Below are positions 1 to 64,000 of a DNA stretch of 64,000 nucleotides, piece after piece. Below the pieces are notes generated by a model that was not told where the DNA came from, searched no databases, and saw only the letters and a program-made list of their open reading frames with translations. The stretch is taken from the NCBI RefSeq assembly GCF_011045215.1, contig NZ_CP049201.1. One strand, written 5' to 3'. How positions within the stretch are numbered: position 1 is the stretch's first letter; the number at the start of each line of letters is the position of its first letter. This DNA comes from Escherichia coli (lineage in GTDB: Bacteria > Pseudomonadota > Gammaproteobacteria > Enterobacterales > Enterobacteriaceae). The position numbers and the translations under genes were made by a program.

Positions 1-229
1 GGCCGGGGTTTTCCGCTTTATTGACTACCAGCGCTTGCTGGAAGGGGAAGTGGGTTACACCTCAAACGAACCCGTTATGCTGTGTCTGATGTCGGCTATC
101 GAAACAGGGGTCATTTTCCTGATTAATGATGGTATTGACCGTGGTCTGTGGGATTTGCAGAACAAAGCAGAACGGCAGAATGACATTCTGGTGAAATACC
201 GCCATATGTCGGTTCCACCGGAATCCTGA
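1..229 (+). CDS. csgG: Curli secretion channel lipoprotein CsgG, C-terminal end (partial, runs off window start)
   Basis: Open frame to stop at 227-229; C-terminal peptide ...NDILVKYRHMSVPPES matches the CsgG C-terminus as recalled; convergent with ycdZ as in K-12 synteny. Confidence 0.8.
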   Translation, partial: AGVFRFIDYQRLLEGEVGYTSNEPVMLCLMSAIETGVIFLINDGIDRGLWDLQNKAERQNDILVKYRHMSVPPES

Positions 230-230
230 C

Positions 231-306
231 AGATAAAAAAGCCGGAATTATCATCCGGCATTTTACTGCTTAAGCGAAAGCGTGAGTGCCCCTCACGCTT
301 TATTTT
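231..306. terminator. Bidirectional rho-independent terminator region between convergent csgG and ycdZ
   Basis: Hairpin gccgga-N7-tccggc (241..259) flanked by A-run and T-run; second hairpin cgtgag/ctcacg (281..297) followed by tttattttt. Confidence 0.6.
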
Positions 307-784
307 TGATTTCCTGCTCACGGTGCGCCGTCTTTGCACTACGCGCCGCCAGCCACAGGCCGCTGTTTTTCATTGCGTAACCAAATATCAGCCCAAGCGC
401 CAGCGAAGGTAACACCAGTTTCCAGTCACCCTGCCCGGCAAACGTCGCGCATGCGCCTATAAACGTCCCCGGAACAAATGAAAGCAGCAGCTGTTTGGCC
501 TGAATACACATCAGAAACGCGACAATACCGGTTATGACATAACCGAGAATTTCCAAATGTGGCGTCAGTGCACTACCGTAAATAATGACCATCGCCCACA
601 CCACGCCACTAAGCAGGGTTGCAGCGGAGATCGCCAGCCCTTTCAGCCCACCTTGCGGGCAGGCAAAGTAGGCCGTACAGCCCAGGAAGCCCGCCCAGCT
701 TAGTAAGCCCAGGGAAACAGCCACCCATCCCCAGATACCGGAGAGAATGCCTGTTGTGATTGCAATAGAGAGAAGTATGTTCAT
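293..784 (-). CDS. ycdZ: Inner membrane protein YcdZ (DUF1097)
   Basis: 163-aa hydrophobic multi-TM product from internal ATG (MNILLSIAITTG...); position next to ycdY/ycdX matches K-12 synteny. Confidence 0.85.
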   Translation of the reverse strand: MNILLSIAITTGILSGIWGWVAVSLGLLSWAGFLGCTAYFACPQGGLKGLAISAATLLSGVVWAMVIIYGSALTPHLEILGYVITGIVAFLMCIQAKQLLLSFVPGTFIGACATFAGQGDWKLVLPSLALGLIFGYAMKNSGLWLAARSAKTAHREQEIKNKA

Positions 785-885
785 GCCGCGCATGATAGCA
801 GAAAACGCGGCCATGAATGAGATCGAGCACACATTTTATGCAACAACAAATTATCTGTTGCAGTTATGAGTGACGATGATCACAT

Positions 886-1440
886 TTACTCTTCAGAATC
901 TTCTTCCAGCTCGTCCCACATTGCACTAATGGCATCACGGGTTAGCGGTGCCATGGTGCGCCAGAAAGGCGTGGTTGCATGGGCCTCCACTTTGCCGAGG
1001 AACGCACCACACCAGGGTAACAGATACTCACTGAACAGTGTTTCCAGTGCTTCGCTCTCATCTTCCGTTGACTGATCTTCCAGCCAGGAAGCCGCAAGCA
1101 GCAATGTGCCGATGTGATCGGCTGGCGTATCCGCCAGTGGCATCCCTCGTTCGGAAAGAAAAGCGCGCACTTCCGCTTCCGTTGCGTCCTCAACCCATGC
1201 GCTACGATATGGCGGCACGGCACATTCATCGCCGATAAACAACGCATTGTAATCGGCAGAGACTTGCGCCATATCACAGCTTTTCTGTAAACGCGTCAGT
1301 AACTCATCCTGCTCCAGTGGCCAGTTCGCAGCCAGTTTCCCCTCACGAATCAGGGTAAACAGCGGCACCAGTAAAGGATCTTGCGGTTGGCGGTAATAGA
1401 GCGAACCCAGCACACGACAGAGGATAGAAAACTCGTTCAT
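886..1440 (-). CDS. ycdY: YcdY, TorD-like redox enzyme maturation chaperone (partner of YcdX)
   Basis: 184-aa ORF MNEFSILCRVLGSLYYRQPQDPLL...; immediately downstream of ycdX. Confidence 0.85.
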   Translation of the reverse strand: MNEFSILCRVLGSLYYRQPQDPLLVPLFTLIREGKLAANWPLEQDELLTRLQKSCDMAQVSADYNALFIGDECAVPPYRSAWVEDATEAEVRAFLSERGMPLADTPADHIGTLLLAASWLEDQSTEDESEALETLFSEYLLPWCGAFLGKVEAHATTPFWRTMAPLTRDAISAMWDELEEDSEE

Positions 1441-1463
1441 TAATATATTTCCATTACTAGTAA

Positions 1464-2201
1464 TTAAAGGTCTGCAAATTCCGCAATCGGTGCCATACCG
1501 CGAGATTCAAGGAAGTTCAGTAAGCGGCGCGGCGAAACATTCAAAATGCGCTCTGGCGGAAAATCTACCGCGTCGAGGATTTTAAGACACTCTTCAAATT
1601 CCCCCATGGTAAACGCGGTGTGAGAATCCGAGCCTAATGCCACCCAACCTCCAGCATCACGTACCGCTGCGGCTACCGCACGACAGTTGTCTTCACTGCC
1701 CTTACGTGAGTGTAAAAATGAAGAATTATTGATTTCCAGCGCCACCTGATGTTTCGCGGCTGCTTCAGCAACGGCTTTCACATCTATTTCATATTTGGGA
1801 TTTCCGGGATGGCTTATTATATGCACATTGCCGCTGGCGATAGTGGCGATCATCGCTTGTGTATTGGTCGCTTTGTCATGTGGTGCAAAAACCGGCTCAT
1901 GAAAACCGGCAATAATCAGATCCAGCGAGTCAAACATTTTACCGCTGCAATCAATTTCACCATCAACATTTTTAATGTTAGCTTCGATGCCGCGCAGGAT
2001 CCCTACCCCATCAACCACTCGCGGCCAGATACGCATGTTAATGAAGTGCCAGTGATGCGGAGCATCTTCCATATCCGGGCCATGATCGGTGATCGCAAAA
2101 AGTTTAATGCCCTTTTGTTTGGCCTGGGCAATGTAATCACTCAATGTGCTATATGCATGTGTGCTGGCAACGGTATGCATATGAAGGTCGACGGGATACA
2201 T
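1464..2201 (-). CDS. ycdX: YcdX, PHP-family zinc phosphatase
   Basis: 245-aa ORF with PHP-domain metal-binding histidines ([18 protein letters not shown]... ITDHGP). Confidence 0.9.
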
Positions 2202-2255
2202 AACTCTCTCCTGTATTCAATTCCCGCCAAGGATAGCAGGAATCCTGATGCTTTA

Positions 2256-3233
<978 letters not shown>

Positions 3234-3427
3234 TTATCGTTATGATCTACAAAGACCACCAGCATAACAAATCCGTGGTCGGTGGCAAAAAAAGCAGATT
3301 TCGCTTATTAAAACCACATATTGATTGAAGTTTGAATAAACGCGCGATTTTTTAAAAAAGTTTGTTGACCTCAGGTCATGATTTCCCTAAATTAGCGCCC
3401 GTTCCAGCAAGACAGGAACGACAATTT

Positions 3428-3515
3428 GGTGAGGTGTCCGAGTGGCTGAAGGAGCACGCCTGGAAAGTGTGTATACGGCAACGTATCGGGGGTTCGAATC
3501 CCCCCCTCACCGCCA
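3428..3515 (+). tRNA. serX: tRNA-Ser (anticodon GGA), serX
   Basis: 88-nt sequence GGTGAGGTGTCCGAGTGGCTGAAGGAGCACGCCTGGAAAGTGTGTATACGGCAACGTATCGGGGGTTCGAATCCCCCCCTCACCGCCA with long variable arm and CCA end; K-12 synteny between ghrA and ycdU. Confidence 0.95.
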
Positions 3516-3521
3516 GATTAT

Positions 3522-3556
3522 AAGCGCATGTTATTGTTTAACATGCGCTTTTTTAT
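3522..3556 (+). terminator. Rho-independent terminator downstream of serX (island-supplied sequence)
   Basis: Inverted repeat aagcgcatgtt / aacatgcgctt followed by T-run. Confidence 0.6.
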
Positions 3557-3664
3557 TTTCCCTTTCAGACAGTATGCCATCGGGTATGCCATCTGAAACC
3601 GGTTTATATGCCCCGCGATCATATCTTATCGGACAATTTCCGATCTTTGAGCATACTGGCAAAG

Positions 3665-4507
3665 CTATACTGCCAGCATATCAGGATAGTGTTTTGCGAT
3701 AATATCATTCAGTCTGTCAACCAGTTCTGGTTTTCTGAACGTGATATGCGCGGAGCCCTTCTTAAAGTATCTGATGCTGAACATCTCATCTTCATAGCTC
3801 TCTTTACCCTGAACAGACTGAATGTGATCATCCAGACGAAGGGTGATGTTTCCCCGGTTGTCGGGGATTGGTTTACCGCTGAACAGGTGCAACATTCTTT
3901 CCAGATCGGCGAGTCGATCTGCCTGTTGCCCGGTGATAAGGTGAAATCCCCACCGGTCCCACCTCACCAGGTTGTTGACGATAATTTTACTGCCAAATTT
4001 GCAGGGGCAATTGGTTTTGTAATTCCAGTTCAATCCTCTGAAGACGTTGATCACCCCTCGCTCAAACACCTCATCCTTATTCTGGTGCAGTTGTTCAAAT
4101 GTGCTCAGAATGTTCGCTTCGCTGATTTCCGGAAAATTATCGTACTCCAGTGACCGGTACCATGTATCACGGGCCTGCGTATCCATTAATGACAGCATCC
4201 CGGAACGTTGCATCAGGTCACGCCAGATTTCGCGATCAAGATTCCGGGTAATGGCTTTCATTGCTGTTTCGGGTTTCTCCATCAGCCAGCAACCGCAGCG
4301 AAAATCCTGTTTCATGGCCCAGTCCGGGGCAGTTTTACCTCCGATGCTTTCCGTCAGCACCGAGATTTCAGCCAGTTGTCGGATAAGTGTGTCGATTTGC
4401 AACAGTGTACTCTTTCGTACAGCCAGAATGTGGCGAATGCTGGTTGAGCAGATAACGTCCGTATGCCCGTTGACCACTTCCGGACGGGAGATTGTGATAT
4501 CTGACAT
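3665..4507 (-). CDS. Hypothetical protein, first island gene next to tRNA (possibly DUF4942-like)
   Basis: 280-aa ORF; occupies the position after the cbtA/yeeW block typical of CP4-like islands; family assignment from memory only. Confidence 0.5.
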   Translation of the reverse strand: MSDITISRPEVVNGHTDVICSTSIRHILAVRKSTLLQIDTLIRQLAEISVLTESIGGKTAPDWAMKQDFRCGCWLMEKPETAMKAITRNLDREIWRDLMQRSGMLSLMDTQARDTWYRSLEYDNFPEISEANILSTFEQLHQNKDEVFERGVINVFRGLNWNYKTNCPCKFGSKIIVNNLVRWDRWGFHLITGQQADRLADLERMLHLFSGKPIPDNRGNITLRLDDHIQSVQGKESYEDEMFSIRYFKKGSAHITFRKPELVDRLNDIIAKHYPDMLAV

Positions 4508-4591
4508 AATCGATATTCCTTTTTGCAGATAAATGAAAACGCCAGCCCTGTTCAGGCTGGCGTCAGAGGAATGAAGTCTGGTGAGTGAGCT

Positions 4592-4789
4592 TCACCGGTT
4601 CTGGTGCAGAAGCTGCAGATGACGCAGGGTACGGACATCCTCCCGGGCCTGTTCGATACAGGGCAACAGTGCTGCTGAATCCGTTTTATCCTCATCGTTG
4701 TCAAAGATAATTCCCGATCCGCAGTCGATATTGTCCTGCAGCCACGCAATCAGAATATCCAGCGCTGTTTCCGTGGTTAATGATTTCAT
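4592..4789 (-). CDS. Small hypothetical protein (65 aa from MKSLTTETALD...)
   Basis: Short ORF between DUF gene and yeeW-like gene, same strand. Confidence 0.4.
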   Translation of the reverse strand: MKSLTTETALDILIAWLQDNIDCGSGIIFDNDEDKTDSAALLPCIEQAREDVRTLRHLQLLHQNR

Positions 4790-4800
4790 GTTGTTTCTGG

Positions 4801-5289
4801 TTACCAGTCGAAAGTGGGTAAACCCGGCAGGCATTCAGCGCTGGCATCCAGATGAATGAGACTGACGCCATAACGTCGGGTAAGTGTGACAACCAGACGA
4901 CGGAACGTTTTTGACAGGCCCAGGCGCTTAAGCCGCAGAACCGGGTATGACCACGCATCGGTACGTAACAGATATCCGCTACCTGTGAAATGAATCCATT
5001 CTGATTCGCCGGTGTCATTCGTCTGATGTGACAGCGAGTACAGCCAGGCGTTGTCCTTTTCCGTGATATGTGCGGTACTGCAGCGTATGCCGGTAAGGGC
5101 AGCAAATGGTGGCGTGCAGTCTGCTGAGGTCCGGTCAGATTCATCAACAACACGAAGGGAGTAGCCGTTATCGCAGACCATGTTAATCAGTTCAGCGAGC
5201 TCAATACCATCAACGTCAACGACAATGCGCCCCATGTTCAGTGCCTGCACGTTAATGCTGTCGGCTTCCAGCGTCAGGGCCAGTTTCAT
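4801..5289 (-). CDS. YeeW-like protein (gene downstream of cbtA in CP4-44-type modules)
   Basis: 162-aa ORF overlapping the cbtA stop by 4 nt; position-based assignment. Confidence 0.55.
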   Translation of the reverse strand: MKLALTLEADSINVQALNMGRIVVDVDGIELAELINMVCDNGYSLRVVDESDRTSADCTPPFAALTGIRCSTAHITEKDNAWLYSLSHQTNDTGESEWIHFTGSGYLLRTDAWSYPVLRLKRLGLSKTFRRLVVTLTRRYGVSLIHLDASAECLPGLPTFDW

Positions 5290-5663
5290 TGTTTCGCCCC
5301 CGGATGTTTACCCAGGGTAATGTTATTTACCGTTCTGTAGTTGTCGCGTGTCATCAGGCCGGTTGCCCGGCGTGCCCGGAGGATATCAATACTGTTTATT
5401 AACTGAGAACGGGTACAGGCGCTGAATCCCGGCTGGTCGGTACGCACCAGTGCGTATTTTTCAACGAGAAAGTTCACCGCATTGCACAGTGAAATGCCTG
5501 CCTCAATATGCTGCTCAATCACACGTTCATCAGCGAACGGTGTGTCATTCAGTGTGAGACCGTAATGCTGGTCCAGCAGTCGGGTGAGCAGTGTCTGCCA
5601 GATGGTGACGGGAGACGGGCAGCGCGATGCCTCCCGTACGTGTGTGTCAGGTAATGTTTTCAT
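5286..5663 (-). CDS. cbtA: CbtA/YeeV-family toxin (cytoskeleton-inhibiting type IV TA toxin)
   Basis: Product from MKTLPDTHVREASRCPSPVTIWQTLLTRLLDQHYGLTLNDTPFADER... strongly resembles YeeV/YkfI/YpjF; directly downstream of cbeA. Confidence 0.85.
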   Translation of the reverse strand: MKTLPDTHVREASRCPSPVTIWQTLLTRLLDQHYGLTLNDTPFADERVIEQHIEAGISLCNAVNFLVEKYALVRTDQPGFSACTRSQLINSIDILRARRATGLMTRDNYRTVNNITLGKHPGAKQ

Positions 5664-5709
5664 CTTAAGTTCTCTGTAACTGGTAGTGCTAAAGGTGAGA
5701 TATTCGGGG

Positions 5710-6084
5710 TTATGAGGTGGTTGCGGGTGCCAGTGTCGAATAAACAGCCATATAAACGTAACCACAGCTGCCGAGGGTGTCGGCTTCGCAGGTCAGCCCT
5801 CTGGCATACAGCGTGACGGTATGCTGATGGCGGGGATTCAGTTCACCGCTGGTGAGCATGAGTTCCAGTTGTTTCATCAGCAGCGGAAAGGCCTGGTCCA
5901 GATGGTACGCATCCGCGTCGCTGAACCGGCCTCTGATACCGGCGCGGTCTGCAAGGTAATGCAACCGGTTACCCTCCTGCACCAGACGTGCTCCGAAACA
6001 AGGTGTCACGGTACAGGGCAGTCCCCACCAGGGGCGGCCGCGATTGTCGTCGGGATGAGTTGTCTCATGGAGTGTGTCTGACAC
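5710..6084 (-). CDS. cbeA: CbeA/YeeU-family antitoxin
   Basis: 124-aa ORF MSDTL...RPWWGLPCTVTPCFGARLVQEGNRLHYLADRAGIRG... matches YeeU/YafW/YfjZ family. Confidence 0.85.
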   Translation of the reverse strand: MSDTLHETTHPDDNRGRPWWGLPCTVTPCFGARLVQEGNRLHYLADRAGIRGRFSDADAYHLDQAFPLLMKQLELMLTSGELNPRHQHTVTLYARGLTCEADTLGSCGYVYMAVYSTLAPATTS

Positions 6085-6158
6085 AATAAAATCCTCACAA
6101 AAAATCAGTTAAGAATGGTCCGGTGGCAGCGATAATTCTGCTCATCATTTCTCCTGAC

Positions 6159-6380
6159 TCAGTTCAGAGTGACGCTCATCAGCCGGACATACGGGCCAAA
6201 ACTGTCCTTACGGCGTTCTGCAAACACGGCCAGCACACCGGGAATATCCTGCACTTCACGACCGGTATACGCCTCAGCACTGCCGTGCCAGCGGTATTTG
6301 CCGGTACAGAACGGAAAAAGACGGGATGCAGGATGTTGTTGGTGAATACGCATGGCTTCACCACGGGTGATAATTTTCAT
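6159..6380 (-). CDS. yeeT: YeeT-like DUF987 protein
   Basis: 73-aa ORF MKIITRGEAMRIHQQHPASRLFPFCTGKYRWHGSAEAYTGREVQD... near-identical to recalled YeeT. Confidence 0.85.
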   Translation of the reverse strand: MKIITRGEAMRIHQQHPASRLFPFCTGKYRWHGSAEAYTGREVQDIPGVLAVFAERRKDSFGPYVRLMSVTLN

Positions 6381-6448
6381 GGTGGGATACCTCTGAAGAC
6401 AGAAGATAAAAGTGAAAACAGGTGTGATGTGGTTGTGACGGTGACGGG

Positions 6449-6940
6449 TTAAAGCAGACCGTGTTCCGCAAAGGAGAAAACCTGGTTGCCTCCGACTATC
6501 AGATGGTCCGGCACCCGGATGTCCACCAGGGCCAGCGCCTGTACCAGACGTTCGGTGATAAGCCGGTCTGCCTTACTGGGTGTGACTTCACCGGACGGAT
6601 GATTGTGTGCCAGCACCACGGCTGCGGCATTGTGATACAGGGCGCGTTTAATCACTTCCCGGGGATGGACTTCCGTGCGGTTGATAGTGCCGGTGAAGAG
6701 GGTTTCACCGGCAATCAGCTGATTCTGGTTATTCAGATACAGCACCCGGAATTCTTCACGCTCCAGTCCCGCCATGTTCAGAATCAGCCATTCCCGTGCC
6801 GCATGCGTGGAGGTGAAGGCCACGCCGGGTTCATGAAGATGGCGGTCCAGGGTTTTCAGGGCCCGCTGAATGAGACTGCGCTCGCCGGGCGTCATCTCTC
6901 CGGGCAGAAAGGAAAGCTGTTGCATTGCCCCTGCCTCCAT
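6449..6940 (-). CDS. RadC-like JAB-domain protein (YeeS/YfjY/YkfG family)
   Basis: HNHPSG JAB/MPN metalloprotease-like motif; true start possibly the internal ATG 15 nt downstream (MQQLSFLPGEM...). Confidence 0.85.
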   Translation of the reverse strand: MEAGAMQQLSFLPGEMTPGERSLIQRALKTLDRHLHEPGVAFTSTHAAREWLILNMAGLEREEFRVLYLNNQNQLIAGETLFTGTINRTEVHPREVIKRALYHNAAAVVLAHNHPSGEVTPSKADRLITERLVQALALVDIRVPDHLIVGGNQVFSFAEHGLL

Positions 6941-7426
6941 TCAGTCGATGATGCGCATAATGGCGCTGCATTCCGGATGTTGCAGGGCGTAATCCCGCAA
7001 CCGATAATAATGGACCGTCATGGCATAACACTCCGTACGACAGGCATGATGACTGTACGTCATCAGACAGGCGGCAATGCCGGCGGCTTCCGGACTCATT
7101 TCAGCGCGGTTACCGTTCATGGCATTGAACAGTACCCATGTTTCGTCATCATCGTCATCCGGTTCGGGTGCCATAAATGCCCCGCCGTTGTTCAGGGTGT
7201 ACAGATTCCAGATACCACCGCAGTAGTCTTCGCACAGACGGTCCATCCAGCCGAAGACACGGGGTTCCAGGGTCACCCACTGTGGAATGAGGCCAAAGTG
7301 CTGCGGCCAGAAGCTGATGCGCTGTTCATCAGGGACGGGAGTGGCAACCAACTGAGACTGGTTATTCCCTGATGCAGTAGTTACGGAAACAGAAGGTGTG
7401 GTGGAGCTATGCGAAAAGGTTGTCAT
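6941..7426 (-). CDS. Antirestriction protein (KlcA/ArdB-like; YfjX/YafX family)
   Basis: 161-aa ORF with acidic DDDDDE patch; family placement between DUF932 and radC-like genes. Confidence 0.75.
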   Translation of the reverse strand: MTTFSHSSTTPSVSVTTASGNNQSQLVATPVPDEQRISFWPQHFGLIPQWVTLEPRVFGWMDRLCEDYCGGIWNLYTLNNGGAFMAPEPDDDDDETWVLFNAMNGNRAEMSPEAAGIAACLMTYSHHACRTECYAMTVHYYRLRDYALQHPECSAIMRIID

Positions 7427-7517
7427 GAGATGATTCCTTATAAAAAGTAAATGAATGGAAGAATGCCTGGGGATTGGTACAGACGTGAGTCAGGGCTGCA
7501 CTTTCAGGGAAACAGCA

Positions 7518-8336
7518 TTAGCGCATGCTCTCCAGCAGCGTTTCTGCCATCACCCACAATGCGCGATTGAGCTTAATGTCCGTGTCGATGCTGTGAATGG
7601 CACGGGTGTGGATACGTTTTCCTTTAGCGCTGCGACCGGAAATTCCGCCTTTCAGCATATTCTCCTGAATGGTCTGATAAGCACTCCACAGGTCCTTACC
7701 GTAATCCTCCCTGCGTCGTGGTGTCAGAATGTCGGCGGTGGTGACGGGCTGATGTTCGTCACCATAACGGTAAGTCAGTGCCGCCTGTGCCAGCGCCTGG
7801 TGTGCCGGTGGCGGCAGAATCAGCGACTGCATGGCATCACGCTTTTCCTCAATCCGGTCAAAAACGCCCACCACTTCGTAAGCCCCTTCAATAACTTTCT
7901 CCACCACGTCTCCCCGGTGCGGAACACGCACCTCTCCCAGAGACTGACCGCAGACGCACCCGTTCTGACAAACGAATCTGAAGTAACCCGGCAGCATCTG
8001 GTAGCTGGAGGTACCGTCATGGGAATTGAGCAGGATGATTTCCGGGACATGCTGTCCGTTTATCTCTCCGGCCCGCCGCAGACGCAGCATGTGTTTGGTA
8101 TACCCCCGGCGGCCCGGGTCACGTACGCGGGTCTGGCAGGCGAAGAAGGGCTGAAAGCCCTCCCGCTGCAGACTTTCCAGCACGGTGATGGTGGGGATAT
8201 ACGTATAGCGTTCACTGCGGGAGGTATGCCGGTCTTCCCCAAAAATACCGGGTACATAGTGCATCAGCTCTTCATGTGTCAGCGGACGGTCACGGCGTAT
8301 CTGGTTCGCATAACCAAAACGACTTGCTAATCGCAT
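7518..8336 (-). CDS. DUF932-family protein (YfjQ-like)
   Basis: 272-aa ORF; conserved island-module gene upstream of the antirestriction gene. Confidence 0.7.
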   Translation of the reverse strand: MRLASRFGYANQIRRDRPLTHEELMHYVPGIFGEDRHTSRSERYTYIPTITVLESLQREGFQPFFACQTRVRDPGRRGYTKHMLRLRRAGEINGQHVPEIILLNSHDGTSSYQMLPGYFRFVCQNGCVCGQSLGEVRVPHRGDVVEKVIEGAYEVVGVFDRIEEKRDAMQSLILPPPAHQALAQAALTYRYGDEHQPVTTADILTPRRREDYGKDLWSAYQTIQENMLKGGISGRSAKGKRIHTRAIHSIDTDIKLNRALWVMAETLLESMR

Positions 8337-8610
8337 GATCTGCTCCTTATGAATGATTAAGCGGTATAAATGAAAAAGCCGCAGCTCCCGGAGAAGACGC
8401 GGCCTGATGGATGATGTTTATTGTCTGAGGTACCCTTCACGGGCGGGCCACGCATTAAGCTGTTATGACAGCAACCGCCTGCCCGTATGAGAAAGATCCT
8501 TCAGCCAGGACATACTCTGTGTAACCCGGCATATCTGTTTTCTCCTGATAAATAAAAAGCCTCTGCCACGCGTTGTGACAGAGGCTGAAGCATGAAACTG
8601 ACTTCAGGGA

Positions 8611-9066
8611 TCAGTTAACGTTTTTTCCGGAAACGGTAATTAGCAGTGGATGGTAGTCCTGGGGATCGAAAACCGATAACGGCAGACTGACACGATGGCC
8701 GTTACTTTCTTCAGTTGCTTTAATGATTTCGGTTGTGGCGACATTTTCCACGCACTCCGTTTCCAGAAATGCGTCTGTGGTTCGCGTGGCATCACTGTCA
8801 CCAAAGGCTTCCGTTTCCATTTTTCTGGTCACCAGCCTCTGACCATATTTGTCTTTGAGTTGCAGAGTGATGGTGAGGGGGCCAAATCCTTCTCCGTTTC
8901 CGCCATTATCCAGCCGGAACTGGTAAGCACAAATATTTCCCGGGAGCCATATCGTATCTGTATTGCGTATACTGATGTAACGTTGATCCTGTGCCCGGAG
9001 TGGGGCAGACCACGTTAACCCCAGAATGACGCCGGTAATAATGCAGGTTTTGAACAGGTGAATCAT
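8611..9066 (-). CDS. Hypothetical secreted protein (signal peptide)
   Basis: 151-aa ORF with N-terminal hydrophobic signal MIHLFKTCIITGVILGLTWSAPLRA; strong GGAG-type RBS region upstream. Confidence 0.55.
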   Translation of the reverse strand: MIHLFKTCIITGVILGLTWSAPLRAQDQRYISIRNTDTIWLPGNICAYQFRLDNGGNGEGFGPLTITLQLKDKYGQRLVTRKMETEAFGDSDATRTTDAFLETECVENVATTEIIKATEESNGHRVSLPLSVFDPQDYHPLLITVSGKNVN

Positions 9067-9141
9067 GGTATTTACCTCTCTGAGTCATGACGATGACACT
9101 GACAAATCAGGTGATAAAACGTAAAAGGTGCAGAATACTCG

Positions 9142-11664
9142 TTATGCCGGTAACTCCGGGGGTAATGCTTCTTCCAGCCGGTTAACCATATTGCCGAGAT
9201 GGGATGCATCATATTCCATGACGGGGCGTTGCCTGATGATACTGACCACCAGTGGTTTGATTAACATATTGGTCGCGGCCCGTTGTTGTATACCGGCGGC
9301 GAAAATGATCTCCAGAGCATTCTGATCGATAACACGGGCCAGATTCGCGTTCAGATTTTCTGTTTCATGTCCGGTCAGCAGGAAACTGCCGGCAAGCCAT
9401 GTCACCTGTTCCTGAATCATTGCCAGAATTTTGACGCGATCTTCTTCAACCAGCGCTCCGGCAATTTTTCCTGATACAGCGGAGGCAATCATTCCCCCCA
9501 GAACACCGCCAACCACACGCCCTGTCAGTGCACCAAATGGTCCCAGTGGACTGAACAGTATCCCGCCCGCCACTGACCCGACAGCTCCACCTGCCACACC
9601 GGAAGATGCCACGGCAAGATTCCTGATGAACTGCGTACCGGAGATCCGTCCCCGCAACATTTTGATCATGTCAGGGCCGGTTGTGACAGCTACCAGTGCC
9701 AGAGATGTCACCAGCGTACCCTTCATCACTTTGTTCAGGGCACTGATATTTCCTGCACCGGTCCCCTTCTGAAGAGCCAGTCGGACAGTCGGGCTGGCAG
9801 TCGAAAAATCAATGTGCTTCAGCATACCCTGAACAACACTGAGCCGGTGGAGTTGCTGGGTTGTGACGTAGACAGCCAGTGTGCGGGTGAAGGTTTTTCC
9901 TGCCTGGACAGCAGCTGTCTGCAGAGCAGCATCGCGATCGCCGGTGCTGAGCCAGAAGACCGATGCCGTCAGGGCAAAACTGATCCCTCCGGCCGCCAGA
10001 CTGACAACCGAACCCTCGGCAATATCATAAGTGACCGATTCGATGGTCCCGAACCGGGTGATATTACGGGCCTGAGTATAAGTCAGATGTCCCCGACGAA
10101 TCAGCCGGGACGCTTCTGCGGGATCGATTACACCGGGTACTTTACCTTCGCGGATCTTATTCCTCATGGTTTCAACAGCGCCGGCATACTGATCACGGGG
10201 GACTTCCAGTTGCATGGGGCCATTATTTCCCATGTAACGATACTGTCCGTTTTGTCCGTCGAATGCCGCACCGACGCTACGGGCTGCAGTTGAACAATAT
10301 TTCGTCTGGATTTCTGTTCCGCTGACCAGTCTGTCTGCTCCATTTCTGGCATTATTATCACCGAGGATCCGTGCGTTTTTCAGACGGATTCTGTCGACAA
10401 TATGGTTTCCCCGTTCAGCGGCAAACCCATGTCCCTGCCCTCCGGAAGCAAACATTTTCTCATTTGTACTCCAGGTTTCCGGCAGTTTCATGAGAATCAG
10501 ACCATTCGCCGTTGCATCGGAAATAAAACTGTTGTAGGGGCGTTCATAAATTTCCTGACACAGTGTTTCTGTTTCGCGACAAAGAGAGGAGCAGTACCAT
10601 TCCGGATCCGGCTTATGATTTTCCGGGGCATGATGTACTTCTGTCAGCCCGCAGGAGGCACAGACACGAAGCTCATCCACGTGATGGAATGATACAAAAC
10701 GGCGACCTTCTGAAAAGGGATACCAGTCACCGCCGTCCAGGCAACGATCGAGAAAATCGTCATTCGCTTCCGGTGATAAATTCAGGCGGTTCCGGAAGAG
10801 TGTTTTCAGTTCATCAGGTGTGAATGACAGGTTCTCTTTCAACTGTTCGTTAAACCCTGCCATGTTTCTTTCATACCAGGCATTGTTCAGTAACCAGTTT
10901 CCGTCTGCCAGTTCAAATTCCCTCAGCTCTCCCCGGGAAATCCGTTGAGAAATAAGCGTCAGCCAGATGCGCTCCGTCAGTGAGTCAGGAAGGCTGTAAT
11001 CGTTTTGCAAACTGGTCAGCCACGATTTACTGTTGAGCACCGGTTGTTCTTCCAGTGTCTGGCTGATGGCACAGGTCAGTTTTTTCAGCGCCTGGATTTG
11101 GCTGGCCGCCCATAGCAGCGTCACTAATGCAGCCAGCCAGTACAACAACCCGCCCCACCACATCAGTGACGGTGAAATATCGTACTGTAACGCGATCAAT
11201 GGTGCGCATGCAGAACAAGCCATAAGGAAAAAGGCAGTATAAAAACAGCAGTAATATCCGTTAATTTCCTTGCTGATATCTTCTGGTGTGATCCCGTTCT
11301 GCTGAATGTTTTTGATCTGCAGGGGAACAGCCAGCAGACCACCGGCGAGAGCGGTGGTCAGAATAAATTTCACGGAGTCAAAGGTGTGAGACTCCAGCGC
11401 AATATGTTTACCATCAAGTCCCCACATGAAGCTGATGATCATTCCGGCAATCGTCAGAAATACGCCTGCCAGCCAGCGAATATGGAACAACCGGGTTATG
11501 CGTTCGGTGATATAGCCAGCCAGTAAGGCCGGGCCGAACAGACACAGCAATATGAGCCCTGCCAGCGCAGAAGCCGTGCTGATTAATGCTCTGAACAAAA
11601 GGCGAAGAATGGCAAATCCTGCGATCAGCAGGATCAGCGCGCCGACTATCTGTAACATAGTCAC
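9142..11664 (-). CDS. Large inner-membrane protein (YeeR-like by position), 840 aa
   Basis: N-terminal ~200 aa with multiple hydrophobic helices, central cysteine-containing soluble region, C-terminal glycine-rich hydrophobic segment; immediately downstream of the Ag43 gene. Confidence 0.6.
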   Translation of the reverse strand: MTMLQIVGALILLIAGFAILRLLFRALISTASALAGLILLCLFGPALLAGYITERITRLFHIRWLAGVFLTIAGMIISFMWGLDGKHIALESHTFDSVKFILTTALAGGLLAVPLQIKNIQQNGITPEDISKEINGYYCCFYTAFFLMACSACAPLIALQYDISPSLMWWGGLLYWLAALVTLLWAASQIQALKKLTCAISQTLEEQPVLNSKSWLTSLQNDYSLPDSLTERIWLTLISQRISRGELREFELADGNWLLNNAWYERNMAGFNEQLKENLSFTPDELKTLFRNRLNLSPEANDDFLDRCLDGGDWYPFSEGRRFVSFHHVDELRVCASCGLTEVHHAPENHKPDPEWYCSSLCRETETLCQEIYERPYNSFISDATANGLILMKLPETWSTNEKMFASGGQGHGFAAERGNHIVDRIRLKNARILGDNNARNGADRLVSGTEIQTKYCSTAARSVGAAFDGQNGQYRYMGNNGPMQLEVPRDQYAGAVETMRNKIREGKVPGVIDPAEASRLIRRGHLTYTQARNITRFGTIESVTYDIAEGSVVSLAAGGISFALTASVFWLSTGDRDAALQTAAVQAGKTFTRTLAVYVTTQQLHRLSVVQGMLKHIDFSTASPTVRLALQKGTGAGNISALNKVMKGTLVTSLALVAVTTGPDMIKMLRGRISGTQFIRNLAVASSGVAGGAVGSVAGGILFSPLGPFGALTGRVVGGVLGGMIASAVSGKIAGALVEEDRVKILAMIQEQVTWLAGSFLLTGHETENLNANLARVIDQNALEIIFAAGIQQRAATNMLIKPLVVSIIRQRPVMEYDASHLGNMVNRLEEALPPELPA

Positions 11665-11778
11665 TCCGTGATGAATATCATGTTATTGTTAATGCCAGCG
11701 AATGTGGCGTTGAATATCCGTTGCGCCGGTCCGGGTCCCGATCATGATGACCGGGACCACAGAGAGGCGATGGTTCTG

Positions 11779-14628
11779 TCAGAAGGTCACATTCAGCGTG
11801 GCCTGACCGTTATAGCCTTCGGCGCTGTTGCCGCTGACACTGTGGGCATAACCGGCCTGAACGCCCAGGGTGATATTTTCCCGGACACGGGCTTCCAGTC
11901 CGGCCTGCAGGTCCAGTGACGTGCCATTCCGGGACGGTGAAAACGTCATGTTACTGCCGGCGGCGGCTGTACCCATGCTCATGTCACCCCGGGAGCTGAA
12001 AGTGCGGATAACAGAAGGCTGTACCCACCAGTTCACCGGCAGTTCACTCACACGGTGTTTTGCACTGTCGCGCAGAGTGTCACGGGATGAGGTGCCTTCG
12101 CCAAAAGTCATATCGTTGTGGCTGCCCAGACGGAAGCCGGCACGCACATGTTGTGCACTGCCATGCCCGAACTTCACATAACCGGCGTTATCCTGGCCGT
12201 CATCCAGGGAGAGCCCCTGCCAGGTGTACTGCAGTTGTGGCTCCAGCATCAGGTTGTCAGTGATACTGAAGGGCAGACCGGTTTCCAGTGAGCCCAGCCA
12301 GCCCCAGCCCCGGGCGCGGAAGTCGTTATTGTCCGATGACGCTTTCATGCTGTGGCGGGTTCCCTGGGCCACAATGTCAGCCCACAGGCCGGAGGACGTG
12401 TGTACCAGATTCAGGTATCCGCCCAGGCTGCCGGCATCATCCCGGACCGTGCCGGCACGGGAGCCGTCATCATCCTTAACATCAACGGAAGAATGGCCAG
12501 CAGCACCATACACTCCTGTCGTCAGTGACATACCGGCAACCTCTGTTCTCAGCAGGTCACCCTCCAGACGGACGAGGCCATAGCTGCCGCTGCTTTCCGG
12601 CGTGGCCCCACGGGCAATACCACCGTTGTTATCGTGCCCGAGATGACCGCCCTGAATGCTGAGACGGACGCTGTTATTTTCACCGCTTACACCGGTCTGA
12701 TGGCTGCGGGAACCTGCCAGAATCCGGTCATAGTCCATTGCCTGTGTCAGCATGGAGGCATACAGGGGGACTTCAGCACGATAAGCATTTTCACTGCGCA
12801 GGTACCAGTCTTCATCGCTGTCACGGTTCAGGGTGTAGTTAAAGGCGCCGGCCTGAAGCGGGCGACTCAGGGCAAACGCACCTTCTTCTGTGGTAGCACC
12901 ATTCTGTGCATCCACAACCCGGATACCCTGTCCGGAGGTTGCCACCCCGAGGTTACTGTTTCCGACATTTGTAAACGCAAGCCAGGTTTTGCCGGTTGCC
13001 TGACCACCATTAATCACCAGCTGGTCAGAGGCATTACTGCCATCAAGGCTGACACGCATATTGATGGTGCCGCCCTGGCCGGTGAGGTTCGTGGTGGTTA
13101 GTTTATGGAACGTTACCGGGGAGTTACTTTTTGCAACAGCACGGCTCAGCGCGGCATCCGGTGTCGTCTGATTATCAAAGTGAATCTCTCCTGCGTTAAT
13201 AATATCGCCGGTACTGACCACATCACCATTCAGTACCATACTGGCGCCTTTACTGAGCTGTGTTCTGCCACTCAGACTTCCCCCGGCAGCCAGCGTCAGT
13301 GTTCCACGATGTCCGACAGTGGTGTTGCTGGCCAGTCCTCCGGCATTAACCGTAAAGCTGCCGCCATTTTCCAGCAGCAGGCCGCTGGCCTGACCGGATA
13401 TGCCATCAATACTGAACTTACCGCTGGCATTGGTCCCCTCAACAGTGGCACCACTGTCTGCAATCAGGGCACCACCGGATGTCATGGTGACATCTGTTGC
13501 CTTACCACCGGCAGACACTGCCAGGGTACCGCCGTCATCCACCAGTGTTTTCCAGGCTGAATGGCCCTCCAGTACATCCAGGCGACCGCCGGACTCCAGA
13601 ACAACGCCGTCAGCCTTACCGTTTTCCACTGTGAAATTCCCCAGGCGGTTTGTGCCGGTGACAGTTGCAGCAGTACTGGTAACCAGTGCACCGCCCGTGT
13701 TCTGGGTGACTGCAGTGGCTTCCCCGCCGGCATGTACCCTCAGTTCACCGTTCTGATTTATGGTGGTGTTACCGGCAGCGCCACCGGCCTTAACAACCTG
13801 CCAGCCCCCCTCGTTAATTACCGTGTTCAGCGCCAGTCCGTCCTTGTGCACATACTGGTAACCGCCATTCAGTGTGGTATTCAGGGCCCTTCCGTGTACC
13901 GACTGGTCACCACCTGCGTAAATGAGAGTGTCACGGGCTATCCCGGAAGATAAGATAATCTGCCGTCCATTTTTGTTGATGGTGGTGGATTCTGCTGTTC
14001 CCTGGACCTTCTGACCCGTGTACGAGTTGTCAGAATCCGGGCCGCCTTCTGCGCCGGTGTTGATGATGGTTCCTGTTGCCAGCCCGCCACTTTTAACGCT
14101 CTGGTAACCGTCGCGGTTGATAATTGTACCGGTGGCAACCCCGCCCTCATGAACCCACTGCTCGCCTCTGTTATTCAGCGTGGTGTTCACCGCCAGCCCG
14201 TTCAGGCTCTGTCCCCCGCCGTCACGAATAACCGTATCACTGGCTGTTCCCCCCTCCAGCACGACCTGACGACCATTTGTGGTGACAGTGGTGTTTCCGG
14301 CTATCCCGCCATTCTGTATCCATTGCCCACCGGTGTTTTCTTCACTGTCCGGCCCCAGTTCCAGCCCGGTACTGATGGTCATTCCGTTGGCCGTACCGAG
14401 GACAATCTGGTTGTCATGATTTGTCAGTGTTCCGCCGCTCATGGTTTCTCCCGCCTGTACAACCGTGTCAGCAGCCAGTGCCGGGACTGACGTGACAGCA
14501 GCAAGAGACAGCGCAACCGCCACACCGGTGCGTTTTCCCCGTGAGCGGGCCAGTTCGGAGGCCACCACCAGGGTGCCCGTAATGTGATTCCATACCAGCC
14601 TGTAGCTGGTGTTCAGATGTCGTTTCAT
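11779..14628 (-). CDS. flu: Antigen 43 / Cah-type self-associating autotransporter adhesin (949 aa)
   Basis: Extended signal peptide MKRHLNTSYRLVWNHITGTLVVASELARS..., repetitive passenger, C-terminal beta-barrel ending ...GYNGQATLNVTF; length equals the recalled Cah variant. Confidence 0.9.
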   Translation of the reverse strand: MKRHLNTSYRLVWNHITGTLVVASELARSRGKRTGVAVALSLAAVTSVPALAADTVVQAGETMSGGTLTNHDNQIVLGTANGMTISTGLELGPDSEENTGGQWIQNGGIAGNTTVTTNGRQVVLEGGTASDTVIRDGGGQSLNGLAVNTTLNNRGEQWVHEGGVATGTIINRDGYQSVKSGGLATGTIINTGAEGGPDSDNSYTGQKVQGTAESTTINKNGRQIILSSGIARDTLIYAGGDQSVHGRALNTTLNGGYQYVHKDGLALNTVINEGGWQVVKAGGAAGNTTINQNGELRVHAGGEATAVTQNTGGALVTSTAATVTGTNRLGNFTVENGKADGVVLESGGRLDVLEGHSAWKTLVDDGGTLAVSAGGKATDVTMTSGGALIADSGATVEGTNASGKFSIDGISGQASGLLLENGGSFTVNAGGLASNTTVGHRGTLTLAAGGSLSGRTQLSKGASMVLNGDVVSTGDIINAGEIHFDNQTTPDAALSRAVAKSNSPVTFHKLTTTNLTGQGGTINMRVSLDGSNASDQLVINGGQATGKTWLAFTNVGNSNLGVATSGQGIRVVDAQNGATTEEGAFALSRPLQAGAFNYTLNRDSDEDWYLRSENAYRAEVPLYASMLTQAMDYDRILAGSRSHQTGVSGENNSVRLSIQGGHLGHDNNGGIARGATPESSGSYGLVRLEGDLLRTEVAGMSLTTGVYGAAGHSSVDVKDDDGSRAGTVRDDAGSLGGYLNLVHTSSGLWADIVAQGTRHSMKASSDNNDFRARGWGWLGSLETGLPFSITDNLMLEPQLQYTWQGLSLDDGQDNAGYVKFGHGSAQHVRAGFRLGSHNDMTFGEGTSSRDTLRDSAKHRVSELPVNWWVQPSVIRTFSSRGDMSMGTAAAGSNMTFSPSRNGTSLDLQAGLEARVRENITLGVQAGYAHSVSGNSAEGYNGQATLNVTF

Positions 14629-14845
14629 CAGCTTTTCCTTACAGAGGGTGAATAAAAAAGCCGGTACCCACAAATGTGGATACCGGCAGGTACAAAACAG
14701 CATGGTCAGATAAAGTGGTTTTTCCCGGACATAAATGCTTCCCCTCTCTCATCCGCCAGAGAAGTATCAGTCCGTTGTGTGCAATTCCGTTCTGCATGAT
14801 GAAGAGATTCAGCTGCCTTTTCGCAGGCCATTAACCACTACAAAC

Positions 14846-14881
14846 GATCGATACTAACGATCGATACCTGTTTTATCGATC
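14846..14881 (-). promoter_or_regulatory. Three clustered GATC sites: agn43-type Dam/OxyR phase-variation switch
   Basis: aaacGATCGATactaacGATCGATacctgttttatcGATCGtttta about 220 bp upstream of the flu start; GATC at 14846, 14859, 14878. Confidence 0.75.
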
Positions 14882-14999
14882 GTTTTATTCTATTGATAGC
14901 AGGGCAGTCACGCAAGAGAAACAGGAGGGTATGAGGGGTTTGTATCATGTTTTCAGTTGGTTAACGCAATGTAATCAGGCATTTCCCCTGGCAGAGTGT

Positions 15000-15872
15000 T
15001 CAGAAGAAAATCCAGTTCCATACCGCACGGGCAACAGAGACCACCGTGTCACGAACAGCGCGCAGGGCCGTACGGACAACAGAGGCAACACAGACGCTCT
15101 CCGCTGTGTCAAATATCCGGTCCACCGCACCGGTAAACTGTTCACGGGCCTGAGAGCGGACAGATTCCGTGCGCAGCTCGTCCTGCAGTCGGGTCATCAG
15201 GGGACTGGCGGCATGGTCGGGAAGCGCTGTCATGAGCGCACTGACCAGCGTATCCAGTTCCCAGCCGGTGCGGGCCGATACGGCCACAACCGGATGTGCG
15301 GGCCGGAACAGACGGAATACCGCCTCCGTTTTTTCGCGAATGTTCCGTGCCTGTGCGGGAGAGGGCTGAATGCCGGCCATATCCCATTCATGGCAGGGCT
15401 CCGTTTTGTCGGCCTGCGTCACCACAAACAGCACCTGCTGATGTCCCCGGTGCAGGATGTGTCGCCAGAAATACTCATCCACAGACAAGGCACGGTCATC
15501 GGCTTTAATCAGCCACAGTACCAGGTCCAGTTCAGGCAGAATGTCACGGTACAGGGCTTCATACTCTGCATCCCTGTCCCGACTCTCGCCCACCCCGGGC
15601 AGGTCAGTAATAACCATGCTGTGACCGTGGCCACTCAGACGGAAGCGCCGCACTTCCCGGGTGCCGGCGTGAACATCACTGACCGGTGTGACCTCTCCCT
15701 GAAACAGGGCATTACAGAGTGAGGATTTACCGGCCCCGCTTTTCCCCATAATGCCAATCACGGGTTCGTGACTGGTGAGTTTGCGCAGATGTTCCAGGAT
15801 GTGACGGGAAAGTGAGTAAGGCAGGGAGGAGAGCGGTTTTTCAATTGCCTCAATGGCATCAGACGGATTCAT
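15000..15872 (-). CDS. YeeP/YkfA-family GTPase
   Basis: P-loop GIMGKSGAGKSS and G-domain motifs; 290 aa from MNPSDAIEAIEK...; upstream of the Ag43 gene as in CP4-44. Confidence 0.8.
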   Translation of the reverse strand: MNPSDAIEAIEKPLSSLPYSLSRHILEHLRKLTSHEPVIGIMGKSGAGKSSLCNALFQGEVTPVSDVHAGTREVRRFRLSGHGHSMVITDLPGVGESRDRDAEYEALYRDILPELDLVLWLIKADDRALSVDEYFWRHILHRGHQQVLFVVTQADKTEPCHEWDMAGIQPSPAQARNIREKTEAVFRLFRPAHPVVAVSARTGWELDTLVSALMTALPDHAASPLMTRLQDELRTESVRSQAREQFTGAVDRIFDTAESVCVASVVRTALRAVRDTVVSVARAVWNWIFF

Positions 15873-16087
15873 ACATGTATTCCCGGTGAAAAAAGACAAA
15901 ACCCCGCGCACCGGAAAAGTGGCGGGGGACTCACGGAGATAATATCTGCCTAAAATTATTTGGAATGCAGGTATATGCAGCTAATTTGTATCGGCTCATT
16001 AGTACAGAACTAAACCTCATCTGACAGTCCGCTCTGTGCCAAGAGCGGACTTTGCAAAATGGGGGTTATTTCAATCAAAACGTAACG

Positions 16088-17032
16088 TCACAACCAGCCG
16101 ACGCTCTCTCGCCATTTATAATTAGTAACTTTATCATTTTCGCTTATTTTTTTAGATATAGAGCGCGGCTCTCTTCCTAGATACTCAGATATTTCTATCG
16201 GGGACAAATCAAAATCGACAAGCATGACTCTAAGTTTTTCCATTTCCTTTAAAGTCCAAGGCTTGCCATAATTTTCATAAAGAGATACCTTATGCTCCCT
16301 GATAGTTCGCTTTCTCTGAGTTTCACTTTCCCTCTGAAAAATCTCGCTTTTAAATTGTGAACGGAACTCTTTACAGAAGTTGTTATCAGTTTTTTTGTTA
16401 TATAGATTGCTAAAAATAAGCTGGGATGCCGGGTCTAAATCAGGTGTGTTAATAATGAAAACTTTGACCTTTTCCATATAGGGATATTCAATTTTACCCA
16501 ATATGCTTAATTGCTTTATATTAAAAAAACCTCTCAAATCAAAAGATTTAATGAGCTTTGATTGGATTACACTTTCAATCCTGCTTGCATTTGAATAACA
16601 GTACTTTGCCATTGGAAGGGCCCATACTACCAGTTGAGGAATATATTTTTCTAATGCAATGCTCTGCCAATCAGTATCAAAGGTTTGGCTTTTTGCTAGC
16701 ATGTTTTTCGGCAAATCAGAATACATTGTGGTAGATGCCCATATCTTATAATCATTCGCCAAGGCTTGATAGTATTTTGTGTGGTTATGAATTTTATAAG
16801 CTGACATGAAGCGATAAACGTCTTCGTCGTGACCAGCGTCGTAAATTGTTCGATTTCCTCTAAGATAACCGTCGTAATGTTCGGTTATCCTTCTACCTAC
16901 ATTACAACTTACCCCAACGTAAACCACACGACTGAAAAGTCCTTTATGGACAATAAGATAAACTCCGCTACAGCCAGATTTCCTGGCCTCTGATAGAGAA
17001 CCTAAAAATCTCCATTCCATAATTAAATCCAT
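16088..17032 (-). CDS. GIY-YIG nuclease-domain protein, AT-rich, otherwise uncharacterised
   Basis: N-terminal GVYLIVHKGLFSRVVYVGVSCNVGRRITEHY resembles the GIY-YIG catalytic motif; low GC and Asn/Lys/Ile-rich; start uncertain (ATG at 17032 or 17020). Confidence 0.55.
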   Translation of the reverse strand: MDLIMEWRFLGSLSEARKSGCSGVYLIVHKGLFSRVVYVGVSCNVGRRITEHYDGYLRGNRTIYDAGHDEDVYRFMSAYKIHNHTKYYQALANDYKIWASTTMYSDLPKNMLAKSQTFDTDWQSIALEKYIPQLVVWALPMAKYCYSNASRIESVIQSKLIKSFDLRGFFNIKQLSILGKIEYPYMEKVKVFIINTPDLDPASQLIFSNLYNKKTDNNFCKEFRSQFKSEIFQRESETQRKRTIREHKVSLYENYGKPWTLKEMEKLRVMLVDFDLSPIEISEYLGREPRSISKKISENDKVTNYKWRESVGWL

Positions 17033-17494
17033 AATTATTGCTACTGTTTTTGTTTATCATTATTTTCGTGAAACTTCAACAATTTTATCCAAAAGCTAAG
17101 GGCAAAGACTTATATAATTATACTTGTCATCGTTAGCGATTATATAGAGTAGTGGCGCTGACCTGCTCCCTGGTGATTCACACAGAATGCTGTTAGTAAT
17201 GTCCGTTCCTCGCTCAAAGCAGACCATTCGCTCAGTTAACGCATCAGTGTCGTGCTAAAAGTAGACGTGGTTAACAACAATGTGAGTTAATCAACGGAGA
17301 GCAGGTCAACTCTAACCTGTATCAAAAAAACAAATGTGTCACAAAGATGCCGCATGCCTTAATTTGAGTATAATTGAGACGGAAGTAGACGGTTTATGGC
17401 TAAATATTGTTGATATATAGCTATTTGAAGAGTTGTAGCGCAAGTGTATAGCCCAAACTAATAACGCTACGCCCCTTACCTTTGACGCGTCTTA

Positions 17495-17803
17495 TCAAAG
17501 AGCGGCGATGATGCACAGCCCGCACGAGGCAATATTCGCACAAGAATCAGGTTCAGAAATAACCTGATCTGGCATGGTGGGGAGAGTATCACTGAGCAGG
17601 CTTTCGGTAAAATGCGGCGGGATGAGGTCGGCGTGGGTTGCAGCAGTACAATGTCGCCCGCAGAGGGTAAGCCACAGCGCGGGATCCTCGGTTTCTATCA
17701 GGGATTCGACGAAGTGGGCGCAGTTGTCGACCAAGGCGGTGAAATCCATAGTGACATTATAAGGAAACGAACAATAGATCGAGTAAATCGCAGTCAGGGA
17801 CAA
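17495..17803 (-). CDS. Hypothetical ORF (weak)
   Basis: 102-aa ORF in intergenic space; no recognisable motif. Confidence 0.2.
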   Translation of the reverse strand: MSLTAIYSIYCSFPYNVTMDFTALVDNCAHFVESLIETEDPALWLTLCGRHCTAATHADLIPPHFTESLLSDTLPTMPDQVISEPDSCANIASCGLCIIAAL

Positions 17804-18024
17804 GGATTGTAGTCATAGAGAAGTCTCCTGTAACGGTTTTCAGGAAGCTAATCCCGACGCCTGATTTTGCAGGCGCGGAAGGAGAAGATACTGCGGCCAT
17901 TAATCCGCCACAAGGCATTTACGTGCATAAATCGCGCAGTCAAATCCGACTCCCACTGTAGTTCTTGAACCTGATACCACATTTAGCTAATTTAGCTAAC
18001 TTATCTATTATACCAGTGGTTGCC

Positions 18025-18270
18025 ATGAATATGAATGAAGACGAGATTTATCGCCATATCCGGCAGGCACTTTCCAGTGCGCCTCGTAACCAGTACACCG
18101 TCGAGCTGCACCTGCAAATGATTAAATATGCCGACAAACTGGAACACATTACGGCAAAAGCCTTTTGCGAAGGCACTGGTCTGAACCAGAGCCTCGGTAC
18201 CGAATTCAGCAAAATGCGTAACTTAACCCATCGGTTAAAGGCCGCCGGTCTGAATACCGATCTGCTGTAA
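18025..18270 (+). CDS. Small hypothetical protein upstream of hsdM (81 aa from MNMNEDEIYRHIRQ...)
   Basis: Co-oriented ORF ending 40 nt before hsdM; function unknown. Confidence 0.4.
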   Translation: MNMNEDEIYRHIRQALSSAPRNQYTVELHLQMIKYADKLEHITAKAFCEGTGLNQSLGTEFSKMRNLTHRLKAAGLNTDLL

Positions 18271-18309
18271 CCGACTTACGGCACATTATCGCGCAAAACG
18301 AGATATTTA

Positions 18310-20748
18310 ATGGCTATCAAAAAAACCGAACTCTATTCTTCCCTGTGGGCAAGCTGCGACGAACTGCGTGGCGGGATGGACGCCAGCCAGTACAAAGACT
18401 ATGTACTGACCCTGCTGTTTATGAAGTACGTTTCCGATAAGTATAAAGGCGATCCTTACGGGATGATCGTGATACCCAAAGGAGCCAGCTTTGACGATAT
18501 GGTTGCGCTGAAAAATGACAAAGAGATCGGCGACAAAATCAACAAAATCATCCACAAGCTGGCGGAAGAGAACGGCCTGAAGGGCGTCATCGACGAAGCC
18601 GACTTTAACGACGAAGATAAGCTCGGCAAAGGCAAGGAAATGATTGACCGCCTGAGCAAGCTTGTCGGTATCTTTGAAGGGTTAAATCTCTCCAGCAACC
18701 GGGCCGAAGGCGACGATCTGCTGGGCGATGCCTATGAATATCTGATGCGTCACTTCGCAACCGAATCCGGTAAGAGTAAAGGGCAGTTTTACACTCCAGC
18801 GGAGGTGTCACGTATTCTGGCGAAGGTGATTGGTATTACTCCCGATACTCCGCAAGATGCAACGGTTTATGACCCAACCTGTGGCTCTGGTTCGCTGCTG
18901 TTGAAAGTGAATGATGAAGCCCGGCGCGGACTGTCGATTTTCGGCCAGGAGATGGATAACGCTACCAGTGCGCTGGCGCGGATGAACATGATTCTGCATA
19001 ACAATGCCACCGCGAAAATCTGGCAGGGCAATACGCTGAGCGATCCGCAGTGGAAAGAGGCGAACGGCAAACTGAAAGCCTTCGATTTTGCCGTGGCGAA
19101 CCCGCCTTTTTCCAATAAAAACTGGACCAACGGGCTGACGCCGAAAAAAGATCCGTTTGAACGCTTCGGCTGGGGTATTCCGCCGGAAAAAAACGGCGAT
19201 TATGCTTTTTTGTTGCATATCATTAAAAGCCTGAAAAGTACCGGCAAAGGCGCGGTGATCCTGCCCCACGGCGTACTGTTTCGCGGTAACGCCGAAGCGA
19301 ATATCCGTGAAAATCTAATCAAGCAGGGCTATATCAAAGGCGTTATTGGTTTGCCAGCCAACCTGTTTTACGGCACCGGCATCCCGGCGTGCATCATTGT
19401 GATTGATAAAGAGCACGCCCACAGCCGCAAAGGCATTTTTATGATCGACGCCAGCCGGGGCTTTATCAAAGATGGCAACAAGAACCGCCTGCGTAGCCGA
19501 GATATTCACCGCATTGTGGACGTGTTCAACCATCAGCGAACGGTACCTGGCTACAGCCGGATGGTGCCCTCCAGCGAGATCGCCGGAAATGATTACAACC
19601 TGAATATTCCTCGCTATATCGAGAGCGGCGAGCCGGAAGATTTACACGATCTGACCGCGCACTTACAGGGCGGTATTCCGGCACGCGATGTGGATGCTTT
19701 GCAAGATTACTGGCGGGTATTCCCTGCCCTGCGCAACGTGCTGTTTGCTGACGACCGTCCCGGTTACTGTCGGGCGCAGGTGAACGCGCAACAGGTGAAA
19801 CCGACCATTCTGGCGCATCAGGAGTTTAAGGATTTTGCCACCCGCAGCCTGCTACCGTTTAAAGCGTGGGTGAAAGAGGCAAGTCTGGAAGAGATTCGCA
19901 AAGGTGATAAACCCAAAGCGCTAATCCACGATATCAGCGAAATGCTATTGGCGCAGTACGCCAACAGTGAGTTGCTGAACAAATACAGCGTGTACCAGAT
20001 CCTGATGGATTACTGGACTGATGTCATGCAAGACGATGTGTATGCGATTATGCAGGATGGCTGGCAAGCCGCCGCGCAAATCCGCGAGCTTCAGCCGGTG
20101 AAAGGCAAAGATGGCAAAAACATCTGGAAAGAAACGCACGATTTCGAGTTTACCAAACGGCGCTACAAGGCCGATGTGCTGCCCCGTTCGCTGGTGGAAA
20201 TTCGCTGTTTCCCGGAACTGCTGGATGCGCTGAACCGCGCGCAGGAGCGCAGTGAAGAAGCCAGTCGTCAGCTAGTGGAATTCATCGAGGAGCAGGCAGG
20301 TGAAGAGGATCTGCTGGCCGAGGCGAAGAACGATAAAGATAAGGTGACGCAAAAGCTGGTGAATGCCCGTCTAGCACAGTTAAAGAAAACCACTGCCGGC
20401 CCAGATGAGCTGGCAGTGCTGAACCGCTGCCTGGCGCTAATTAAGGCCGAAGCCAGTGCGAAAAAAGCGCTGAAAGCCGCACAAGAAGCGCTGGATCGGG
20501 CGGTGTTTAAACATTATCCCACGCTGGATGAAGCAGCGATTAAAACGCTGGTAGTGCAGGATAAGTGGCTGGCAACGTTGCAGGCAGGGATCAAGGCGGA
20601 GATTGAGCGTATTACCCAGCAACTGGCGTCGCGCGTAAAGGAGCTGGAAGAGCGTTATGCTGAACCGTTGCTAGCGCTTGAAGCCTCCGTTGAGGCGTTG
20701 AGCGAGAAAGTGGCCGGGCATTTGCGGGCGATGGGGCTGGAGTGGTGA
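18310..20748 (+). CDS. hsdM: Type I restriction-modification methyltransferase subunit HsdM (long form, 812 aa)
   Basis: AdoMet motif DPTCGSGSLL and catalytic NPPF; long coiled-coil C-terminal extension; stop overlaps hsdS start. Confidence 0.9.
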   Translation: MAIKKTELYSSLWASCDELRGGMDASQYKDYVLTLLFMKYVSDKYKGDPYGMIVIPKGASFDDMVALKNDKEIGDKINKIIHKLAEENGLKGVIDEADFNDEDKLGKGKEMIDRLSKLVGIFEGLNLSSNRAEGDDLLGDAYEYLMRHFATESGKSKGQFYTPAEVSRILAKVIGITPDTPQDATVYDPTCGSGSLLLKVNDEARRGLSIFGQEMDNATSALARMNMILHNNATAKIWQGNTLSDPQWKEANGKLKAFDFAVANPPFSNKNWTNGLTPKKDPFERFGWGIPPEKNGDYAFLLHIIKSLKSTGKGAVILPHGVLFRGNAEANIRENLIKQGYIKGVIGLPANLFYGTGIPACIIVIDKEHAHSRKGIFMIDASRGFIKDGNKNRLRSRDIHRIVDVFNHQRTVPGYSRMVPSSEIAGNDYNLNIPRYIESGEPEDLHDLTAHLQGGIPARDVDALQDYWRVFPALRNVLFADDRPGYCRAQVNAQQVKPTILAHQEFKDFATRSLLPFKAWVKEASLEEIRKGDKPKALIHDISEMLLAQYANSELLNKYSVYQILMDYWTDVMQDDVYAIMQDGWQAAAQIRELQPVKGKDGKNIWKETHDFEFTKRRYKADVLPRSLVEIRCFPELLDALNRAQERSEEASRQLVEFIEEQAGEEDLLAEAKNDKDKVTQKLVNARLAQLKKTTAGPDELAVLNRCLALIKAEASAKKALKAAQEALDRAVFKHYPTLDEAAIKTLVVQDKWLATLQAGIKAEIERITQQLASRVKELEERYAEPLLALEASVEALSEKVAGHLRAMGLEW

Positions 20749-22088
20749 TGGTGGATTTAATGGTGAATGAGCAACGGTCGAGTACGGCGGGGAAAGATGT
20801 GCCTGCGGGGTATAAACTGACTGAGGTGGGCGTGATTCCTGAGGATTGGGATTGCGTACCATTTGGTAATCTGTTTAAAACAAACACAAAGAAAAAAAAA
20901 GTCAGCGATTATGAGCTAGTTTCATTTATTGGGATGCAGGATGTTAGTGAAGATGCACAATTAAAAAATAATACTCAACTTCCTTTTAAAGAAGTTAAAA
21001 GTGGTTTTACTTACTTTGAAAAAGGGGATGTTTTATTAGCTAAAATAACCCCTTGTTTTGAAAATGGAAAAGGATGTCATACCGCTGATTTACCTACTAA
21101 TGTAGGTTTTGGGAGTACGGAATTTCATGTATTAAGGGAAAATGAAGACTCCGATTCTCGCTTCATCTATTTTTGGACAACTGATAAAAAATTCAGAGCA
21201 TCACTGGAATCTGAAATGGTGGGAAGTGCGGGACACCGTCGTGTGCCGCTAGTTGCTATAGAAAAATATTTGATTCCATGTCCCCCAAATTTGCAAGAGC
21301 AAAGTGCTATTGCTGATTCATTATCTGATATTAATAATTTTATTCTAGCTCTAGAAAAGCTTATCGTTAAAAAACAAGCCATTAAAACCGCTACTATGCA
21401 GCAACTACTGACGGGTAAAACCCGTTTGCCACAGTTTGCGTTACGCAAAGATGGCTCTGCTAAGGGATATAAAAAGAGCGAGTTGGGGGCGATTCCTGAA
21501 GATTGGGTAGTCACAAGCATTGGACAATTTACTGACTGCTGTGCTGGTGGAACTCCGAGTACTAAAATTTCAGCATATTGGGGAGGAACTCATCCTTGGA
21601 TGAGTTCCGGCGAATTACACTTAAAACAAGTGTATGCTGTAGCCGATTATATAACCGACGAAGGGCTTGTTAACTCCAGTACAAAGTATGTGCCTAAAAA
21701 TTCTGTATTAGTCGGATTGGCAGGACAAGGAAAGACTCGAGGGACTGTAGCAATTAATCGCATTGAATTATGTACTAATCAGTCTATTGCTGCGATTTTC
21801 CCCAGCAAACATCATTCCACAGAATTCCTGTTCTATAACCTCGACAGTCGTTATGAGGAACTGAGAAGTTTATCTACTGGTGATGGGGGGCGTGGTGGGT
21901 TGAATCTTACTATTATCAGGAAATTACATCTTGCATTTCCGCCAAAAGAAGAACAAGCCGCCATCGCCGCCATCCTCTCCGATATGGACAAGGAAATCCA
22001 GATCCTGCAACAGCGTCTGGACAAAACCCGCCAGCTTAAGCAAGGGATGATGCAGGAACTGTTAACCGGGAAAATCCGCTTAATATAG
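20748..22088 (+). CDS. hsdS: Type I R-M specificity subunit HsdS
   Basis: Two target-recognition-domain architecture with conserved central and C-terminal repeats (LLTGKTRLP / LLTGKIRL); ATG overlaps hsdM TGA (ATGA). Confidence 0.85.
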   Translation: MVDLMVNEQRSSTAGKDVPAGYKLTEVGVIPEDWDCVPFGNLFKTNTKKKKVSDYELVSFIGMQDVSEDAQLKNNTQLPFKEVKSGFTYFEKGDVLLAKITPCFENGKGCHTADLPTNVGFGSTEFHVLRENEDSDSRFIYFWTTDKKFRASLESEMVGSAGHRRVPLVAIEKYLIPCPPNLQEQSAIADSLSDINNFILALEKLIVKKQAIKTATMQQLLTGKTRLPQFALRKDGSAKGYKKSELGAIPEDWVVTSIGQFTDCCAGGTPSTKISAYWGGTHPWMSSGELHLKQVYAVADYITDEGLVNSSTKYVPKNSVLVGLAGQGKTRGTVAINRIELCTNQSIAAIFPSKHHSTEFLFYNLDSRYEELRSLSTGDGGRGGLNLTIIRKLHLAFPPKEEQAAIAAILSDMDKEIQILQQRLDKTRQLKQGMMQELLTGKIRLI

Positions 22089-22100
22089 AAGGGAAAGCAC

Positions 22101-22757
22101 ATGGCTTATGATTACAGCGCCAGCCTCAACCCGCAAAAAGCTCTGATCTGGCGTATCGTCCATCGGGACAATATCCCGTGGATTCTGGATAACGGGCTGC
22201 ACTGCGGCAACAGTCTGGTGCAGGCGGAAAACTGGATCAATATCGGCAACCCGGAGCTGATCGGCAAGCGTGCCGGGCATCCGGTACCTGTCGGAACGGG
22301 CGGGACACTGCATGACTATGTGCCGTTTTATTTTACCCCCTTCTCGCCAATGCTGATGAACATCCACAGCGGGCGCGGCGGCATTAAGCAACGCCCCAAT
22401 GAGGAGATCGTTATTCTGGTCAGCAACTTGCGGAACGTGGCAGCACACGACGTGCCCTTCGTGTTTACCGACAGCCATGCTTACTATAACTGGACCAACT
22501 ACTACACCAGTCTGAATAGTCTGGACCAGATCGACTGGCCCATTTTGCAGGCACGGGACTTTCGCCGCGATCCAGACGATCCGGCTAAATTTGAACGCTA
22601 TCAGGCAGAGGCGCTAATCTGGCAACACTGCCCGATCTCTCTGCTGGATGGGATAATTTGTTACAGCGAAGAGGTCAGGTTACAATTAGAGCAATGGCTG
22701 TTTCAGCGTAATCTAACAATGTCCGTTCACACACGGGCTGGATGGTACTTCTCATGA
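22101..22757 (+). CDS. darT: DarT-like DNA ADP-ribosyltransferase toxin (DUF4433)
   Basis: 218-aa ORF immediately followed by a macrodomain gene with overlapping stop/start; family call from recalled DUF4433 features. Confidence 0.7.
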
Positions 22758-23821
22758 TCACATATACACAAGGCAATTTACTGGACGCACCGGTGGAAGC
22801 TCTGGTGAATACGGTTAATACCGTCGGTGTCATGGGGAAAGGCATCGCGTTGATGTTTAAAGAGCGCTTCCCCGAAAATATGAAAGTCTATGCCCTCGCT
22901 TGCAAACAAAAGCAGGTGATCACCGGCAAAATGTTCATTACCGAAACCGGGGAACTGATGGGACCGCGCTGGATTGTTAATTTTCCGACCAAACAGCACT
23001 GGCGCGCTGATTCCCGCATGGAGTGGATTGAAGATGGCTTGCAGGACTTACGCCGCTTTTTGATTGAAGAGAACGTGCAGTCCATCGCCATTCCACCACT
23101 GGGCGCAGGCAACGGTGGTTTGAACTGGCCGGACGTTCGGGCGCAGATTGAATCTGCCCTTGGCGACCTTCAGGACGTTGATATCCTGATTTACCAACCG
23201 ACTGAAAAATACCAGAACGTTGCCAAAAGCACTGGCGTAAAAAAGCTCACTCCCGCCAGAGCCGCCATCGCTGAACTGGTGCGTCGCTACTGGGTATTGG
23301 GGATGGAGTGCAGCCTACTGGAAATCCAGAAACTGGCCTGGCTGTTACAACGCGCCATTGAGCAGCATCAACAGGACGATATCCTCAAACTGCGGTTTGA
23401 AGCTCACTATTATGGCCCCTATGCGCCCAATCTGAACCATCTGCTTAATGCGCTGGACGGCACCTATCTAAAAGCCGAGAAACGCATCCCGGACAGCCAA
23501 CCGCTGGATGTGATCTGGTTTAACGATCAAAAAAAAGAACACGTTAATGCGTATCTGAACAACGAAGCCAGAGAGTGGCTACCTGCGCTGGAGCAGGTCA
23601 GCCAGTTAATTGACGGCTTTGAATCGCCGTTTGGTCTGGAGTTGCTGGCAACCGTAGACTGGTTGCTGAGCCGTGGCGAATGTCAACCAACGCTGGATTC
23701 CGTTAAGGAAGGACTGCACCAGTGGCCTGCGGGCGAACGCTGGGCCAGCCGTAAGTTGAGGCTGTTTGATAATAATAATCTGCAATTTGCCATTAACCGC
23801 GTAATGGAGTTCCATTGCTGA
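22754..23821 (+). CDS. darG: DarG-like macrodomain antitoxin
   Basis: N-terminal macrodomain signature ([36 protein letters not shown]) plus C-terminal extension; ATG overlaps darT TGA; alternative in-frame ATG at 22742. Confidence 0.75.
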
Positions 23822-23839
23822 GGGTTTAAGGAGCGCCTT

Positions 23840-26800
23840 TTGAGTACCGTGGGCCAGCGCGAACGCGCCACACAGCAGCGTCTGATTCAGTTTTTTGTTG
23901 AAGATTTAGGATACCGCCATCTGAGTCACCGCACCGGGTACACCGGGAACAGCAACATCGACACTAATATACTGAGCGCGTGGCTAAAACGGCGCGGCGT
24001 TAATGATACGTTGATCACCCGGGCGTTGCGGCAACTGGATTCCGCCGCCGCCCTGGGCGAAGGCAAAAAACTCTATTACGCCAATAAAGAGGTCTATCGC
24101 CTGCTGCGTTACGGCGTGAAAGACAAAGAAGGTGCAGGCGAGCAGAACCAAACCGTGTGGCTGATTGACTGGGCCAACCCACAAGCCAATGATTTCGCCA
24201 TCGCCGATGAGGTGACGGTCAAAGGCGAGTACTGCAAGCGCCCGGATCTGGTGCTGTACGTTAACGGCATTGCGCTGGGCGTGATTGAACTTAAGCGTTC
24301 GTCAGTGCACGTCAGCGAAGGTATCCGGCAGAATCTCGATAATCAAAAGAAAACCTTTATCCGCGATTTCTTCACCACTATGCAGTTAGTGATGGCAGGC
24401 AACGATACGCAGGGCCTGCGCTACGGCACCATCGAAACCCCGGAAAAATACTATCTGGAGTGGAAAGAAGATAATCCAGGCGACTATACACATAAACTCG
24501 ACTTTCATTTAAGTCGTCTGTGTAGCAAATCCAGGCTGTTGGATATCGTCCATAATTACATTGTCTTTGATGTCGGGGTGAAAAAACTCTGCCGCCATAA
24601 TCAGTTCTTCGGCGTCGAGGCGGCTAAGCAACATATTGCCCGTCGTGAAGGCGGTATTATCTGGCACACACAGGGATCGGGTAAAAGCCTGACGATGGTC
24701 TGGCTGGCGAAGTGGATCCGTGAAAATGTGCCAAACTCCCGCGTGTTGATTGTGACTGACCGCACCGAACTGGATGAACAGATCGAAAGCGTGTTTATGG
24801 GCGTGAATGAAGATATTTATCGCACCTCCAGCGGCAACGATCTTATCGCAACGCTCAATCATCCTAACCCGTGGCTTATTTGCTCGCTGGTGCATAAATT
24901 TGGTTGTCGCAGCGAAGCTGAAGACAATGCGGCTACCGACGCCTTTATCACCGAATTACAGCAGTCCCTGACGAAAACATTCCGCGCCAAAGGCGATCTG
25001 TTTGTTTTTGTGGACGAGTGCCACCGCACACAATCCGGCAAGCTGCATAACGCCATGACTGCCATTCTGCCGGACGCCCTGTTTATCGGTTTTACCGGCA
25101 CACCGCTGATGAAGAAAGATAAGAAGAAGTCGGTTGAGGTGTTCGGCCCTTATATCCATACCTATAAATTTGATGAAGCGGTGGCCGACGGTGTGGTGCT
25201 GGATCTGCGCTACGAGGCGCGCGATATTGACCAGTATCTGACATCAGAGAAAAAGGTCGATGACTGGTTTGAAGCCAAGACTCGCGGTTTGTCGAATTTA
25301 GCCAGGACCCAGCTTAAGCAAAAGTGGGGATCAATGCAGAAGCTGCTCTCCAGCAAGTCGCGGCTGGAGCAGATCGTTAACGACATTTTGCTGGATATGG
25401 ATACCCGTCCACGCCTGATGGACGGGCGCGGCAACGCCATGCTGGTATGCAGCAGTATCTATCAAGCCTGCAAGGTTTACGAGATGTTCAGCCAGACCGA
25501 GCTGGCAGGAAAAGTAGCGATTGTGACCAGCTATCGCCCCGATGCCGCCAGCATCAAAGGCGAAGAAACGGGCGAAGGGTTAACGGAGAAACTCTCTAAA
25601 CACGCCACCTATCGTAAAATGTTGGCTGACTATTTTGAACAAAGTGAAGAGAAGGCCGCCGCACGCATTACCGAGTTCGAGCGGGAAGTGAAACAACGTT
25701 TTATTGAAGAGCCGGGGCAAATGCGCCTGCTTATCGTGGTGGACAAGCTGTTGACTGGCTTTGACGCGCCGTCCGCCACCTATCTCTACATTGATAAAAC
25801 CATGACCGACCATACGCTGTTTCAGGCGATTTGTCGGGTGAACCGGCTGGACGGTGAGGATAAAGAGTATGGCTATATTATCGATTATAAAGATCTGTTC
25901 CGTTCGCTGGATAAAGCGATTACCGATTACACCACGGGCGCGTTTGATGATTACGATCGGGACGATGTGGCCGGGTTGCTGAAAGACAGGCTGGAGCAGG
26001 CGCAACTGGATCTCGACAGCGCGCTGGAGATGGTTCGCAGCTTATGTGAGCCCGTCAAAACCCCGCGCAGCCTGCAGGACTATCAGCACTATTTTTGCGG
26101 TAAATCAGGAGAGAATCAGACTTCGTTAAACGAAAAAGAGGCGCTGCGCCTGACATTTTACCAGTGCGTCGCCCGTCTGCTACGCGCTTATGCCAGCATC
26201 GCCAATGAAATGCCGGAAGCAGGCTACACTGCCGAAGAGGTAGAGAGCATTCGCGCCGAAGTCGCTGAATTCGAAAAACTGCGCTATGAGATTAAGCTGA
26301 CCAGCGGCGATCTTCTGGATATGAAGCGCTTTGAACCCGCTATGCGTCATTTACTGGATATGTATGTTCGCGCCGATGGTAGCGAAGTGCTGATGGATTT
26401 TGAAGAGTTAAGTCTGATTGAACTGATTGTCGAGAAAGGCTTGGCGGCGACCGTCGCCCTGCCGGATGATATCCGTAATAATCAGGATGCGATGGCGGAA
26501 ACCATCGAAAACAACGTGCGCAAAACCATCGTGGATGAAAACCCGGTTAACCCAAAATACTATGGACGCATGTCGCAGCTGCTGGATGAACTGATTACCC
26601 TTCGCCGACAAAATGCGCTCAATTATCAGCAGTATCTGGAACGTATCCGCGATTTGTGTAAACAGGTCATCCGCCCGGAGCAAACCGCCGGAGCGTGCTA
26701 CCCTGCCACCATGGATACACAAGCAAAGCGCGCCTTCTATGACAACTTCGGCCACGACGAGGTACTGGCGACCCGCATAGATACGACAATTCGCTATACC

Positions 26801-26935
26801 AAAAGGGCAGAGTGGATTGGCGATCGTTTTAAAGAACGGGAAATTGCCAACGCATTACGTGAAGAGACCGCCAGCTATAATATTGATATTGATGAGGTGA
26901 TAGCGCTTGCCCGTCAGCAGAAGGAATATCACTGA
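23840..26935 (+). CDS. hsdR: Type I restriction endonuclease subunit HsdR (1031 aa)
   Basis: SF2 helicase motifs (HTQGSGKSLTM Walker A, VFVDECHR DEAH-box); TTG start 7 nt after AAGGAG. Confidence 0.9.
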   Translation: MSTVGQRERATQQRLIQFFVEDLGYRHLSHRTGYTGNSNIDTNILSAWLKRRGVNDTLITRALRQLDSAAALGEGKKLYYANKEVYRLLRYGVKDKEGAGEQNQTVWLIDWANPQANDFAIADEVTVKGEYCKRPDLVLYVNGIALGVIELKRSSVHVSEGIRQNLDNQKKTFIRDFFTTMQLVMAGNDTQGLRYGTIETPEKYYLEWKEDNPGDYTHKLDFHLSRLCSKSRLLDIVHNYIVFDVGVKKLCRHNQFFGVEAAKQHIARREGGIIWHTQGSGKSLTMVWLAKWIRENVPNSRVLIVTDRTELDEQIESVFMGVNEDIYRTSSGNDLIATLNHPNPWLICSLVHKFGCRSEAEDNAATDAFITELQQSLTKTFRAKGDLFVFVDECHRTQSGKLHNAMTAILPDALFIGFTGTPLMKKDKKKSVEVFGPYIHTYKFDEAVADGVVLDLRYEARDIDQYLTSEKKVDDWFEAKTRGLSNLARTQLKQKWGSMQKLLSSKSRLEQIVNDILLDMDTRPRLMDGRGNAMLVCSSIYQACKVYEMFSQTELAGKVAIVTSYRPDAASIKGEETGEGLTEKLSKHATYRKMLADYFEQSEEKAAARITEFEREVKQRFIEEPGQMRLLIVVDKLLTGFDAPSATYLYIDKTMTDHTLFQAICRVNRLDGEDKEYGYIIDYKDLFRSLDKAITDYTTGAFDDYDRDDVAGLLKDRLEQAQLDLDSALEMVRSLCEPVKTPRSLQDYQHYFCGKSGENQTSLNEKEALRLTFYQCVARLLRAYASIANEMPEAGYTAEEVESIRAEVAEFEKLRYEIKLTSGDLLDMKRFEPAMRHLLDMYVRADGSEVLMDFEELSLIELIVEKGLAATVALPDDIRNNQDAMAETIENNVRKTIVDENPVNPKYYGRMSQLLDELITLRRQNALNYQQYLERIRDLCKQVIRPEQTAGACYPATMDTQAKRAFYDNFGHDEVLATRIDTTIRYTKRAEWIGDRFKEREIANALREETASYNIDIDEVIALARQQKEYH

Positions 26936-27651
26936 TGCCAATCATGCAAATAGGCTCGTTACACTTGCTGGTCAACCGTAAGGCGATTAAGAATCTGCAT
27001 ATCAGCGTGCTGCCGCCTGATGGCAAAGTCCGCGTTTCAGCGCCGGAACATATGACGGAGACGGCGATTCGTATGGCGGTTGCTTCACGCTTTCGCTGGA
27101 TCAGAAAACAGCAGCAGGATTTCGCCAGACAGCCTCGTCAATCAGAGAGGGAAATGGTCAGCGGAGAGTGCCACTATCTTTGGGGCCGAAGATATCGCCT
27201 ACTTGTGATTGAGCGTCACGGGCGTCACGAAGTAAAAGTTGCGGGAAATAATAAGCTCCAGCTTTATGTTCAACCGGGAACCCGTGATGAAAATAAGGCA
27301 TTGGCGTTAAGTGAATTTTATCGACATGAACTAAAACAGCAGGTGGCTAAGCTTCTACCTGAATGGCAAGACCGAATCGGTGTTCCCCTAACATTCTGGG
27401 GCATCAAAAAGATGAAAACCTTTTGGGGCACCTGTAACACTACAACAAAACGAATCTGGCTCAATCTGGAGCTAATTAAGAAGCCGCCGGAGTGTCTGGA
27501 GTATATTCTGGTGCATGAACTGGTTCATCTTCTGGAACGTCACCATAATGCTCGCTTCCGGTTGCATATGGATCGGTTTATTCCTGACTGGCGTGAGCGT
27601 CGGGATTTGTTAAATAATATGCCGTTAGCGTTTGAGGCATGGGAGTATTGA
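26935..27651 (+). CDS. M48/DUF45 (YgjP-like) zinc metallopeptidase-fold protein
   Basis: HEXXH motif (HELVHLLERHH); ATG overlaps hsdR stop. Confidence 0.75.
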   Translation: MPIMQIGSLHLLVNRKAIKNLHISVLPPDGKVRVSAPEHMTETAIRMAVASRFRWIRKQQQDFARQPRQSEREMVSGECHYLWGRRYRLLVIERHGRHEVKVAGNNKLQLYVQPGTRDENKALALSEFYRHELKQQVAKLLPEWQDRIGVPLTFWGIKKMKTFWGTCNTTTKRIWLNLELIKKPPECLEYILVHELVHLLERHHNARFRLHMDRFIPDWRERRDLLNNMPLAFEAWEY

Positions 27652-27907
27652 TTGAGCCTGTAACTGTTTTTTGTCCATAAATTAACCTTCATTTGATGCT
27701 GGATAGAACATATCAAAATCAGACAATTACACAAATCTATGTACAGGCTCAACTCCTGCCATGGAACGTAGTACTCACCAATAAGTAAGCATCAATACGG
27801 CGCTCCGTTAACGCTTACTAGCATGGTTATCTCCTTAAAAAATTGAGGCGACAACTATGCTGACACAGGGGGTTACTCACCGATCTCCTTCACGGTAATA
27901 CGCAGTT

Positions 27908-28024
27908 CTTCAGAACCCGCCTCCGATACCAGCCTGGCGGTCGCCCCGGCGCAAGCAAAATAAATCGACCATTGTCAGACTGCGATCGTTCGGATGCCCC
28001 GCCACCGACGCATCAGTATGAGTT
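27908..28024. repeat. Direct repeat copy A (~117 bp), partner at 36875..37003
   Basis: cttcagaacccgcctccgataccagcctggcg...gcaagcaaaataaatc.accattgtcagactgcgatc shared with copy B at ~88% identity by eye. Confidence 0.7.
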
Positions 28025-28258
28025 AACCGAAACGATACAAAATTGCCTGAGAATCATTACGCTGGCTGATGGAAGGCACACCAAAAGCCTCTGCACAGAA
28101 CGATGTTCGGCAACAACAGAAACATGATTGCGTTCATGGCAATAGTCATTCGTACCGTTACAGGCGGTATTGATTTATTACAGACAAGCGGTACATATAT
28201 GTACCGCTTGGTTAAGTAAAAAAACAGATATGAACGCTATTATGTTCATTCTACTTTA

Positions 28259-28816
28259 TTAAAAGCGATAACCCACGCCAATATTGAATCCATTAATGGA
28301 ATAATTATCGCCAAGTTTTGCTCTGGTTCCTTCATATCCGGCATTAATTGTAATATTACTTGTCGGATTGATCATTACCCCGGCAGCATAAGCAAAAGAT
28401 GTGGATTTTTTCGAAATATTTTCTCTGGCGAAATAACCATCAACGTTTGTCCATGCTGTTTTACCATCAGCTTTAACATGCGCCACGCCGCCAGCCGCAT
28501 ACAGTGACATATAATCGTTAATGCGCCATACGGGGCCGGTCAGTAAGGAATAATATTTTGCATCAACCTGGTTTTTAATTGAATCGCCATATGAATGATA
28601 TTCCTGATTACCATCCCCTTTCATCCAGGAGAAACTGCCCATAATACTGACCGGGGAGTCCCATTCATACCTGTACTGCAGGTTTACCCCTCTAATATTC
28701 TTGAAGTTCTGAATTTTACTCTGTGCATAACCGACAGAAAACGAATGGTTGTCAGCCAGCACGGAACCGCTTGCCACTGATAATATGATGGCTGAAAGAA
28801 CTGACAGTTTTTTCAT
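28259..28816 (-). CDS. Ail/Lom/OmpX-family outer-membrane beta-barrel protein
   Basis: Signal peptide MKKLSVLSAIILSVASGSVLA, alternating amphipathic strands, C-terminal ...NIGVGYRF aromatic terminus. Confidence 0.8.
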   Translation of the reverse strand: MKKLSVLSAIILSVASGSVLADNHSFSVGYAQSKIQNFKNIRGVNLQYRYEWDSPVSIMGSFSWMKGDGNQEYHSYGDSIKNQVDAKYYSLLTGPVWRINDYMSLYAAGGVAHVKADGKTAWTNVDGYFARENISKKSTSFAYAAGVMINPTSNITINAGYEGTRAKLGDNYSINGFNIGVGYRF

Positions 28817-29081
28817 TTTATTATCTCCATTGTTAATGAGAGTTATTTGATGAAATAATGATGCTAATATTTCTATCTGATGTCAATCACTCTGAGGGTG
28901 GTTGATACGTCAGAGGAACAACAGCTACATTAATATGCTATTTCAACCGGTTATCAGCATTAATTACAGCATACTTGTTCTGAATATCTCCGCATTCACG
29001 ATCAGCTTTACGACAGACAGTCATTTCTCTGTCAAAAGCATGTACCTCGTCGTAGCTGAGGTAGTTATTCTCAACAACATT

Positions 29082-29315
29082 TCAGAACCCCTTAACTTTC
29101 ATGATATGCAACAAACCAATACCCAAGCCTAAGATCCCCCCCCCATACACACTCATTTTTAACAGTCTAGAAAACTGAAAAACTTCAAATGATATTGGGG
29201 CATTCAAATAAAAATACATAAATATCTTCAGAAGAAGATAAAAAATCGAACCGACTATAAACAAACCAAATATGCATACAGTCATTAATAAGACAACAAT
29301 AAGAAGGTTCTTCAT
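29082..29315 (-). CDS. Orphan CdiI-like immunity protein (77 aa, two predicted TM helices)
   Basis: Small hydrophobic ORF overlapping the stop of the orphan cdiA-CT by 4 nt. Confidence 0.6.
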
Positions 29316-30343
29316 TTCCCAGCCTCCATTGCATCTTTCTTTTTCTGGATAATGGAGCTTCCAAACTCAGATGATAAACTACCACCCGCATTACCCACAG
29401 CACCAGGGATCTTACTCGGTACCATTTCTTTAGATAGACCTAACTGCCCTTTAACTTCAGTATATTTTAGTAGAGTCGGATCGAATTTAGGATTCCAGCC
29501 ACCGGTTATCCATTTACCGATTGTATTTGCAGCAGGCTTGACCACATAATTGCCAACCCCATATCCAAACCCGGCCCCCGCTCCATTTGTAATCGCCCCA
29601 GTAAGAGGATCATCTCCGTTTATGGCGTTGGTTAATGCTCCACCTGCCGCATTCCAGGCTATTGTCCCTTTCCAGCCCTGCCCCATGGTGATTACATTGA
29701 CCCATCCTGCAATGATTGCATTTTCAGGATCAACTGAACTATCTACCATGTAACCAATTCCTGCATTTGCACCTGTGCCAAGAGCCCACATGGCCTGAGC
29801 ACCGCCAGGTAAGAGAGCTACACTACCAGTGGCCAACGCTCCGGCATACGCTTTATTGACTGCTTCTCCTCGCTTACAGGCTTCACCGCCTGGGGCATCG
29901 TTACAGGAAAGTACATCTGCGCCATGCGTCTGAGCAGCTTTGCTCTGCTCGGACTCTGTGCCACCAACCAAGTTATTCTCAGCAATGTTCTTCCCAACAC
30001 CAGCCCCTGCAGCCGCGCCAGCCACATCGCCACTGGCAATGCCGCCAGCCATACCCGCTGACAGCGTTGCCAGCGTGCTTATCGTCTGCTTCTGCTCTTC
30101 ACTGAGGTCTGACTGTTTCACGCCCGGATACAGCATTCCGATCGCTCTGGCTGCCAGCTCTCCCGTTGCTGCGCCTGCTGCACCAGCAGCAACATTATTA
30201 CTCTGCATTGCCGCTACTGCACCGCCCAGAATGGCGTGAGCAATGGCCTTTACTGCCGGGTCTTTTTCTGTTGATTTCAGCAGGTATGCCAGTTCCGGAG
30301 CCGAAGCTCCCGCCAGTACTGCACCAACGTCACCACCTGCCAG
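29312..30343 (-). pseudogene. Orphan cdiA-CT fragment (pretoxin/VENN-like region plus glycine-rich C-terminal toxin domain), 5'-truncated
   Basis: Translation upstream of the annotated ATG continues as ...[53 protein letters not shown]..., homologous to the CdiA 37491..46565 pretoxin region ([13 protein letters not shown]...VENN); preceded by an in-frame stop at 30344. Confidence 0.75.
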
Positions 30344-31048
30344 CTATGGCTGGAGATGGTGGATGTTACCGATAATCAAGAAGCCTTAGATATAAGGCAA
30401 TGTTTTATCTTTCTTTCATACGAAAACCAGTGCTGCCATACTAGCCCTTTTCCTGTGACATCTAAGCGAGCTCATGTTTATCGGGAAGGGTGTTAGATCA
30501 TTGTTAATCATACACAGGTAATTATGCAGCGGTTATGCATAACTTCATTTCGAGCGTGTGATAACGCCAACACAATCACCAGAATTATAAAATAAAATCA
30601 CAAAACCTGAGAACATGTCACATTTTATCACATTAATAATTTTTCTTTATGATTTCATAACTATTTACAGCCTTTTATTAAGCCAAAAAAAGTTAAATTG
30701 CAATTATTGCATAATTATTCGCGCTACAGTTTTTTTACTTTTAAAATCATATAATATATAATCACCTTAAAACAGCAAACTCCACAAAATAATAACAAAT
30801 AGAAATATTTCCACCCAAATAATGATTATCTATTCATGAGCTGACATTATGAAATTAATCATTATTTGATGCAAATAACACAAATTAAAACAAACACCTT
30901 AATATCCATTCTTGTGTGAATCTCATCACAATAATGTTTATTTTACCGCCTAGTATGAACCACGAAATCAATTGAACTTAGCCGCCATGAAATTAAATAC
31001 ACAACATGGCGCATACCTTTTTATTCTGAAAAAATTAAAGGAATAATT

Positions 31049-32269
31049 ATGGAAAAGCATTACGTCGGTTCTGAAATTGGTCAATTGCGTAGTGTTATGC
31101 TGCACCGCCCAAATTTAAGTCTGAAACGTTTGACACCATCGAATTGTCAGGAACTGCTTTTCGATGATGTACTCTCGGTTGAACGGGCAGGTGAAGAGCA
31201 TGACATCTTCGCAAATACGCTGCGCGATCAGGGGGTGGAAGTCCTGCTGTTAACAGACCTCCTGACACAAACCCTTGATATTAAAGAAGCGAAAACCTGG
31301 CTACTGGAGACGCAAATTTCTGACTACCGCCTCGGACCTACCTTTGCGGGCGATGTGCGCAGCTGGCTGGCGGACATGCCGCACCGTGAACTGGCGCGAA
31401 GATTAAGCGGCGGATTAACTTACGGTGAAATTCCGGCTGCCATTAACAATATGGTGGTGGATACCCACACGTCTAATGACTTTATTATGAAGCCGCTACC
31501 GAATCATTTATTTACCCGCGATACCTCCTGCTGGATTTATAACGGTGTTTCTATTAACCCGATGGCCAAACCAGCCCGTCAACGTGAAACCAATAACCTC
31601 CGGGCAATATATCGCTGGCACCCGGCATTTGCCGACGGCGATTTTATTAAGTATTTCGGCGACGAAAATATTTATTACGACCACGCCACTTTGGAAGGTG
31701 GCGACGTATTAGTGATTGGTCGTGGGGCGGTATTGATCGGCATGTCTGAACGCACAACACCGCAGGGCGTGGAGTTCCTCGCCAACAGCCTGTTCAAACA
31801 TCGTCAGGCCGAGCGAGTGATCGCCGTTGAGCTGCCAAAACACCGCTCCTGTATGCACCTTGACACCGTCATGACCCACATCGACGTTGACACTTTCTCC
31901 GTTTACCCGGAAGTGGTGCGCAAAGACGCCCAGTGCTGGACGCTCACTTCGAACGGACGCGATGGCCTACAACGGACCCAGGAAACCGACCTGTTGCACG
32001 CCATCGAGAAAGCACTCGGTATTGACCAGGTACGCTTGATCACCACCGGCGGCGACGCCTTTGAAGCCGAACGTGAGCAGTGGAACGACGCCAATAACGT
32101 TCTGACCATCCGCCCCGGTGTGGTGATTGGTTACGAGCGCAACGTCTGGACTAACGAGAAATACGACAAAGCCGGCATCACCGTGCTGCCCATCCCGGGG
32201 GACGAATTGGGACGAGGCCGCGGCGGCGCACGCTGCATGAGCTGTCCGCTTGAACGCGACGGAATTTAA
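31049..32269 (+). CDS. arcA: Arginine deiminase
   Basis: 406-aa [31 protein letters not shown]... typical ADI N-terminus; RBS aaaggaataattATG. Confidence 0.9.
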
Positions 32270-32279
32270 AGGAGCCATC

Positions 32280-33191
32280 ATGGAACGAAAACCCACTTTG
32301 GTTGTGGCGTTGGGCGGCAACGCATTATTGAAGCGCGGCGAACCACTGGAAGCAGAAATCCAGCGCCAGAACATTGAGTTGGCCGCCCGTACCATCGCCG
32401 GGCTCACGGTGAATTGGCGCGTGGTGTTGGTTCACGGCAACGGTCCACAGATCGGGCTGCTGGCGCTGCAGAACAGCGCCTACGACAAAGTAACCCCTTA
32501 TCCACTGGACGTTCTTGGCGCCGAAAGCCAGGGGATGATCGGCTACATGCTCCAGCAGGCGCTGAAAAACAGCCTGCCACAGCGTGAGGTGAGCGTCCTG
32601 CTTACTCAGGTGGAAGTGGACGCTACTGACCCGGCGTTCAGCAACCCGACCAAATATATCGGACCGGTGTACAACGAAGACCTGGCAAAAACACTGGCAG
32701 CAGAAAAAGGTTGGGGGTTTAAGGCCGACGGCAGCTACTTCCGTCGCGTGGTGCCATCTCCACAGCCGAAACGCATTGTCGAGAGCGATGCTATTACGGC
32801 ACTGATCCAGCGCGACCATCTTGTTATCTGCAACGGCGGCGGTGGTGTGCCAGTTGTGGAAAAGGCTAACGGCTATCGCGGAATTGAGGCGGTGATCGAC
32901 AAAGACCTCTCTGCTGCCCTGCTGGCATACCAGATAGGGGCCGACGCACTACTGATTCTCACTGATGCCGACGCGGTTTACCTCGATTGGGGCAAACCGA
33001 CCCAGCGTCCGCTAGCGCAGGTGACGCCAGAACTGCTCAGAGGCATGCAGTTTGACACCGGATCGATGGGGCCGAAAGTGGCCGCCTGCTGCAAGTTTGT
33101 TGAAGCTTGCAACGGTATTGCCGGGATCGGCGCTCTGGTCGACGGGGCTGAGATTTTGGCGGGCAAGAAAGGCACATTGATTCGTAACTGA
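32280..33191 (+). CDS. arcC: Carbamate kinase
   Basis: MERKPTLVVALGGNALLKRGE... carbamate kinase N-terminal motif; six-frame ORF extends 10 codons upstream. Confidence 0.9.
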   Translation: MERKPTLVVALGGNALLKRGEPLEAEIQRQNIELAARTIAGLTVNWRVVLVHGNGPQIGLLALQNSAYDKVTPYPLDVLGAESQGMIGYMLQQALKNSLPQREVSVLLTQVEVDATDPAFSNPTKYIGPVYNEDLAKTLAAEKGWGFKADGSYFRRVVPSPQPKRIVESDAITALIQRDHLVICNGGGGVPVVEKANGYRGIEAVIDKDLSAALLAYQIGADALLILTDADAVYLDWGKPTQRPLAQVTPELLRGMQFDTGSMGPKVAACCKFVEACNGIAGIGALVDGAEILAGKKGTLIRN

Positions 33192-33275
33192 ATCCCCCTT
33201 CACCTAACCCTCTCCTCAAAGGGGAGATGGCAGAGTGAGGGCATCAGACAGTTAAAATTTAAAAAGGATTTCCTA

Positions 33276-34280
33276 ATGACCATCAATTTGAAAAAACGCA
33301 ACTTCCTTAAACTGCTGGACTACACCCCGGCAGAGATCCAGTACCTGATCGATCTCGCGATCAAACTGAAAGCGGCCAAAAAAGCCGGACGAGAAAAACA
33401 GACCTTGGTTGGCAAAAACATTGCCCTGATTTTTGAAAAAACCTCCACCCGTACCCGCTGTGCTTTCGAAGTGGCTGCGTTCGACCAGGGGGCGCAGGTG
33501 ACCTACCTCGGCCCAGGCGGATCGCAAATCGGCCATAAAGAGTCAATGAAAGACACCGCCCGTGTGCTGGGCCGTATGTATGACGGCATCGAATACCGTG
33601 GTTACGGTCAGGCCATCGTTGAGGAGTTGGGCAAATACGCGGGCGTACCGGTGTGGAACGGTCTGACCGACGAATTTCACCCAACCCAAATCCTCGCAGA
33701 TTTGATGACCATGCTGGAACATTCCCCGGGCAAAAAACTGTCGGAACTGAGCTTTGCCTACCTTGGCGACGCACGCAACAACATGGGTAACTCCCTGATG
33801 GTGGGGGCTGCCAAAATGGGGATGGATATCCGTCTTGTAGCCCCAAAATCCTTCTGGCCGGATGTGGTGCTTGTTGAACAGTGCCGTTCCATCGCGGAAG
33901 AGACGGGCGCACGTATCACCCTGACCGATGACGTGGAAGAAGGCGTGTGGGGAACGGATTTCCTCTACACCGATGTTTGGGTCTCCATGGGTGAACCGAA
34001 AGAGGCGTGGACCGAACGCGTCAGCCTGATGAAGCCTTATCAAATCAACGCTGACGTGATGAACGCCACCGGCAACCCGAACGTCAAGTTCATGCACTGC
34101 CTGCCAGCCTTCCACAATGAGCACACCAAAGTGGGCCGAGAAATTGAGATGGCATACGGCCTGAAGGGACTGGAGGTGACGGAAGAGGTCTTCGAATCCC
34201 CTAACTCTATCGTCTTTGATGAAGCAGAAAACCGCATGCATACCATTAAAGCGGTCATGGTGGCGACACTCGGCGACTAA
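33276..34280 (+). CDS. arcB: Ornithine carbamoyltransferase (catabolic)
   Basis: STRTR carbamoyl-phosphate binding motif and HCLP motif. Confidence 0.9.
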
Positions 34281-34327
34281 TCACCACCCGGTGCGTCGTA
34301 GGGTGCACCGGGTCTCAGGAGAACATC

Positions 34328-35731
34328 ATGGGTAAGTTCAAATTTCCCTCCGCATATACCATTCTCTTTTTTCTGATTGCCATCGTTGCCGTCCTGACGT
34401 GGATCATTCCAGCCGGGCAGTATCACATGGCAATGAACGAAGCTCTCGGCAAGGAGGTTCCTGTTGCCGGCACCTATGCACACGTAGAGGCCAATCCGCA
34501 GGGACTGATTTCAGTGCTGATGGCCCCAATTGCCGGGTTGTATGATCCAGACTCCGGTCAGGCTAGGGCGATAGACGTTGCGCTGTTTATTCTGATCATC
34601 GGAGGATTCCTCGGGATCGTCACCAAAACCGGGGCCATTGACGCCGGAATCGAGCGCGTCACCACCCGACTACGTGGTCGCGAAGAGTGGATGATCCCGA
34701 TCCTTATGGCGCTGTTTGCTGCTGGCGGTACAATTTACGGCATGGCCGAAGAATCCCTGCCGTTTTATACCCTGCTGGTGCCGGTGATGTTGGCAGCACG
34801 CTTCGACCCTGTGGTAGCCGCCTCCACCGTGCTGCTCGGCGCCGGGATCGGCACGCTCGGTTCCACCATTAACCCTTTCGCGACGGTGATCGCCGCCAAT
34901 GCAGCCGGGATCCCCTTCACCAACGGTATCACCTTGCGTGTGGTGGTGCTTGTCATCGGCTGGATAATCTGCGTGACATGGGTGATGCGCTATGCCCGGA
35001 AAGTTCGCAAGGAGCCGTCTCTCTCCATTATTGCGGATAAACAAGAGGAGAACCTCGCCCACTTCCTCGGCAATAAAAGCGAACAGGCTCTGGAGTTCAC
35101 CCCGGTACGCAAAATTATTCTGGTGATTTTCGCCCTTACCTTCGCGGTCATGATCTACGGCGTGGCGGTGCTGGGTTGGTGGATGGCGGAGATCTCAACG
35201 GTATTTCTGGCCAGCGCAATTATCATCGGCCTGATCGCCCGCATGAGCGAAGAGGAACTGACCTCTACCTTTATCAACGGCGCGCGAGATTTGCTGGGCG
35301 TTGCACTGATTATCGGTATCGCGCGCGGTATCGTAGTGATCATGGATAAAGGTATGATTACCCATACTATTTTGCACTACGCCGAGGGAATGGTTACTGG
35401 ATTATCGACAGTAGCATTCATCAACGTGATGTATTGGCTGGAAGTGGTGCTGTCGTTTCTTGTGCCTTCTTCGTCCGGTCTGGCCGTTCTGACGATGCCG
35501 ATCATGGCACCTCTTGCCGACTTCGCTAACGTCAACCGCGACCTGGTAGTTACGGCTTACCAGTCTGCGTCCGGTATCGTTAACCTGATCACTCCCACCT
35601 CTGCCGTTGTGATGGGCGGACTGGCTATCGCCCACGTGCCTTACGTGCGATATCTGAAATGGGTTGCGCCGCTGCTTGGGATATTAACAGTGGTAATTAT
35701 GGTGGCATTAAGTCTGGGGGCATTGTTGTAA
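34328..35731 (+). CDS. YfcC-family membrane transporter (putative arginine/ornithine antiporter of the ADI operon)
   Basis: 467-aa polytopic membrane protein, co-directional and immediately downstream of arcB. Confidence 0.7.
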   Translation: MGKFKFPSAYTILFFLIAIVAVLTWIIPAGQYHMAMNEALGKEVPVAGTYAHVEANPQGLISVLMAPIAGLYDPDSGQARAIDVALFILIIGGFLGIVTKTGAIDAGIERVTTRLRGREEWMIPILMALFAAGGTIYGMAEESLPFYTLLVPVMLAARFDPVVAASTVLLGAGIGTLGSTINPFATVIAANAAGIPFTNGITLRVVVLVIGWIICVTWVMRYARKVRKEPSLSIIADKQEENLAHFLGNKSEQALEFTPVRKIILVIFALTFAVMIYGVAVLGWWMAEISTVFLASAIIIGLIARMSEEELTSTFINGARDLLGVALIIGIARGIVVIMDKGMITHTILHYAEGMVTGLSTVAFINVMYWLEVVLSFLVPSSSGLAVLTMPIMAPLADFANVNRDLVVTAYQSASGIVNLITPTSAVVMGGLAIAHVPYVRYLKWVAPLLGILTVVIMVALSLGALL

Positions 35732-35811
35732 TTTGCCGGATGGCGCTGCCCCTATCCGGTCTACGGAATGGTGTGGTGTCACCGGTTATTTCGAGAACTG
35801 AATATAGGATT

Positions 35812-36291
35812 ATGATGGATTACGAAGATTTCTCTCCCAAAGAGCAACTACAGCTAACGGTCTGCCAACGTCTGATTGCAGAAAAGAGCTATTTTTCCCA
35901 AGAGGAGCTCCGCCGCGACTTACAGGAGCGTGGTTTTGAGACAATCAGCCAGTCCACCGTTTCTCGTCTGCTCAAGTTGTTAGGTGTCATAAAAATTCGA
36001 AATGCCAAAGGGCTAAAAGTCTATTCGCAGAATCCACAGTTGCGTCCGGCTCCTGATGCCGCGCGCACTGTGTCCGAAATGGTGGTGAGCGTTGAGCACA
36101 ATAGAGAATTTATCCTTATCCATACCGTTGCTGGATATGGCCGCGCAGTGGCACGTGTCCTTGATTATCACCAGTTGCCAGAAATTTTAGGCGTGGTGGC
36201 CGGAAGCAGTATCGTCTGGGTCGCTCCTCGGATGGTGAAGCGTGTCGCTCTGGTGCATAAGCAAATTAATTATTTACTAAGAACGTATTAA
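35812..36291 (+). CDS. argR: ArgR-family arginine-responsive repressor
   Basis: 159 aa from MMDYEDFSPKEQLQLTVCQRLIAEKSYFSQEELRRDLQERGFETISQSTVSRLLK... winged-helix N-terminus plus C-terminal oligomerisation domain. Confidence 0.8.
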   Translation: MMDYEDFSPKEQLQLTVCQRLIAEKSYFSQEELRRDLQERGFETISQSTVSRLLKLLGVIKIRNAKGLKVYSQNPQLRPAPDAARTVSEMVVSVEHNREFILIHTVAGYGRAVARVLDYHQLPEILGVVAGSSIVWVAPRMVKRVALVHKQINYLLRTY

Positions 36292-36538
36292 TATTCACAA
36301 ATGCCCGCTTGTATTGACTAATACATACATTAAATCGCTTCATTCGCAAAGCGAGTTTCCTATAATGCCTGATAATGTGCCAGGAGGGAGCATAGTCAAG
36401 CGTGTACGATATAACGTCTCACCGCGTCTGAAATCAGACACTGGCTTGGTGTTTTATTCCCGTTGCTTAATCTATTCCTTGGGTCCCTCATTTGAGGGGC
36501 TTTTTTTGCTCGGCATCAGGAGATAAACATGAATCCGT

Positions 36539-36688
36539 TTTATCAAAAAATAAATGCCCCTAGCCGCGAAGTGCTGGAGCTCGTTCTAAAAATCGCAGCA
36601 AAAATTGAAAACCATTCCTCAACCATCGCGGCGTTCGTATGCGCCGCCAATGATGCGCCCGAAAACGCGTCAATATGAGTTCGCCGGA
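36539..36688 (+). CDS. Small ORF (49 aa, MNPFYQKINAPSREVLELVLKIAAKIENHSS...) with strong RBS; speculative
   Basis: aggagataaacATG; its 3' end is the sequence that is repeated at 36946..37016 and 27975..28024. Confidence 0.25.
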
Positions 36689-36874
36689 ATATTACTCTGC
36701 TGTCGGGAGTTGAACGCCTGACGACAGGAAATGAGCCAGGCCAGCCACCACGCGGGCTGACAGCGAATCAGAACCTGAGTCAGCCCGGAGCCATTCCCGG
36801 GGCTGCACTTCATCACCTGCCACCAGTACCCGTGTCAGTACTTCGCGACCTGACGCAATTATCCGACTCAGTCC

Positions 36875-37003
36875 TTCAGAACCCGCCTCCGATACCAGCC
36901 TGGCGCTCGCCCCTGCGCAAGCAAAATAAATCAACCATTGTCAGACTGCGATCATTCGTATGCACCGCCGATGACGCGCCCGAAAACGCGTCAATATGAG
37001 TTC
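36875..37003. repeat. Direct repeat copy B, partner at 27908..28024; embedded in a block of sub-repeats (36655..37040)
   Basis: Same sequence as copy A; cgcccgaaaacgcgtcaatatgagttcgccggaatattac occurs at 36655 and 36975, with tatgagttcgccggaatattac again at 37021. Confidence 0.7.
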
Positions 37004-37064
37004 GCCGGAATATTACTCAATATGAGTTCGCCGGAATATTACGCCTAGCTGGGGGTTTTCTGTG

Positions 37065-37095
37065 CACAAAAAAATCCCGGCATAATGGCCGGGAT
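37065..37095 (-). terminator. Rho-independent terminator after cdiI (end of cdiBCAI operon)
   Basis: Hairpin atcccggc-ataatg-gccgggat preceded on plus strand by A-run (T-run on the transcribed minus strand). Confidence 0.6.
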
Positions 37096-37110
37096 TTGCG
37101 AGCTTTCCCA

Positions 37111-37485
37111 CTATTTCTTGATTCCTAAACGGAACATATCAGTTGGGAATAAAGGTTGTATTATCACTTCATCATTAAAAATGAATAATTTGGGCGATAA
37201 AGCTGTTACGTCATAGATATTTTCAGCGATTAATCTTAGATTTGACCTAAAAACTGGAATACTTGCATCATCTACAAAGACAAACATGTCATCGTTTTTT
37301 ACAGAGTTTGCACACAATAGCTCATCAAAACTCTCATAATCAGAATGCCAGATCTCTGACCAAGTAACACTTCCTTTCGCGAGAGGGTACTTATTTAAAA
37401 TGCCCAGAGCCTCCTGCTGAGCCAGCCCCTCTACTATATTAAAATCAGCACTCAGTGCTTCCCGACACTCATCAAATAAAGTCAT
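37111..37485 (-). CDS. cdiI: CdiI immunity protein cognate to the CdiA C-terminal toxin
   Basis: 124-aa ORF starting 6 nt after the cdiA stop; AT-rich relative to cdiA. Confidence 0.7.
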   Translation of the reverse strand: MTLFDECREALSADFNIVEGLAQQEALGILNKYPLAKGSVTWSEIWHSDYESFDELLCANSVKNDDMFVFVDDASIPVFRSNLRLIAENIYDVTALSPKLFIFNDEVIIQPLFPTDMFRLGIKK

Positions 37486-37490
37486 TTGCT

Positions 37491-40400
37491 CTACCTGTTT
37501 AGCTGTTTCAATATTGTTTCAAAAGACTTTTCATTGCCTTCAAAAGGTATGACTTGCTTCACCGCTTTTCCAGGGCCTTTACCCTGCGAGTAATCCCATA
37601 TATTGATGTGTGTGCCTTTTTCAGGATCATAATCAACACGCCAACCAACTTTTCCGTCGCTGGATTGCCGCCCTATGACTTTCCCATTACCAGCGCTGAC
37701 TTCCAAACGTCCGATAACTGGCTTAGAGTCCGCTCCTAAATTACCTACAAGATCCAATGCCTTGTTTCGAGCAGTTTCCCAGTTTTTCTCTGGCTTGAGG
37801 ATTTGTTCAATTTTAGGCTGGGAATTCCCTTTAACCTTACTAATTCCCCCAAATGCTGACGCCGCAGCGCTCGCGACTATTCCCGCCTGAACTTCATCCA
37901 AACCGTATTCTTCTTGGAGTGCTTCCGAGACTTTGTTGGTCGCGACAACCCCTTCAGCCTGCATTTGCTGCGCAAAAGTCGCCGTCAGATCGTAGACCAT
38001 TTTGATCGGGATATCTTCACCCAGAGCACGATCTATTGCCTGCTTCACCGCCAGACTGTCAGTCAGTACATCACCGTATTTCTGCTGGCAGGTTGCCGGG
38101 CTGGCTGCACAGTCACTGATCAGTTGCTTTTGCTGTGCCGTACTCAACTCTTCGTACTTTTTGATAATACCGCCGCAGTCACCGCCTTTCGCCTGACAGG
38201 ACTTCATTTCAGCGGACCAAGCATCTATCTGCTTACTGCTCAGATAGTTATTCTCAACAGTTGTCTTACCTGACTGTGCGCCGGCTACCGCTGAAGCCCC
38301 CGAGTCTCCCACCAGACCACCGGCCAGGCCGGCAGCAACCGTTGCCAGTGTCGAGACCGTCTGCTTCTCTGTCTCGCTCAGTTCACTCACCGGCTTACCG
38401 TACATCTGTGTGGCTATCATTCCCACCACCTCGCCGGTGGCTGCACCTGCAGCACCGGCAAGGGCATTCTTACCCTGTGCCAGAGACAGGGCGGCATTCA
38501 CTACTGCATGAGCTGCCACACGCCCCGCACCGTCCGGGGTGGTCTGTTTGATAATTTCAGCAATATACGGCGCTGCACCACCTGCCAGGGCTGCACTCAG
38601 ATTACCGCCGGCCAGTCCCTGTACCGCTGCCGTTGCGGCCTGTATCGCCTGCTGGTATTTGCCTCCCGTTCCAAAACCGGAGGCTGCCATACCGTTATTG
38701 TAGGCCCGCTGTGCCACATCCTGTTCCGTGTACGGTTTTCCTGCTGCCTCAAGCTCTGCGCGGGCCTGATTCAGTGCTGCCGGGTCCCGCTTCGCTTTCT
38801 CACCGGCTATCTGTCCTTCCGTTCTGGCAATATCTGCCACCTGGTTACCAATCTCACCAATGAGTTGCGCCTGCTGCAACCGCTGCTGCTCTTTTTCCCT
38901 GTCAAAGATGGGGGACAGCGTCTGGTTTGCATGCGCAACGTCACGGTTCAGGTCTGCCACATCCTGTTTCTGGCTCTGTGTATCCCGGATAGTGATATTC
39001 CCGGCAGACACAGCCGACTGCGTGGTACTGTCCGCATGGCCTTCATGATTTGCACCGACCAGCAGATTGTTTGCCATGTTCCCCAGGAAATTTCCGGCAA
39101 CACTGCCACCGGTACTGAGCCCTGCACTCTGATGTTCCGTTTTAAAGTCAGCCCGGTTTTCAGTGTCACTGAAGCCCAGTGTGCCGGTATCCAGCCTGTT
39201 TTTATCTGCCGTTGCCGTGGACGCAATCACCGCACCGTTCAGTTGCGTATGCTGTCCGGTGGTGACATCAAACCCGCCCCTGCCGGCAAAAATCCCCGTC
39301 TGCTCCTGTACACTGTCGTAGTTACTGTGCATTTTATCCCGGCTGAGGTTCACACTCGCCGAACCGCTCATGGACCCGAAAGTGAAGCTGCCTCCGGCGC
39401 TGGCATTCTGCTGCTTACTGTCATAACGGTCACTGTCCTGCTCACTGGTCAGTGTCAGATGACGACCGGCATCCACTTTCACCGTTTCACCGCCAGCCTG
39501 CGCGCCGGTAAGCGTGGTGTCCCGCCCGCTGATAATGGTCAGCCGGTTTCCCGCATCCACCGTGGTTTCTGTATGGGTGGTACCGTTGCCTTTTTCACTG
39601 CCCTTACCCTGGTTTGCGCTGGCTGACAGACTGAAACCAGGCCCTCCGGGCCCCACACCGATACCGACACCCACGCTGCCACCACTGGATGTGTTCTTTC
39701 CTTCCAGCTTTGACGTGTTTTCTGCTGATACCAGATTCACGTCACGGTTTGCCTGCAGCAGAACGTTGTTCCCGGCCTTTATCTGACCGCCCTGTATCGT
39801 CAGGTCACCATCCACGCCCTTCACGCCGGAGCCGGTGGCCTGAATACTGAGGTTATTACCTGCGGTCAGTGTACTGCCCTTCGCCACCGTCTGCTCTGAC
39901 TGCTGTTCTGATTTCGAAGACTGGCTGCCGTAAGAGAGGCTGATACCCACGGTATTGTTATTCTCTTTCTGGTTGCCCTGTGCTTCTGCCAGTCGTCCGG
40001 CCTGCACGGCCTGAGCCCCCGAGAGCGCGGCCTTCACCCCCTGCAGGGCTTCAAGCCGGCTGTTTCCGGCAGATTTCGCCGCCTGTACGGTCTCCACCGT
40101 CGTGTTCAGGGCGCTGCCCGCTGTGCCGGACAGGGCAAGCGTCAGACCGGAGGTTTTCTGCTCCACCGTATGTGTCTGCACATGCCGGTCAGTGGCGGCG
40201 GTAATGCTGACCTCCTTACCACTGAGTGCCATGTCCCTGCCGGCAATCAGGTCAGAGCCGTTGACGGTCAACCGGTTACCTGCCTGAAGGGAAACATCAC
40301 CGTGAACACTCCCCACCGTGCTGCCTTTCTGCGTGGTGTCTGTTGCGGTGTCCGTGACCTTCAGACTCTGGCTGCCCACGCTGAATCCCACACCTCCGGA

Positions 40401-43400
40401 GCTCATCAGTCCGGATTTTTTCTCCTGTTTCAGGTGTGTTTCACGGTTGCTTTCTGTCAGCGTTCCGATACTCAGGTTATTTCCGGCAGCCAGGGAGACA
40501 CGGTTATCCCCGGCCACACTGCTGCCCGTGACGTTCAGATTATGTCCGGCACCGATACTGACCGTATCCCCGTTCAGTTCACTGCCCGTCATGGTCCGGC
40601 GGTCAGTGACATCATGCGTGGTAGTGGTGGTTTTCGATAACATCCCGCTGTTGCCGGTCACTTTATGGTATTCATCCAGCGAGCGGGTATTCTGTGCACC
40701 GGTCAGCGTCACGTCATGACCCGCCATCAGGGCCAGGCCTTTCTGAGCTGACAGCGATGCCGCCTGTGACGTCATATCCCGTCCGGCGGTCAGCGTGACA
40801 TCACCGTTACCGGCAAGTGTGCTGCCCGTATTCTGTGTGACGCCCTGCGACAGACGATTATTTTTATCCCAGGTAATATTGTCCTGCGCGGATGTGGTCA
40901 CCGTGGAAAGCGTCATATCCCTGCCGGCACTGAGTTGTGTCAGGCTGTCCTTACCCTGATTCACCACCGTTGCCGCCGTCAGATTCATATCCCGTCCGGC
41001 CTGCAGCACCAGTCTTCCCTGGTCGTTCTGCACATACACGCCGGCCACACTGTCGATACTGGTACGTTCAAAATGGTTCTGCCCGGCGTCGCGCTGTGCC
41101 GTACGGGTGGTGGTGGTCAGACTGATATCCCGTCCGGCCATCGCCAGCAGGCTGTCCGTGGCCTGCAGCAGCCCGCCGGTACTGTTAATATCCGTCCGGG
41201 CCGTCAGGCTGACATTTGCTCCCTGAATGGTGCCGGCCTGGTTGTGAATGTTTTCTGCACTGAGCTGCACGGCCTGCTTCCCGGCCAGTTTACCGCTGTT
41301 AAACAGGTCACCATCCAGCTTCATCACCATGTCCCTGCCGGCAATCAGCGCACCGGCACTGTTCACATCACCGGGTTTTACACGGGCATACACCTGAGGT
41401 ACCTGAACCGTCTGCGTGCTGCCGTCCGGCAGTGTCACCGTGGTGTTAACCAGCCAGACAATATCACCGGTCAGTAACGCCATCTGCTCAGCAGTCAGCG
41501 CCACACCTGGTGTCAGGTTGTATTGCTTACCAAATGCAATACCCGCATCCATTAACGCCTTAAACTGCTCTTCATCATTACTGTATCCGTCCAGGTACCG
41601 TTGCCCGGTCAGAGCGACAACCTGCTCACGAATCAGACGCTGTTCGTAAAAACCATCCCCCAGGCGTTTGAGCATGTTATCCCCGTTCTGAGAAAACGCC
41701 TTCTGCATGTAATCACTGCCCAGCCACGTCTTCTGGTTCGTAAAACGCGGGTCCGTTTCAACCAGATATGGCACATTCACTGCCGGATTTGTTTTAAACA
41801 GGCTGCTGTCCGGCAGACGGGTATCCGGCCCGGCAACATGGATACTGCCCTGAGGTGCGCTGACTTCAAACTGCTGCCCCGGCAACAGAATGACCGGTTC
41901 ACCGGCTGACACCACCGGGCGAAGCGGTATCCGGTCAGTAACGGCTACTGTCGCATCCACATTTCCGGTCAGTCCTGTCTGTACATCCGTTCCCTGTGGC
42001 TTCAGGGGAGAAAGCGTGACCTGGCTGCCCTGAACCTGTCCGTGGCTGGTGAGCTCTCCCGGCTTCAGCGTGATGGTCTGAATGACGGGGGGCGGCTCGT
42101 AAGGGGAAATTCTTTCCCCCTGCCTGTCATTTTTATTTTTTCTTTTTATCCGGTAATAATATGTGGATGTCCCTTTATCAGTAACATGGCGCTCTCCGCT
42201 GACACTGACGTTTTCCACATCACCGGCCTGCATATCCAGCAGACCACCTGCAACCACCTGGCTCTTGTCATTAAGCAGTTTGTCTGCCACAACCGTCATG
42301 CCGGCACCGGACAGTATTTTCCCCGGGTCGGAGTCTTTTACCCGGGTTTCCTCCACGGTACGGGTGTATTCATATTTTGTGAACCGGTCGTTGTTATGTC
42401 CGGTATCATCCGGCGTGTTCAGGTTCAGCAGTCCATCAGAGGAGTTGTTATCAATGAACACCCCCTCATCTTTTGCATTCCAGCGGACATCTGACCCGCG
42501 ATGCTGATACTCAGTCACCTTTTCCGTGGAGACCACCACGCGCTCCGTGGTGAAATGGTCATTGACGTTATTGATTTGCCCGGCACTCAGTGTCAGGGAA
42601 CCGGCGGCTTCAATCGTGGCACTGTGATTATTCAGTACACCGGCTTTCCCCGTGGCGGCGCCATTCGCATCCAGCATGCCACCGATATGCATATCACCTG
42701 CACTGTAAATCAGGCTGTGCGTCCGGTTATTCAGGGTCTGTACCCCCAGGTCCACACGCTCACGTCCGGCCAGCGTCGCCGCCACGCCATTTTCATCCAG
42801 ATTATTAAATGTGGCAGCGCTGACACCAACAGCATCGCCGTAGATTCGCCCGGTACCGGAATTCGTCAGGGTGTTCGCCTGAAGATGCGTATATTTCCCG
42901 TCAATCAGCCCACGGTTCAGCAGTGTGTCCGTCACGTTAAGCCAGGTCTGCCCGGCACTGATTTCACCTTTCTCTGTGTTTTCAAGGCGGATGCTGTTCA
43001 GGTCAAGCCGGCTGCCTGCCAGCAGGCTGCCGGTATTAGAGACATCGCCATTAACGGAAAGCGTAAGGTTTCCGTTTGCAATGGTCTGACCACTGTTACT
43101 GAACGCTGTGTTACTTTTCAGCGTTATATCGCCCGGCGAAAGCAGTTTCCCGTCACCACCAAGCTGACCGACATCCACAGAGACTGACTGCCCGGCCTTA
43201 ACCACGCCGTCACGGTTCGAAAACGCCAGCTGACGGCCACTGACAGACAATGTCGCGCCGGAAGAGAGCACGCCATCATTATTACTGAGCGTCCTGTCTG
43301 CCATAACCGTAAGCGCCCTGTCTGCCAGAATACTGCCCTCCTGGTTATCAAGGTCCTGCGTCGTGATGTGTATTGTCTGCGCTTCCAGCCCCTGGCCGGT

Positions 43401-46400
43401 ATTCTGCGTGTGGCGATTGATAAACTGCAGGGCGTTCAGCGTAATGGCAGAACCACTGCGAATCAGACCAGAGACGTTGTCCACAACGCCCCGTACACTG
43501 TCGAACAGAATGTCGCCCACAGACTGTATCTGTCCGTGGCTGTTCTGCAGGCCTCCCGTATGCAGACGGAGTTCACCTTCACTGACCAGCCGGCCACCCT
43601 CACGGTTATCCAGCGAGGTGGTGCTCAGGTCAGCTGTCGTTTTCGCCCCCACGGTCCCGCCCCGGTTATCCATTGCTCCGGTACTGACAGTCAGTTCCTG
43701 CAGGCTGTTCAGCGTACCCCCTCTGTTATCCAGCGTCCGGCCTGCGCTATTAATGCTGATGCCTTTCCCCTGAATAAGACCGGACTGATTGTTCAGCGCC
43801 AGACTGTTCCGGCCGGGCAGACCGGTCGCCACAATCTGACCATTCGCCACCACCTGACCGGATGTATTGTTAACCACGCCTGCAGTCAGGGACAGCGCAT
43901 CTCCCGACAAAAGCACACCGGCAGTGCTGTCCAGTGTGCCGGCATTCAGCGTCATCGGGCCCTGACTGATAACCCCGCCCCGGTCACCACTGTTACGGTT
44001 GCTCAGTGTGTCAGCACGGAGATTCAGTGTGGCACCGCTCTGTATCAGACCACCTGCATCATTGCTGATATCCGTCGAGGAAAGGGTCAGTGACTGCTGT
44101 GCCACCAGTCTGCCGCCCTGATTATCAGAGCGGGTGACATCCAGCCTGCTGTTACCGTTGCTGACCACCGTCCCCTGCTGATTTTCCAGCACATTCAGGT
44201 GCGCATTCAGGTCCCCGCCGGCGGCAAGCGTCCCTTCCTGATTACTGACATCGCCACCACTCAGCAACATATCCGTCCCGGCCTTCAGTGCGCCTTTCTG
44301 GTTCATCAGCGTACCTGACGATATCTGTAATGACGCCTGACTCCCCAGCACGCCCTGACGGTTATCGAGCGTTCCGGCGTTCAGGGTCATATCCTTCTGA
44401 CCCGCCATAAATCCCTGCTGGTTATTCAGCATACCGGCCCGTACTGTCAGGGTACCGGCGCTGCTGATACCACCCCGTGTTTTCGTGTTCCGGTTACTGA
44501 GAACCCCGTCCTGTACATCCAGCGTCATGTCACTGCCGGACTGAATCAGACCATCATCAGAGACCAGTTCGCTGCCTGACACAGACAGCGTTTTCTGTGA
44601 AAGCAGTCTGCCGGACGTATTATCCAGCGCACCATCCAGCGTCACGGACAGCCCGTCAGACACCACCGTACCCTGGTGGTTATTCAGACTCCCTGCCGAA
44701 ATATCCAGCCTGCCGGCGGACTCCATTCGTCCCTCAGTATTGCTGACAGCCTGCTGTGTTTTTATCCTGCCCGTTCCGGCAGCAGCTGAAATCAGTCCGT
44801 TGTCGTTATTCAGTGCCTGTGTATTAATCAGGATGTCACGGCTGGCAATCAGACTTCCCTGCTGGTTATCCACGGCGCCGGTTGTCCTCACCTGCAGACT
44901 ACCTGACTGCGCCGCCTGCACTTTCCCCCTGCGATTATCAAGGCTCAGTGCATCCAGGCGCACCGCGCCATTTGCCGCAAGCAGCCCTTCCCGGTTATCC
45001 ACACCTCCCGGCAGGTTCAGTGAAAAATCCCCTGTTCCCGTCTGAATCAGTTTACCCCTGTGGTTTGACAGGCTCTGTGCTGATATCTGCAGTGTGTCGG
45101 CATTTATCGTGCCGTCATTATTGCTGAACTGCCCGGCAGTCCGGGCGGAAAGCGTACCGGCACTCAGTTGCGCATTTTGCGTGAACAGATTTCCGCTGCC
45201 TGCATCCAGCTCAGTATGTTGTCCCTGTATCCGGCTGTTGCTTAAATCCAGCCCCTGCCCCTTCAGTTGCATGTCCCCACCGGACAGAACCTGTCCGTGT
45301 GCCGCCAGTTCGCCGGTGGTACTGACAGTCAGGTTGCCCGCTGCCGCCAGACGTCCGTCATCTTTCACCCCGGCGGCCAGCAGACTCCGCTCACCGCCGG
45401 TCAGACGCGCTGTCTGAATCCGGGTGTTGCGACGTGATGCCACAGAGCCTGTATGGGTGAATACACCATCACTCTGTATCTGCGTATCCTGCCCCGCATA
45501 AACAGAACCACTGTTATGCAGCTCCCGGGTTGTCACCAGATGCACATCCGTTTTCGCACTGATACTGCCACTGTTTTCAATTCGTCCGTCAGCCGTCAGG
45601 GTAACCGCCCCTGCCTGCGCACCAATATGACCGGCGTTACGAACACCCACCCCCGTTTCCGTACCGACAAGGCGAATTTTTCCGGCATACATTCCACCAA
45701 GGCTGGACACATCCAGCGCCACCTGTGGCTGCGAAGAGGCATCAGCGGCTTTTTTCTCAGTCTGCCCGTGTGCAATATCCACATTGTTACGTCCGGTGGT
45801 CACTTTCAGGTCCTGCGCCCAGATACCCGCATTAATCTTCACAGACCGGGCAATGATATCGGTATAATCCGTGCGCGAGGCATCCATCCCTTTGCCCGTA
45901 ATCTGAATCTCACCACGTTCAACACTGAATCCGGTCAGACTGCCGTTTTTCATCTGAGGCTGCCCCGTGGTCAGCGTGGCCCGGTTCGCATTAATAAAAC
46001 CGCACCCGTCGCAACTGATGCCGGCCGGGTTCGCAATCACCACCTGCGCCTTTTTCCCGGCAACCTCAACAAAACCGTTCAACTGGCTGGGATTGCGACT
46101 GTTCACTTCATTAAGAATGATTCGGGCCTCTCCCTTCGCCAGCCACGGGTTACCGGCAACCATGCCGCCCAGTTGGGTCTGCACATTTTTATGCGAGTTA
46201 TTCAGAATGACACCCTGATGACTGACATCAAACTGACTGTAAGTATTGTGCGATACCCCACCTGCAGAAGGTGTCTGGATATTGACCTGAGGAATGCCGC
46301 TGGCTGTCTGCGTAATCGTGGGCTGCTGATGCCCCGGTGCGCCATGGTCTGCGACAATGCCTGCAGCACTGACAGAATGCACCATCCCCGAGGCCAGCCA

Positions 46401-46565
46401 CAGGGAGAATGCAAGCGATGTGACACGGCAGATACGTTGCCTGCGTGGATATCCTGTACGGGAGGAGGGTGATGCACCGGCGCGACCGGAACGGGCAATA
46501 TCTGCCACCACCATCAGCATTCCCCGGGCTTTGTTAAAAATAATGCGGTAACAATTTTTGTTCAT
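37491..46565 (-). CDS. cdiA: CdiA contact-dependent growth inhibition exoprotein (two-partner secretion TpsA), 3024 aa; CT toxin 37494..38246 after VENN at 38247..38258
   Basis: Extended signal peptide MNKNCYRIIFNKARGMLMVVADIA, TPS domain, long hemagglutinin-type repeats, VENN motif (TTVENNYLSSKQ) 251 codons before the stop. Confidence 0.9.
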   Translation of the reverse strand: MNKNCYRIIFNKARGMLMVVADIARSGRAGASPSSRTGYPRRQRICRVTSLAFSLWLASGMVHSVSAAGIVADHGAPGHQQPTITQTASGIPQVNIQTPSAGGVSHNTYSQFDVSHQGVILNNSHKNVQTQLGGMVAGNPWLAKGEARIILNEVNSRNPSQLNGFVEVAGKKAQVVIANPAGISCDGCGFINANRATLTTGQPQMKNGSLTGFSVERGEIQITGKGMDASRTDYTDIIARSVKINAGIWAQDLKVTTGRNNVDIAHGQTEKKAADASSQPQVALDVSSLGGMYAGKIRLVGTETGVGVRNAGHIGAQAGAVTLTADGRIENSGSISAKTDVHLVTTRELHNSGSVYAGQDTQIQSDGVFTHTGSVASRRNTRIQTARLTGGERSLLAAGVKDDGRLAAAGNLTVSTTGELAAHGQVLSGGDMQLKGQGLDLSNSRIQGQHTELDAGSGNLFTQNAQLSAGTLSARTAGQFSNNDGTINADTLQISAQSLSNHRGKLIQTGTGDFSLNLPGGVDNREGLLAANGAVRLDALSLDNRRGKVQAAQSGSLQVRTTGAVDNQQGSLIASRDILINTQALNNDNGLISAAAGTGRIKTQQAVSNTEGRMESAGRLDISAGSLNNHQGTVVSDGLSVTLDGALDNTSGRLLSQKTLSVSGSELVSDDGLIQSGSDMTLDVQDGVLSNRNTKTRGGISSAGTLTVRAGMLNNQQGFMAGQKDMTLNAGTLDNRQGVLGSQASLQISSGTLMNQKGALKAGTDMLLSGGDVSNQEGTLAAGGDLNAHLNVLENQQGTVVSNGNSRLDVTRSDNQGGRLVAQQSLTLSSTDISNDAGGLIQSGATLNLRADTLSNRNSGDRGGVISQGPMTLNAGTLDSTAGVLLSGDALSLTAGVVNNTSGQVVANGQIVATGLPGRNSLALNNQSGLIQGKGISINSAGRTLDNRGGTLNSLQELTVSTGAMDNRGGTVGAKTTADLSTTSLDNREGGRLVSEGELRLHTGGLQNSHGQIQSVGDILFDSVRGVVDNVSGLIRSGSAITLNALQFINRHTQNTGQGLEAQTIHITTQDLDNQEGSILADRALTVMADRTLSNNDGVLSSGATLSVSGRQLAFSNRDGVVKAGQSVSVDVGQLGGDGKLLSPGDITLKSNTAFSNSGQTIANGNLTLSVNGDVSNTGSLLAGSRLDLNSIRLENTEKGEISAGQTWLNVTDTLLNRGLIDGKYTHLQANTLTNSGTGRIYGDAVGVSAATFNNLDENGVAATLAGRERVDLGVQTLNNRTHSLIYSAGDMHIGGMLDANGAATGKAGVLNNHSATIEAAGSLTLSAGQINNVNDHFTTERVVVSTEKVTEYQHRGSDVRWNAKDEGVFIDNNSSDGLLNLNTPDDTGHNNDRFTKYEYTRTVEETRVKDSDPGKILSGAGMTVVADKLLNDKSQVVAGGLLDMQAGDVENVSVSGERHVTDKGTSTYYYRIKRKNKNDRQGERISPYEPPPVIQTITLKPGELTSHGQVQGSQVTLSPLKPQGTDVQTGLTGNVDATVAVTDRIPLRPVVSAGEPVILLPGQQFEVSAPQGSIHVAGPDTRLPDSSLFKTNPAVNVPYLVETDPRFTNQKTWLGSDYMQKAFSQNGDNMLKRLGDGFYEQRLIREQVVALTGQRYLDGYSNDEEQFKALMDAGIAFGKQYNLTPGVALTAEQMALLTGDIVWLVNTTVTLPDGSTQTVQVPQVYARVKPGDVNSAGALIAGRDMVMKLDGDLFNSGKLAGKQAVQLSAENIHNQAGTIQGANVSLTARTDINSTGGLLQATDSLLAMAGRDISLTTTTRTAQRDAGQNHFERTSIDSVAGVYVQNDQGRLVLQAGRDMNLTAATVVNQGKDSLTQLSAGRDMTLSTVTTSAQDNITWDKNNRLSQGVTQNTGSTLAGNGDVTLTAGRDMTSQAASLSAQKGLALMAGHDVTLTGAQNTRSLDEYHKVTGNSGMLSKTTTTTHDVTDRRTMTGSELNGDTVSIGAGHNLNVTGSSVAGDNRVSLAAGNNLSIGTLTESNRETHLKQEKKSGLMSSGGVGFSVGSQSLKVTDTATDTTQKGSTVGSVHGDVSLQAGNRLTVNGSDLIAGRDMALSGKEVSITAATDRHVQTHTVEQKTSGLTLALSGTAGSALNTTVETVQAAKSAGNSRLEALQGVKAALSGAQAVQAGRLAEAQGNQKENNNTVGISLSYGSQSSKSEQQSEQTVAKGSTLTAGNNLSIQATGSGVKGVDGDLTIQGGQIKAGNNVLLQANRDVNLVSAENTSKLEGKNTSSGGSVGVGIGVGPGGPGFSLSASANQGKGSEKGNGTTHTETTVDAGNRLTIISGRDTTLTGAQAGGETVKVDAGRHLTLTSEQDSDRYDSKQQNASAGGSFTFGSMSGSASVNLSRDKMHSNYDSVQEQTGIFAGRGGFDVTTGQHTQLNGAVIASTATADKNRLDTGTLGFSDTENRADFKTEHQSAGLSTGGSVAGNFLGNMANNLLVGANHEGHADSTTQSAVSAGNITIRDTQSQKQDVADLNRDVAHANQTLSPIFDREKEQQRLQQAQLIGEIGNQVADIARTEGQIAGEKAKRDPAALNQARAELEAAGKPYTEQDVAQRAYNNGMAASGFGTGGKYQQAIQAATAAVQGLAGGNLSAALAGGAAPYIAEIIKQTTPDGAGRVAAHAVVNAALSLAQGKNALAGAAGAATGEVVGMIATQMYGKPVSELSETEKQTVSTLATVAAGLAGGLVGDSGASAVAGAQSGKTTVENNYLSSKQIDAWSAEMKSCQAKGGDCGGIIKKYEELSTAQQKQLISDCAASPATCQQKYGDVLTDSLAVKQAIDRALGEDIPIKMVYDLTATFAQQMQAEGVVATNKVSEALQEEYGLDEVQAGIVASAAASAFGGISKVKGNSQPKIEQILKPEKNWETARNKALDLVGNLGADSKPVIGRLEVSAGNGKVIGRQSSDGKVGWRVDYDPEKGTHINIWDYSQGKGPGKAVKQVIPFEGNEKSFETILKQLNR

Positions 46566-46580
46566 TCTGATAAACCTGAC

Positions 46581-47108
46581 TTATCTCTCCGGCACATCCA
46601 CAGCAAGCGGGTGCTGCACACGCCACTGGCGCGCCTCTTCACGACTGACCTGTGCACCCCGGAAATTCATCACCCGCAACCCGGTCTGCTGCCCACGGTG
46701 GTACAGCGAACGCCAGCACAGACGGGGAAAAATATCCTGCCGGACAAGACGACTCATATCCGGGGTATGTCCAAAAGGGGCAATCCAGTCACAGACCCAC
46801 ATCCGGTCGCCGCTGTTCCAGTCCGACTGAGGCATGAGAATTGCCGGCTGCGTAAGATAACGCGCCTCTGCCTCCGGGCTGAGCCAGGCCTGGCTCATGA
46901 AGAAAACCGGTCGCCCCTGCTCTGTTGCCACCACATACTGTCGGTGCTTAATCACCGGCAGCAGCAGGTCCGGCAGGGTATGCAGTGGCGCATCACGATG
47001 CAGGGGGGAGTGCATCCACAACCAGACGGCCGCCCCCAGGACTTCCGCCTCATTGACCGGCTCACCGGAATACAGGGGACTCAGAACGTCATATTTCCCG
47101 TTACGCAT
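46581..47108 (-). CDS. cdiC: CdiC, HlyC/RtxC-family toxin-activating lysine acyltransferase
   Basis: 175-aa ORF between the TpsB and TpsA genes; size and position typical of RTX-activating acyltransferases. Confidence 0.7.
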   Translation of the reverse strand: MRNGKYDVLSPLYSGEPVNEAEVLGAAVWLWMHSPLHRDAPLHTLPDLLLPVIKHRQYVVATEQGRPVFFMSQAWLSPEAEARYLTQPAILMPQSDWNSGDRMWVCDWIAPFGHTPDMSRLVRQDIFPRLCWRSLYHRGQQTGLRVMNFRGAQVSREEARQWRVQHPLAVDVPER

Positions 47109-47117
47109 GAAACTTTC

Positions 47118-48857
47118 TCAGAAATCCCGGAACAGATTAAAACCGGCTGTCACATCACTCGTCATAAAACCCGCCGGCTTTGAAAACGGACGACCGATGA
47201 AAACGTCATAATCCGTACTGAACAGTTGCCCCCTCAGCCCCACAACACCACCAGCCAGATGACGTCCCACCAGGTATTCACTGCCGGCTCCCCCCACCTC
47301 GCCGTAATCCATTCCCAGATATAACTCCTGCTCCGGCAGTGGCGTACGCCAGGCCAGGTCGTTGCGGATATACCAGCCGTTACTGGCATTCAGCGTTCGC
47401 TCCCCGTCAAAACCACGAACCGTCCAGCGGTTACCGATGGCAAACTGTTCCTGTGGGGTCAGCGGGGTATTGCTCAGCTGGCGCTGATACCGGAAGGAAT
47501 AACTGAAGGGCTGCCCTGCAAGGGTAAAGGGCAGATTAAAGGATGCATTCAACTGCAGGATCTTACTGAGCGCCGTTGCCTCACCGAACGTTTCTTCCGG
47601 CGCCGGCTGTGCACCAAACCAGCGGGTTCCCCGTTGCCAGCTGACACCAGCATCCAGTGTGGCCTGAGAAATATAATGACGGTGCTGCAGCCCAAGTCGC
47701 CAGGCCGCTGTCTGCCGGCGCTGCACCTGGATTTCCGTATCATTAATGTAGTTACGCGACCTGCGGGCCTGAACATCGTAGGTCAGCACCGTTTTCTGCG
47801 TCCCGTTACGGTGCAGTACCCGGCTCAGCTGCATACCCAGATTCTGACTCTCGCCACTGTACTGGTAATCCTCAACCGCACCAGCTACCGTCTGATGGTA
47901 ATCGTAATCACTGGCGGTGACGGAAAACTGCCAGTAGCCGAAAGGCACAGAGTAATGGGCCGTGTAGTTTTTACTGCCCTTACCCCCGTAATGTGGAAAA
48001 TTACGGGTGGCAGAAACATACAGCAGGTCACTCAGGGAAAAAGGATTATCCAGAGAAAATGTTATACCACCGAGATAACGCCCTGTGCTGCGGGTACCTG
48101 AATCATCAAGCGAAAACCCCAGTCGCCAGTATTTGTCCTGTTTGCGGGTAATAAGAATGTCACTTTCCCCTGGCTGCTCACCGGGTACAATTTCCATATC
48201 AGCCTGCACACCCGGCAGTCGTTGCATATTCTCCAGCCCCTGCTCAATGTCCCGTAAATCCAGCAGAGAACCTTCGTGTGCCGGGAATGAGGAATACAAC
48301 TGAATATAGTCATCACTGTCCGGTGTCAGACGCACATGTCGCACAACACCGGGAATAACAACCAGCCGGAGGATACCGCTTTTTAAATCCTGCGAAGGTG
48401 CCAGAACACGGGTGGTGACATAACCATGATCGACCAGACGGTTCTGCAATGTACTCATCAGCAGATTAATTCCTTTCGCCCCCAGGCAATGCCCGACCGC
48501 CCCGTTGGCGATTTTTTGTAAAGGCAGCCAGTGTGGTAACGCATCAGCCCCCTCCAGTTCCGTCTGTTTAATCTGAAAACAGGGCGTTTCAACAGGAAAA
48601 TTAATCTTACGGGCAAAAGAGCCAGGTGCAGAAAGGCGAACATCAGGGGCTGAAGGCGTCAGTTGTTGCTCAAGGGCTTCCTGACGCTGCTGCTGAATGA
48701 TAAATGCATTATCTCCGCTACGCCGGACATCCGCGGCCTGAAGAGATAAAGGCGATAATAAAACAGACATCAGTGTCAGTGACAGCAAGGACGGACAGCG
48801 CCGGAATACGCTTTGTTCCTCAGCCCTCTCGTTCCTGCAACATAATTTTCCAGTCAA
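47118..48857 (-). CDS. cdiB: CdiB, TpsB/FhaC-family outer-membrane transporter
   Basis: 579-aa ORF with signal peptide ([12 protein letters not shown]), POTRA-like region and C-terminal beta-barrel ending in F; true start may be an internal ATG ~87 nt downstream. Confidence 0.85.
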
Positions 48858-49448
48858 ACGAAAAACCTTTTATTCATGTCATACCAACAATCACCAGCCT
48901 CCTGACGATACCTCCCACCATGTTTTGCGATGGTACGCTACCGCCCTTCCGGTATTTACCCGCATCAACCGGTACCAGAATGTTGAGTAATAAATTTGTC
49001 AACTCTGAATTGGTTTAATTTTGATCATTATAGAATGAAGATCTGAAAATTCTCAATATTGCAGACATATCGATCGATATGTAGTTATCACGTAGTTATT
49101 TATTCCAACTAATATCGCAAAAGCAGCATATTGCAAAACTTATAACCACGGAGAACAAAAAACGACAGAAAATTATTCCGTAAGATGCTTCAAATACAGC
49201 CAGTCAACACTGAAAAAAGTGATTTTTGATTAAAATCATTGAAGTTTATGCAGTACAGAATCTGAGCGGTTCTCAGCGAAAGTCAGAAGAAAGGGAGGTG
49301 AGGTAAAAGGCAGAAATCAGAGTGACAGGAATGCACAAAAAGCAAAAAAAAATCAACAAAACAATAAATTAACATACCCCGAAAAAGCATCCGCAACGTA
49401 CCGGGTAATAACAACAATATCGTGTAAAACAACATTGTTCCGGAAGTT

Positions 49449-49640
49449 ATGTCTGAAGATATCCCGTTACCCAAAGTCGGTCAGCGATACAGAGACGATC
49501 ATGGTGCGCTTGTCACCGTAACCAGTGTTGAGGAAACCCGGGTGGTATTTATGCGGGACGGCTATCCACATCCCTGTATGCGGCCAATGTACAACTTTCC
49601 AGGAAAATTCAAACCCGAACCCCGGGAAGAAACAGAATAA
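49449..49640 (+). CDS. Small hypothetical protein (63 aa)
   Basis: ORF only. Confidence 0.3.
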   Translation: MSEDIPLPKVGQRYRDDHGALVTVTSVEETRVVFMRDGYPHPCMRPMYNFPGKFKPEPREETE

Positions 49641-49692
49641 AACGAAATTCCTGCCGGCAATCACACTGCCTGATGGCAGCATAATCCACTTT

Positions 49693-49926
49693 TTAATTCT
49701 CATCCCCGAAGACAAGCCCAGAAAACCACTCCGGGTGTTCACTGTATGCCGTGTTCAGCGCATCCCAGGAAACGTTTATATAAAAGCTGTCCTGCAATCT
49801 GCGGGTAACAACTTCTGCCAGGCGATTCCGGTTATCCGCCAGTCCGGCATAACCTCTCTCTGCCAGCCACTCATTCAGTTCATGTTCCAGAGACAGATTG
49901 ATAATATCGTAATCGGACCTTGCCAT
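49693..49926 (-). CDS. Small hypothetical protein (77 aa)
   Basis: ORF only. Confidence 0.3.
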   Translation of the reverse strand: MARSDYDIINLSLEHELNEWLAERGYAGLADNRNRLAEVVTRRLQDSFYINVSWDALNTAYSEHPEWFSGLVFGDEN

Positions 49927-50012
49927 TCCCGTTTCCTTAGCACATGTTTTCAGGCACGGGTAAAAGTATAAAGAATGTCATACTGCTGCCAGAGCCCCCC
50001 CTGATGGTCGTA

Positions 50013-50636
50013 TCAGAGATGGTATGCCGGCACTTTGCGGGTTGTTCCCGTCAGGTTATCGTGCACCTCCACATTCGTTGTCACTACCGGCATTCCGCTC
50101 TGTCTTAATCTCAGGACATCAGCCGCAATACGCTGACTGCCAGACCAGAACAGCCCGTCCAGTGCGGTCACCAGTAAACCTGCTTCCAGCGCATACTTCA
50201 GCCGTTCACGGGACGCTTTCACTTCCCGGGCAACCTGCTGATATGGCAATGATGTGTTTTCATTCCCAACCACGCGACGAATACGGTGAGACAGATGATA
50301 CCGGAATGTATCCGGCACACCCGAAAGGCTGGCCTTCAGGCTGTACACGCAGCCAAACCGTTTATCGTTGAACACCACATTTTTCTGGCTGATGCCCCAT
50401 TCTTCACGCAGCGCGGCAATCAGTTGTGGTGTCCGGGTAAGCAGCAAGCGAAAAGGCAGCTCAAAACTGGTGACGTAATCCACATTCAGCAGTGCAATAC
50501 GCAGCCGTTCTTCTGGCCCGGCCCCTGTCTGCCGGCACTCATCCAGAACATCCTGCCACTGCCGACGAAGACGTGGAGATTCATTCAGTTCTGTAAAACA
50601 GTATTTATTCACCAGATAATCAATTCGTGTACGCAT
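50013..50636 (-). CDS. Hypothetical island protein (207 aa)
   Basis: ORF with reasonable coding potential; no motif recognised. Confidence 0.5.
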   Translation of the reverse strand: MRTRIDYLVNKYCFTELNESPRLRRQWQDVLDECRQTGAGPEERLRIALLNVDYVTSFELPFRLLLTRTPQLIAALREEWGISQKNVVFNDKRFGCVYSLKASLSGVPDTFRYHLSHRIRRVVGNENTSLPYQQVAREVKASRERLKYALEAGLLVTALDGLFWSGSQRIAADVLRLRQSGMPVVTTNVEVHDNLTGTTRKVPAYHL

Positions 50637-50895
50637 AATATAGATTCAGGAAACAATAAAAGCTGAATAAGCCCATATTTCATTGGGAAAACTGCAGTGT
50701 CAATACCAAAATGTTGCTCAAATCGTAGTAGAAGTATGGGATGTAGCGTTCAGGGTATTAAGAAACTTTTAGTTGACTACGATTGGTAAAATACATTAAT
50801 TTTTATTGCGGTTGCGTTTAATAGACTGCGGAGCGTGTTAACGCTCTAAATAAAAGTACTTAAGATGGCATAAATGTTACAAGACCAGGATAATT

Positions 50896-51291
50896 ATGGC
50901 TGAATTTACTGTAAGATCGAAGGATGAACTCGAAAAAGCTCAAAACAGCAGAGCTGAAATTATAATTATTGAAGGAGAGTTAGCAAATAAAATTAAAAAA
51001 GCAAAGGCTGTAACAAAAGTAAGTGGTGTTGTTATTGCTGCCATGATCGCAACTTGTGCTACTATTCCACTCACTGGTGGAGGTTCTGTTTTAGCTGTTA
51101 GTTCTTTAGCTGCATTATCCGGACTTGATATCGCTGTTATTATTGCTGCAGCATCCATTGGTATTGCTCTGGTTATTACTGTTTTCCGCGATTACGAAGA
51201 AATTGAATTTAGCAATGGAAAGATGATATTAAAGTTAAAACGTAAAAAAACTGAGTCTACAACTGACAAAAATGAGAAAAAGCAGAAGTGA
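50896..51291 (+). CDS. Small membrane protein with glycine-zipper-like hydrophobic core and lysine-rich tail (131 aa)
   Basis: Strong RBS region (ccaggataattATG); AT-rich. Confidence 0.5.
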   Translation: MAEFTVRSKDELEKAQNSRAEIIIIEGELANKIKKAKAVTKVSGVVIAAMIATCATIPLTGGGSVLAVSSLAALSGLDIAVIIAAASIGIALVITVFRDYEEIEFSNGKMILKLKRKKTESTTDKNEKKQK

Positions 51292-51598
51292 AAGGTCTGT
51301 GCATCGGAATATGAACATATTTTAGTAATATTTTAATAAATCGTAAAGCCTCTATATTCAGAACCACGAAATAGAGGTGTTTTAAACTGCAACTGTTATC
51401 TCAATTTTTATCGAGGCGCCATTAAAACAAATACCCCGTTCTGCTGTTTTCTGATTATGCCATGAGATTAAAAACACTAATTTTTGATTGAATTGTATAT
51501 ATACATTGTAATACAAGATTTAAATACATATTTCTTCTTTTTTATCTGTAATCTATTATTATCAATAATCACATGAACAATATCAGAGGCAACACATT

Positions 51599-52372
51599 AT
51601 GAATAAAGCTGAAGTTCTGGAAAAAGGTTATTGGATTGAAATCAGTATTGATGCATATGCACAAAAAGTTAAGGGTATATCACGAGATGACTACCCACCA
51701 TTACGTTGTATCTCATGCGAGAAACCTGTCCATGATAGCGGATTAGTCACTCCCAATCCTGATTATAGCCCCAGATTCTCTCATTCCGCTTCACCAGAAA
51801 ATAAAGAGTTCTGTCCCCTAAGCGCAAGATCTCAACGTTTTTCTGGTTTTTCAGGTAATGAACGCTCTGCTTCAGCAGAAATTGCAGTATCTCGCCGAAA
51901 TCAATTCATGCAATTTGATAACCTCTATCGGGCCTGGGTTGTTTGTAGAGCATTAAGGGGAGGTGAAGGGAAGCTTGATCAAAAATCATTCATTCGGATG
52001 GTCAGGATCGCGGATAGTTTTGGGATCTGGCATTATAGCTATATGCCTGACTGGGGAATCCCTCTTATGCTAATGTTAATGGATAACCACCCGACACCAA
52101 ATGGTAAATCAACTTTTTTCTATTCATTAAAAAAAGAACGTGTTCGAAAAGGTGTAAAATGGCAAGATCTAAATGTCAGACTTGAAGCACATTGGGTAAA
52201 TGGTGGTAACCGCATAGTTCCAAATAAAGATAAAAAAGCTTCATTCTTGCTCACCATTCCATTTGCTAAGTCTGTTATTGATGAAATACTGAGTAAAGAA
52301 AATCTGTCATGGTGCTCAAAAAACTCTCTACCAATATTGCATTCTTTTAGCATTAGAGCTTTAACCACTTAA
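51599..52372 (+). CDS. Hypothetical protein (257 aa), AT-rich
   Basis: ORF co-oriented with 50896..51291; no motif recognised. Confidence 0.5.
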   Translation: MNKAEVLEKGYWIEISIDAYAQKVKGISRDDYPPLRCISCEKPVHDSGLVTPNPDYSPRFSHSASPENKEFCPLSARSQRFSGFSGNERSASAEIAVSRRNQFMQFDNLYRAWVVCRALRGGEGKLDQKSFIRMVRIADSFGIWHYSYMPDWGIPLMLMLMDNHPTPNGKSTFFYSLKKERVRKGVKWQDLNVRLEAHWVNGGNRIVPNKDKKASFLLTIPFAKSVIDEILSKENLSWCSKNSLPILHSFSIRALTT

Positions 52373-52662
52373 TTGAGGAAGTAATGATACAAGCTACAGT
52401 ATTGGTGACGAATCTATAGACAAGGAGATAAAAACCAAATATCAGAATTATTTTTGATAGTGCTGGTAAAGAAGCGGTGTTTGATATCAGCATGTTTATC
52501 GGAAAAAAGCTTACCTGGAGCTTTGAAAAATTGCAAAGCAGGGCCTGACAATGAAGGCCCTAATACTGTACTAAATGTTAACTCAGTACCAAATCACAAG
52601 GAAAAGTATTTTTTCTGGTAAGATTCTATATACATAATAAATCACCTTATAGTTACAATAGG

Positions 52663-53166
52663 TCAAAAACCGCTGTAGCCAAAGTTACGCTGGCCTGATG
52701 CTTTAGTGTCGAGCTTCGTCAAATAATCCAGACGTACCAATAAGCGCTGGTACTGCTCAGGGAAATCAGGATCGTTAATATCCAGGATGTAACGCCCATT
52801 AGTAGGGAAATGAACTAATCCCTGGTGATCTTCCAGTTCCAACCCTAAGGCACTGTACCAGGCTCCGGTAATTAACCCTCTCAGGGTGTCAGAGCGCTCA
52901 TAGTCTCCCAGGTGGTAATAGGCGTCTTTGTTAAACAACAGGCAGACGTGATAATGACATTTAAAGGACTGCGTATATTCTTTCGCCCAGATAATACAAA
53001 CCGACGTTGCGTAGGTGCGTTTGCCTTGTTGTTTTTTACGGTGTTGATCTGCATTAATTTTCGCATTCAGCGAGTTACGGAAACGAGATATTTCTCCGGG
53101 GGTCAGGTTAGGAAAACAGGTAATGGTATCCCCGTTGTCAATCACAGGAGGGTAATGGAGATCCAC
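52663..53166 (-). CDS. YagK/YfjJ-family (inovirus Gp2-type) protein, short form
   Basis: CHYHVCLLFNKDAYYHLG resembles the conserved HYH-x-LF-x-x-DAY motif region of YfjJ-like proteins. Confidence 0.6.
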   Translation of the reverse strand: MDLHYPPVIDNGDTITCFPNLTPGEISRFRNSLNAKINADQHRKKQQGKRTYATSVCIIWAKEYTQSFKCHYHVCLLFNKDAYYHLGDYERSDTLRGLITGAWYSALGLELEDHQGLVHFPTNGRYILDINDPDFPEQYQRLLVRLDYLTKLDTKASGQRNFGYSGF

Positions 53167-53280
53167 CCGTATTGCTGTTATTCTGGAAGTATTTTTAATA
53201 TTCGTATTGATAGTTCTCAGAGATATATCACACTCTAGATATTTTAATTAAGTATCAGTTCGATATCGGCATATTGTACA

Positions 53281-53644
53281 CTACCTCTGGTAGATGATGA
53301 GATCAGATACAGGGATCAACTGACGGTGAGCGCAGTCCCCACATTTTATCCAGGGCTTACTGCATATTCCCAACAGCCATTCGTTAGCCAGGTAGACGAA
53401 TACCCTTTCCGCTGGTTTTGCTTTCCCATCGAAGGGCCCATACATCATCACGCCCGCGAAACAGTCGACAAAATAACGCAACTTTCTCATCCGTGGATAA
53501 TACGAAAACGCACTGCACAGGGCTCTGCGGTTTACGTCGCCATTCAATCCCATGAGCTTCAAGTAATGAGACCAGCCGGGTATTTTCTGCCCGCAGTACT
53601 GCTAGTTCATCGCTGTCAGATTTATAAACCATATGCGTTATCAC
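53281..53644 (-). pseudogene. Frameshifted 5' remnant of a larger gene
   Basis: Two overlapping minus-strand ORFs in different frames (53384..53644 and 53281..53562) that read like consecutive parts of one N-terminus; no continuation downstream. Confidence 0.4.
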
Positions 53645-53738
53645 TTGTACCTGTCTCCCGGCGGCACCACGACTGAAATTCGTGTGAAGGCAAATCCACG
53701 CGATAACTTACGATAGTTCGGACATAAGCCCCCATAAT

Positions 53739-54302
53739 TCAGTTATGTCGTGGTCGGCCGCGGTTACTTTTTTCGGGAAGCCTGCTACGCCCCAGAATAA
53801 TACCGTGTTCTTTCTGATCCTGTTTCGCCAGATAGCTAAGGGCGTAACGTAAGTCGTCTACCGCAGATTTATCACTATAGTGAATTACATGATCGATACG
53901 CACCGGGTATTTATCTTTAGCCCGGCACAGGTGAAAATAACCCTCCCCTTCCGTGATCCGCCTCCAGATATCTCCCAGTTGCCTGGATATCTGATAAGAG
54001 TTCTTGTGACGTTGTCCATCCAGATAGCCGATAAAATGAATATGAAGCCCTTTGTCTGGTGTATATTCCATTACCCAGTAATATCCCGCCAACATCGTCT
54101 GGGTTTCGCTAAGTAAGCGGTACATTTCCATACACATACTGTGCTTACAGGAAAGACCAAAACTGGGCGTGTCTTTCCTGTAAGCAAAATCAATTCTGAA
54201 AGGTAACAGTTTAGAAAAACGTTGAAACAGACCTTCCATGTGTTCATTCACATCTTTCAGAATCGCGAAATTCATTTCGTAATTGGGATTGGCATTATAC
54301 AT
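53739..54302 (-). CDS. YagK/YfjJ-family (inovirus Gp2-type) protein
   Basis: LPFRIDFAYRKD ... GLHIHFIGYLDG pattern as in YfjJ-like island proteins. Confidence 0.6.
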   Translation of the reverse strand: MYNANPNYEMNFAILKDVNEHMEGLFQRFSKLLPFRIDFAYRKDTPSFGLSCKHSMCMEMYRLLSETQTMLAGYYWVMEYTPDKGLHIHFIGYLDGQRHKNSYQISRQLGDIWRRITEGEGYFHLCRAKDKYPVRIDHVIHYSDKSAVDDLRYALSYLAKQDQKEHGIILGRSRLPEKSNRGRPRHN

Positions 54303-55240
54303 TTTATAGTCCTTACTTTATAAAACTGACAGGAAAGTGGAATTACATAAATACTGAGAGTACAGAAACGCCGTACCGCGGCATTAATAAAAGAGGTAAC
54401 CAGCAGCACAGACAACCTGATAAAACTGTTTCGTATTACCTCATTACAGTAATAGGGTAATGATTCAGAATACAGTAAGACTTTCTTAAACTGAGGACCA
54501 GAACGAATTACAATAAAAAACACACCTCATATAATTGAGTTTAAGAAAGCACCATTCAATTACTTACAGGATATAATCTGATCTTCACAAAAGTCAGTAC
54601 CGGGTAGCCACAGACAACATCGCTATTAATATTGCCGTACCATTAAGTAAAAACAGAGACTCTGCAGAGAGAGCCTACAGATATTTAACCTCACAATAAG
54701 AAGATTATTTCATACAGAAAATATTATATTTACCTATGCTTATAAACTGTAACGGAGCCATAACATACTCTAATAGTGTTCCGGTACGTAACCAGTGTTA
54801 AGTGCGTACAAGACAACATAACATAACAGATTTATGTTCCCAACATTACACCACATAATTCACCATACAGCTTCCCCCCATATGCTTCACTGCGTAGTGT
54901 ATGGAGATATATGTATTACACACATACAGAATACTTAGCATAGAGAGGAGTGACATTACGATAAAAGAGACAACATAACAGATCACATAACTCCCACTAA
55001 TAATACTAATTAACCTAAATTATTTATTGAACACGAAAACAATGAAGGCCCCACCTCACCTCAGACTAAAGCCGACAATATCCTGAGCAACACTCTATCC
55101 AATAGTAAATAGTGGTTACACCAGTTATATTTACTGACTGACCTGTACCAGAGTTTTCTAATACAACGCTGACATGGTAAAGACATTAGTCTCCTCCGCA
55201 AGTAGCAGAGGAGACTATATGTACTCAACGATTAAGTCGT

Positions 55241-56692
55241 TCAGAGGTCAAAGTTAGGTGCGACACACAACGTTTTTCCCTCAATAACCGGTACAACTCT
55301 GTTTTGTTCATACAGTAAATCCAGTAACCAGTTGATTTTATCCTTTTTCCGGAAACGGTTCGGGCCACGCTGTAAAATGTCATTTTTTTTCATACAGAGG
55401 ATCCCCTTCTCAATGCAATAGCTTTTTATCCAGTTGAAAAGTTCAAGCTCCTCTGGAATGAGTCGCACAGGTACGGTCAGGGCGGAGTTGTCAAAAGTTA
55501 ACGGATTAGACAACCGCACATACTCATTACCGTACCATATTGCTAATTCTCTCGCCATTTCTGCAGTGTAAGGGGAAATCTCCCCCTCTTCACCGCTCGA
55601 ATGGTAAATAAGTCCTGCCAGTCTTGCCATATACTCTGCATTTTTAGCAGCATATTCCCGGCAATGTCTTAAAGGCCCCAATCCCCCCAGCTTCGATTCC
55701 ACATCATTGTAATAATCCGTCCAGATTCTGGCAGCCTGAGGAGAAAAGTGAAGGCAACGTCGTTCACCACTCATCGCCAGACTTTCATCAATAAGCTCAT
55801 TGATCCTCTCTTCAAACAAATCCTGATACTGTGATGAATAATTATCTCCGGTTATTATCCTTGTCCCCTGCGTTGATGTTGGTTGACACATCAAAAACCT
55901 TGCATGATGTCCTGACGTTTTCACAAGTTCTTTTTTTCGCGTACAAAAACCTTTGTGGTAAACATCAGGCTGAATCATCACCGATATCGTCAGTCTTGGC
56001 TCCTTCAAATTAATTCCGGGAGATGATTTCCTGTCGATGAAAAGAGAACCTCCATCCCACAAAGTGTTAATAATTCCCAGTTTACTCATGGCCCGGCTGT
56101 CAAAAATTACCCCCCCTTCACTGGATACAAGAGCAAAAGAGCGATTGCTATCAGAGTAATATTTTAACATTCCCTCTATCGTTGTCTCATTAAAAATTGT
56201 TCGACGTATCTGCGGCGGAACAGGAGATTTATTCAGATGCGTTTCAAGCTCTGATTCTGTTGCCTTGTAATCTTTACCGGCACGAATCTCTTTATGAAAT
56301 TTTGATTCCAGCGCTTTTTGTTTTTGCTCCCATATTTCCTTTTCTGTACTGTAATTCTCAACCAGTTTCGCGTATTCTTCCGCCAGGGCTTCATCCCTGA
56401 GATAAAATGCTTTCATAAACACTTTATCCACGGTCGTTTTCCTTTCACCGGAATCAGCCAGAATCAGAGAGTAAAGATTAACAGGCCCATGTAAATTTCC
56501 AGGTCTGCACACGTCAATCTGATTCTGACAGGCAATTGAGATCGCTGTTAATGCGGATGTTGCCACCATAGCCAAAGGTGCCTGTGTATTTTTTTGAGTT
56601 TCAATTATTGCATTTCTCACCAGCGGTGGTAGTGCATATATCGGATAAGGATTTTCTGGTGCAAGTAAGCACATAAAAGCCTCTCTTTTCAT
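55241..56692 (-). CDS. DUF3987-family protein (YfjI-like), usual partner of AlpA in P4-type islands
   Basis: 483-aa ORF downstream of alpA; start codon uncertain. Confidence 0.65.
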   Translation of the reverse strand: MKREAFMCLLAPENPYPIYALPPLVRNAIIETQKNTQAPLAMVATSALTAISIACQNQIDVCRPGNLHGPVNLYSLILADSGERKTTVDKVFMKAFYLRDEALAEEYAKLVENYSTEKEIWEQKQKALESKFHKEIRAGKDYKATESELETHLNKSPVPPQIRRTIFNETTIEGMLKYYSDSNRSFALVSSEGGVIFDSRAMSKLGIINTLWDGGSLFIDRKSSPGINLKEPRLTISVMIQPDVYHKGFCTRKKELVKTSGHHARFLMCQPTSTQGTRIITGDNYSSQYQDLFEERINELIDESLAMSGERRCLHFSPQAARIWTDYYNDVESKLGGLGPLRHCREYAAKNAEYMARLAGLIYHSSGEEGEISPYTAEMARELAIWYGNEYVRLSNPLTFDNSALTVPVRLIPEELELFNWIKSYCIEKGILCMKKNDILQRGPNRFRKKDKINWLLDLLYEQNRVVPVIEGKTLCVAPNFDL

Positions 56693-56892
56693 TAATGGGT
56701 TAGTAAAATAGCAGCAACTCCCGCTACAATAGCGAAAATAGCTGCTATTCAGACCTGATGCTCTGAGAAATACTGAGCATTTGTAGATCTGATGTTTAAT
56801 AAACCGATAAGGTTAATTCAGTGCAGACTGTATTATTTACCACGAAATATCATTCATATTTCTCATTCTTAATACCTCCAGAAATTATTTCA

Positions 56893-57090
56893 CTAATACC
56901 TTTCCCCCGGTCTTTTCCCTTTCTCCAGAACCATAGTGTAAATATTAACGGCCCCACGTAAATTTCCGGGGCTGCATACGTCAACCTGATTCTGACAGGC
57001 AATTGACATCGCTGTTAATACTGACATTGCAACCAGAGTCAGAGGTACTTGTTTATTGTATTGAGCTTTAATTATTGCCTTCCCTATCAT
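56893..57090 (-). pseudogene. Duplicated 5' fragment of the DUF3987 gene
   Basis: 65-aa ORF ...LTLVAMSVLTAMSIACQNQVDVCSPGNLRGAVNIY... paralogous to residues ~35-80 of the 55241..56692 product. Confidence 0.6.
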
Positions 57091-57316
57091 TGATGGTCAC
57101 GTATATACTGAATACGGCATATCCGGTTTGATGTAAGACATAAATGCTTCCTTTTTCGTAATACGTTTCGGTTATAGCAGCAATTACCGCTACAATAGCG
57201 ACAATAGCTGCTCTTTCAACAATGAATGCTGGAAATTCTGTTTATCAATTAAACTTCTGGCTAAATTGTTCTTATGCTTCTTTTTCCTCCTGAGGTGATC
57301 ACGTGATGACAAAAAC

Positions 57317-57625
57317 TTATCTGCTCATGGTCATATCTGAAGAAAGCGTATGTCGCACTTCGTCATTAACACCTTTGACTGCTGATCTGGCAGGTACAGT
57401 ATGTAAAGTAAGCCATTCGTCAATAGCTGATGAACGCCAGCCCACAGAACCACTACCAAGACGTACCGGCCTGGGGAAGGTTGCATCGTAGTATTTCGAT
57501 AACGGATTCATTTTTTCGTAAATTGTCGAACGAGATATACCTAACAATTGGCTCAGTTCAGGCATCCGTAAGATGCGTGAAGGAGTCCAGCAGTATCCGG
57601 ATTGATCTGGCATTTTATCCCCCAT
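57317..57625 (-). CDS. alpA: AlpA-family phage-type transcriptional regulator (excisionase-like)
   Basis: LRMPELSQLLGISRSTIYEKMNPLSKYYDATFPRPVRLGSGSVGWRSSAIDEWL matches the AlpA HTH core; start uncertain (ORF extends to 57697). Confidence 0.75.
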   Translation of the reverse strand: MGDKMPDQSGYCWTPSRILRMPELSQLLGISRSTIYEKMNPLSKYYDATFPRPVRLGSGSVGWRSSAIDEWLTLHTVPARSAVKGVNDEVRHTLSSDMTMSR

Positions 57626-57836
57626 AGTGTGGTGAACTGTCGTTACAGTTTGTATTCCCCGGGTAAATTTGTCTGCGTAAAAAAATGGGCTGAGCAAAAA
57701 GACAATAAATAATTAAAAATCAATACGATAGAAAACAACAGCATTATTGTTATTTTACTTTCTCCTTATCACTGTCGATTCTCATTATCATTCATTGGTA
57801 AAAAAACAGCAAAAGAGGCCCTGGTAATGACTCCAG

Positions 57837-58229
57837 TCAGTAGTACAGTGTTTTCGATAAATGAACCAATGGCTTTTCGTGAATTTCCAGGGAGCGTGAA
57901 AAGCAAATCGTTTTCCGGGCTGGTCGTTTGATGTGAGTACGAAGTGTCAGATTGTTGCGCTCAATGCGCCGGGTAAATATCTTGCCGACAAGATGCTTAT
58001 CCTGTGGCATTTCTCTGGTATAACTGCTCCGGTTGTCTCTGGTTATCATGCCTGTGGAGAATGGCTTCAGGAGTTCCGGCAACTCACGACATGTTTCATC
58101 AGTGCGAGGACCAAAAGTGTAAGCCAGCACACCTCCAGATTTGGTGTTATACGCATACCAGTGCCACTGCTGACGAGCTTTGTTTTCGACAAAACTCCAT
58201 TGTTCATCAAGTTCGCAGATAAGCGCCAC
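57837..58229 (-). mobile_element. IS1-family transposase (InsB-like) remnant, diverged and truncated
   Basis: ICELDEQW...YAY...RIERNNLTLR resembles the IS1 InsB core; no intact InsA or terminal repeats identified. Confidence 0.45.
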
Positions 58230-58725
58230 ATCGGCACTGACGTCTGGAGATGTGGTTACTTTGCGTGGTGAGCGTTTTATAAAGTGAGAATGACGGTGTT
58301 GATATCCACCTTCAGCGTTCTGGAGCTATCGCGAACCCGACTCCGTTATGAACCATTTCAACAATTTGCTCTTTGATGCCTGGTTTTCGGGTTTCGTAGA
58401 TGTAATTCAGTTGAAATACACACATTTGCAGGATTAGCACTGGAAACGCTCATGATCTGAGGTGCTGTGATCATAATGGTACACTTTATAGGAATTACAG
58501 CGGGGAGAATGTACTGTAACTGTTGCCATATGGTCTCCAGATACCAATAGAATATCACATTAATCTATCGTCAGAAGGCATCACCGGGGCCTTCTGACAT
58601 AATCTGTTAATACGTGTACTATTACCCTGTTCAGAAAATATTGATTCAAAAATGAAAACCAGTTAACAGAAAAGCAAAATGATATAATGTTAAAATTTTA
58701 TATAGTGCAATAAAAGGAGAATGTT

Positions 58726-60543
58726 ATGTATAATTTTATCACTATAATGTATGATGTCTTTTCATGTTTTGGTGTTCTGGCTAAAAACCAGAATACCCGT
58801 GACATCCGAAATATTAAAAATTTTTCCTCACATCAACATTCACTGGGCGACATGTTTGATGAATTAATAAACATTATTGATAAAGAACAAGTATTGAGTA
58901 CAGAACAACGAAAAGTTATATTTAGGAGATATGAAGATCTCTATGTTAAGCTAATGCACTATTCTGTTTTTACAGACAAAACACATCAAATAATAAAACA
59001 AAAATATTTTAATGACATTGTACCAATGATTCTCGCACTCGACATCAGGAACACATATCGCCCGGATAATGAGATGGCATTTTACTATCATATTCATTCT
59101 TTTCTCACTCAGATACCGGATAATGAGGATGATATATATCATGCTGCAAGGACATATCTGCGAAATTACATTAAGTTATGTTTATCCGGATACACACCAG
59201 CGAATGCGCATTTCAAAGATATCTTTGATGGCGTATATGAATTCATTCGTAATATTCGCAAAAACAGTACACCAGGAAAAACAAAACTTACCGCAACTAT
59301 CAACACATGCAAAGAAACCTGTAAACATCTGCTTTATTTAAGTAATGAAGACAAGGAAAAAATAATTTCTGACTTAGATAAAATTCAAGTTGCATGTTAT
59401 TATCTCACCATATTACTGGCTTTCGAAAGACGAACTTCATTAACAAGCGCCCTGGCAACTTTATATAAAATGCTGATAAGCGAAAGAGAAGTTTCAGAAT
59501 ATGAATGCCAGTTATTATATTTAACCAACCCAATAGATGTAATGAATATACTGAACAAACACATATATTACTTTCCTAATGAGAACTCACCATTTTATAC
59601 ACTGAAAATTGACAGTGCATTATCGTGGGAGGCCATTGACGCAATACGAGACTATAGTATTTCTGATATTTATCTTTATCCTGAACAAAAAACAATAAAT
59701 TGTGTCGTTGAGATTGAAAACATTGTCTTTGGCGGTTACATTTATACATTGAACAACGGCGTCACATTACAAAACATAGAAAACACTTTAAAAGATTCTT
59801 CATGCCATTATGTCTTAAATGGCTATACAGAATTTGTTAACTGTTTGATACAACTTACTTCAGGAAAGACTGAAAGTGTTCATCGCACCATCAATAAACT
59901 GAACTATGAGAAATTACCTTTTGGATTTATCATTGCCGCGTTTGCTATACTAAAGATAGCATTTAAAATAAAATTCAGTAAAAATCATGTAAATATCCGA
60001 GCATTATTAAATGACATCAATTATTTTATGACTTATCAGGGCGAGTCCATTAACCTTATTTCACTGGATCACGAATACCCAGAGTCCTGTCTTCAAAATG
60101 ACACAAACACATATTTATTAGGAAGAGTAATATTTCTGTATAACTCAATGATTTATAAGTTCATAAACTGTCAGGAACATGAAACCAATAACATTCACTC
60201 AGCTATGATAAATAACCTATTACAGGAAGTTGATATAGCCCTTGGTAAAATAAATAACATTATAGACAGCAGAAATATATCAACCCCCCATGAACTAGCA
60301 AATATTCTTACCCGCGAAAAAATACTTACAACACGGGAAAAAAAAGGAAACCTGATAAGCCTGTTTGATGGATTCACTTTATTCCATTGTGTTGGAATGA
60401 TAACCTTTCTTATCCATTATCTCAGAACACCTGAAGAAAAAGTTGAAAATATATTTATGTTATATGGTGCAGATAAAAACAATAAACTACGCAGAAGACT
60501 GATTTATGACGCACTAGGAATAATTCAGTCTCAGCAGGAGTGA
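58726..60543 (+). CDS. Large hypothetical protein (605 aa), very AT-rich, no recognised domain
   Basis: Long uninterrupted ORF with Asn/Ile/Tyr/Lys-rich composition; convergent with the integrase gene. Confidence 0.6.
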   Translation: MYNFITIMYDVFSCFGVLAKNQNTRDIRNIKNFSSHQHSLGDMFDELINIIDKEQVLSTEQRKVIFRRYEDLYVKLMHYSVFTDKTHQIIKQKYFNDIVPMILALDIRNTYRPDNEMAFYYHIHSFLTQIPDNEDDIYHAARTYLRNYIKLCLSGYTPANAHFKDIFDGVYEFIRNIRKNSTPGKTKLTATINTCKETCKHLLYLSNEDKEKIISDLDKIQVACYYLTILLAFERRTSLTSALATLYKMLISEREVSEYECQLLYLTNPIDVMNILNKHIYYFPNENSPFYTLKIDSALSWEAIDAIRDYSISDIYLYPEQKTINCVVEIENIVFGGYIYTLNNGVTLQNIENTLKDSSCHYVLNGYTEFVNCLIQLTSGKTESVHRTINKLNYEKLPFGFIIAAFAILKIAFKIKFSKNHVNIRALLNDINYFMTYQGESINLISLDHEYPESCLQNDTNTYLLGRVIFLYNSMIYKFINCQEHETNNIHSAMINNLLQEVDIALGKINNIIDSRNISTPHELANILTREKILTTREKKGNLISLFDGFTLFHCVGMITFLIHYLRTPEEKVENIFMLYGADKNNKLRRRLIYDALGIIQSQQE

Positions 60544-60564
60544 AACGTTAAAACAGGCAAATTG

Positions 60565-60610
60565 TTTTTTATAAACAGGAGATTGTTGAGTAATCCCCTG
60601 TTTATAAAAA
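60565..60610. terminator. Bidirectional terminator between the 605-aa gene and int
   Basis: Perfect inverted repeat tttataaacagg ... cctgtttataaa with 17-nt spacer flanked by T/A runs. Confidence 0.6.
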
Positions 60611-60730
60611 TACGCTTTCCTGACGATCTGATAATTATCAGCTCAATACATTTGACATAAAAGCGGTTCCTTAATTACTACTGCCACGATCACATATCAA
60701 ATCATGATCGTACAATATACATTTTCACTA

Positions 60731-61933
60731 TTATTTATTCACAATTTGAGACATCACATAATCCGCCCATGCCTGCATCATCGGTACACGCTGCTCCAGT
60801 AGATCAGTGCGATGATATGCCGCCTCAACCTTATTTTTCAGCGTATGAGCGAGCGCCCTTTCCGCCAGATCCCGCGAATACCCCTGTTCACTACACCAGT
60901 CCCTGAATGTTGAGCGAAAACCATGTGCCGTGGCAACTCGCCCCGGAATGTCACTGACGGCTTTCTTTTTACGCAGAAAACTTGTCAACACCATATCGGA
61001 AAGGATCTGCTGCTTTCTGGGTGAAGGGAACACCAGTTCATCATGCAGGCCACGTATATTTTCCAGAATGTAAATAGCCTGCCGGGATAAAGGAACACGA
61101 TGCTGTAGCCTAGCTTTCATTCTTTCTGCAGGTATAGTCCATACCCGCTTATGAAAATCAATTTCAGCCCAGCGCATTCCCCTGGCTTCGCCCGAGCGAG
61201 TTGCTGTAAGTATCACCATTAATAACAGTGCGCGGGTAACATTATAAGGTTCATCACTATACACACTGGTCGCCACAAAAAGCGGTAACTGCCTCCAGGG
61301 CATTGCGGGTTGGTGTTCATCACGTCCTCTTGTCTGCTGAGGAAGCAAATGGTCAACCACATCAACAGGATTTGCCACACAAAAACCGTGCGCCCATCCC
61401 CACTGCATAACAACATGAATGCGCTGTTTAACCCGGCTTGCCGTTTCTGACAAGGTTAACCAGACTGGACGCAATGTTTCTGCCACGTCCGCAGCCGTAA
61501 TCGAATCCAGCGTTTTTGCTCCCAGTTGAGGAAACGCGTAATTCTCAAGCGTCGATAACCACTGCCTTACATGCTTTGGATTTTCCCATCCAGGAGACAG
61601 TTCTGCATGTACACGCCTGGCTGCATCGGCAAATGTTGGGATAACGACTTTCTCAGATTCAGCCTTTTTAATCTCCAGAGGATCATCACCTGCAGCAAGT
61701 TGCTCTCGCATTATCCGGGCAGTACGTGCAGCTTCAGCAATACTGACCTCTGGGTAAGTTCCCAATCCAGCATTACGTCTTTTTTGTGTCACCGGACTTA
61801 CATAACGAAAAACCCATTTCCCCCGCCCCTTTACTGAAGAAGGATGAAGGGTCAGTCCGGTAATTCCCCCATGGGGCAATGGTTTGTCATCAGGTTTGAT
61901 ATGTCTTGCTTTCGTATCCGTCAATACTGCCAT
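60731..61933 (-). CDS. P4-type tyrosine integrase
   Basis: 400-aa ORF with catalytic R...HxxR...Y core (ATAHGFRSTFRDW; C-terminal tyrosine region) adjacent to the tRNA-3'-end repeat. Confidence 0.9.
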   Translation of the reverse strand: MAVLTDTKARHIKPDDKPLPHGGITGLTLHPSSVKGRGKWVFRYVSPVTQKRRNAGLGTYPEVSIAEAARTARIMREQLAAGDDPLEIKKAESEKVVIPTFADAARRVHAELSPGWENPKHVRQWLSTLENYAFPQLGAKTLDSITAADVAETLRPVWLTLSETASRVKQRIHVVMQWGWAHGFCVANPVDVVDHLLPQQTRGRDEHQPAMPWRQLPLFVATSVYSDEPYNVTRALLLMVILTATRSGEARGMRWAEIDFHKRVWTIPAERMKARLQHRVPLSRQAIYILENIRGLHDELVFPSPRKQQILSDMVLTSFLRKKKAVSDIPGRVATAHGFRSTFRDWCSEQGYSRDLAERALAHTLKNKVEAAYHRTDLLEQRVPMMQAWADYVMSQIVNK

Positions 61934-62090
61934 ACGCTAATTCCCGTCACTCTGGTATGCCATCCAGTATGCCATTAGTCTCTCGCTTCACTAAGAATAC
62001 ATTAGATAATATCGGACAACAAAAAGTGTAATACATTGTTTATAATGAAATTATATAACACCCCTGGATTAAGTCAGATTTATTTCAGGC

Positions 62091-62107
62091 GGTCCCCCTC
62101 ACCGCCA
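62091..62107. repeat. Direct repeat of the serX 3' end (island distal att site)
   Basis: ggtccccctcaccgcca; ccccctcaccgcca matches serX 3' end at 3502..3515. Confidence 0.8.
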
Positions 62108-62149
62108 TATTTAAATAAATATCCTCCGGCATAGCCGGAGGTTTTTCAA

Positions 62150-62870
62150 ATGCGCCTATAAGGCTCTCTTACCAGCCGCGCCCTAACAGGCGCACACGAT
62201 CTGACATTTGCATCCAACTTCGTTACTTACGGCCCGTAAACGGGCTGCCCGGATAGGGAATCGATAACTGCTCTCCCATTTCATCCTCTTCAAGCTGGTG
62301 CTTTATGTAATCCTGTATCTTCGCCGTGTTCTTACCCACCGTATCGACGTAGTACCCTCTGCACCAGAACTCCCTGTTCCTGTATTTGAATTTCAAATCC
62401 CCAAACTGCTCATAAAGCATCAGACTGCTTTTCCCTTTCAGATATCCCATAAAGCCGGATACGCTCATTTTGGGCGGGATCTCCACAAGCATATGGATAT
62501 GATCTGCACAGCATTCAGCTTCAAGAATCCGTACGCTTTTCCACTCACACAGCTTTCTCAAAATACTGCCTATTGCTCTACGCTTCTCTCTGTAGAACAC
62601 TTGTCTTCGGTATTTTGGCGCAAAAACTATGTGATATTTACAGTTCCATCGGGTGTGCGCTAAGCTCTTTTCGTTCCCCATTGGGACCCCCTTTTGATTT
62701 CTTGTTTGACACTTGCAGTTGCCAGACCGCAAGGTGTTTTAACAAATCAAAAGGGGTTTTAATAACTGGCTCAAAGCTGAAAGCTTTCCGGAACCCCCAG
62801 CCTAGCTGGGGGTTTTCTGTGCACAAGAAGAGCCCGTACGAAAGTACGGGCTTTTTTTTCGTATATTGCA
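62150..62870 (-). mobile_element. IS200-family insertion sequence (approximate ends)
   Basis: Contains a Y1 HUH transposase gene and a hairpin agcccgtac-gaaa-gtacgggct followed by T-run at 62831..62861; ends estimated from typical ~0.7 kb size. Confidence 0.7.
62223..62681 (-). CDS. tnpA: IS200 transposase TnpA (HUH Y1 family)
   Basis: MGNEKSLAHTRWNCKYHIVFAPKYRRQ...ADHIHMLVEIPP... near-identical to recalled IS200 TnpA. Confidence 0.9.
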   Translation of the reverse strand: MGNEKSLAHTRWNCKYHIVFAPKYRRQVFYREKRRAIGSILRKLCEWKSVRILEAECCADHIHMLVEIPPKMSVSGFMGYLKGKSSLMLYEQFGDLKFKYRNREFWCRGYYVDTVGKNTAKIQDYIKHQLEEDEMGEQLSIPYPGSPFTGRK

Positions 62871-63010
62871 CACACCGGGTGCCCCCGCCCACGTCTGTTA
62901 GGGCGAGGGGAAATCGTGCACATCAACTGTCTGATTGCTCAGTCAACAATCAAAATGCGCAAGAGAGTACAGAACATATATGCGCTATCTGGTCACTTCC
63001 TGTAACTTCC

Positions 63011-63997
63011 TCACTTATTAAAATGCCCCCAACGGAAATACATGTCACATGCCATCATAAAATCGTTATGCCAGAGGAACCGACAATGGAAAAAATAGTA
63101 AATTAAGCACGGTACATAGCAGAGTAAAAAATAGGCTTCAAACCAAATCCGCCATTCCACAAGCGTTGCCAATACCGACACCAGCGTAATCCACATCACT
63201 TCAATAACCAGCAATATGAATAACCGAAGCCAAAGCGGCTTGGCAAAAAAGGTCGACAACGCATTTTCACTGGAGAAAAACAGATCGATTTCCTGCAAAA
63301 AAAGCCTGCCCAGAAAAGCGTACCGCTTGGAGAAGCGCAGAAAAAACAGATTAATCGCCAACACTACGCCACAAAGAATGAGCAATGCAATTATCGATTT
63401 AAACGTTAACCACTGCCCCTCTGTCACAAAAGAGTTACTGTTACGCAACGGGCTGATAGTAAGCAGGTTAACAACCGTTGAGATACAAACCGAAAGCAGC
63501 ACATAGCGAGTCAGACTTTTATATTTTACTTTTTTCGCTACTGAAATAGCGACCTGCTTGACATAACTGGTGCGGATCATCCGAAACAACAGAAAGATGA
63601 CCAACGGCCCAAGTAACGAAATCAGGAACAGCGCATATAACGAGGGTAGAAGCTGGTATAGCCCCCAACTCATTGCACTCAACATGATTAACGACAGAAA
63701 TCCTGCCACCAGAGGTTGTGTAAGAAATAATTCTATTTTGTGGTTCTGCTTTTTCTTAAACCACGAAAAATCGATATTCTTCGTGACGCATTTATAAGCC
63801 CAGTACGCCTTGAGATCAAAAATAAAATTATACAGCACCAGGGCCAGAATCCCACTAACTACACCAATATCCTCTGATGGAAAAGTAAACCCTGCATTTT
63901 TCCAATAAAAGCCTATCAGAATAAGTCCAATAGCATAAATGTATATCAGATTTCGTTTATCCTGAAAGCGAATAAAAGTTAAATAATCAGGAATCAT
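63011..63997 (-). CDS. ycdU: Inner membrane protein YcdU
   Basis: 328-aa multi-TM ORF; K-12 neighbour of serX on the side opposite ghrA. Confidence 0.75.
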
Positions 63998-64000
63998 TTG

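Follow-up and report, generated by a model that had tools for sequence, protein, structure and literature searches.

Within the window, the 64,000-nt stretch of Escherichia coli DNA analysed here, a minus-strand frame resembling the end of CdiA and a small downstream gene for a hydrophobic protein lie apart from a complete CDI locus, on the far side of an arginine deiminase (ADI) operon, which raises the question of what this pair encodes, where it came from and what part of it could be at work in its present position. The initial annotation had taken it for a promoterless toxin/immunity cassette displaced from the main operon. We put at roughly 85% the probability that it is an ordinary orphan cdiA-CT/cdiI cassette with an M15-type ionophore toxin, recombined into a stub within an 8.97-kb ADI block and likely serving in immunity.

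The toxin frame is made up of the following parts:
30346-30344, minus strand: in-frame TAG, the 5' bound of the truncated cdiA frame
29984..30343, minus strand: pretoxin stub of 120 cdiA codons before ENN, from BLASTP against the resident CdiA and Pfam PT-VENN
29972..29983, minus strand: AENN motif (a VENN variant, the sequence reading IAENN) that marks the start of the CdiA-CT
29711..29971, minus strand: N-terminal half of the CT (residues ~5-91), a putative cytoplasm-entry domain, with the entry role assigned by analogy with PMC11630599
29312..29710, minus strand: predicted C-terminal ionophore domain (CT residues ~92-223) with the stop codon, from its similarity to CT-M9/M15

The frame is open from 30343 to 29312, including the part upstream of the ATG at 30208, and its 343 codons contain no internal stop or frameshift; the continuation to 30343 and the stop at 30344, both pointed out in the initial annotation, were confirmed, and the same TAG and stub are also present in two relative loci (L003 and L004). 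The proposed homology to CdiA residues ~2650..2780 held up in a single BLASTP comparison, in which orphan residues 1-143 aligned with residues 2651-2796 of the resident CdiA (44% identity, 61% positives, E=1e-12), and Pfam PT-VENN (PF04829) was found at frame residues 78-125 (E=1.6e-12). The pretoxin match is far beyond chance. AENN is followed by 219 residues containing 17.5% Gly and 14.8% Ala, close to the glycine-rich domain of ~215 residues described earlier. The frame has neither a TPS domain nor FHA repeats, and its start site is not convincing. The frame is a 5'-truncated cdiA in which 120 pretoxin codons lead through AENN into a CT complete at 219 residues, and it shows what Poole 2011 used to recognise orphans, namely a cdiA fragment lacking its 5' part, a PT-VENN boundary with a CT, and a cdiI directly after it.

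Gene callers in public assemblies annotate a 298-aa ORF from the ATG at 30208, and the ORF at 29312-30208 could be read as a free-standing toxin that has its own start and is exported by another route. This is hardly credible, given that the ATG has no Shine-Dalgarno sequence before it, that CdiA homology extends 45 codons upstream of it to the stop codon, that a 3254-aa CdiA encoded on a metagenome scaffold (see below) ends in the same sequence, and that Pfam, run on all 343 aa of the frame, gave a hit to PT-VENN only, with neither a signal peptide nor another secretion-associated domain.

As to the kind of toxin, the orphan DNA matches the cdiA genes of strains M9, M6, M19, M11, M15 and RM8082, and 182 of the 219 CT residues (83%) are identical in M9/M15, with 83% also in RM8082. 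This likeness is unevenly distributed: 125 of 129 residues (97%) are identical to CT-M9/M15 in the ionophore domain, against 57 of 90 (63%; frame residues 125-214) in the N-terminal half, where nucleotide identity is 62-73%. Arrays of the L013 type match the window at 99.6%, beginning exactly at 29710. A glycine zipper is located at CT residues 134-144 (nt 29552-29584), and across 72 homologues G134 and G140 are invariant and G136, G142 and G144 nearly so; a GxxxGxxxG glycine zipper is the sole element common to the type-10 family (PMC11630599). The CdiA proteins of M9 (WP_073528039.1) and M15 are listed as group 6 (S1 Appendix, PMC11630599), and the M15 primers in that paper encode MKRLLI, VENNLLG and EAGK followed by a stop, matching the M9/M15 loci in our set (L005/L006). 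Judged by these sequence relationships, the toxin falls into group 6 of the type-10 alpha-helical CDI ionophores, the CT-M15 family.

CT-M15 depolarises target cells, is countered by its cdiI and needs DtpA/DtpB (Halvorsen 2024, PLoS Genet, PMC11630599), in line with the initial annotation, which had suggested a membrane-targeting toxin. Carried on a full-length CdiA, the CT would use an integral membrane receptor to enter the inner membrane of a target cell, whose membrane potential it would then dissipate. DtpA/DtpB-dependent depolarisation was shown for CT-M15 and CT-O91:H8 only (PMC11630599), and DtpA/DtpB as the receptor is uncertain for the present toxin because its entry domain is only 63% identical to that of M15. 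The architecture of the family is an N-terminal entry domain followed by a C-terminal five-helix bundle (PMC11630599), and an AF2 model of the CT, built from a 72-sequence alignment, was all-helical with three helices before residue ~85 and five after it, at a confidence too low to bear out the bundle (mean pLDDT 45.3, pTM 0.37). A PDB sequence search with the CT gave nothing at E<=1, and NCBIfam and PADLOC assigned no family to the toxin or immunity protein. Ntox25 (PF15530, type 14) and a colicin pore-forming domain were considered and rejected, the whole-frame Pfam scan having given PT-VENN only.

The genes on the other side of the toxin stop codon are as follows:
29082-29315, minus strand: orphan cdiI, coding for a 77-aa hydrophobic protein with 75/77 residues identical to CdiI of E. 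coli M9/M15
28938..29081, minus strand: second truncated orphan fragment directly after cdiI, reading NVVENNYLSYDEVHAFDREMTVCRKADRECGDIQNKYAVINADNRLK and ending in a stop
28259..28816, minus strand: gene for an outer-membrane protein of the Ail/Lom/OmpX family (NCBIfam PRK15240, E=6e-45, below the curated cut-off)

The cdiI ORF overlaps the toxin stop codon (ATGA) and has a GGAGG Shine-Dalgarno sequence 7 nt upstream. Residues 4-36 of CdiI are strongly hydrophobic (Kyte-Doolittle, 19-residue window, up to 3.0), and a second hydrophobic segment at ~54-72 (Kyte-Doolittle ~1.5) contains the glycine zipper GGILGLGIG, so that the 77-aa membrane protein with two helices noted earlier was recovered at the level of hydropathy; the protein is predicted to form a two-helix hairpin in the membrane. 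Immunity proteins of the type-10 family have 72-100 residues, are very hydrophobic and form a two-helix hairpin (PMC11630599), a description that CdiI fits by its length and, on hydropathy only, by its two hydrophobic segments. The exact CdiI protein was found in 66 blocks of an assembly index, and in 8 of the 10 contexts shown the same cdiI allele stands beside a 5'-truncated toxin; this preponderance of truncated partners fits selection on immunity and not on the toxin. The fragment at 28938..29081 is not followed by an immunity gene. The Ail/Lom gene accompanies the same cdiI in nearly every context seen (Pfam Ail_Lom in loci L007-L022).

The pair of E. coli M15 (CdiA-CT/CdiI, APL26259.1 / APL26260.1) shares with the orphan the 97% identical 129-residue ionophore, 75 of 77 CdiI residues and the same zipper, as well as the order of PT-VENN, CT and an overlapping small hydrophobic cdiI; the joint between the cdiI stop and NVVENN is also common to both, and in M15 a different CT lies downstream of it. 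It differs in that the orphan CT is not on a full-length CdiA, in that the orphan motif is AENN where M15 has VENN (also the consensus across homologues of the CT-ionophore family), and in the entry half, putatively DtpA/DtpB-binding, with its 63% protein and 62-73% DNA identity. According to PMC11630599, the CdiA-CT of EC93 (group 1, AcrB-dependent) is likewise type 10, has a glycine zipper, is predicted to fold as a five-helix bundle and is paired with a small two-TM CdiI; it differs by ~20-39% identity across groups and by another entry receptor.

A full-length carrier of this CT exists. The ENA metagenome scaffold MERR22-1_SAMEA4969188 scaffold_7397 (L021) contains a full-length cdiA and a cdiI ending in the same DNA; its CdiA (at least the 3254 aa called) has a TPS domain, and its last 275 aa are identical to the orphan. 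The survey for full-length CdiA proteins bearing this CT, proposed with the initial annotation, thereby yielded an identical copy in addition to the 83% identical ones of M9/M15. Window and scaffold are 99.5% identical over 2.1 kb and 100% identical from 30140 to 28196 (1,945 nt), a stretch that takes in cdiI and the VENN remnant as well as the start of the Ail/Lom gene, and all 11 differences lie at or above 30141. IAENN, the whole CT and the cdiI DNA are common to both copies, the difference being that the scaffold copy sits on a TPS-containing CdiA and is presumably deployable, whereas the copy in the window is decapitated. Since this full-length CdiA carries the same AENN, the motif is not a product of orphan decay.

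The stub protein is 82% identical to the pretoxin region of M9/M15-type CdiA and agrees with L021 at 115 of 125 aligned positions, its nucleotides are ~92% identical to the cdiA genes of M19 and related strains, and across positions 30042-31200 the identity is 99.3% with L003 and 98.7% with L004. From these matches we infer that 30141-30343 is of the island-backbone type and that the crossover to donor-type sequence lies within 30042-30140. A cdiA 3' end of the L021 type would have recombined into a pre-existing stub at this crossover, and the toxin itself would be a mosaic in which a diverged entry domain gives way at CT residue ~91 to an ionophore domain of M15 type with its cdiI. The exact 298-aa ORF was present on 7 contigs of a large assembly index, and the exact cassette in the slot beside arcA in none of 5,426 complete E. 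coli genomes.

Both genes could alternatively be untranscribed junk without function, left over from a destroyed cdi locus of M15/EC93 type. The 5' ~9 kb of cdiA and the entire cdiB are missing, no promoter is proven, a further truncated VENN fragment follows at 28938-29081, the toxin beside the same cdiI is truncated or hybrid in most other contexts, and the neighbourhood in relatives is rich in IS elements. Set against this are the intact 343-codon frame with its 100% identity over 1,945 nt to a copy in a full-length gene, from which we conclude that the acquisition was recent, and an intact cdiI with a strong Shine-Dalgarno sequence whose exact sequence is widespread (the 66 index blocks), so that we regard simple decay as unlikely and retain the reading of a cassette acquired by recombination.

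The position of the cassette relative to the resident locus and the ADI operon is defined by these features:
37111..48857, minus strand: resident CDI locus cdiBCAI, from its ORFs
47118-48857, minus strand: cdiB
46581-47108, minus strand: cdiC, HlyC-family
37491-46565, minus strand: cdiA, 3024 aa, with VENN near residue 2770
37111-37485, minus strand: resident cdiI
37097-37072, minus strand: terminator-like hairpin (10-bp stem with 6 G-C pairs, T-run) 14 nt after the resident cdiI stop
31049..36291, plus strand: ADI operon with arcA, arcC, argF, a yfcC-family transporter gene and argR, from ORFs and the RefSeq annotation of strain mip270_05
36866..36977, plus strand: right copy of a 112-nt direct repeat, 90% identical to the left copy
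27900..28011, plus strand: left copy of the 112-nt direct repeat, bounding the 8.97-kb block

The RefSeq-annotated DNA of strain mip270_05 is 99.9% identical to the ADI-operon region. The operon diverges from the orphan and converges on cdiBAI, and its genes arcA-arcC-argF-yfcC-argR lie, on the opposite strand, within the 6.77 kb that separate the resident cdiI stop (37111) from the beginning of the orphan frame (30343). In the resident CdiA-CT, the last 106 aa match PDB 5T86 (E=3e-67). Between the stub and the resident cdiA, the best DNA match covered 52 nt at 71% identity, and no exact match exceeded 13 nt; going by these values and the 44% amino acid identity, the two represent different cdiA classes, and displacement of the orphan from the resident operon is not supported.

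In the genome of NCCP 13892 (L025), ADI operon, orphan and Ail/Lom gene are lacking together and a single hybrid copy of the 112-nt repeat remains at an otherwise collinear site, so that the three form one 8.97-kb indel block between the direct repeats. No inverted repeats or IS ends were found around the block, the repeats detected being limited to the 112-nt direct pair and a local family of 64 nt, and Rfam returned nothing at the gathering threshold for 27400-37500. The direct repeats were considered as marks of a dedicated mobile element and rejected as such, a ~320-nt sequence that includes the right copy being dispersed in ~900 E. coli genomes; the repeat is better viewed as a generic island repeat supporting recombination. 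The neighbourhood in relatives is IS-rich.

The history implied by the initial annotation, in which the orphan first lay directly 3' of the resident cdiI and was later pushed 6.8 kb away by an insertion of the ADI operon, would account for the common orientation of orphan and cdiBAI and for the presence of only ADI genes and short spacers between them, and large non-CDI insertions are known in orphan arrays, for instance the SSuT element in EC869 o9 (PMC3150448). It is already largely refuted by the empty site of NCCP 13892 with its one hybrid repeat, by the different cdiA class of the stub and by the finding that ADI operon and stub occur together where the resident cdiBAI is absent, as on the IncF plasmid pGA_EcoNDM5, and in strains with a deleted cdiA, and we consider it very improbable. 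The claim of displacement is accordingly abandoned; of the ~6.8-kb ADI interval, the distance stands (6.77 kb), and the supposed rarity of the layout does not, as 355 of 5,426 complete E. coli genomes, plasmids included, have the junction of stub and arcA.

The stub beside arcA is a conserved slot whose CT varies between strains. In L003 it is followed by an Endonuclease_NS_2 CT and in L004 by another CT, which IS3 has cut, and the slot carries at least three different toxin tips. The CT found in the same stub of strain 1409 (VENNYLSVSEKTELEIAKQ...) resembles, as we presume, CT-EC93. In the literature searched, no earlier account of the ADI-orphan linkage was found.

Compared with the orphans described by Poole 2011 for EC93, EC869 and Y. 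pseudotuberculosis (PMC3150448), the cassette is alike in its start-less cdiA fragment with a pretoxin region and (V)ENN, in its small cdiI, in a CT related to full-length CdiA of other strains, in further VENN fragments downstream and in homology blocks delimited near the VENN-coding sequence. It differs in that, downstream of cdiBCAI and in the same orientation, it lies 6.77 kb off across a convergent ADI operon and a terminator-like hairpin, in that its stub derives from a cdiA class other than that of the resident gene, and in that the module is part of a repeat-bounded 9-kb block that also moves without cdiBAI.

These differences bear on expression. The orphan of EC93 is co-transcribed with cdiBAI (PMC3150448). 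Here, co-transcription looks unlikely because of the hairpin at 37097-37072 and the convergent ADI operon, and with the EC93-style route apparently closed the orphan cdiI may be silent. The description of the cassette as promoterless goes beyond what sequence can decide, and one candidate promoter is located upstream of the frame:
30613-30584, minus strand: sigma-70-like site TTCTCA-18-TATAAT (10/12) directed toward the orphan, a bare consensus match

The promoter-scan region contained 10 sigma-70-like sites, compared with 5.7 +/- 2.7 in shuffled sequences.

For orphans in general, PMC3150448 hypothesised a reserve of toxins, and the cassette could accordingly be a silent spare warhead, activated by homologous recombination onto a full-length cdiA and so switching toxin and immunity type. 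The CT ORF is complete and identical to that of a full-length CdiA (L021), the 120 pretoxin codons have been kept at ~92% nucleotide identity to cdiA of M19 and related strains, and the cassette itself came to its present place by recombination (crossover 30042-30140). The sole cdiA in the window, however, shares no usable homology with the stub (71% over 52 nt, 13 nt exact), which ruled out recombination between the two, and a fusion across the convergent 5-kb operon would require loss of the ADI genes and even then find no homology substrate. A reserve function therefore seems rather doubtful to us.

The reading we prefer assigns the present function to cdiI. The toxin fragment is not exportable because it has neither TPS domain nor FHA shaft, and grafting onto the resident cdiA is not readily possible because DNA homology is lacking. 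Translation from the ATG at 30208 would add a 75-residue N-terminal extension to the CT, and added N-terminal residues abolish the cytosolic toxicity of CT-M15 (PMC11630599, section 13). With no route of export, no ready route of grafting and this N-terminal extension, cdiI is most likely the working part. The likely role of the cassette, which is not deployable as it stands, is immunity and/or a toxin reserve. If transcribed from the arcA-orphan intergenic region, cdiI would provide a two-helix protein that binds the ionophore domain in the inner membrane and would shield the cell from neighbours delivering M15-type ionophores, assuming cross-protection by the near-identical CdiI. Small differences can change specificity in the type-10 family, which weighs against the assumed cross-protection, and a model of immunity alone does not call for a toxin ORF that is still complete and the same as in a deployable copy.

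Taken together, slot and cassette would also permit a broader reading, which we offer as a speculation with little chance of being right: the stub by arcA would act as a conserved landing pad where, with no full-length cdiA needed, homologous recombination brings in cdiA-CT/cdiI cassettes, and these, immunity genes included, would spread with the ADI operon, on IncF resistance plasmids too; immunity would be expressed from the divergent arcA control region and thus be tied to anaerobic/arginine conditions, and, separately, the entry domain would use a receptor other than DtpA/DtpB.

Nothing in the orphan-cassette result itself would surprise a CDI specialist. It does replace the annotation "hypothetical / VENN pre-toxin" with a specific prediction, namely an M15-type membrane-depolarising CDI toxin and its immunity gene, and it turns the ADI operon between the resident cdiI and the orphan from an oddity into a common and explainable island architecture. 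The recombination junctions mapped in the pretoxin region and at the boundary between entry and ionophore domains support the picture of modular exchange among CDI toxins, and the immunity allele is far commoner than an intact toxin, in keeping with the view that cells retain orphan immunity genes as a defence.

The toxin frame of the orphan module (minus strand) is open upstream of its annotated start, as the initial annotation had noticed: it extends over 343 codons from a TAG at 30346-30344 down to 29312, and its first ATG, at 30208, gives the 298-aa ORF reported by gene callers, with no Shine-Dalgarno sequence in front. Homology to CdiA begins immediately after the TAG. The proposed pretoxin relationship was borne out by BLASTP, in which residues 1-143 of the orphan frame aligned with residues 2651-2796 of the resident CdiA (3024 aa, 37491-46565; 44% identity, E=1e-12), and a PT-VENN domain (PF04829) was matched at residues 78-125 (E=1.6e-12, Pfam). 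The expected ENN motif is present in the form IAENN and is followed by a glycine-rich domain of 219 residues (17.5% Gly, 14.8% Ala). The 77-aa gene after the toxin (29082-29315) overlaps the toxin stop, and a GGAGG Shine-Dalgarno sequence precedes it; its product has two hydrophobic stretches, the first strongly so and the other rich in glycine. [quoted passage not shown] The core of the initial annotation, an orphan toxin/immunity cassette, is supported, while "displaced" and "unusual" had to be corrected and "promoterless" is uncertain.

At the DNA level the orphan is 86-90% identical to the 3' ends of full-length cdiA genes in strains M9, M6, M19, M11, M15 and RM8082. The C-terminal toxin (CT) and CdiI are the same in the translated loci of M9 (L005) and M15 (L006), and their similarity to the orphan is distributed unevenly over the module:

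Identical residues between the orphan module and M9/M15
Pretoxin region: 102/124
N-terminal half of the CT: 57/90 (63%)
C-terminal 129 residues of the CT: 125/129 (97%)
CdiI: 75/77 (sequences compared directly)

Group 6 of the alpha-helical CDI ionophores (toxin type 10) has CT-M15 (APL26259.1 / APL26260.1) as its type example. [quoted passage not shown] 2024, PMC11630599). L005 and L006 are tied directly to the published group, since WP_073528039.1, placed in group 6 beside the M15 protein (S1 Appendix, PMC11630599), is the M9 CdiA annotated in L005, and since the M15 cloning primers of that study encode MKRLLI (cdiI), VENNLLG and ...EAGK*, in exact agreement with both loci. The single sequence element that its authors found family-wide, a glycine zipper (PMC11630599), is located at residues 134-144 of the orphan CT, its glycines being invariant or nearly so among 72 homologues. 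Immunity proteins of the group are very hydrophobic two-helix hairpins of 72-100 residues (PMC11630599), a description that the orphan CdiI fits. An AlphaFold2 model of the CT, of poor confidence (pLDDT 45), was all-helical: three helices precede residue ~85 and five follow it. Searches of PDB, NCBIfam and PADLOC returned no relative. The orphan module shows every sequence-level characteristic of the group-6 type-10 ionophores. It is new as an allele and as an arrangement, though of a known kind, joining an ionophore domain and cdiI of the M15 type to a diverged entry domain within an ADI-linked stub of 5'-truncated cdiA pretoxin codons.

A survey for the same CT on a full-length cdiA, suggested in the initial annotation, found it in a metagenome scaffold (L021). 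The CdiA encoded there has at least 3254 residues with TPS, FHA and PT-VENN domains, and over its final 275 residues, a stretch that takes in IAENN and the entire CT, it does not differ from the orphan. AENN is therefore a natural variant on a presumably deployable effector and not a sign of decay. Between 30140 and 28196 the DNA agrees with L021 at every position (100%), and the 11 differences from it all lie at or above 30141. On the other side, 30042-31200 (most of the stub and the intergenic region up to arcA) is 99.3% identical to L003 (strain mip270_05) and 98.7% to L004 (strain 1409), which carry quite different CTs downstream on the same stub: in one strain an Endonuclease_NS_2 nuclease, accompanied by a 112-aa immunity gene, and in the other an unrelated CT cut by IS3. 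Combined, the two comparisons place the backbone-to-donor crossover that would have brought in the present cassette within 30042-30140, ~20-50 codons upstream of AENN. Further downstream, at ~29710 (CT residue ~91), identity to M9/M15 jumps from 62-73% to 98-100%, and the match of other E. coli orphan arrays (L013-L020 and L022) to the window (99.6%) starts at exactly this point, which is likely the boundary between the entry and ionophore domains; such domains are modular (PMC11630599). In these arrays (e.g. L013 6824-8234) an identical cdiI is preceded by a hybrid toxin, in which an unrelated IENN-CT fragment ending Gly-rich is followed by an M15-type CT from residue ~50 in a different frame, leaving the toxin broken and the immunity gene intact. 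Directly after the orphan cdiI (28938-29081, minus strand) lies a second orphan fragment without an immunity gene, its frame reading NVVENN and then a 41-residue truncated CT (NVVENNYLSYDEVHAFDREMTVCRKADRECGDIQNKYAVINADNRLK*). The cdiI-NVVENN joint recurs in M15, where the CT behind it is a different, glycine-rich one of 193 aa, and the joint agrees with the layout of orphan modules, which run from one VENN to the next (Poole et al., PMC3150448).

Direct repeats of 112 nt at 27900-28011 and 36866-36977 (90% identity, 8,966 nt apart) bound the region containing the Ail/Lom gene, the VENN remnant, the orphan cdiI, the CT with its stub and the ADI operon. Strain NCCP 13892 (L025) is collinear with the window on both sides, with hsdM-hsdS-darT-darG-hsdR-M48 at 99.4% and a same-type cdiI-cdiA-cdiC-cdiB at 95.4%, and has a single hybrid repeat copy (L025 9001-9097) with nothing else between the flanks, a clean empty site. 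The region therefore forms one indel block, gained or lost by recombination at the 112-nt repeat. On this evidence the cassette was very probably not displaced, that is, not pushed away from the resident cdiI by insertion of the ADI operon. The ancestry of the stub agrees with the one-block reading: it is only 44% identical to the resident CdiA in protein, with no usable homology in DNA, where no exact match exceeds 13 nt, and ~92% identical in nucleotides to the cdiA genes of M19 and related strains. The 112-nt repeat lies within a longer sequence of ~320 nt that is scattered over ~900 E. coli genomes, often in several copies per genome, and we regard it as a generic island repeat, not the end of a dedicated element. 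A 64-nt repeat family at 36634-37044 (three copies; a pair of them, 321 nt apart, share 95% identity) overlaps small ORFs labelled "pyrBI operon leader peptide" by RefSeq in relatives, and the ~320 nt around it show the dispersal just described.

Several other features were recorded in the window. A darT/darG pair (22101-23821, plus strand; DarT E=2e-74, DarG E=1.5e-127, PADLOC), a DNA ADP-ribosyltransferase anti-phage toxin-antitoxin system, lies between hsdS (20742-22088) and hsdR (23840-26935) of a type I restriction-modification operon, likewise in NCCP 13892. Between cdiB and cdiA, 46581-47108 (minus strand) encodes a 175-aa HlyC-family acyltransferase (PF02794, E=4.6e-32, Pfam), a homologue of which is named "toxin-activating lysine-acyltransferase" by RefSeq, so the resident locus is cdiBCAI of the lipidating-CdiC type. 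The last 106 aa of the resident CdiA (37491-37808, minus strand), a nuclease domain, match PDB 5T86 chain A ("CdiA toxin", E=3e-67); according to a 2026 preprint, this is an E. coli CdiA-CT/CdiI complex of BECR fold that has no publication attached to it. Island context is seen at 2256-3515, 11779-14703 and 60731-61933, with ghrA and tRNA-Ser(GGA) at the left edge, an Ag43/Cah autotransporter (NCBIfam equivalog, 1973 bits) and a P4-type integrase-domain protein near the right end.

The spacing between the resident cdiI (37111-37485) and the orphan was confirmed as 6.77 kb, the gap holding arcA-arcC-argF-yfcC-argR on the plus strand. Far from unusual, this layout is common: the stub and arcA-proximal intergenic sequence (30042-31048) was found at ≥80% coverage in 355/5,426 complete E. 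coli genomes, with at least 97.4% identity in every full-length match listed. In line with an E. coli source of the window, several complete genomes of this species match its ADI region at 99.9% identity. In many of the 355 stub-positive genomes the sequence resides on a plasmid of 90-170 kb, and many of the matches are IncF plasmids. In plasmid pGA_EcoNDM5 (L023, NZ_CP093920.1; 9677-16240) the ADI operon and a truncated VENN-pretoxin stub are flanked by a truncated repA and by IS66, and cdiBAI is absent altogether; strains 1409 and E7 have kept the stub-ADI unit after deletion of the resident cdiA by IS66. Among complete genomes (coverage ≥80%), the slot holds the 1409-type cassette in 42, the nuclease cassette in 6 and the ionophore cassette in 0. 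The CT found on the same stub in the 42 genomes (L004 8039-8947, strain 1409; locus L024) starts VENNYLSVSEKTELEIAKQTIKNSKDPAEREKAQQKYDALLEKD... and is cut by IS3; it may resemble the EC93 group-1 ionophore CT. Across a large assembly index the exact 298-aa ORF is found on 7 contigs, 1 of them (L008) with the same ADI context.

The toxin fragment would not be easily grafted onto the resident cdiA and, having no TPS domain or shaft, would not be secretable. Translation from the ATG at 30208 would add 75 N-terminal residues to the CT, and CT-M15 with extra N-terminal residues shows no cytosolic toxicity (PMC11630599). The orphan cdiI is the functional candidate: the gene is intact, its ribosome-binding site is strong, and its product agrees with a proven immunity protein at 75/77 residues. 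The exact cdiI sequence occurs in 66 blocks of the assembly index and, in 8/10 contexts shown, lies beside a 5'-truncated hybrid toxin, the pattern that selection on immunity, and not on the toxin, would leave. The weakest side of this proposal is expression. In EC93 the orphan is co-transcribed with cdiBAI (PMC3150448). Here, a terminator-like hairpin (10-bp stem, 37097-37072) follows the resident cdiI and the ADI operon is convergent, so transcription would need a start site within the 705 nt between arcA and the orphan. The "promoterless" label is uncertain, since these 705 nt contain one good candidate sigma-70-like site oriented toward the orphan (TTCTCA-18-TATAAT, 30613-30584), a consensus match only.

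A literature search found no publication discussing the ADI-orphan linkage. It seems unlikely that the ADI-linked stub is a cassette-capturing site co-mobilising immunity genes with the ADI operon, or that the diverged entry domain uses a new receptor. The linkage adds a detail of comparative genomics and no new mechanism.

Follow-up and report, generated by a model that had tools for sequence, protein, structure and literature searches.

In this study, we analysed the block at positions 36292–37110 of a 64,000-nt stretch of the Escherichia coli contig NZ_CP049201.1 (the window, meaning that whole stretch). The block is bounded on the left by an argR-like gene and on the right, in the opposite orientation, by the immunity gene cdiI, and no intact gene is present between the two (Table 1). 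Of 5426 complete genomes, only two have this exact arrangement, each at the same locus. An Rfam scan of 35700–37600 at a permissive E-value gave only two terminator-like matches (E 0.6–0.9, far under the gathering scores), and Pfam and NCBIfam searches with the 49-aa ORF of the block and with an 80-aa minus-strand ORF gave none. The fold of 36373–36512, a 140-nt putative leader RNA, was no better than that of shuffled sequences (z −0.73). The Rfam scan, the ORF family searches and the leader fold thus revealed no sign of a new gene or RNA in the block.

Table 1. Features of the block between argR and cdiI and of its two flanking genes (positions in the window)
Feature	Position	Strand	Evidence or remark
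argR-like regulator gene at the end of the acquired arginine deiminase (arc) cluster	35812–36291	+	Pfam Arg_repressor, Arg_repressor_C; 92% amino acid identity to Enterobacter cloacae
Relic of the pyrBI promoter region	36292–36391	+	Alignments with K-12 and seven other species
Relic of the pyrL leader ORF, 44 codons and stop	36392–36526	+	PF08052 PyrBI_leader, 29.7 bits against a cut-off of 25
pyrBI attenuator homologue, hairpin and T7	36481–36507	+	−13.6 kcal/mol; homologous to GCCCCTCA..GAGGGGC-T8/9 elsewhere
Truncated pyrB 5′ end (pyrB′), about 32 codons	36529–36624	+	BLASTP, alignment; Shine–Dalgarno CAGGAGATAAACATG conserved
49-aa ORF, chimera of frameshifted pyrB′ and IS66 right end	36529–36678	+	No Pfam or NCBIfam match
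9 nt ATCGCGGCG at the putative pyrB′/IS deletion junction	36625–36633		Homology to pyrB up to 36624 and to the IS from 36634
Stump 1, last 62 nt of the IS66-family element including the right inverted repeat	36634–36695	+	Terminus ...GGAATATTAC at 36695
Stump 2, last ~320 nt (IS ~2452–2772, downstream of tnpC)	36696–37016	+	Terminus at 37016; 89.6% (blastn) to L003 5998–6535
Stump 3, right tip of the IS (26 nt) perfectly repeated in tandem	37017–37042	+	Its end coincides with an IS terminus
Terminal 27 nt of IS200C (one half of its end hairpin)	37043–37069	+	Identical to window 62800–62826
Intrinsic terminator of the cdiI/cdiBAI operon	37064–37097	−	Stem 37097–37072, then T-run; −17.4 kcal/mol, z −3.5
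cdiI immunity gene	37111–37485	−	PF24172 CdiI_ImmP, E 5.9e-34

Alignment shows that the left part of the block, 36292–36624, is a relic of a pyrBI control region, comprising the promoter, the pyrL leader, the attenuator hairpin with its T7 tract and about 32 codons of pyrB. Positions 36361–36549 align with K-12 pyrL/pyrB at 75%, with the −10 element, leader, attenuator, T-run, and pyrB Shine–Dalgarno sequence and start codon conserved, and the first ~27 residues of the 49-aa ORF are 53% identical to the N-terminus of K-12 PyrB (BLASTP). Records with an identical sequence carry the RefSeq annotation ‘pyrBI operon leader peptide’. The hairpin and T-run that the original prediction had noted are real (stem 36481–36502, T7 36501–36507), but they are homologous to the pyrBI attenuator and do not form a generic terminator. 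No strong intrinsic terminator precedes this one 3′ of argR, and it lies 21 nt before the ATG of pyrB′. The leader/attenuator region is homologous to that of E. coli K-12 and other Enterobacteriaceae (75–80% nucleotide identity), whereas, in comparison with a K-12-type pyrBI locus, the window copy is a second, foreign one that is cut after about 32 pyrB codons and has no pyrB or pyrI to regulate: the pyrB homology, already interrupted by a deletion and a frameshift, stops at 36624, and no intact pyrB–pyrI follows downstream.

The relic appears to be decaying without selection. The −10 element TATAAT is present at 36361–36366 and the pyrL Shine–Dalgarno sequence GGAGG at 36383–36387; the −35 element is degenerate (TTCATT versus TTGATC in Enterobacter), and the relic promoter was not called by a promoter scan because of this degeneracy. 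In E. coli pyrBI, the initially transcribed region AATTTG is the site of UTP-dependent reiterative transcription. The corresponding site at 36374–36379 reads AATGTG in the window versus AATTTG in all 45 other loci and in K-12. The pyrL start codon at 36392–36394 has changed from ATG to ATA; the search pattern located the start in 41 sequences used for comparison (K-12 and 40 other loci), and all 41 have ATG there. Upstream, an ATG is present only within the −10 box, and the region thus lacks a translatable leader; the 53-aa ORF that RefSeq annotates as the leader starts at this ATG. The leader scores 24.8 bits against an NCBIfam equivalog cut-off of 61. In the attenuator, one G–C pair is weakened to G–U and the tract is T7 instead of the T8 or T9 of other species, and pyrB′ has lost 12 nt (HIIS) and gained a single nucleotide, which shifts the frame after about codon 25. 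The AATGTG and ATA changes, the weaker −35 element, the G–U pair, the T7 tract, the 12-nt deletion and the +1 insertion all occur in the window alone when it is compared with the 45 species loci and K-12. Against decay count the leader ORF, which still passes the Pfam threshold, and the Shine–Dalgarno sequence and ATG of pyrB, which are intact.

These preserved parts could instead be taken to mean that the leader and attenuator form a functional, co-opted pyrimidine-sensing riboregulator or a small-RNA gene (~135 nt, 36373–36507). The intact TATAAT, the stable terminator with its T7 tail and a leader above the Pfam cut-off would agree with such a role, as would the 99.7–100% identity of the relic among the chromosomal copies listed (51 chromosomes carry at least 80% of it). 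However, the damage falls on the UTP-sensing parts (start codon, TTT tract, −35 element and T-run), which do not vary in 45 other species, and downstream there are only IS stumps and a convergent gene, which offer no target for regulation. The Rfam scan found no family and the fold is unremarkable, the high identity of the E. coli copies reflects recent spread and not constraint, and the relic is wholly absent from plasmid-borne arc operons. We consider a retained regulatory function very improbable and prefer to regard the region as a remnant that is losing its function.

The neighbourhood of the relic points to its origin. When one genome per species was searched with the upstream ArgR-like protein, 46 loci were found in Enterobacter, Lelliottia, Kosakonia, Citrobacter, Salmonella, Trabulsiella and others, and in 45 of them sequence homologous to the window from 36292 onward directly follows argR (in the E. 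cloacae locus L005, which has an intact pyrB of 310 aa and pyrI, it begins 4 nt after the match). The gene order arcA–arcC–argF–yfcC–argR followed by pyrL–pyrB is the same in Enterobacter, Lelliottia, Kosakonia, Citrobacter and Salmonella; in S. Typhimurium, the corresponding arc cluster is STM4467–STM4463, next to pyrLBI. By blastn, window 30848–36624 forms a single colinear match to E. cloacae that ends at 36624, with 86% nucleotide identity over 5.8 kb, and the one-genome-per-species search found no donor with an identity above 86%. The E. coli form differs from the donor-type locus in being an accessory module within a genomic island from which pyrB has been cut off. The colinearity of the arc cluster with the argR–pyrL–pyrB order of the donor indicates that the cluster was acquired together with the neighbouring pyrL and the start of pyrB. 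The relic is carried by 51 complete E. coli chromosomes. The plasmid copies of arc have homology to the window that stops 33–36 nt after the argR stop codon, and they are without the pyrL relic. Such arc and argR copies, at 99% identity, were seen on about 296 mostly conjugative plasmids of E. coli and Klebsiella (e.g. NZ_CP023903.1, 89521–90036). We found nothing specific in the literature on pyrL together with arc islands. The island may have integrated at tRNA-Ser(GGA) (3428–3515), the only tRNA gene of the window.

What recurs in the right part of the block is the right end of an IS66-family element of 2772 bp (GTAATGTTCC...GGAATATTAC), at least 80% of which is present in 201 genomes. In NZ_CP148409 (locus L003), the equivalent of 36696–37016 lies directly after intact IS66-family tnpA, tnpB and tnpC genes. 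Three independent intact copies (L051–L053) have perfect 8-bp target duplications (tatctgcg, ggaagaag and ataaatgc) that flank exactly GTAATG.../...ATATTAC and so fix the boundaries of the element. Target duplications of 8 bp are attributed to IS66 by Machida (1984), as cited in PMC6778807. Aligned by script, the terminal inverted repeats GTAATGTTCCGGGGAACTCATCTTCAC and the reverse complement of the right end GTAATATTCCGGCGAACTCATATTGAC match at 23 of 27 positions; an automated inverted-repeat search did not report them because their exact seeds are shorter than 7 nt. Intact relatives in the IS66 family share GTAA...TTAC termini, imperfect inverted repeats of ~25 bp, 8-bp duplications and three ORFs, whereas the window retains nothing but pieces of the right end (62, ~320 and 26 nt) and has neither transposase genes nor a left end. 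Since tnpA, tnpB and tnpC are absent and only sequence downstream of tnpC is present, the block holds remnants of the element and not the element itself.

In intact copies of the element, a hypothetical protein of 47 aa (WP_000877738.1) is annotated by RefSeq immediately past tnpC on the opposite strand (IS ~2426–2569, equal to L003 5975–6118, minus), and a version of it with its C-terminal end replaced lies at window 36670–36816 (minus). A right-end remnant of a different IS66-family member, 90% identical to 36866–36977 and with the tip ...CAGTATGAGTTAACCGAAACGATAC, was seen at 27895–28037, flanked by a type I restriction-modification region and by an Ail/Lom-like outer-membrane gene (28259–28816, minus).

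The repetition is reproducible on alignment, 36634–36697 and 36955–37018 being 95% identical over 64 nt. The two copies claimed in the original prediction correspond to an exact 40-mer, cgcccgaaaacgcgtcaatatgagttcgccggaatattac, whose starts are at 36656 and 36977 and not at 36655 and 36975, and the third, partial copy placed at 37021 proved to be the perfect 26-nt tandem copy. A 21-nt pattern of the IS end has three matches in the window, all in the same orientation, against 0.04 expected, and none of 100 shuffled sequences reached three. The pyrB′/IS junction, where pyrB′ appears to have been joined by a deletion to an internal position of the element, is common to all carriers examined, and the sequence beyond the first terminus varies by strain; across the 51 chromosomes this is best accounted for by a single ancestral junction with variable downstream sequence.

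The 49-codon ORF with its Shine–Dalgarno sequence (GGAG at 36519–36522, 6 nt before the ATG) does exist, although it had been placed 10 nt too far downstream, at 36539–36688. It had been proposed that this ORF is a small gene whose 3′ end was partly duplicated several times, since the recurring unit corresponds to that end. The overlap with the 64-nt unit is genuine, and a second ORF (36832–36999, 55 aa) also terminates in ...DAPENASI, but the causality is reversed: the ORF runs into the IS end, which supplies its final 14 codons and stop codon. The unit is the end of an IS of 2772 bp that generates 8-bp target duplications, and several hundred genomes (712 records) carry it at the right end of this IS. 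The N-terminus of the ORF is a frameshifted PyrB N-terminus, and neither it nor any other part matched a protein family. Homologues of the ORF are exclusively E. coli hypothetical proteins of 30–81 aa with a common N-terminus and different C-termini, and the C-termini of the related ORFs in other strains are unrelated to one another and set by the sequence after the IS end. A search with the 49-aa peptide, word-based and thus apt to miss donors of ~55% identity, found only truncated E. coli hypothetical proteins and no full-length PyrB with the same N-terminus. The duplicated-gene idea can be given practically no credence. A common pyrB′/IS junction followed by variable sequence after the first terminus shows that the ORF is a chimera of pyrB′ and the IS end rather than a gene with a duplicated 3′ end.

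Several IS ends lying close together might also suggest a non-autonomous, MITE-like, mobile derivative of IS66, and a doubled-tip variant of the full element has in fact transposed by its outer tip. This variant is in locus L057 (NZ_CP148409, 1979024–1985102; ~281–3079 of the locus), where a 28-nt doubled tip has an 8-bp duplication, TAAGGAAT, at its outer tip, from which it follows that the doubled-tip copy has moved. Another doubled-tip copy, L003, was noted 25 kb from L057 in the same genome. In the window, however, the three termini are all right ends in direct orientation, and the exact arrangement is confined to one locus in 2 of the 5426 genomes. We rejected the MITE hypothesis, which we hold to be extremely unlikely, on the absence of a left end. 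As for the 26-nt copy at 37017–37042, a perfect head-to-tail duplication is what replication slippage, unconnected with transposition, could produce. Yet tip duplications of 18, 23 and 28 nt occur elsewhere (L002, L056 and L003/L057, respectively), and all of them, together with the 26-nt copy of the window, end exactly at the IS terminus in four contexts. That four independent duplications in different genomes stop at the terminus argues against slippage, which has no reason to respect this boundary, and makes it an improbable origin. The window tails of ~320 and 26 nt, the other tip duplications ending at the terminus and the transposed doubled tip led us to consider that the right inverted repeat of the element may be a preferred site for its own insertion or re-initiation, an uncharacterised transposition property that we put forward only tentatively and think rather unlikely. 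Such duplications are rare, and any preference for self-insertion would be a minor pathway: with a doubled-tip query, 4 of the 712 records with this IS end reached 80% coverage, a test that misses the 18-nt case.

On the cdiI side, the ‘direct-repeat copy B’ of the original prediction is borne out: 37043–37097 corresponds to 62800–62854, the first 27 nt being identical. These are the terminal 27 nt of IS200C, an element of the IS200/IS605 family, whose Y1 transposase gene and other end are missing here. The intact IS200C of the window lies at ~62113–62829, with tnpA on the minus strand and with boundaries set by comparison of occupied and empty sites in other genomes. A terminator-like hairpin (~62830–62860) adjoins it, in the same way as the cdiI terminator adjoins the truncated copy. 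When the ancestral junction was rebuilt from the last 200 nt of IS200C and window 37070–37200, it was found at full length in 30 genomes (99.1–99.7% among those listed), always beside this cdiI; in these genomes, in contrast to the window, IS200C is intact at the same position next to the same terminator. The junction therefore indicates that IS200C was there first and that the IS66 end truncated it.

The unit of cdiI (PF24172), terminator and IS200C is also known from other strains, where it is a terminal or orphan module of CDI (cdiBAI) loci; here, unlike in orphan cdiA-CT/cdiI modules, it is the active terminal module of a full cdiA of 3024 aa. An 8.2-kb segment, 30042–38259, which spans the arc cluster, the scar block, cdiI and the C-terminal end of cdiA, is shared at 99.85% with strain mip270_05, and no other part of the window is common to both; this strain was dropped as a reference for the whole window, only that segment being shared. 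The right boundary of the segment in mip270_05 falls inside cdiA, ~770 nt from its 3′ end, which fits a swapping of cdiA-CT/cdiI between cdiA backbones (3024 aa here, 3289 aa in mip270_05). Just upstream of arcA, at 29312–30208 (minus), there is an orphan CdiA C-terminal-like fragment with a 298-aa ORF, and related strains have at the same position a ‘DNA/RNA non-specific endonuclease’ CT, VENN-motif pseudogenes and IS66 debris. Elsewhere in the window, a 233-nt direct repeat (56458–56690 and 56925–57157; 75% identity, 467-nt spacing) with an adjoining 74-nt pair resembles two diverged tandem small genes.

From the end points of the fragments, we infer the following order and mechanism of events. 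The arc cluster would have come from an Enterobacter-like enterobacterium in which it stood directly upstream of pyrL–pyrB–pyrI, and the transferred piece would have brought along the donor's pyrBI promoter, leader, attenuator and first ~32 pyrB codons. A deletion would then have fused pyrB′ to the interior of the IS66-family element, 62 nt from its right end. Subsequently, a copy of the IS may have inserted in the same orientation into the resident copy, followed by homologous collapse or deletion, which would leave a complete or partial IS and then the tail of the resident copy. Finally, the outermost IS66 end would have cut into the IS200C that had inserted earlier beside the cdiI terminator, leaving 27 nt of it.

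Taken together, we regard the block as a non-functional mosaic produced by horizontal transfer and insertion-sequence activity (probability about 0.9). It joins an acquired arc–argR–pyrL–pyrB′ segment to a cdiI/cdiA-CT module through remnants of an IS66-family element and of IS200C. Of the two readings that the original prediction had offered for the repeats, a recombination scar where modules were joined is thus the correct one, and the repeated part-duplication of a small gene is not, the repeat being the right terminal inverted repeat of the IS. All the features named in the original prediction are present, some at slightly shifted coordinates. Every piece matches a known element, and the block is ordinary genome scarring, neither a new gene nor a regulatory repeat. 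The kinds of element in it are already known, and the recurrent duplication of an IS right tip at its terminus is a by-product of mild interest.

Two residual roles can be considered. Judged from their sequence, the two convergent intrinsic terminators probably still work; the relic attenuator would stop transcripts of arc/argR and the minus-strand hairpin those of cdiBAI, insulating both operons. The homologous IS ends would act as substrates for more rearrangement. A case in point is strain SCU-176, in which an IS66 relative stands in place of cdiI and most of cdiA.

In summary, the significance of the block goes little beyond annotation hygiene: the RefSeq calls ‘pyrBI operon leader peptide’ and ‘hypothetical protein’ here correspond to the relic and the chimeric ORF and are better classed as remnants of pseudogenes. 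A junction prone to rearrangement, beside a CDI toxin/immunity module, is marked by the IS stumps. The pyrBI relic is a useful fossil, indicating that the accessory arc operon of E. coli came from a chromosome of an Enterobacter-like lineage in which arc abutted pyrLBI, and that chromosomal islands have kept a form nearer to the original than that of the widespread plasmids.

Follow-up and report, generated by a model that had tools for sequence, protein, structure and literature searches.

The 64,000-nucleotide stretch of Escherichia coli DNA analysed here (hereafter the window) exhibits an intact class IV contact-dependent growth inhibition (CDI) system, cdiBCAI, an identification that we hold, together with the mechanism proposed below, with a probability of about 92%. 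Four co-directional genes on the minus strand, cdiB, cdiC, cdiA and cdiI, are separated in this order by gaps of 9, 15 and 5 nt, with a promoter-like site on the 5' side and a strong terminator hairpin on the 3' side. Two-partner secretion of the CDI kind is indicated by a TpsB protein with POTRA domains, by a TpsA protein with TPS and FHA regions and a C-terminal region (CT) beginning after a VENN motif, and by an adjoining immunity gene. Membership in class IV is indicated by the cdiC cistron, the homology of the receptor-binding domain (RBD), an acceptor lysine in this domain and the His37/Asp107 dyad of CdiC. There is no evidence contradicting the class IV assignment. The original prediction had described these genes as one minus-strand operon ending at a terminator, and the positions and families of all four ORFs are confirmed. 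The terminator-like hairpin (37072..37097, minus strand) begins 14 nt past the cdiI stop and has a 10-bp stem, of which 6 pairs are GC, with a T-run after it. A candidate sigma-70 promoter (49027..49056, minus strand; TTGAGA-18-TATAAT, 11/12 consensus match) lies about 170 nt upstream of cdiB; it is identified by consensus alone, and such sites are no more numerous than the shuffled expectation.

This type of locus is already known. The cdiBCAI architecture corresponds to the "class IV" CDI of Halvorsen et al. (2021, mBio; PMC8510554), where the LPS core serves as the receptor of CdiA and a lysine of the RBD receives 3-hydroxydecanoate from CdiC; the LPS receptor and the lipidation by CdiC have thus been in the literature since 2021, and the pair of toxin and immunity protein found here in the PDB since 2017. 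The closest studied system, cdiBCAI-STEC4 (E. coli STEC_O31), exhibits the same B-C-A-I gene order. The cdiBAI systems of classes I-III (EC93, UPEC536, STEC3) also share the two-partner secretion, the VENN-delimited CT/immunity cassettes and their recombinational exchange. In contrast, they have no cdiC, they use the protein receptors BamA, OmpC/F and Tsx, and their FHA-1 and RBD sequences are diverged.

The cdiB gene (47118..48857, minus strand; 579 codons from TTG) encodes a TpsB/Omp85 outer-membrane transporter matching the Pfam families ShlB (1.6e-109), POTRA_2 (7.4e-23) and POTRA_3 (2.8e-17). Its start is ambiguous between the TTG at 48857 and an ATG at codon 30 (48770), the latter being equivalent to the start of the RefSeq homologues. 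The extra cistron between cdiB and cdiA, cdiC (46581..47108, minus strand), encodes a 175-aa toxin-activating lysine acyltransferase (TAAT/HlyC family). It had been proposed to be an acyltransferase gene, and it does exhibit the expected family similarity, matching the Pfam HlyC model over its entire length (4.6e-32, model positions 1-127 of 127). Both residues of the catalytic dyad are present, His37 (codon at 46998-47000, minus strand) and Asp107 (46788-46790, minus strand). They are conserved in the CdiC proteins of other class IV loci, to which the window CdiC is identical at 173-174 of 175 residues, and the STEC4 CdiC likewise is 175 aa long with His37/Asp107. The complete HlyC match and the conserved His/Asp dyad are features shared with HlyC, CyaC and ApxC (PF02794). 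Those enzymes, however, act on RTX protoxins rather than on the receptor-binding domain of a TpsA protein, they attach C14-C16 lipids rather than the 3-hydroxydecanoate of STEC4, and the sequence context of the acceptor is unrelated. The original suggestion that cdiC implies a lipidated type of CdiA agrees with the published class IV system (PMC8510554), on the analogy of which the window CdiA would be lipidated.

The cdiA gene (37491..46565, minus strand) encodes a class IV effector of 3024 aa. The protein exhibits a TPS domain and 12 FHA repeats (TIGR01901, TIGR01731), together with the Pfam domains Fil_haemagg_2 and PT-VENN. The core of the TPS secretion domain (residues 106-203; 45957..46250, minus strand; TIGR01901, 1.5e-21) is followed by the class IV RBD (residues 1334-1599; 41769..42566, minus strand), delimited by alignments as the equivalent of Val1328-Pro1589 of STEC4, by the FHA-2 repeats (residues 1771-2450; 39216..41255, minus strand; PF13332, best match 2.3e-45) and by a pre-toxin PT-VENN domain ending in VENN (38247..38390, minus strand; PF04829, 3.8e-10 and 5.7e-05). 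Compared with CdiA-STEC4, the sequence identity is 98% in the TPS domain and 95% in FHA-2 but 73.5% in the RBD (73.5-75% over 158 residues, against the STEC4 RBD sequence given in Fig. S3 of PMC8510554). The RBD is also the most divergent segment relative to the related class IV locus L001 (80% nucleotide identity). It is 98.6% identical to the RBD of RM11911 and 86-88% identical to STEC4-like alleles. Of 5426 complete E. coli genomes, 181 (about 3%) possess a class IV RBD sequence, and the window carries a minority allele, with a three-residue GHN insertion, that is present in 11 of these 181.

Despite this divergence the RBD retains its Tyr-rich basic motif, YYYRIKRKNKNDRQGER. In this motif Lys1476 (codon at 42138..42140, minus strand) takes the position of the Lys1467 that is acylated in CdiA-STEC4, by both MAFFT and pairwise alignments, and it is conserved in all five loci compared. 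The position of Lys1467 is always a lysine in class IV loci possessing cdiC (PMC8510554), and on this published system Lys1476 is the predicted acyl-acceptor. The motif around it reads KRKNKN, in place of RKKGK in STEC4. Because of this substitution and the divergence of the RBD, the efficiency of acylation and the details of the receptor could differ between the two systems.

The VENN motif occupies residues 2770-2773 of CdiA (codons 38247-38258) and is followed by exactly 251 residues, so that the CT spans 37494-38246; the length of cdiA, the distance from VENN to the stop codon and the CT limits originally given are therefore correct. The CTs diverge past VENN among the loci compared. The STEC4 CT is an Ntox25 domain dissipating the proton gradient, unrelated to that of the window, and its immunity protein differs from the window CdiI. 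Conversely, the strain mip270_22 possesses an essentially identical CT/cdiI mounted on a cdiBAI effector without cdiC, with the boundary of homology located exactly at VENN (window position 38259). Cassette exchange at VENN is thereby visible to the nucleotide, and the boundary is, as far as sequence can tell, that of a textbook cassette swap.

The CT is made of two parts. The N-terminal part (37812..38246, minus strand; 145 aa, pI 4.8, with two Cys pairs) exhibits no more than weak similarities, to the EC869 o11 CT (4g6u, E = 0.42) and DUF6862 (E = 0.0014). By analogy with the way in which CDI CTs are generally organised, it is presumed to serve for entry into the cytoplasm. The C-terminal part (37494..37811, minus strand; 106 aa, pI 9.2) is the toxin domain. 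It is identical at 106 of 106 residues to chain A of PDB 5T86, a CdiA-CT/CdiI complex from E. coli A0 34/86, and its predicted fold reproduces that structure, superposing at 0.6 Å. Immediately downstream, 5 nt after cdiA, cdiI (37111..37485, minus strand) encodes a 124-aa protein matching PF24172 (CdiI_ImmP, 6.6e-34) and identical at 121 of 124 residues (98%) to 5T86 chain I, which was co-crystallised with the toxin. This confirms the proposed immunity gene; an acidic CdiI (pI 4.3) is thus paired with a basic toxin domain. The 5T86 entry, released in 2017, contains the toxin domain alone, without entry domain or carrier, and has no associated paper. The original prediction could assign no motif to the CT. 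The CT can nevertheless be assigned: although its toxin domain has no Pfam family, the domain shares 100% of its residues with 5T86_A, and for CdiI there is a named Pfam family, so that the pair is characterised structurally though not functionally. Likewise, the profile and structure searches suggested for the CT and CdiI did recover the 5T86 pair and PF24172, but no characterised toxin family. The statement that the toxin activity is unknown also remains literally true, the activity of the 5T86 toxin being unpublished.

Our best guess, at roughly even odds, is that the toxin is an RNase. Structurally solved CDI toxins are mostly nucleases (PMC9086364), and the authors of a preprint class 5T86 as BECR (bioRxiv 10.64898/2026.05.10.723254). 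The acid/His/basic residue set expected of BECR-fold RNase toxins appears to be present. Conserved residues of the window toxin are R2933, N2934, K2962, R2966, R2976, D2978, D2980, H2986 and N2988 in CdiA numbering. Among 48 diverse homologues the conserved residues (toxin-domain numbering) are R15, N16, K44, R48, R58, D60, D62, K65 and H68, of which H68 is invariant, with conservation reaching 90% or more at R15, K44, R48, R58, D60, D62 and K65. A small basic alpha+beta domain with an invariant His, conserved Asp, Arg and Lys and an acidic immunity protein is typical of RNase toxins. A somewhat less probable alternative, to which we nevertheless give substantial weight, is that a toxin delivered in the same class IV manner is not a nuclease and has another chemistry or target, for example the modification or sequestration of a translation factor such as EF-Tu. 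The toxin domain matched no family in Pfam, NCBIfam, PADLOC or PHROGs, a PDB profile search returned 5T86 as the sole match, and fold searches found no resembling characterised enzyme, so that no structural or sequence link to a characterised RNase emerged. Our literature search on 5T86 returned no mechanistic publication and no RNA cleavage assay. For the structural neighbour Rhs2 (Rhs2-SciX of Salmonella Typhimurium), the same preprint reports that toxicity requires the equivalent Asp and a His and that the protein binds EF-Tu; these data concern toxicity mutants and EF-Tu binding, not RNA cleavage. Rhs2, however, is delivered by a T6SS/Rhs route, its similarity is distant, its structure is a model only, and EF-Tu binding is a feature of Rhs2 itself. 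Bacillus homologues are named "ribonuclease YxiD/YokI", but these names derive from the carrier protein and not from the toxin domain. The YxiD-CT of strain 6633 is Ntox50, and a Ntox50 or B. subtilis YxiD-type tRNase was rejected, as the Pfam search returned neither PF15542 nor any other family for the window toxin and the 48 homologues.

It is very improbable that the locus has decayed into a non-functional remnant. Such a reading could be drawn from RefSeq, where, in four related loci (L001, L003-L005), three features stand for the class IV cdiA and two for cdiB. However, the corresponding frames (583, 178 and about 2940-3080 codons) are continuously open in the window and in these four relatives, the window locus exhibits no frame-disrupting indels relative to L001, and the residues for catalysis and for acyl acceptance are preserved, which refutes decay at the sequence level. 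For the same reasons, the "partial" or "pseudo" labels on the cdiA and cdiB fragments of class IV relatives are, judged from their frames, an annotation artefact. Still less credible is a ShlA/HpmA- or RTX-like cytolysin directed against eukaryotic cells, whose pore-forming TpsA would be activated by CdiC: RTX cytolysins are classically activated by HlyC-family acyltransferases and haemolysins too are exported by ShlB-family transporters, but the VENN-delimited polymorphic CT and its cognate immunity gene match a solved CDI complex, the TPS and FHA-2 regions are 95-98% identical to those of CdiA-STEC4, whose CDI activity is demonstrated, and the CT cassette has been swapped at VENN with a cdiBAI strain.

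For the class IV CDI system, the literature on homologues suggests the following mechanism. CdiB would export CdiA as a beta-helical filament with the RBD at its tip. CdiC, using its His37/Asp107 dyad, would acylate Lys1476 in the Tyr-rich basic motif, the acyl group being, by analogy with STEC4, 3-hydroxydecanoate taken from acyl-ACP. The lipidated RBD would then bind a neighbouring cell at the inner core of its LPS, and FHA-2 may insert into the target outer membrane, allowing the CT past VENN to reach the periplasm. The N-terminal 145 aa of the CT would carry the toxin over the inner membrane by way of some membrane protein. The 106-aa basic domain with the 5T86_A fold would arrest growth, most likely as an RNase using His2986, Asp2978/2980 and the conserved Arg/Lys residues, and the acidic CdiI would bind and neutralise it in sibling cells.

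At least 178 E. coli genomes possess loci of the same type, with about 95% identity. RefSeq systematically breaks up class IV cdiA and cdiB genes that are intact and labels the parts "pseudo", which could mislead surveys of CDI distribution. The window locus provides a clean, intact natural case of the 5T86 toxin on a class IV effector that is, by analogy, lipidated and LPS-binding. The points of remaining interest are the minority RBD allele and a toxin family without characterised function. This family is large (449 clusters at 50% identity), and its domain is always C-terminal, on CDI and Rhs carriers in Gram-negative bacteria and on LXG, pre-toxin-TG and intein-type carriers in Gram-positive bacteria. 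Since it has a solved structure but no Pfam model, no assigned activity and no detectable structural relationship to a characterised enzyme, it may have an undescribed activity or target. We regard it as a tentative and rather unlikely prospect that this would be new to polymorphic toxins, or that the minority RBD allele might alter LPS-core specificity or acylation. A simple biochemical study of the 5T86-type toxin would fill a functional gap for a family extending over Gram-negative as well as Gram-positive bacteria.

The four co-directional ORFs of the original prediction are all present on the minus strand, at exactly the coordinates it proposed: cdiB (47118-48857, 579 codons counted from TTG), cdiC (46581-47108, 175 aa), cdiA (37491-46565, 3024 aa) and cdiI (37111-37485, 124 aa). 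In this order, they are separated by gaps of 9, 15 and 5 nt. The suggested termination of the operon is likewise borne out by a terminator-like hairpin (37097-37072, minus strand; 10 bp, of which 6 are GC pairs, and then a T-run) located 14 nt past the cdiI stop codon. A candidate sigma-70-like promoter (49056-49027, minus strand) is a consensus match only, at 11 of 12 positions. The start of cdiB is ambiguous: the TTG at 48857 places a basic n-region ahead of a hydrophobic core and a cleavage-like site (LQA/AD), while the ATG at codon 30 (48770) is the start used by RefSeq homologs.

Profile searches match CdiB to ShlB (1.6e-109), POTRA_2 and POTRA_3. CdiC covers the whole Pfam HlyC model (positions 1-127 of 127, 4.6e-32), so that the acyltransferase similarity expected of the 46581-47108 product does exist. 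CdiA exhibits a TPS domain (TIGR01901), 12 stretches of FHA repeats (TIGR01731), Fil_haemagg_2 repeats at residues 1771-2450 and a PT-VENN match. Its VENN motif occupies residues 2770-2773, leaving, as predicted, 251 residues before the stop as the C-terminal (CT) region (37494-38246). Overall, the initial observation is confirmed and its interpretation supported.

Class IV cdi loci of E. coli are defined by a diverged FHA-1/receptor-binding domain (RBD) and an extra cdiC gene between cdiB and cdiA (Halvorsen et al. 2021, PMC8510554), and cdiBCAI figures as an established alternative arrangement in a 2022 review (PMC9086364). The locus in the window is this published class IV cdiBCAI system, the architecture of which is already known. 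Against CdiA-STEC4, the characterised class IV effector (sequence taken from Fig. S3 of PMC8510554), the window CdiA shows 98% identity in the TPS domain, 95% in FHA-2, 78% in the pre-toxin region and 73.5% in the RBD, whereas the two CTs are unrelated. The receptor of CdiA-STEC4 is the LPS inner core; its CdiC, with a His37/Asp107 dyad, transfers 3-hydroxydecanoate to Lys1467 in a tyrosine-rich basic stretch of the RBD, and loss of cdiC weakens inhibition about 100-fold (PMC8510554). Both His37 and Asp107 are kept in the window CdiC, which shares 173-174 of 175 residues with the CdiC proteins of four further class IV loci, among them L004, with an STEC4-like RBD and an Ntox25 CT. The acylation-site motif YYYRIKRKNKNDRQGER of the window aligns with YYYRIRKKGK-DKQGEK of STEC4, so that Lys1476 (codon 42138-42140) falls at the position of the acylated Lys1467. 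From this alignment, Lys1476 is the putative counterpart of Lys1467 and is predicted to be acylated.

Loci aligning to the window locus at about 95% identity occur in at least 178 complete E. coli genomes, where the cdiC counterparts are already annotated as "toxin-activating lysine-acyltransferase". Class IV RBD DNA was found in 181 of 5426 genomes and falls into two alleles. The window allele (RBD 41769-42566; 11 of the 181 genomes, 95-99% identity) is characterised by an inserted GHN and by KRKNKN as its acylation motif. The STEC4-like allele, in the remaining 170, is 80-90% identical to the window, 12 nt shorter and carries RKKGK or KKKGT at the motif; the acceptor lysine is kept in both. 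Relative to L001, the class IV locus of strain F2_407_2_2, the RBD segment 42000-42500 forms the sole deep intragenic trough of identity (80%; most of the remainder is at 95-99%). Strain RM11911 has an RBD 98.6% identical to the one in the window, together with a different CT.

The toxin domain of the CT and its immunity protein are also already known as a pair, namely PDB entry 5T86 from E. coli A0 34/86. Over its final 106 residues, CdiA has exactly the sequence of 5T86 chain A ("CdiA toxin"; 100% identity), and CdiI agrees with chain I at 121 of 124 residues. Profile and structure-based searches of the CT and CdiI, as had been proposed, returned 5T86 and the Pfam family PF24172 ("CdiI immunity protein EcoliA0-like"; CdiI match 6.6e-34). 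The earlier statement that the CT has no assignable motif fails in that its toxin domain is identical to a protein of solved structure; no characterised toxin family is matched. The same CT/cdiI cassette is carried by 122 complete E. coli genomes, and L001 is another class IV locus bearing it. Strain mip270_22 matches the window from 30042 to 38259 at 99.85%, through the arginine-deiminase flank, cdiI and the CT; beyond 38259 it switches to the 3289-aa CdiA of a cdiBAI locus devoid of cdiC. Since the valine codon of VENN lies at 38256-38258, this homology ends at the VENN motif, which is the classical recombination boundary of CDI cassettes. No orphan CT/immunity module was found 3' of cdiI, where 36634-37018 holds only IS66-type end remnants, three copies of TAATATTCCGGCGAACTCATATTGA.

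The first 145 residues after VENN form an acidic, presumed entry domain (pI 4.8) with two cysteine pairs. It exhibits weak similarities to the first (N-terminal) disulfide hairpin of the EC869 o11 CT (E = 0.42) and to DUF6862 (E = 0.0014) and to nothing further, and an inner-membrane entry factor is not assignable from these matches. The entry domain accompanies the toxin in only 6 of 150 representative homologs, the closest enterobacterial relatives.

The toxin domain proper belongs to a family of 449 representative clusters (50% identity) at E <= 1e-3; a word-indexed homolog search returned fragments only. In 105 of 121 full-length matches, its end coincides with the C-terminus of the protein. 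The carriers are VENN-type CdiA and Rhs proteins, together with Gram-positive LXG/T7SS, pre-toxin-TG and Hint/intein-type proteins at 45-67% identity. Despite the 449 clusters, this 5T86-type domain (37494-37811) has no Pfam-A model, while its immunity partner has PF24172. Neither the CT nor CdiI had a match in NCBIfam, PADLOC or PHROGs. When the PDB was searched with a profile of the toxin, 5T86 was the only match, and Foldseek against the PDB gave nothing besides 5T86 below E = 0.1; the fold model was built on a 48-sequence alignment, a single-sequence AF2 model (pLDDT 52) being unusable. Residues N16, H68 and G77 (numbered within the toxin domain) do not vary, and conservation is at least 90% at E12, R15, K44, R48, R58, D60, D62, K65 and N70; H68 corresponds to H2986 and D60 to D2978 of CdiA. 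The pI is 9.2 for the basic toxin and 4.3 for the acidic CdiI.

A 2026 preprint on the Salmonella T6SS pair Rhs2-SciX (bioRxiv 10.64898/2026.05.10.723254) places 5T86 first among the structural neighbours of each partner, calls the fold BECR and notes that no mechanistic paper accompanies 5T86; our literature search on the A0 34/86 toxin also found none. According to the same preprint, Rhs2 binds EF-Tu, and its toxicity needs a histidine and the aspartate equivalent to D60 ("D209" in its 5T86 numbering). We would therefore put an RNase or translation-targeting activity of the toxin at roughly even odds. The fold searches gave no independent support for BECR membership.

Two sets of database names were rejected as evidence for this activity. 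In RefSeq the mip270_22 cdiA is called "contact-dependent inhibition effector tRNA nuclease", but its CT is the same as in the window and has no NCBIfam match, so the CT cannot be where this name comes from. "Ribonuclease YxiD" and "Putative ribonuclease YokI", found on Bacillus AFDB matches, are inherited from the LXG carrier protein: the YxiD-CT that has been characterised, from B. subtilis 6633, belongs to Ntox50, whereas neither the toxin nor any of 48 homologs matches a Pfam family. A tblastn search against a phage collection including SPbeta (yokI) returned nothing.

The cdi locus lies within a large island beginning beside ghrA (2256-3233) and tRNA-Ser(GGA) (3428-3515), with G+C ranging from 36% to 59%. 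The island contains an Ag43/Cah-family autotransporter (11779-14703; NF033177, 1973 bits), an Ail/OmpX-family gene (28259-28816) and an integrase gene (60731-61933). A plus-strand type I restriction-modification operon (18310-27651) comprises hsdM (18310-20748), hsdS (20742-22088) and hsdR (23840-26935), hsdS and hsdR being separated by a toxin-antitoxin pair of the DarT/DarG DNA ADP-ribosyltransferase type (22101-22757, 22742-23821) and hsdR being followed by an M48 peptidase gene (26935-27651). Between the M48 gene and cdiI (30042-37018) lies an arginine deiminase cluster (arcA, arcC, argF, yfcC-family, argR; about 31049-36291). In L001 the M48 gene directly adjoins cdiI, so strains differ by insertion or deletion of the arginine deiminase/IS66 block. 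Among relatives of the flank upstream of cdiB (48860-58000), the annotations are YfjI family, inovirus Gp2 family and TOTE conflict system primase domain. Three large island ORFs lack an NCBIfam match at E <= 1e-5 (9142-11664, minus, 840 aa; 55241-56692, minus, 483 aa; 58726-60543, plus, 605 aa).

In four related class IV loci of complete E. coli genomes (L001, 4603-15891; L003, 3188-14371; L004, 3323-14341; L005, 2936-14359), RefSeq/PGAP splits cdiA into three and cdiB into two "partial/pseudo" features, as if the relatives were pseudogenised and the window held a rare intact copy. This reading is ruled out by the indel map and by the stop-to-stop frames, which are fully open in all four genomes (583, 178 and about 2940-3080 codons). 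The "partial/pseudo" labels are consequently an annotation artefact and the window locus, its relatives being intact as well, is no rarity in this respect. Because of such systematic fragmentation in RefSeq, intact class IV CDI loci could be mistaken for decayed ones.

Follow-up and report, generated by a model that had tools for sequence, protein, structure and literature searches.

A probable pseudogene remnant of an island-encoded primase-helicase gene at an apparent fusion of two genomic-island backbones in Escherichia coli

Introduction

Two overlapping minus-strand open reading frames (ORFs) lie at positions 53281-53644 of a 64-kb stretch of Escherichia coli DNA (contig NZ_CP049201.1; the whole stretch is called the window below), and they raise the question of whether they encode a product of their own or are the residue of a larger gene. 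ORF A (53384-53644) encodes 86 aa from a GTG codon, or 82 aa from the homologous ATG at 53632, and ORF B (53281-53562) encodes 93 aa; the two lie in different frames and overlap by 179 nt. An initial annotation, made from the letters alone, read them as consecutive parts of one protein N terminus from an inactivated gene with its downstream portion deleted, and suggested a larger island-encoded enzyme as the original. Our reading, which we hold at a probability of roughly 0.93 on the basis of sequence comparison, is that the feature is a nonfunctional pseudogene comprising the first ~349 nt of a 2361-nt island gene for an archaeo-eukaryotic primase (AEP) of PrimPol type joined to an XPB/Rad25-like SF2 helicase.

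Results

Both frames align to the N terminus of a single protein

A translated alignment tolerant of frameshifts, the check proposed at the outset, recovered one homologue that covers both frames. When an intact 786-aa homologue (L003:4988-7348:-) was compared with the window by tblastn, aa 1-76 aligned to 53632-53405 in frame -1 with 87% identity and aa 84-116 to 53388-53290 in frame -2 with 82% identity, at a joint E value of 4e-45; the two ORFs thus do represent consecutive parts of one N terminus. The limits 53281-53644 are correct as the ends of the two ORFs, but the homologous remnant itself is shorter and is made up as follows.

53290-53632, minus strand: whole putative pseudogene remnant, codons 1-116 of a 786-codon AEP (PrimPol)-SF2 helicase gene (tblastn and DNA alignments)
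53405-53632, minus strand: segment A, aa 1-76, frame -1, with the ATG at 53632 (tblastn)
53389-53404, minus strand: patch of 16 nt in place of 21 nt (aa 77-83, SGYSPAC; DNA alignments)
53290-53388, minus strand: segment B, aa 84-116, frame -2 (tblastn)

DNA alignment against intact genes shows 4 bp to be missing at gene nt ~224-228 and 1 bp at ~248, two frameshifting lesions 16 nt apart and within 30 nt of each other that, together with clustered substitutions, account for the patch. The remnant is therefore read through three frames and not two: the ORFs do differ in frame, as first noticed, but the 16 nt at 53404-53389 use the third, in which a three-frame translation gives KGYSSTW. Beyond aa 76 the frame of segment A remains open to a stop at 53384-53386, which yields the 82-aa ORF, and segment B is followed by Q-R-stop encoded by foreign DNA.

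Homology to intact genes stops at window position ~53290, equivalent to gene nt ~349, after codon 116. We found no tblastn match to aa 117-786 of the parent anywhere in the 64-kb window (best stray E = 1.4), and the C-terminal ResIII/DEAD plus Helicase_C (XPB-like) module likewise had none. Judged by its scores against the Pfam family AEP-TOTE (PF22548; gathering score, 27 bits), membership of the remnant holds for ancestry and not for a complete domain: frame A reached 28.0 bits (E 2.1e-6; residues 53-80, profile positions 1-28 of 230) and frame B 19.7 bits, under the cutoff. The complete catalytic AEP fold (~230 profile positions, with a DNA_primase_S-like core at parent aa 147-251) is absent, the homology in the window ending at parent residue 116. 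Frameshift and truncation relative to full-length homologues, the grounds for PGAP-style pseudogene calls, are both present.

Overlapping frames that encode consecutive protein segments might also be expected if programmed ribosomal frameshifting joined them, or if an assembly or sequencing artefact had interrupted an otherwise functional gene. We regard this as next to impossible. Both the -4 and the -1 lesion would need repair, and the repaired frame would still cover just 116 of 786 codons; the remaining 670 codons are missing from the window, which already refutes the idea, and the same indels recur across numerous complete genomes and metagenome contigs of independent origin. The 4-bp deletion was present in all 7 of 7 contigs from independent assemblies that share the window's junction (type 1 below), and so is no sequencing artefact.

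The parent gene and its place in the island backbone

The intact gene is 2361 nt long and encodes a 786-aa protein with both a PrimPol and an SF2 helicase part, so the suggestion of a larger island-encoded enzyme was well founded. Intact copies occur in O157:H7 FRIK2455 (WP_000233452.1) and in UTAK-8 (WP_000233443.1, annotated as 'DEAD/DEAH box helicase family protein'). Compared with these proteins, the remnant has 82-87% protein identity over aa 1-76 and 84-116 and occupies the same position, directly downstream of an inovirus-type Gp2 gene, but it stops after codon 116, is frameshifted by two deletions and has neither the remainder of the AEP domain nor any of the helicase. Pfam assigns residues 49-277 of the intact protein to AEP-TOTE (330.8 bits, profile positions 1-228) and residues 423-738 to ResIII/DEAD and Helicase_C, and the PADLOC 'PrimPol' model matches it at E 1.4e-144. 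The closest solved relatives are the CRISPR-associated PrimPol 7nqd/7nqf for the N-terminal half and the XPB/Rad25 and RadD helicases for the C-terminal half. Its role may lie in island replication or in anti-phage conflict.

The parent gene belongs to the integrase-AlpA-YfjI-Gp2 backbone conserved among tRNA-type genomic islands; when intact, these islands have the order integrase, AlpA, YfjI (DUF3987), inovirus-Gp2-like HUH protein and then the primase-helicase gene. The window preserves this order, with the integrase at 60731-61933, AlpA at 57317-57697, YfjI at 55241-56692, Gp2a at 53739-54302 and then the remnant, and the same succession, ending in either the primase-helicase gene or a remnant, was seen in four further loci (L003, L008, L010 and L016). 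The remnant thus lies directly 3' of an inovirus-type Gp2 gene within an int-AlpA-YfjI-Gp2 backbone, and all loci examined have a gene of the Gp2a type as the conserved neighbour 5' of the primase-helicase gene.

53739-54302, minus strand: Gp2a, intact upstream neighbour, inovirus-type Gp2/HUH Rep-like, 187 aa (Pfam and annotation)

Within the Gp2a coding sequence, at window positions 54142-54186, there is a perfect 16-nt inverted repeat consisting of TGCTTACAGGAAAGAC, 13 nt and GTCTTTCCTGTAAGCA, and a third copy of 12 nt (CTGACAGGAAAG) lies at 54326-54337, just upstream of the Gp2a start. These repeats might be a candidate origin or operator for the Rep-like protein.

Comparison with known primase and helicase systems

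Three better-known systems share parts of the parent protein or its setting. CRISPR-associated PrimPol (CAPP; PDB 7nqd/7nqf) matches the intact parent's AEP domain at E 6.7e-8, and the score of that domain against NCBIfam PrimPol_Msp (NF040561; E 3.7e-24, 85 bits) is far under the 200-bit family cutoff; unlike CAPP, the parent has no CRISPR context and is fused to an XPB-like helicase.

The K-12 island CP4-57 also carries a helicase gene beside yfjI-yfjJ in a related backbone, namely yfjK, which encodes AbpB of the AbpAB anti-phage system. YfjK differs from the parent in being encoded on the opposite strand, in lacking an AEP domain and in being paired with AbpA. We rejected YfjK/AbpB as an intact homologue, given a BLASTP match of E 0.008 confined to the P-loop region and the opposite orientation, and we likewise rejected membership of AbpAB (YfjL-YfjK), there being no homology to YfjK beyond the P-loop and no AbpA-like neighbour among the annotated neighbours of the intact gene in the loci examined.

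The third system gives its name to the PF22548 family. As defined in PMC12458937 (citing Aravind et al. 2022), a TOTE conflict system comprises TPR, OB, TBP and Effector components, its partners being a TPR-OB/CSD fusion gene and a gene for a TATA-binding-protein-like protein. This AEP family is the only domain family that the parent has in common with TOTE systems. Using annotation and Pfam scans of window ORFs, we found Gp2, YfjI, IS elements and small hypothetical genes beside the intact gene (L003, L008) and beside the remnant, with no TPR, OB or TBP neighbour annotated at either. Because TPR-OB and TBP neighbours are missing from these annotations, we rejected genuine TOTE operon membership in the sense of PMC12458937.

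The remnant is joined to the backbone of a second island

The sequence immediately downstream of the remnant resembles a different island, from E. coli O166:H15 (L014), whose gene order is HTH-YfjI-Gp2b-hyp257-hyp131-ECs1377.

53287-53291, minus strand: truncation/fusion junction, ...ATCTACCA/GAGGTAG... (slash at the break), end of homology to intact genes
53189-53289, minus strand: AT-rich linker of ~100 bp, derived from the spacer between YfjI and Gp2b in a second island, of L014 type
52663-53188, minus strand: Gp2b', 5'-truncated second gene of the Gp2/YagK-YfjJ family, itself a pseudogene (Pfam YagK_YfjJ_C, E 7.5e-50)

The partner sequence in the O166:H15 island reads ..ATAACAGAGC.., which leaves a 2-nt CA microhomology at the junction, and positions 53189-53246 of the linker are identical at 50 of 58 positions to the DNA 56-113 nt upstream of the Gp2b start in that island. 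Further along, Gp2b' is 93% identical to the intact 204-aa WP_000628304.1 from residue ~23/31 onward (tblastn). Relative to L014:3340-3954 it has suffered a 144-bp deletion between TTYCAG repeats, which removed 55 nt of leader with the ribosome-binding site, the start codon and ~30 codons. The 257-aa protein encoded at 51599-52372 is 98% identical to its O166:H15 counterpart and had no match in Pfam, NCBIfam or PADLOC. On the other side, the window's YfjI (55241-56692) and that of the O166:H15 island are just 39% identical, and Gp2a and Gp2b are essentially unrelated. Since the stub is joined to DNA of a different island, with a left flank like that of O166:H15 and a right flank unlike it, the window is a chimera of two island backbones. 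The deletion of the downstream part proposed at the outset is right in that 670 codons are missing from the window, but what replaced them is a fusion to another island's backbone and not the edge of a simple internal deletion.

The following course of events would explain this arrangement. A type A island (int-AlpA-YfjI-Gp2a-primase-helicase-cargo) and a type B island (...YfjI-Gp2b-hyp257...) would have resided on one molecule, most simply in tandem, and an illegitimate recombination or deletion at the 2-nt CA microhomology would have joined nt ~349 of the primase-helicase gene to the YfjI-Gp2b spacer of island B. With the fusion, island A would have lost its cargo, the entire helicase and what remained of the AEP domain, and island B its integrase-proximal part. 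The two small deletions, of 4 bp and 1 bp, would be further decay that frameshifted the stub.

The only hairpin found at the breakpoint, one of 5 bp in the window (CTACC-AGA-GGTAG), was created by the junction itself. An Rfam scan of 50000-58000 gave zero matches. The linker at 53189-53289 is an insertion hot spot for IS2, IS1 and IS3 in other strains (L002, L004, L006 and L013), and the target sites there correspond to window positions ~53189 for IS1, ~53220 for IS2 and ~53269 for IS3.

Sister alleles are decaying in different ways

Elsewhere among 5426 complete E. coli genomes, the same DNA was found at 98% identity between two Gp2/YagK-type genes, where PGAP labels it 'TOTE conflict system archaeo-eukaryotic primase domain-containing protein; frameshifted; incomplete; missing C-terminus'. 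PGAP pseudogene calls on the remnant were present in four of our loci (L001, L002, L004 and L006), and pseudogenes of the same gene include ACZ5DF_RS06205 (OkiPb01695), NLZ09_RS17945 (LH13-b) and LHL15_RS18560 (EC20). These have the same junction and the same 4-bp and 1-bp deletions as the window and are 98% identical to it in DNA sequence; the stub described here is what PGAP already flags as a pseudogene, and is therefore known and ordinary. The window allele has point differences of its own (best match, 98.4%) and reads CAGAGG at the junction where the PGAP pseudogenes read CTGAGG. It keeps the ATG and is free both of the 17-bp deletion and of an IS in the linker. Outside E. coli, the type strain of E. 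albertii has the type-1 junction as well.

These sister alleles bear on whether the stub could be maintained for a product. From its sequence, the largest product it would give is an 82-aa peptide devoid of any catalytic part, composed of a coiled-coil-like DELAVLRAENTRLVSLLEAHGIEW segment and the first AEP strands. Such a peptide might be kept because it is functional, for example as a regulator or in a dominant-negative partnership with intact copies; both the window and LH13-b preserve the start codon and ORF, and remnants are widespread, with a stub and nothing more in over half of the ~1818 E. coli genomes that carry the gene. Alleles with the same junction have nonetheless lost the ORF in several ways: the start is changed from ATG to ATA in EC20, CUPF09, L023 and L039, a TGG>TAG nonsense mutation interrupts codon 69 in OkiPb01695, and a frameshifting 17-bp deletion at codons ~17-22 leaves 18 aa in others. 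The peptide, moreover, is no stand-alone Pfam domain, AEP-TOTE spanning residues 49-277 of the parent, and no minus-strand promoter-like site was found in 52500-54700, where promoter and terminator counts did not exceed those of shuffled sequences. We therefore consider a functional peptide very unlikely.

Insertions of IS1, IS2, IS3 and IS5-family elements in or beside the stub add to the lesions in sister alleles, and because these extra lesions differ from one allele to the next, the stub appears to be decaying, in keeping with our reading of it as a nonfunctional pseudogene. The dN/dS ratio between the remnant and intact alleles was low (0.14-0.26); most of the divergence is older than the inactivation, having been gained while the parent allele was still functional, so the ratio does not tell a dead stub from a maintained one.

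Truncated forms predominate, and two classes break at nearly the same point

Any trace of the gene was present in 1818 E. coli genomes, with 746 of the 1818 continuous across nt 150-600 and ~60% retaining a 5' stub only. The stubs fall into three classes. Type 1, the class of the window, breaks at nt ~349 and occurs in ~100-135 genomes; type 2 breaks at nt ~349-351, is joined to 184 nt and a gene for a 1652-aa AAA-domain protein, and occurs in at least 296 genomes; and type 3, with a break at nt ~250 as in ST131/JJ1886, accounts for about one-third of carriers, a share estimated from a spread sample. Five of our loci (L010, L011, L012, L016 and L019) are of type 2, the class being commoner than type 1. 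The window's 1-bp deletion, at gene nt ~248, falls within ~2 nt of the JJ1886 (L009) truncation at nt ~245-250, a second near-coincidence of lesions.

The breakpoints of types 1 and 2 lie within 1-3 nt of each other and are followed by unrelated DNA (ATCTACCA/GAGGTAG versus ATCTACCAC/TACACGG). Type 2 is not a simple insertion, since the missing 3' part of the gene was absent from the 30 kb of DA33137 downstream of the junction. The coincidence could reflect chance, a preferred recombination point, or common descent of the stub end with its partner later replaced, for instance by way of an IS that has since been lost.

That the truncation is nonrandom, with nt ~346-351 serving as a preferred recombination site, a backbone-cargo boundary or the footprint of a former mobile element, is in our judgement unlikely. 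Its appeal lies in the two remnant classes that break 1-3 nt apart and continue into unrelated partners, and in an A at 10 nt before the break that an exact-motif scan found in 21 of 21 truncated contigs and 0 of 18 intact ones. Against this, just two types of junction partner, types 1 and 2, turned up in all collections searched (5426 E. coli genomes, 100,044 species-representative genomes and a metagenome scan), and secondary structure at this site in the intact gene is unremarkable (z = +1.1). A search of the DNA flanking the remnant for repeats and IS ends detected no IS end, repeat or att-like sequence at the junction, its one find being the unrelated 16-nt inverted repeat within Gp2a, and no reciprocal 3' fragment of the gene was found in the E. 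coli genomes or DA33137. In the largest stub class the break is at another place, nt ~250, and the agreement between two events may be fortuitous, or one of the junctions may derive from the other.

We regard as quite improbable the proposal that the int-AlpA-YfjI-Gp2 backbone has repeatedly been joined to different cargo at nt ~346-351, whether as a specific point of recombination or as a scar left by a mobile element since lost. If it were true, the stub would mark a mechanism of cargo exchange instead of random decay, with a second island backbone (in the window) and the module of the 1652-aa AAA-domain gene as the partners. More speculative still, and by analogy, the adjacent HUH (Gp2-like) protein might act at this site in the manner of IS91/ISCR elements, which have fixed ori ends.

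Surroundings of the remnant in the window

Several other features of the window were recorded around the pseudogene. On the integrase side, a 605-aa hypothetical gene and an IS1 transposase fragment (57837-58229) separate the integrase from AlpA, with the fragment lying between the 605-aa gene and AlpA, and an IS200-like Y1 transposase (62223-62732) is found just beyond the integrase (60731-61933). No tRNA gene adjoins the integrase, the only tRNA in the window being tRNA-Ser(GGA) at 3428-3515. On the other side, 50013-52372 is syntenic with the O166:H15 island and encodes an ECs1377-family protein of 207 aa and hypothetical proteins of 131 and 257 aa. A contact-dependent inhibition locus occupies 37491-48857, left of the island backbone, and comprises a CdiB-type ShlB/POTRA transporter (47118-48857) and a 3024-aa CdiA (37491-46565) with TPS, haemagglutinin repeats and a PT-VENN pre-toxin domain. 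Farther left, a weak tblastn match to the helicase half of the intact protein at ~24740-25042 on the plus strand suggests an unrelated SF2 helicase or restriction-subunit-like gene.

Discussion

In itself the stub carries little weight, and its practical value is as a marker of a chimeric island. The near-coincident breakpoint of two stub classes poses a small question about how cargo is exchanged between islands, and the stub-only state seen in ~60% of carriers bears on autonomous replication or defence by islands of this kind.

Follow-up and report, generated by a model that had tools for sequence, protein, structure and literature searches.

Between two co-oriented genes of an integrative island in Escherichia coli (GCF_011045215.1, NZ_CP049201.1) lies an intergenic gap of 938 bp (820-1012 bp in related islands), and the question it raises is whether so long a stretch without an evident gene encodes a noncoding RNA, holds an origin-like region or is a degraded gene, the three options offered by a first-pass annotation made from the sequence alone. 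The gap occupies positions 54303..55240 of the whole 64,000-nt stretch of DNA analysed here (the window) and is flanked by two minus-strand genes, a yfjI-like DUF3987 gene (55241..56692; PF13148, E 5e-84; homologues annotated as YfjI family) and a 187-aa HUH Rep-like gene (53739..54302, hereafter rep). These coordinates and neighbours are as that annotation gave them, and its description of the region as AT-rich is equally sound, GC content being 0.36 in the gap vs 0.42-0.50 in the flanking genes. The plus strand is A/C-rich, with an AT skew of up to +0.25 and a GC skew down to -0.32. The statement that no ORF of at least 60 codons is present does not hold in the strict sense, because a mechanical count includes an 83-codon GTG ORF on the minus strand (54272-54523) that overlaps the rep start; it has no Pfam match and is disrupted in homologous islands by 1-, 2- and 8-nt indels.

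The 58.6-kb island lies inside the window and is bordered by 14-bp direct repeats (TGGCGGTGAGGGGG), one copy at the 3' end of a tRNA-Ser GGA gene (3502-3515) and the second at 62094-62107. The same repeats have been described for O-islands 43/48 and the SRL island (PMC3064760), and the island is of the SpLE1 / O-island 43/48 / SRL type. Its integrase-proximal module comprises, in order, int (60731-61933), a 605-aa gene, an IS1 remnant, an AlpA-family regulator gene heading the same-strand module (57317..57697, minus strand; Phage_AlpA, E 9e-19), a DUF3987 fragment, yfjI, the gap, the Rep-like gene, the remnant of an archaeo-eukaryotic primase gene and a second YagK/YfjJ gene, now a pseudogene. 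The primase remnant (53384..53644, minus strand; AEP-TOTE match) belongs to IEE, an AEP/PrimPol protein of 786 aa where intact in homologues; its gene iee, the IS-excision enhancer gene, directly follows rep in intact islands and survives in the window only as a fragment. Independently, a 2025 preprint describes tRNA-integrated islands of this kind as satellite-like elements with AlpA-like excisionases and HUH replication initiators (PMC12458937).

The gap sequence is present in 1,586 of the 5,426 complete E. coli genomes at 80-98% identity. Comparison with homologous islands, which the first-pass annotation had proposed as a way of seeing whether a gene occupies this position elsewhere, covered ~1,590 records and found no annotated gene in the gap; the sole features under the match were the edge of the neighbouring yfjI in a few records. 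No match to the gap was obtained in a phage collection, and the matches in a plasmid collection were the identical unannotated E. coli sequence, mostly in very large records labelled plasmids. We aligned ten islands with the window as reference in order to compare divergence of the gap with that of the flanking genes. Relative to the window, the gap shows 87-98% identity and 39-196 gapped columns, and the flanking genes show 86-99% identity at third codon positions and 95-100% at first and second positions. Since identity in the gap is about that of third positions, most of it drifts at about the synonymous rate or faster. Indels in the gap measure 1, 2, 3, 5, 6, 8, 12, 18 and 40 nt, mostly not multiples of three, and ~157 bp are absent in Sakai and in two further island variants (L002 and L003 in our numbering, which is used below where variants have to be told apart), giving the common 820-bp form. 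Together, the indels and this clean 157-bp deletion argue against a conserved protein or a long structured RNA.

The deleted segment lies between two direct repeats and was lost by recombination between them. These repeats account for part of the first-pass observation that the region is rich in acataaca-type motifs, an observation that is real but modest: ACATAAC occurs four times in the gap, all on the plus strand (15 times in the 64-kb window), its copies being part of a 16-21-nt direct repeat (AGACAACATAACAGAT) present twice, and no iteron array was found in the gap. Copy 1 (54811..54831, plus strand; AGACAACATAACATAACAGAT) is missing in one haplotype group, and copy 2 (54968..54988, plus strand; AGACAACATAACAGATCACAT) abuts the conserved block described below and is kept in all E. 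coli variants. One extra ACATAAC copy is a 5-bp tandem duplication peculiar to the window, and the TTATGTTG / ACATAAC repeats are limited to Escherichia lineages. Pairwise comparison of ~200-bp segments of the gap found internal repeats no better than those of shuffled sequences.

At the yfjI end, the first-pass annotation had recorded a perfect 9-bp stem-loop, and the structure proves to be larger than described. The hairpin (55187..55217, minus strand) begins 23 nt past the yfjI stop, is kept in all ten aligned islands and has arms of 13 nt each (55187-55199 and 55205-55217) around a 5-nt loop, with one C.A mismatch on the plus strand. In minus-strand RNA the mismatch turns into G.U, giving 13 consecutive pairs (seven of them G-C), and the gene-sense RNA is therefore the best-folding strand. 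Its folding energy in a 79-nt context is -32.5 kcal/mol vs -15.3 +/- 2.8 for shuffled sequences (z = -6.1; none of 200 shuffles as good). A terminator scan flags it as terminator-like, and it combines a G+C-rich stem, a short loop and a position on the sense strand just past a stop codon; the U tract that follows (tail ATGTCTTTAC; AUGUCUUUAC) has the five Ts in eight of a loose rule but is interrupted and weak. We read the hairpin as a terminator-like 3' hairpin of yfjI or as an element that stabilises the yfjI mRNA at its 3' end. The structure is part of the end of the yfjI transcript and not of an origin.

Most of the remaining sequence falls into two segments. The yfjI-proximal one (55022..55186, minus strand, ~165 nt) is near-invariant among islands with this yfjI allele and is not alignable in Escherichia albertii (L011), where yfjI is 39% identical. 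It is swapped whenever the yfjI allele is, and we see no indication that it has an independent function. The rep-proximal one (54303..54988, minus strand, ~690 nt) is a T/G-rich leader or spacer in gene sense, indel-rich and variable in length, which lies between the block and the rep start and leads to a ribosome-binding site (RBS), TAAGGA, before the rep ATG at 54302. The 390-455 nt nearest to rep follow this rep allele and are 81-85% identical in L011 and L038. Taken as a whole, the gap is ordinary, a terminator hairpin plus spacer, and the useful result is not the gap itself but a 33-nt block within it.

To place the block, the gene it precedes has to be considered. The Rep-like protein is related to YagK/YfjJ, is labelled 'inovirus-type Gp2' or YagK/YfjJ domain protein in NCBI annotation and corresponds to ECs_1304 of Sakai SpLE1. 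Its homologues range from 96% to ~35% identity and occur in Salmonella, Erwinia, Citrobacter, Yersinia, Limnobaculum and Rouxiella. In their alignment H87, H89, Y157 and K160 are invariant and lie within the motifs FRIDF, GLHIH (G.H.H) and YALSYLAK (SYLAK). Motifs of the FRIDF, G.H.H and SYLAK types are the three motifs of HUH rolling-circle initiators. The protein gives weak Pfam matches to REP_ORF2-G2P, and relatives are named rolling-circle replication-associated protein. A confident structure model (pLDDT 89.8) predicts an alpha/beta sandwich, and its structural matches include the HUH nucleases SIRV1 ORF119 and B19 NS1 among many generic ones. A PDB sequence search with the Rep profile returned nothing, and NCBIfam gave no match for Rep or YfjI. 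Upstream of Rep homologues from other genomes we always found an ORF-free gap, of 360 to ~1450 bp, whatever the upstream gene or its orientation.

Within these gaps a single element is shared. The conserved block (54989..55021, minus strand; AATTtAGGTTAATTAGTATTATTAGTGGGAGT) is found upstream of every Rep homologue examined, reads AATTAAGGTTAATTA[G/A]TATTATT....G[G/A]AGT in gene sense and is the only sequence that can be aligned among the upstream gaps across genera. It is present, always oriented as rep, in 12 lineages that are not fully independent (several E. coli island types, E. albertii, another Escherichia, Citrobacter, Erwinia, Edaphovirga, Budvicia, Atlantibacter and Rouxiella), over which Rep identity falls from 97% to 36% and the distance from block to rep ATG varies from 84 to 1154 nt. 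The best shared 20-mer in nine lineages has 26 mismatches in total vs 53.0 +/- 1.3 in locally shuffled controls. Among the complete E. coli genomes, 2,098 contain the block and 2,031 of 5,426 (~37%) a near-full-length rep.

The genes upstream of the block vary, and the block does not vary with them. E. albertii L011 has a Rep 97% identical and the block despite a yfjI only 39% identical; the block also stays with rep where the upstream gene encodes 607 aa (L038), a ~610-aa protein gene is found upstream of it in strain YD786 and Citrobacter, and it is retained under a divergently oriented upstream gene in L013, L015, L016-L018, L022 and L037. Judged from these comparisons of sequence, the block tracks rep and not yfjI. 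It is a genuine, if small, addition to the cis-elements of the iee unit and of a Rep-like family that has yet to be characterised. We found no description of the gap or the block in the annotations of the ~1,590 records or in the literature searched on SpLE1, IEE, YfjI/YfjJ/YagK and EHEC small RNAs. As a side observation, an exact 18-mer of the block core turns up in three related microvirus contigs whose Rep belongs to the same Pfam family; we set this aside as a relative of the block, the 18-mer being on the opposite strand, the rest of the block absent and a few chance matches expected by a rough estimate.

The reading we find most likely, at about even confidence, is that the block is the promoter/operator of rep (and of iee where that gene is intact) and is followed by a long leader. 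Within the block, the candidate -10 hexamer TAGTAT (55003..55008, minus strand) has TTCAAT 17 bp upstream. All 12 lineages have the hexamer TA[G/A][T/C][A/G]T, in which T1, A2 and T6 are invariant and positions 3-5 vary, and this TAnnnT constraint is exactly the one that a sigma-70 -10 element imposes. At 16-18 bp upstream, the best -35-like score has a mean of 3.5/6 vs 2.53 elsewhere in the same gaps; it reaches at least 4/6 in eight of the 12 lineages (Edaphovirga, for example, has ATGACA-16-TAATAT), and two (L018 and L024) have no -35-like hexamer. Combining the per-lineage fractions by Fisher's method gives roughly p = 0.03 for the enrichment, a figure to be read with the partial dependence among lineages in mind. 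Neither the -35 region as such nor other sequence upstream of the block is conserved. A generic promoter scan called nothing on the minus strand of the gap, because TTCAAT matches the consensus at only 3/6 positions. The many contexts in which the upstream gene diverges from rep imply that rep needs a promoter of its own in the gap, and the block is the only conserved promoter candidate in the rep gaps. In Rouxiella (L018), the most compact lineage, the block ends ~45 nt before an AGGAG RBS.

Conservation over 33 nt, promoter spacer included, is unusual for a plain promoter and implies a bound factor. The near-palindrome AATTAAGGTTAAT in the spacer is conserved as strongly as the hexamer, and so is GrAGT close to the presumed start site. 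We infer that transcription starts at the block, that the leader is transcribed and that the regulator is one of the element's own proteins. The length of the leader, 84-1154 nt, is very variable, which counts against a promoter. Antitermination of the Pseudomonas aeruginosa AlpA type was considered as a possible reason for so long a leader and rejected, that AlpA being larger and having its own GGGACG site; the P. aeruginosa AlpA literature examined draws no link to the E. coli AlpA family, and such a connection seems remote.

Under the promoter/operator reading, the gap would be where one transcription unit gives way to the next within the integrase-proximal module (int, AlpA, YfjI, Rep-like, IEE), an explanation that, taken whole, we consider to have about an even chance of being right. 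The hairpin 23 nt past the yfjI stop would end or stabilise the yfjI transcript; the next ~165 nt would move with the yfjI allele; the block would supply the core promoter that drives rep, and also iee if that gene is intact, with TAGTAT as -10, and the conserved bases around the -10 (AATTAAGGTTAAT in the spacer and GrAGT near the start site) would form an operator bound by Rep itself or by an AlpA-type protein; and the final ~690 nt would be a largely unconstrained leader ending at the rep RBS and ATG.

The alternative that survives best is that the block is a double-strand origin recognised and nicked by the HUH Rep, which would make the gap the origin region of the excised island, a rolling-circle replicon aided by the helicase-like YfjI and the primase-polymerase IEE; we regard this as possible and clearly less probable than a promoter/operator. 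The adjacent gene encodes a predicted HUH endonuclease with a putative catalytic tyrosine, its HUH and YxxK motifs invariant and its Pfam matches, weak ones, to REP_ORF2-G2P. The block itself is contiguous, ~30 nt long and oriented, and is the sole element kept with rep at variable distance. The origin of phiX174 is of similar size, 30 nt. The core TA(G/A)TATTAT also bears a likeness to the nonanucleotides at CRESS-DNA virus origins, TAGTATTAC and TAATATTAC. An origin of this kind need not displace a promoter, the two coexisting in geminiviruses, circoviruses and many rolling-circle plasmids, and by analogy promoter and origin could overlap here too. Replication of such islands through HUH initiators has been proposed in a preprint (PMC12458937).

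Against an origin, DNA folding of the block region in 10 lineages gave no hairpin with the motif in its loop: energies range from -0.2 to -6.6 kcal/mol, no hairpin around TA(G/A)TATTAT is shared, and only L037 and L014 fold better than shuffles (z -2.7 and -2.0). Adjacent conserved iterons are likewise absent, the TTATGTTG / ACATAAC repeats being confined to Escherichia, and variation in the motif spares exactly T1, A2 and T6, as in a -10 element, with -35-like hexamers at the right spacing. It is the want of a loop hairpin and of conserved iterons that leads us to rank promoter/operator first and origin second. The first-pass suggestion of an origin-like region is conceivable for the 33-nt block only, which lies upstream of an HUH Rep-like gene and is conserved with it across genera, but the DnaA boxes, IHF sites, iteron array and hairpin of an origin were not found, and the pattern fits a sigma-70 -10 element better. 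More tentative still is the joint proposal that the block is the nick or recognition site of a rolling-circle system of chromosomal islands, in which SpLE1-type islands would be amplified after excision by the small HUH Rep, with the YfjI helicase-like and IEE primase-polymerase proteins as parts of an island replisome and the role of IEE in IS excision as a side activity.

An origin of another type, iteron-based and served by YfjI (DUF3987), is improbable. P4-like satellites and phage-inducible chromosomal islands have their origin beside a primase/helicase gene, and the gap lies directly downstream of yfjI, is AT-rich and contains short direct repeats as well as four copies of GTTGTCT in a single orientation. 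However, the block follows rep and is still there in islands with another yfjI or none, a change of yfjI removes the yfjI-proximal segment, and in K-12 CP4-57 yfjI and yfjJ are only 152 bp apart. DnaA boxes (at most one mismatch), IHF consensus sites and an iteron array are all absent from the gap, and the repeats are not conserved among variants, the stretch between them being deleted in the commonest form; what an iteron-dependent theta origin would have to work with is a 16-nt repeat that occurs just twice and can lose one copy.

That the gap encodes a noncoding RNA, either a small regulator or a long structured molecule, on either strand, is a reading we hold to be quite improbable. It is suggested by the length, lack of genes and strong strand skew of the gap, by a promoter-like ATTACA-17-TATAAT on the plus strand (54507-54535) and by the small RNA Esr41 that this type of island encodes elsewhere (PMC8565820). 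The promoter-like sequence, however, is altered in most variants (19-bp spacer, TAGAAT), and the drift of the gap is neutral-like with many indels. As the first-pass annotation had recommended, Rfam was searched; over 52000-58000 at E<=1 the scan returned only two microRNA families, far below their gathering scores (E 0.15 and 0.88), which is no real match. The 719-nt leader RNA has no excess structure, neither strand folding better than shuffles (z -0.43 for minus, -0.97 for plus), and the supplements of an EHEC RNase E interactome study do not mention the flanking genes. The noncoding RNA offered at first pass is thus not supported by Rfam, by folding or by the neutral-like evolution of the gap within E. 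coli. Esr41 was itself considered as the RNA of the gap and rejected, as it sits between z1181 and z1182, far from this module (PMC8565820).

A small protein gene, whether for a hydrophobic leader peptide or type I toxin or in the form of a 41-codon ORF at the hairpin, is very unlikely. A 46-codon hydrophobic ORF on the minus strand (54986-54846) starts ~4 nt after the GGGAG of the block, related islands have hydrophobic ORFs of 33-43 codons with the common core FIVMSLL.ML.ILYV, and a substitution together with a 1-nt indel leaves the hydrophobic frame intact; the 41-codon ORF has GGAGGAG, in the hairpin arm, 5 nt upstream of its ATG at 55186. Yet the 157-bp deletion cuts the hydrophobic ORF to 19 codons in Sakai-type islands, other frames are used in L005 and L006, and no comparable ORF exists outside Escherichia, so we rejected it as a conserved gene: it is truncated, frame-shifted and Escherichia-only. 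From base composition we estimate that ~4% of starts would give a 46-codon run, and the T/G-rich strand, being poor in stop codons, yields hydrophobic ORFs by chance. The 41-codon ORF was rejected as well, with a stop after two codons in L009 and L036; the ORF 55061-55228 in the hairpin region, in the same frame, has no Pfam match.

Least credible of all is that the gap is the remains of a decayed gene, as the first-pass annotation had also suggested, for which its gene-like size (0.8-1.0 kb), the mechanical 83-codon ORF and a 49-aa Hha/YmoA-family gene in the corresponding gap of another island type can be cited, and which is contradicted by ~1,590 homologous records with no gene annotated under the match, by the lack of a phage match, by plasmid-collection matches that are the same unannotated E. 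coli sequence, by ORFs without Pfam match, by indels that are mostly non-triplet and by small ORFs that are broken or shifted in relatives. An Hha remnant was sought in the gap by tblastn and none was found, the Hha-bearing leader aligning with the window only at the block.

The block has a significance beyond this one locus. It marks the upstream side of a family of small HUH Rep-like genes that is widespread in Enterobacterales islands and still uncharacterised, and in SpLE1-type islands rep heads a unit containing iee, whose product, the IS-excision enhancer, shapes genome plasticity in EHEC. The IEE literature examined does not discuss the control of iee expression, the gene upstream or the gap. 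With a candidate promoter/operator or origin in hand, the switching of rep and iee and the replication of the island after excision become testable questions.

Several known systems resemble parts of this arrangement. As in P4-like satellites and phage-inducible chromosomal islands, an AT-rich noncoding stretch adjoins a gene of the DUF3987 type, and the island has a P4 integrase and an AlpA regulator; unlike in those systems, the conserved element tracks the Rep-like gene and not the helicase-like gene, and an iteron array is lacking. CRESS-DNA viruses and rolling-circle plasmids similarly place a short conserved element upstream of, and co-oriented with, an HUH rep gene. In those replicons a conserved stem-loop with iterons on either side carries the motif in its loop, and rep promoter and origin overlap; the motif-in-loop feature was tested at the block and is absent. 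In the filamentous Ff phages, too, a long stretch of noncoding DNA immediately precedes a Gp2-type initiator gene (gene II in Ff). The Ff intergenic region is packed with hairpins that make up the packaging signal and both origins, whereas here neither strand folds beyond chance (z -0.43 and -0.97) and just 33 nt are conserved.

Closer at hand, the alpA-yfjI-yfjJ module of the K-12 cryptic prophage CP4-57 reproduces the order and strand of AlpA regulator, DUF3987 gene and YagK/YfjJ-family gene. It differs in that its gap measures 152 bp, its YfjI is 41% identical, its YfjJ falls in the canonical PF11726 branch and the block is absent; upstream of yfjJ, of yagK and of the window's second YagK/YfjJ pseudogene we see at most a loose CTTAATT..AGAGT resemblance. 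The nearest relative is SpLE1 of O157:H7 Sakai (O-islands 43/48 of EDL933), which shares the 14-bp direct repeats (TGGCGGTGAGGGGG) at a tRNA-Ser gene (PMC3064760). There the gap differs in its length of 820 bp, lacking the 157 bp between the repeats, and the primase gene ECs_1305 (IEE) is intact where the window has a fragment. The Sakai module, ECs_1299 to ECs_1305, nevertheless presents the same succession of integrase, membrane protein, IS1 remnant, AlpA-type regulator, YfjI, gap, Rep-like gene and IEE; the gap analysed here is the same locus as the ECs_1303-ECs_1304 intergenic region, and Sakai (L029) carries the block exactly.

Two small open reading frames lie on the minus strand between the Rep-like gene (rep) and the yfjI-like gene. 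The first, immediately 3′ of the 33-nt block conserved upstream of Rep homologues, is hydrophobic and runs for 46 codons from a GTG (54986-54846). Its counterparts in related islands (L007-L011, L036) have 33-43 codons and an ATG start, and share with it the core FIVMSLL.ML.ILYV. The reading frame survives a substitution plus a 1-nt indel, but the ORF is shortened by the common 157-bp deletion that removes the stretch between two direct repeats; it could encode a leader peptide or toxin that is dispensable, or could be a by-product of the T-rich strand. The second ORF (55186-55061, 41 codons) has a strong ribosome-binding sequence, GGAGGAG, sitting inside the 3′ arm of the hairpin that follows yfjI; in L009 and L036 its frame stays open for only two codons.

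The same region holds 4 of the 11 copies of GTTGTCT in the whole 64-kb window, all in the same orientation (minus strand; 54416, 54618, 54817 and 54974) and spaced 157-202 bp apart, with conservation in related islands limited to two copies. The best promoter-like site here, ATTACA-17-TATAAT (54507-54535, plus strand; 10/12), runs antisense to the leader between block and rep; in most related islands the spacer is 19 bp long and TATAAT is replaced by TAGAAT.

A loosely similar motif, CTTAATT..AGAGT, precedes canonical YagK/YfjJ genes, namely K-12 yfjJ, K-12 yagK and the second copy in the window (L004 6395-6547; L041 4950-5220; window 53167-53260), and may be distantly related to the block. 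Three small related microvirus contigs (L030, L031 and L033) contain 18 nt identical to the core of the block, AGGTTAATTAATATTATT, on the opposite strand to their genes and close to an intergenic junction. One of them, L030, is circular, about 4.1 kb long, and encodes capsid F as well as a Rep assigned to Pfam REP_ORF2-G2P, with the match at 16-33 and 4126-4143. The match may be due to chance.

Upstream of yfjI, a short DUF3987 ORF (about 56900-57190; L001 14626-14823) is a partial copy of the yfjI 5′ end with 73-80% identity. The 58.6-kb island as a whole is located at tRNA-Ser(GGA) and flanked by an exact 14-bp direct repeat, TGGCGGTGAGGGGG (3502-3515 and 62094-62107; 0.01 expected by chance), identical to the published repeats of O-islands 43/48 and the SRL island (PMC3064760).

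Downstream of rep, the window retains only a fragment of an IS-excision enhancer (AEP/PrimPol) gene (53384-53644), followed by a canonical YagK/YfjJ pseudogene, the second YagK/YfjJ copy in the window (52663-53166; both minus strand), and the module therefore seems to have undergone tandem duplication and decay. Unlike this fragment, the enhancer gene is intact in Sakai (ECs_1305) and in L003 and L009, where it encodes 786 aa. No remnant of a 49-aa Hha/YmoA-family gene was found in the window; in another E. coli island type (L037 and L040), the block-to-rep stretch is 1.15 kb long and contains such a gene, annotated at 4287-4436 and 4281-4430, respectively.
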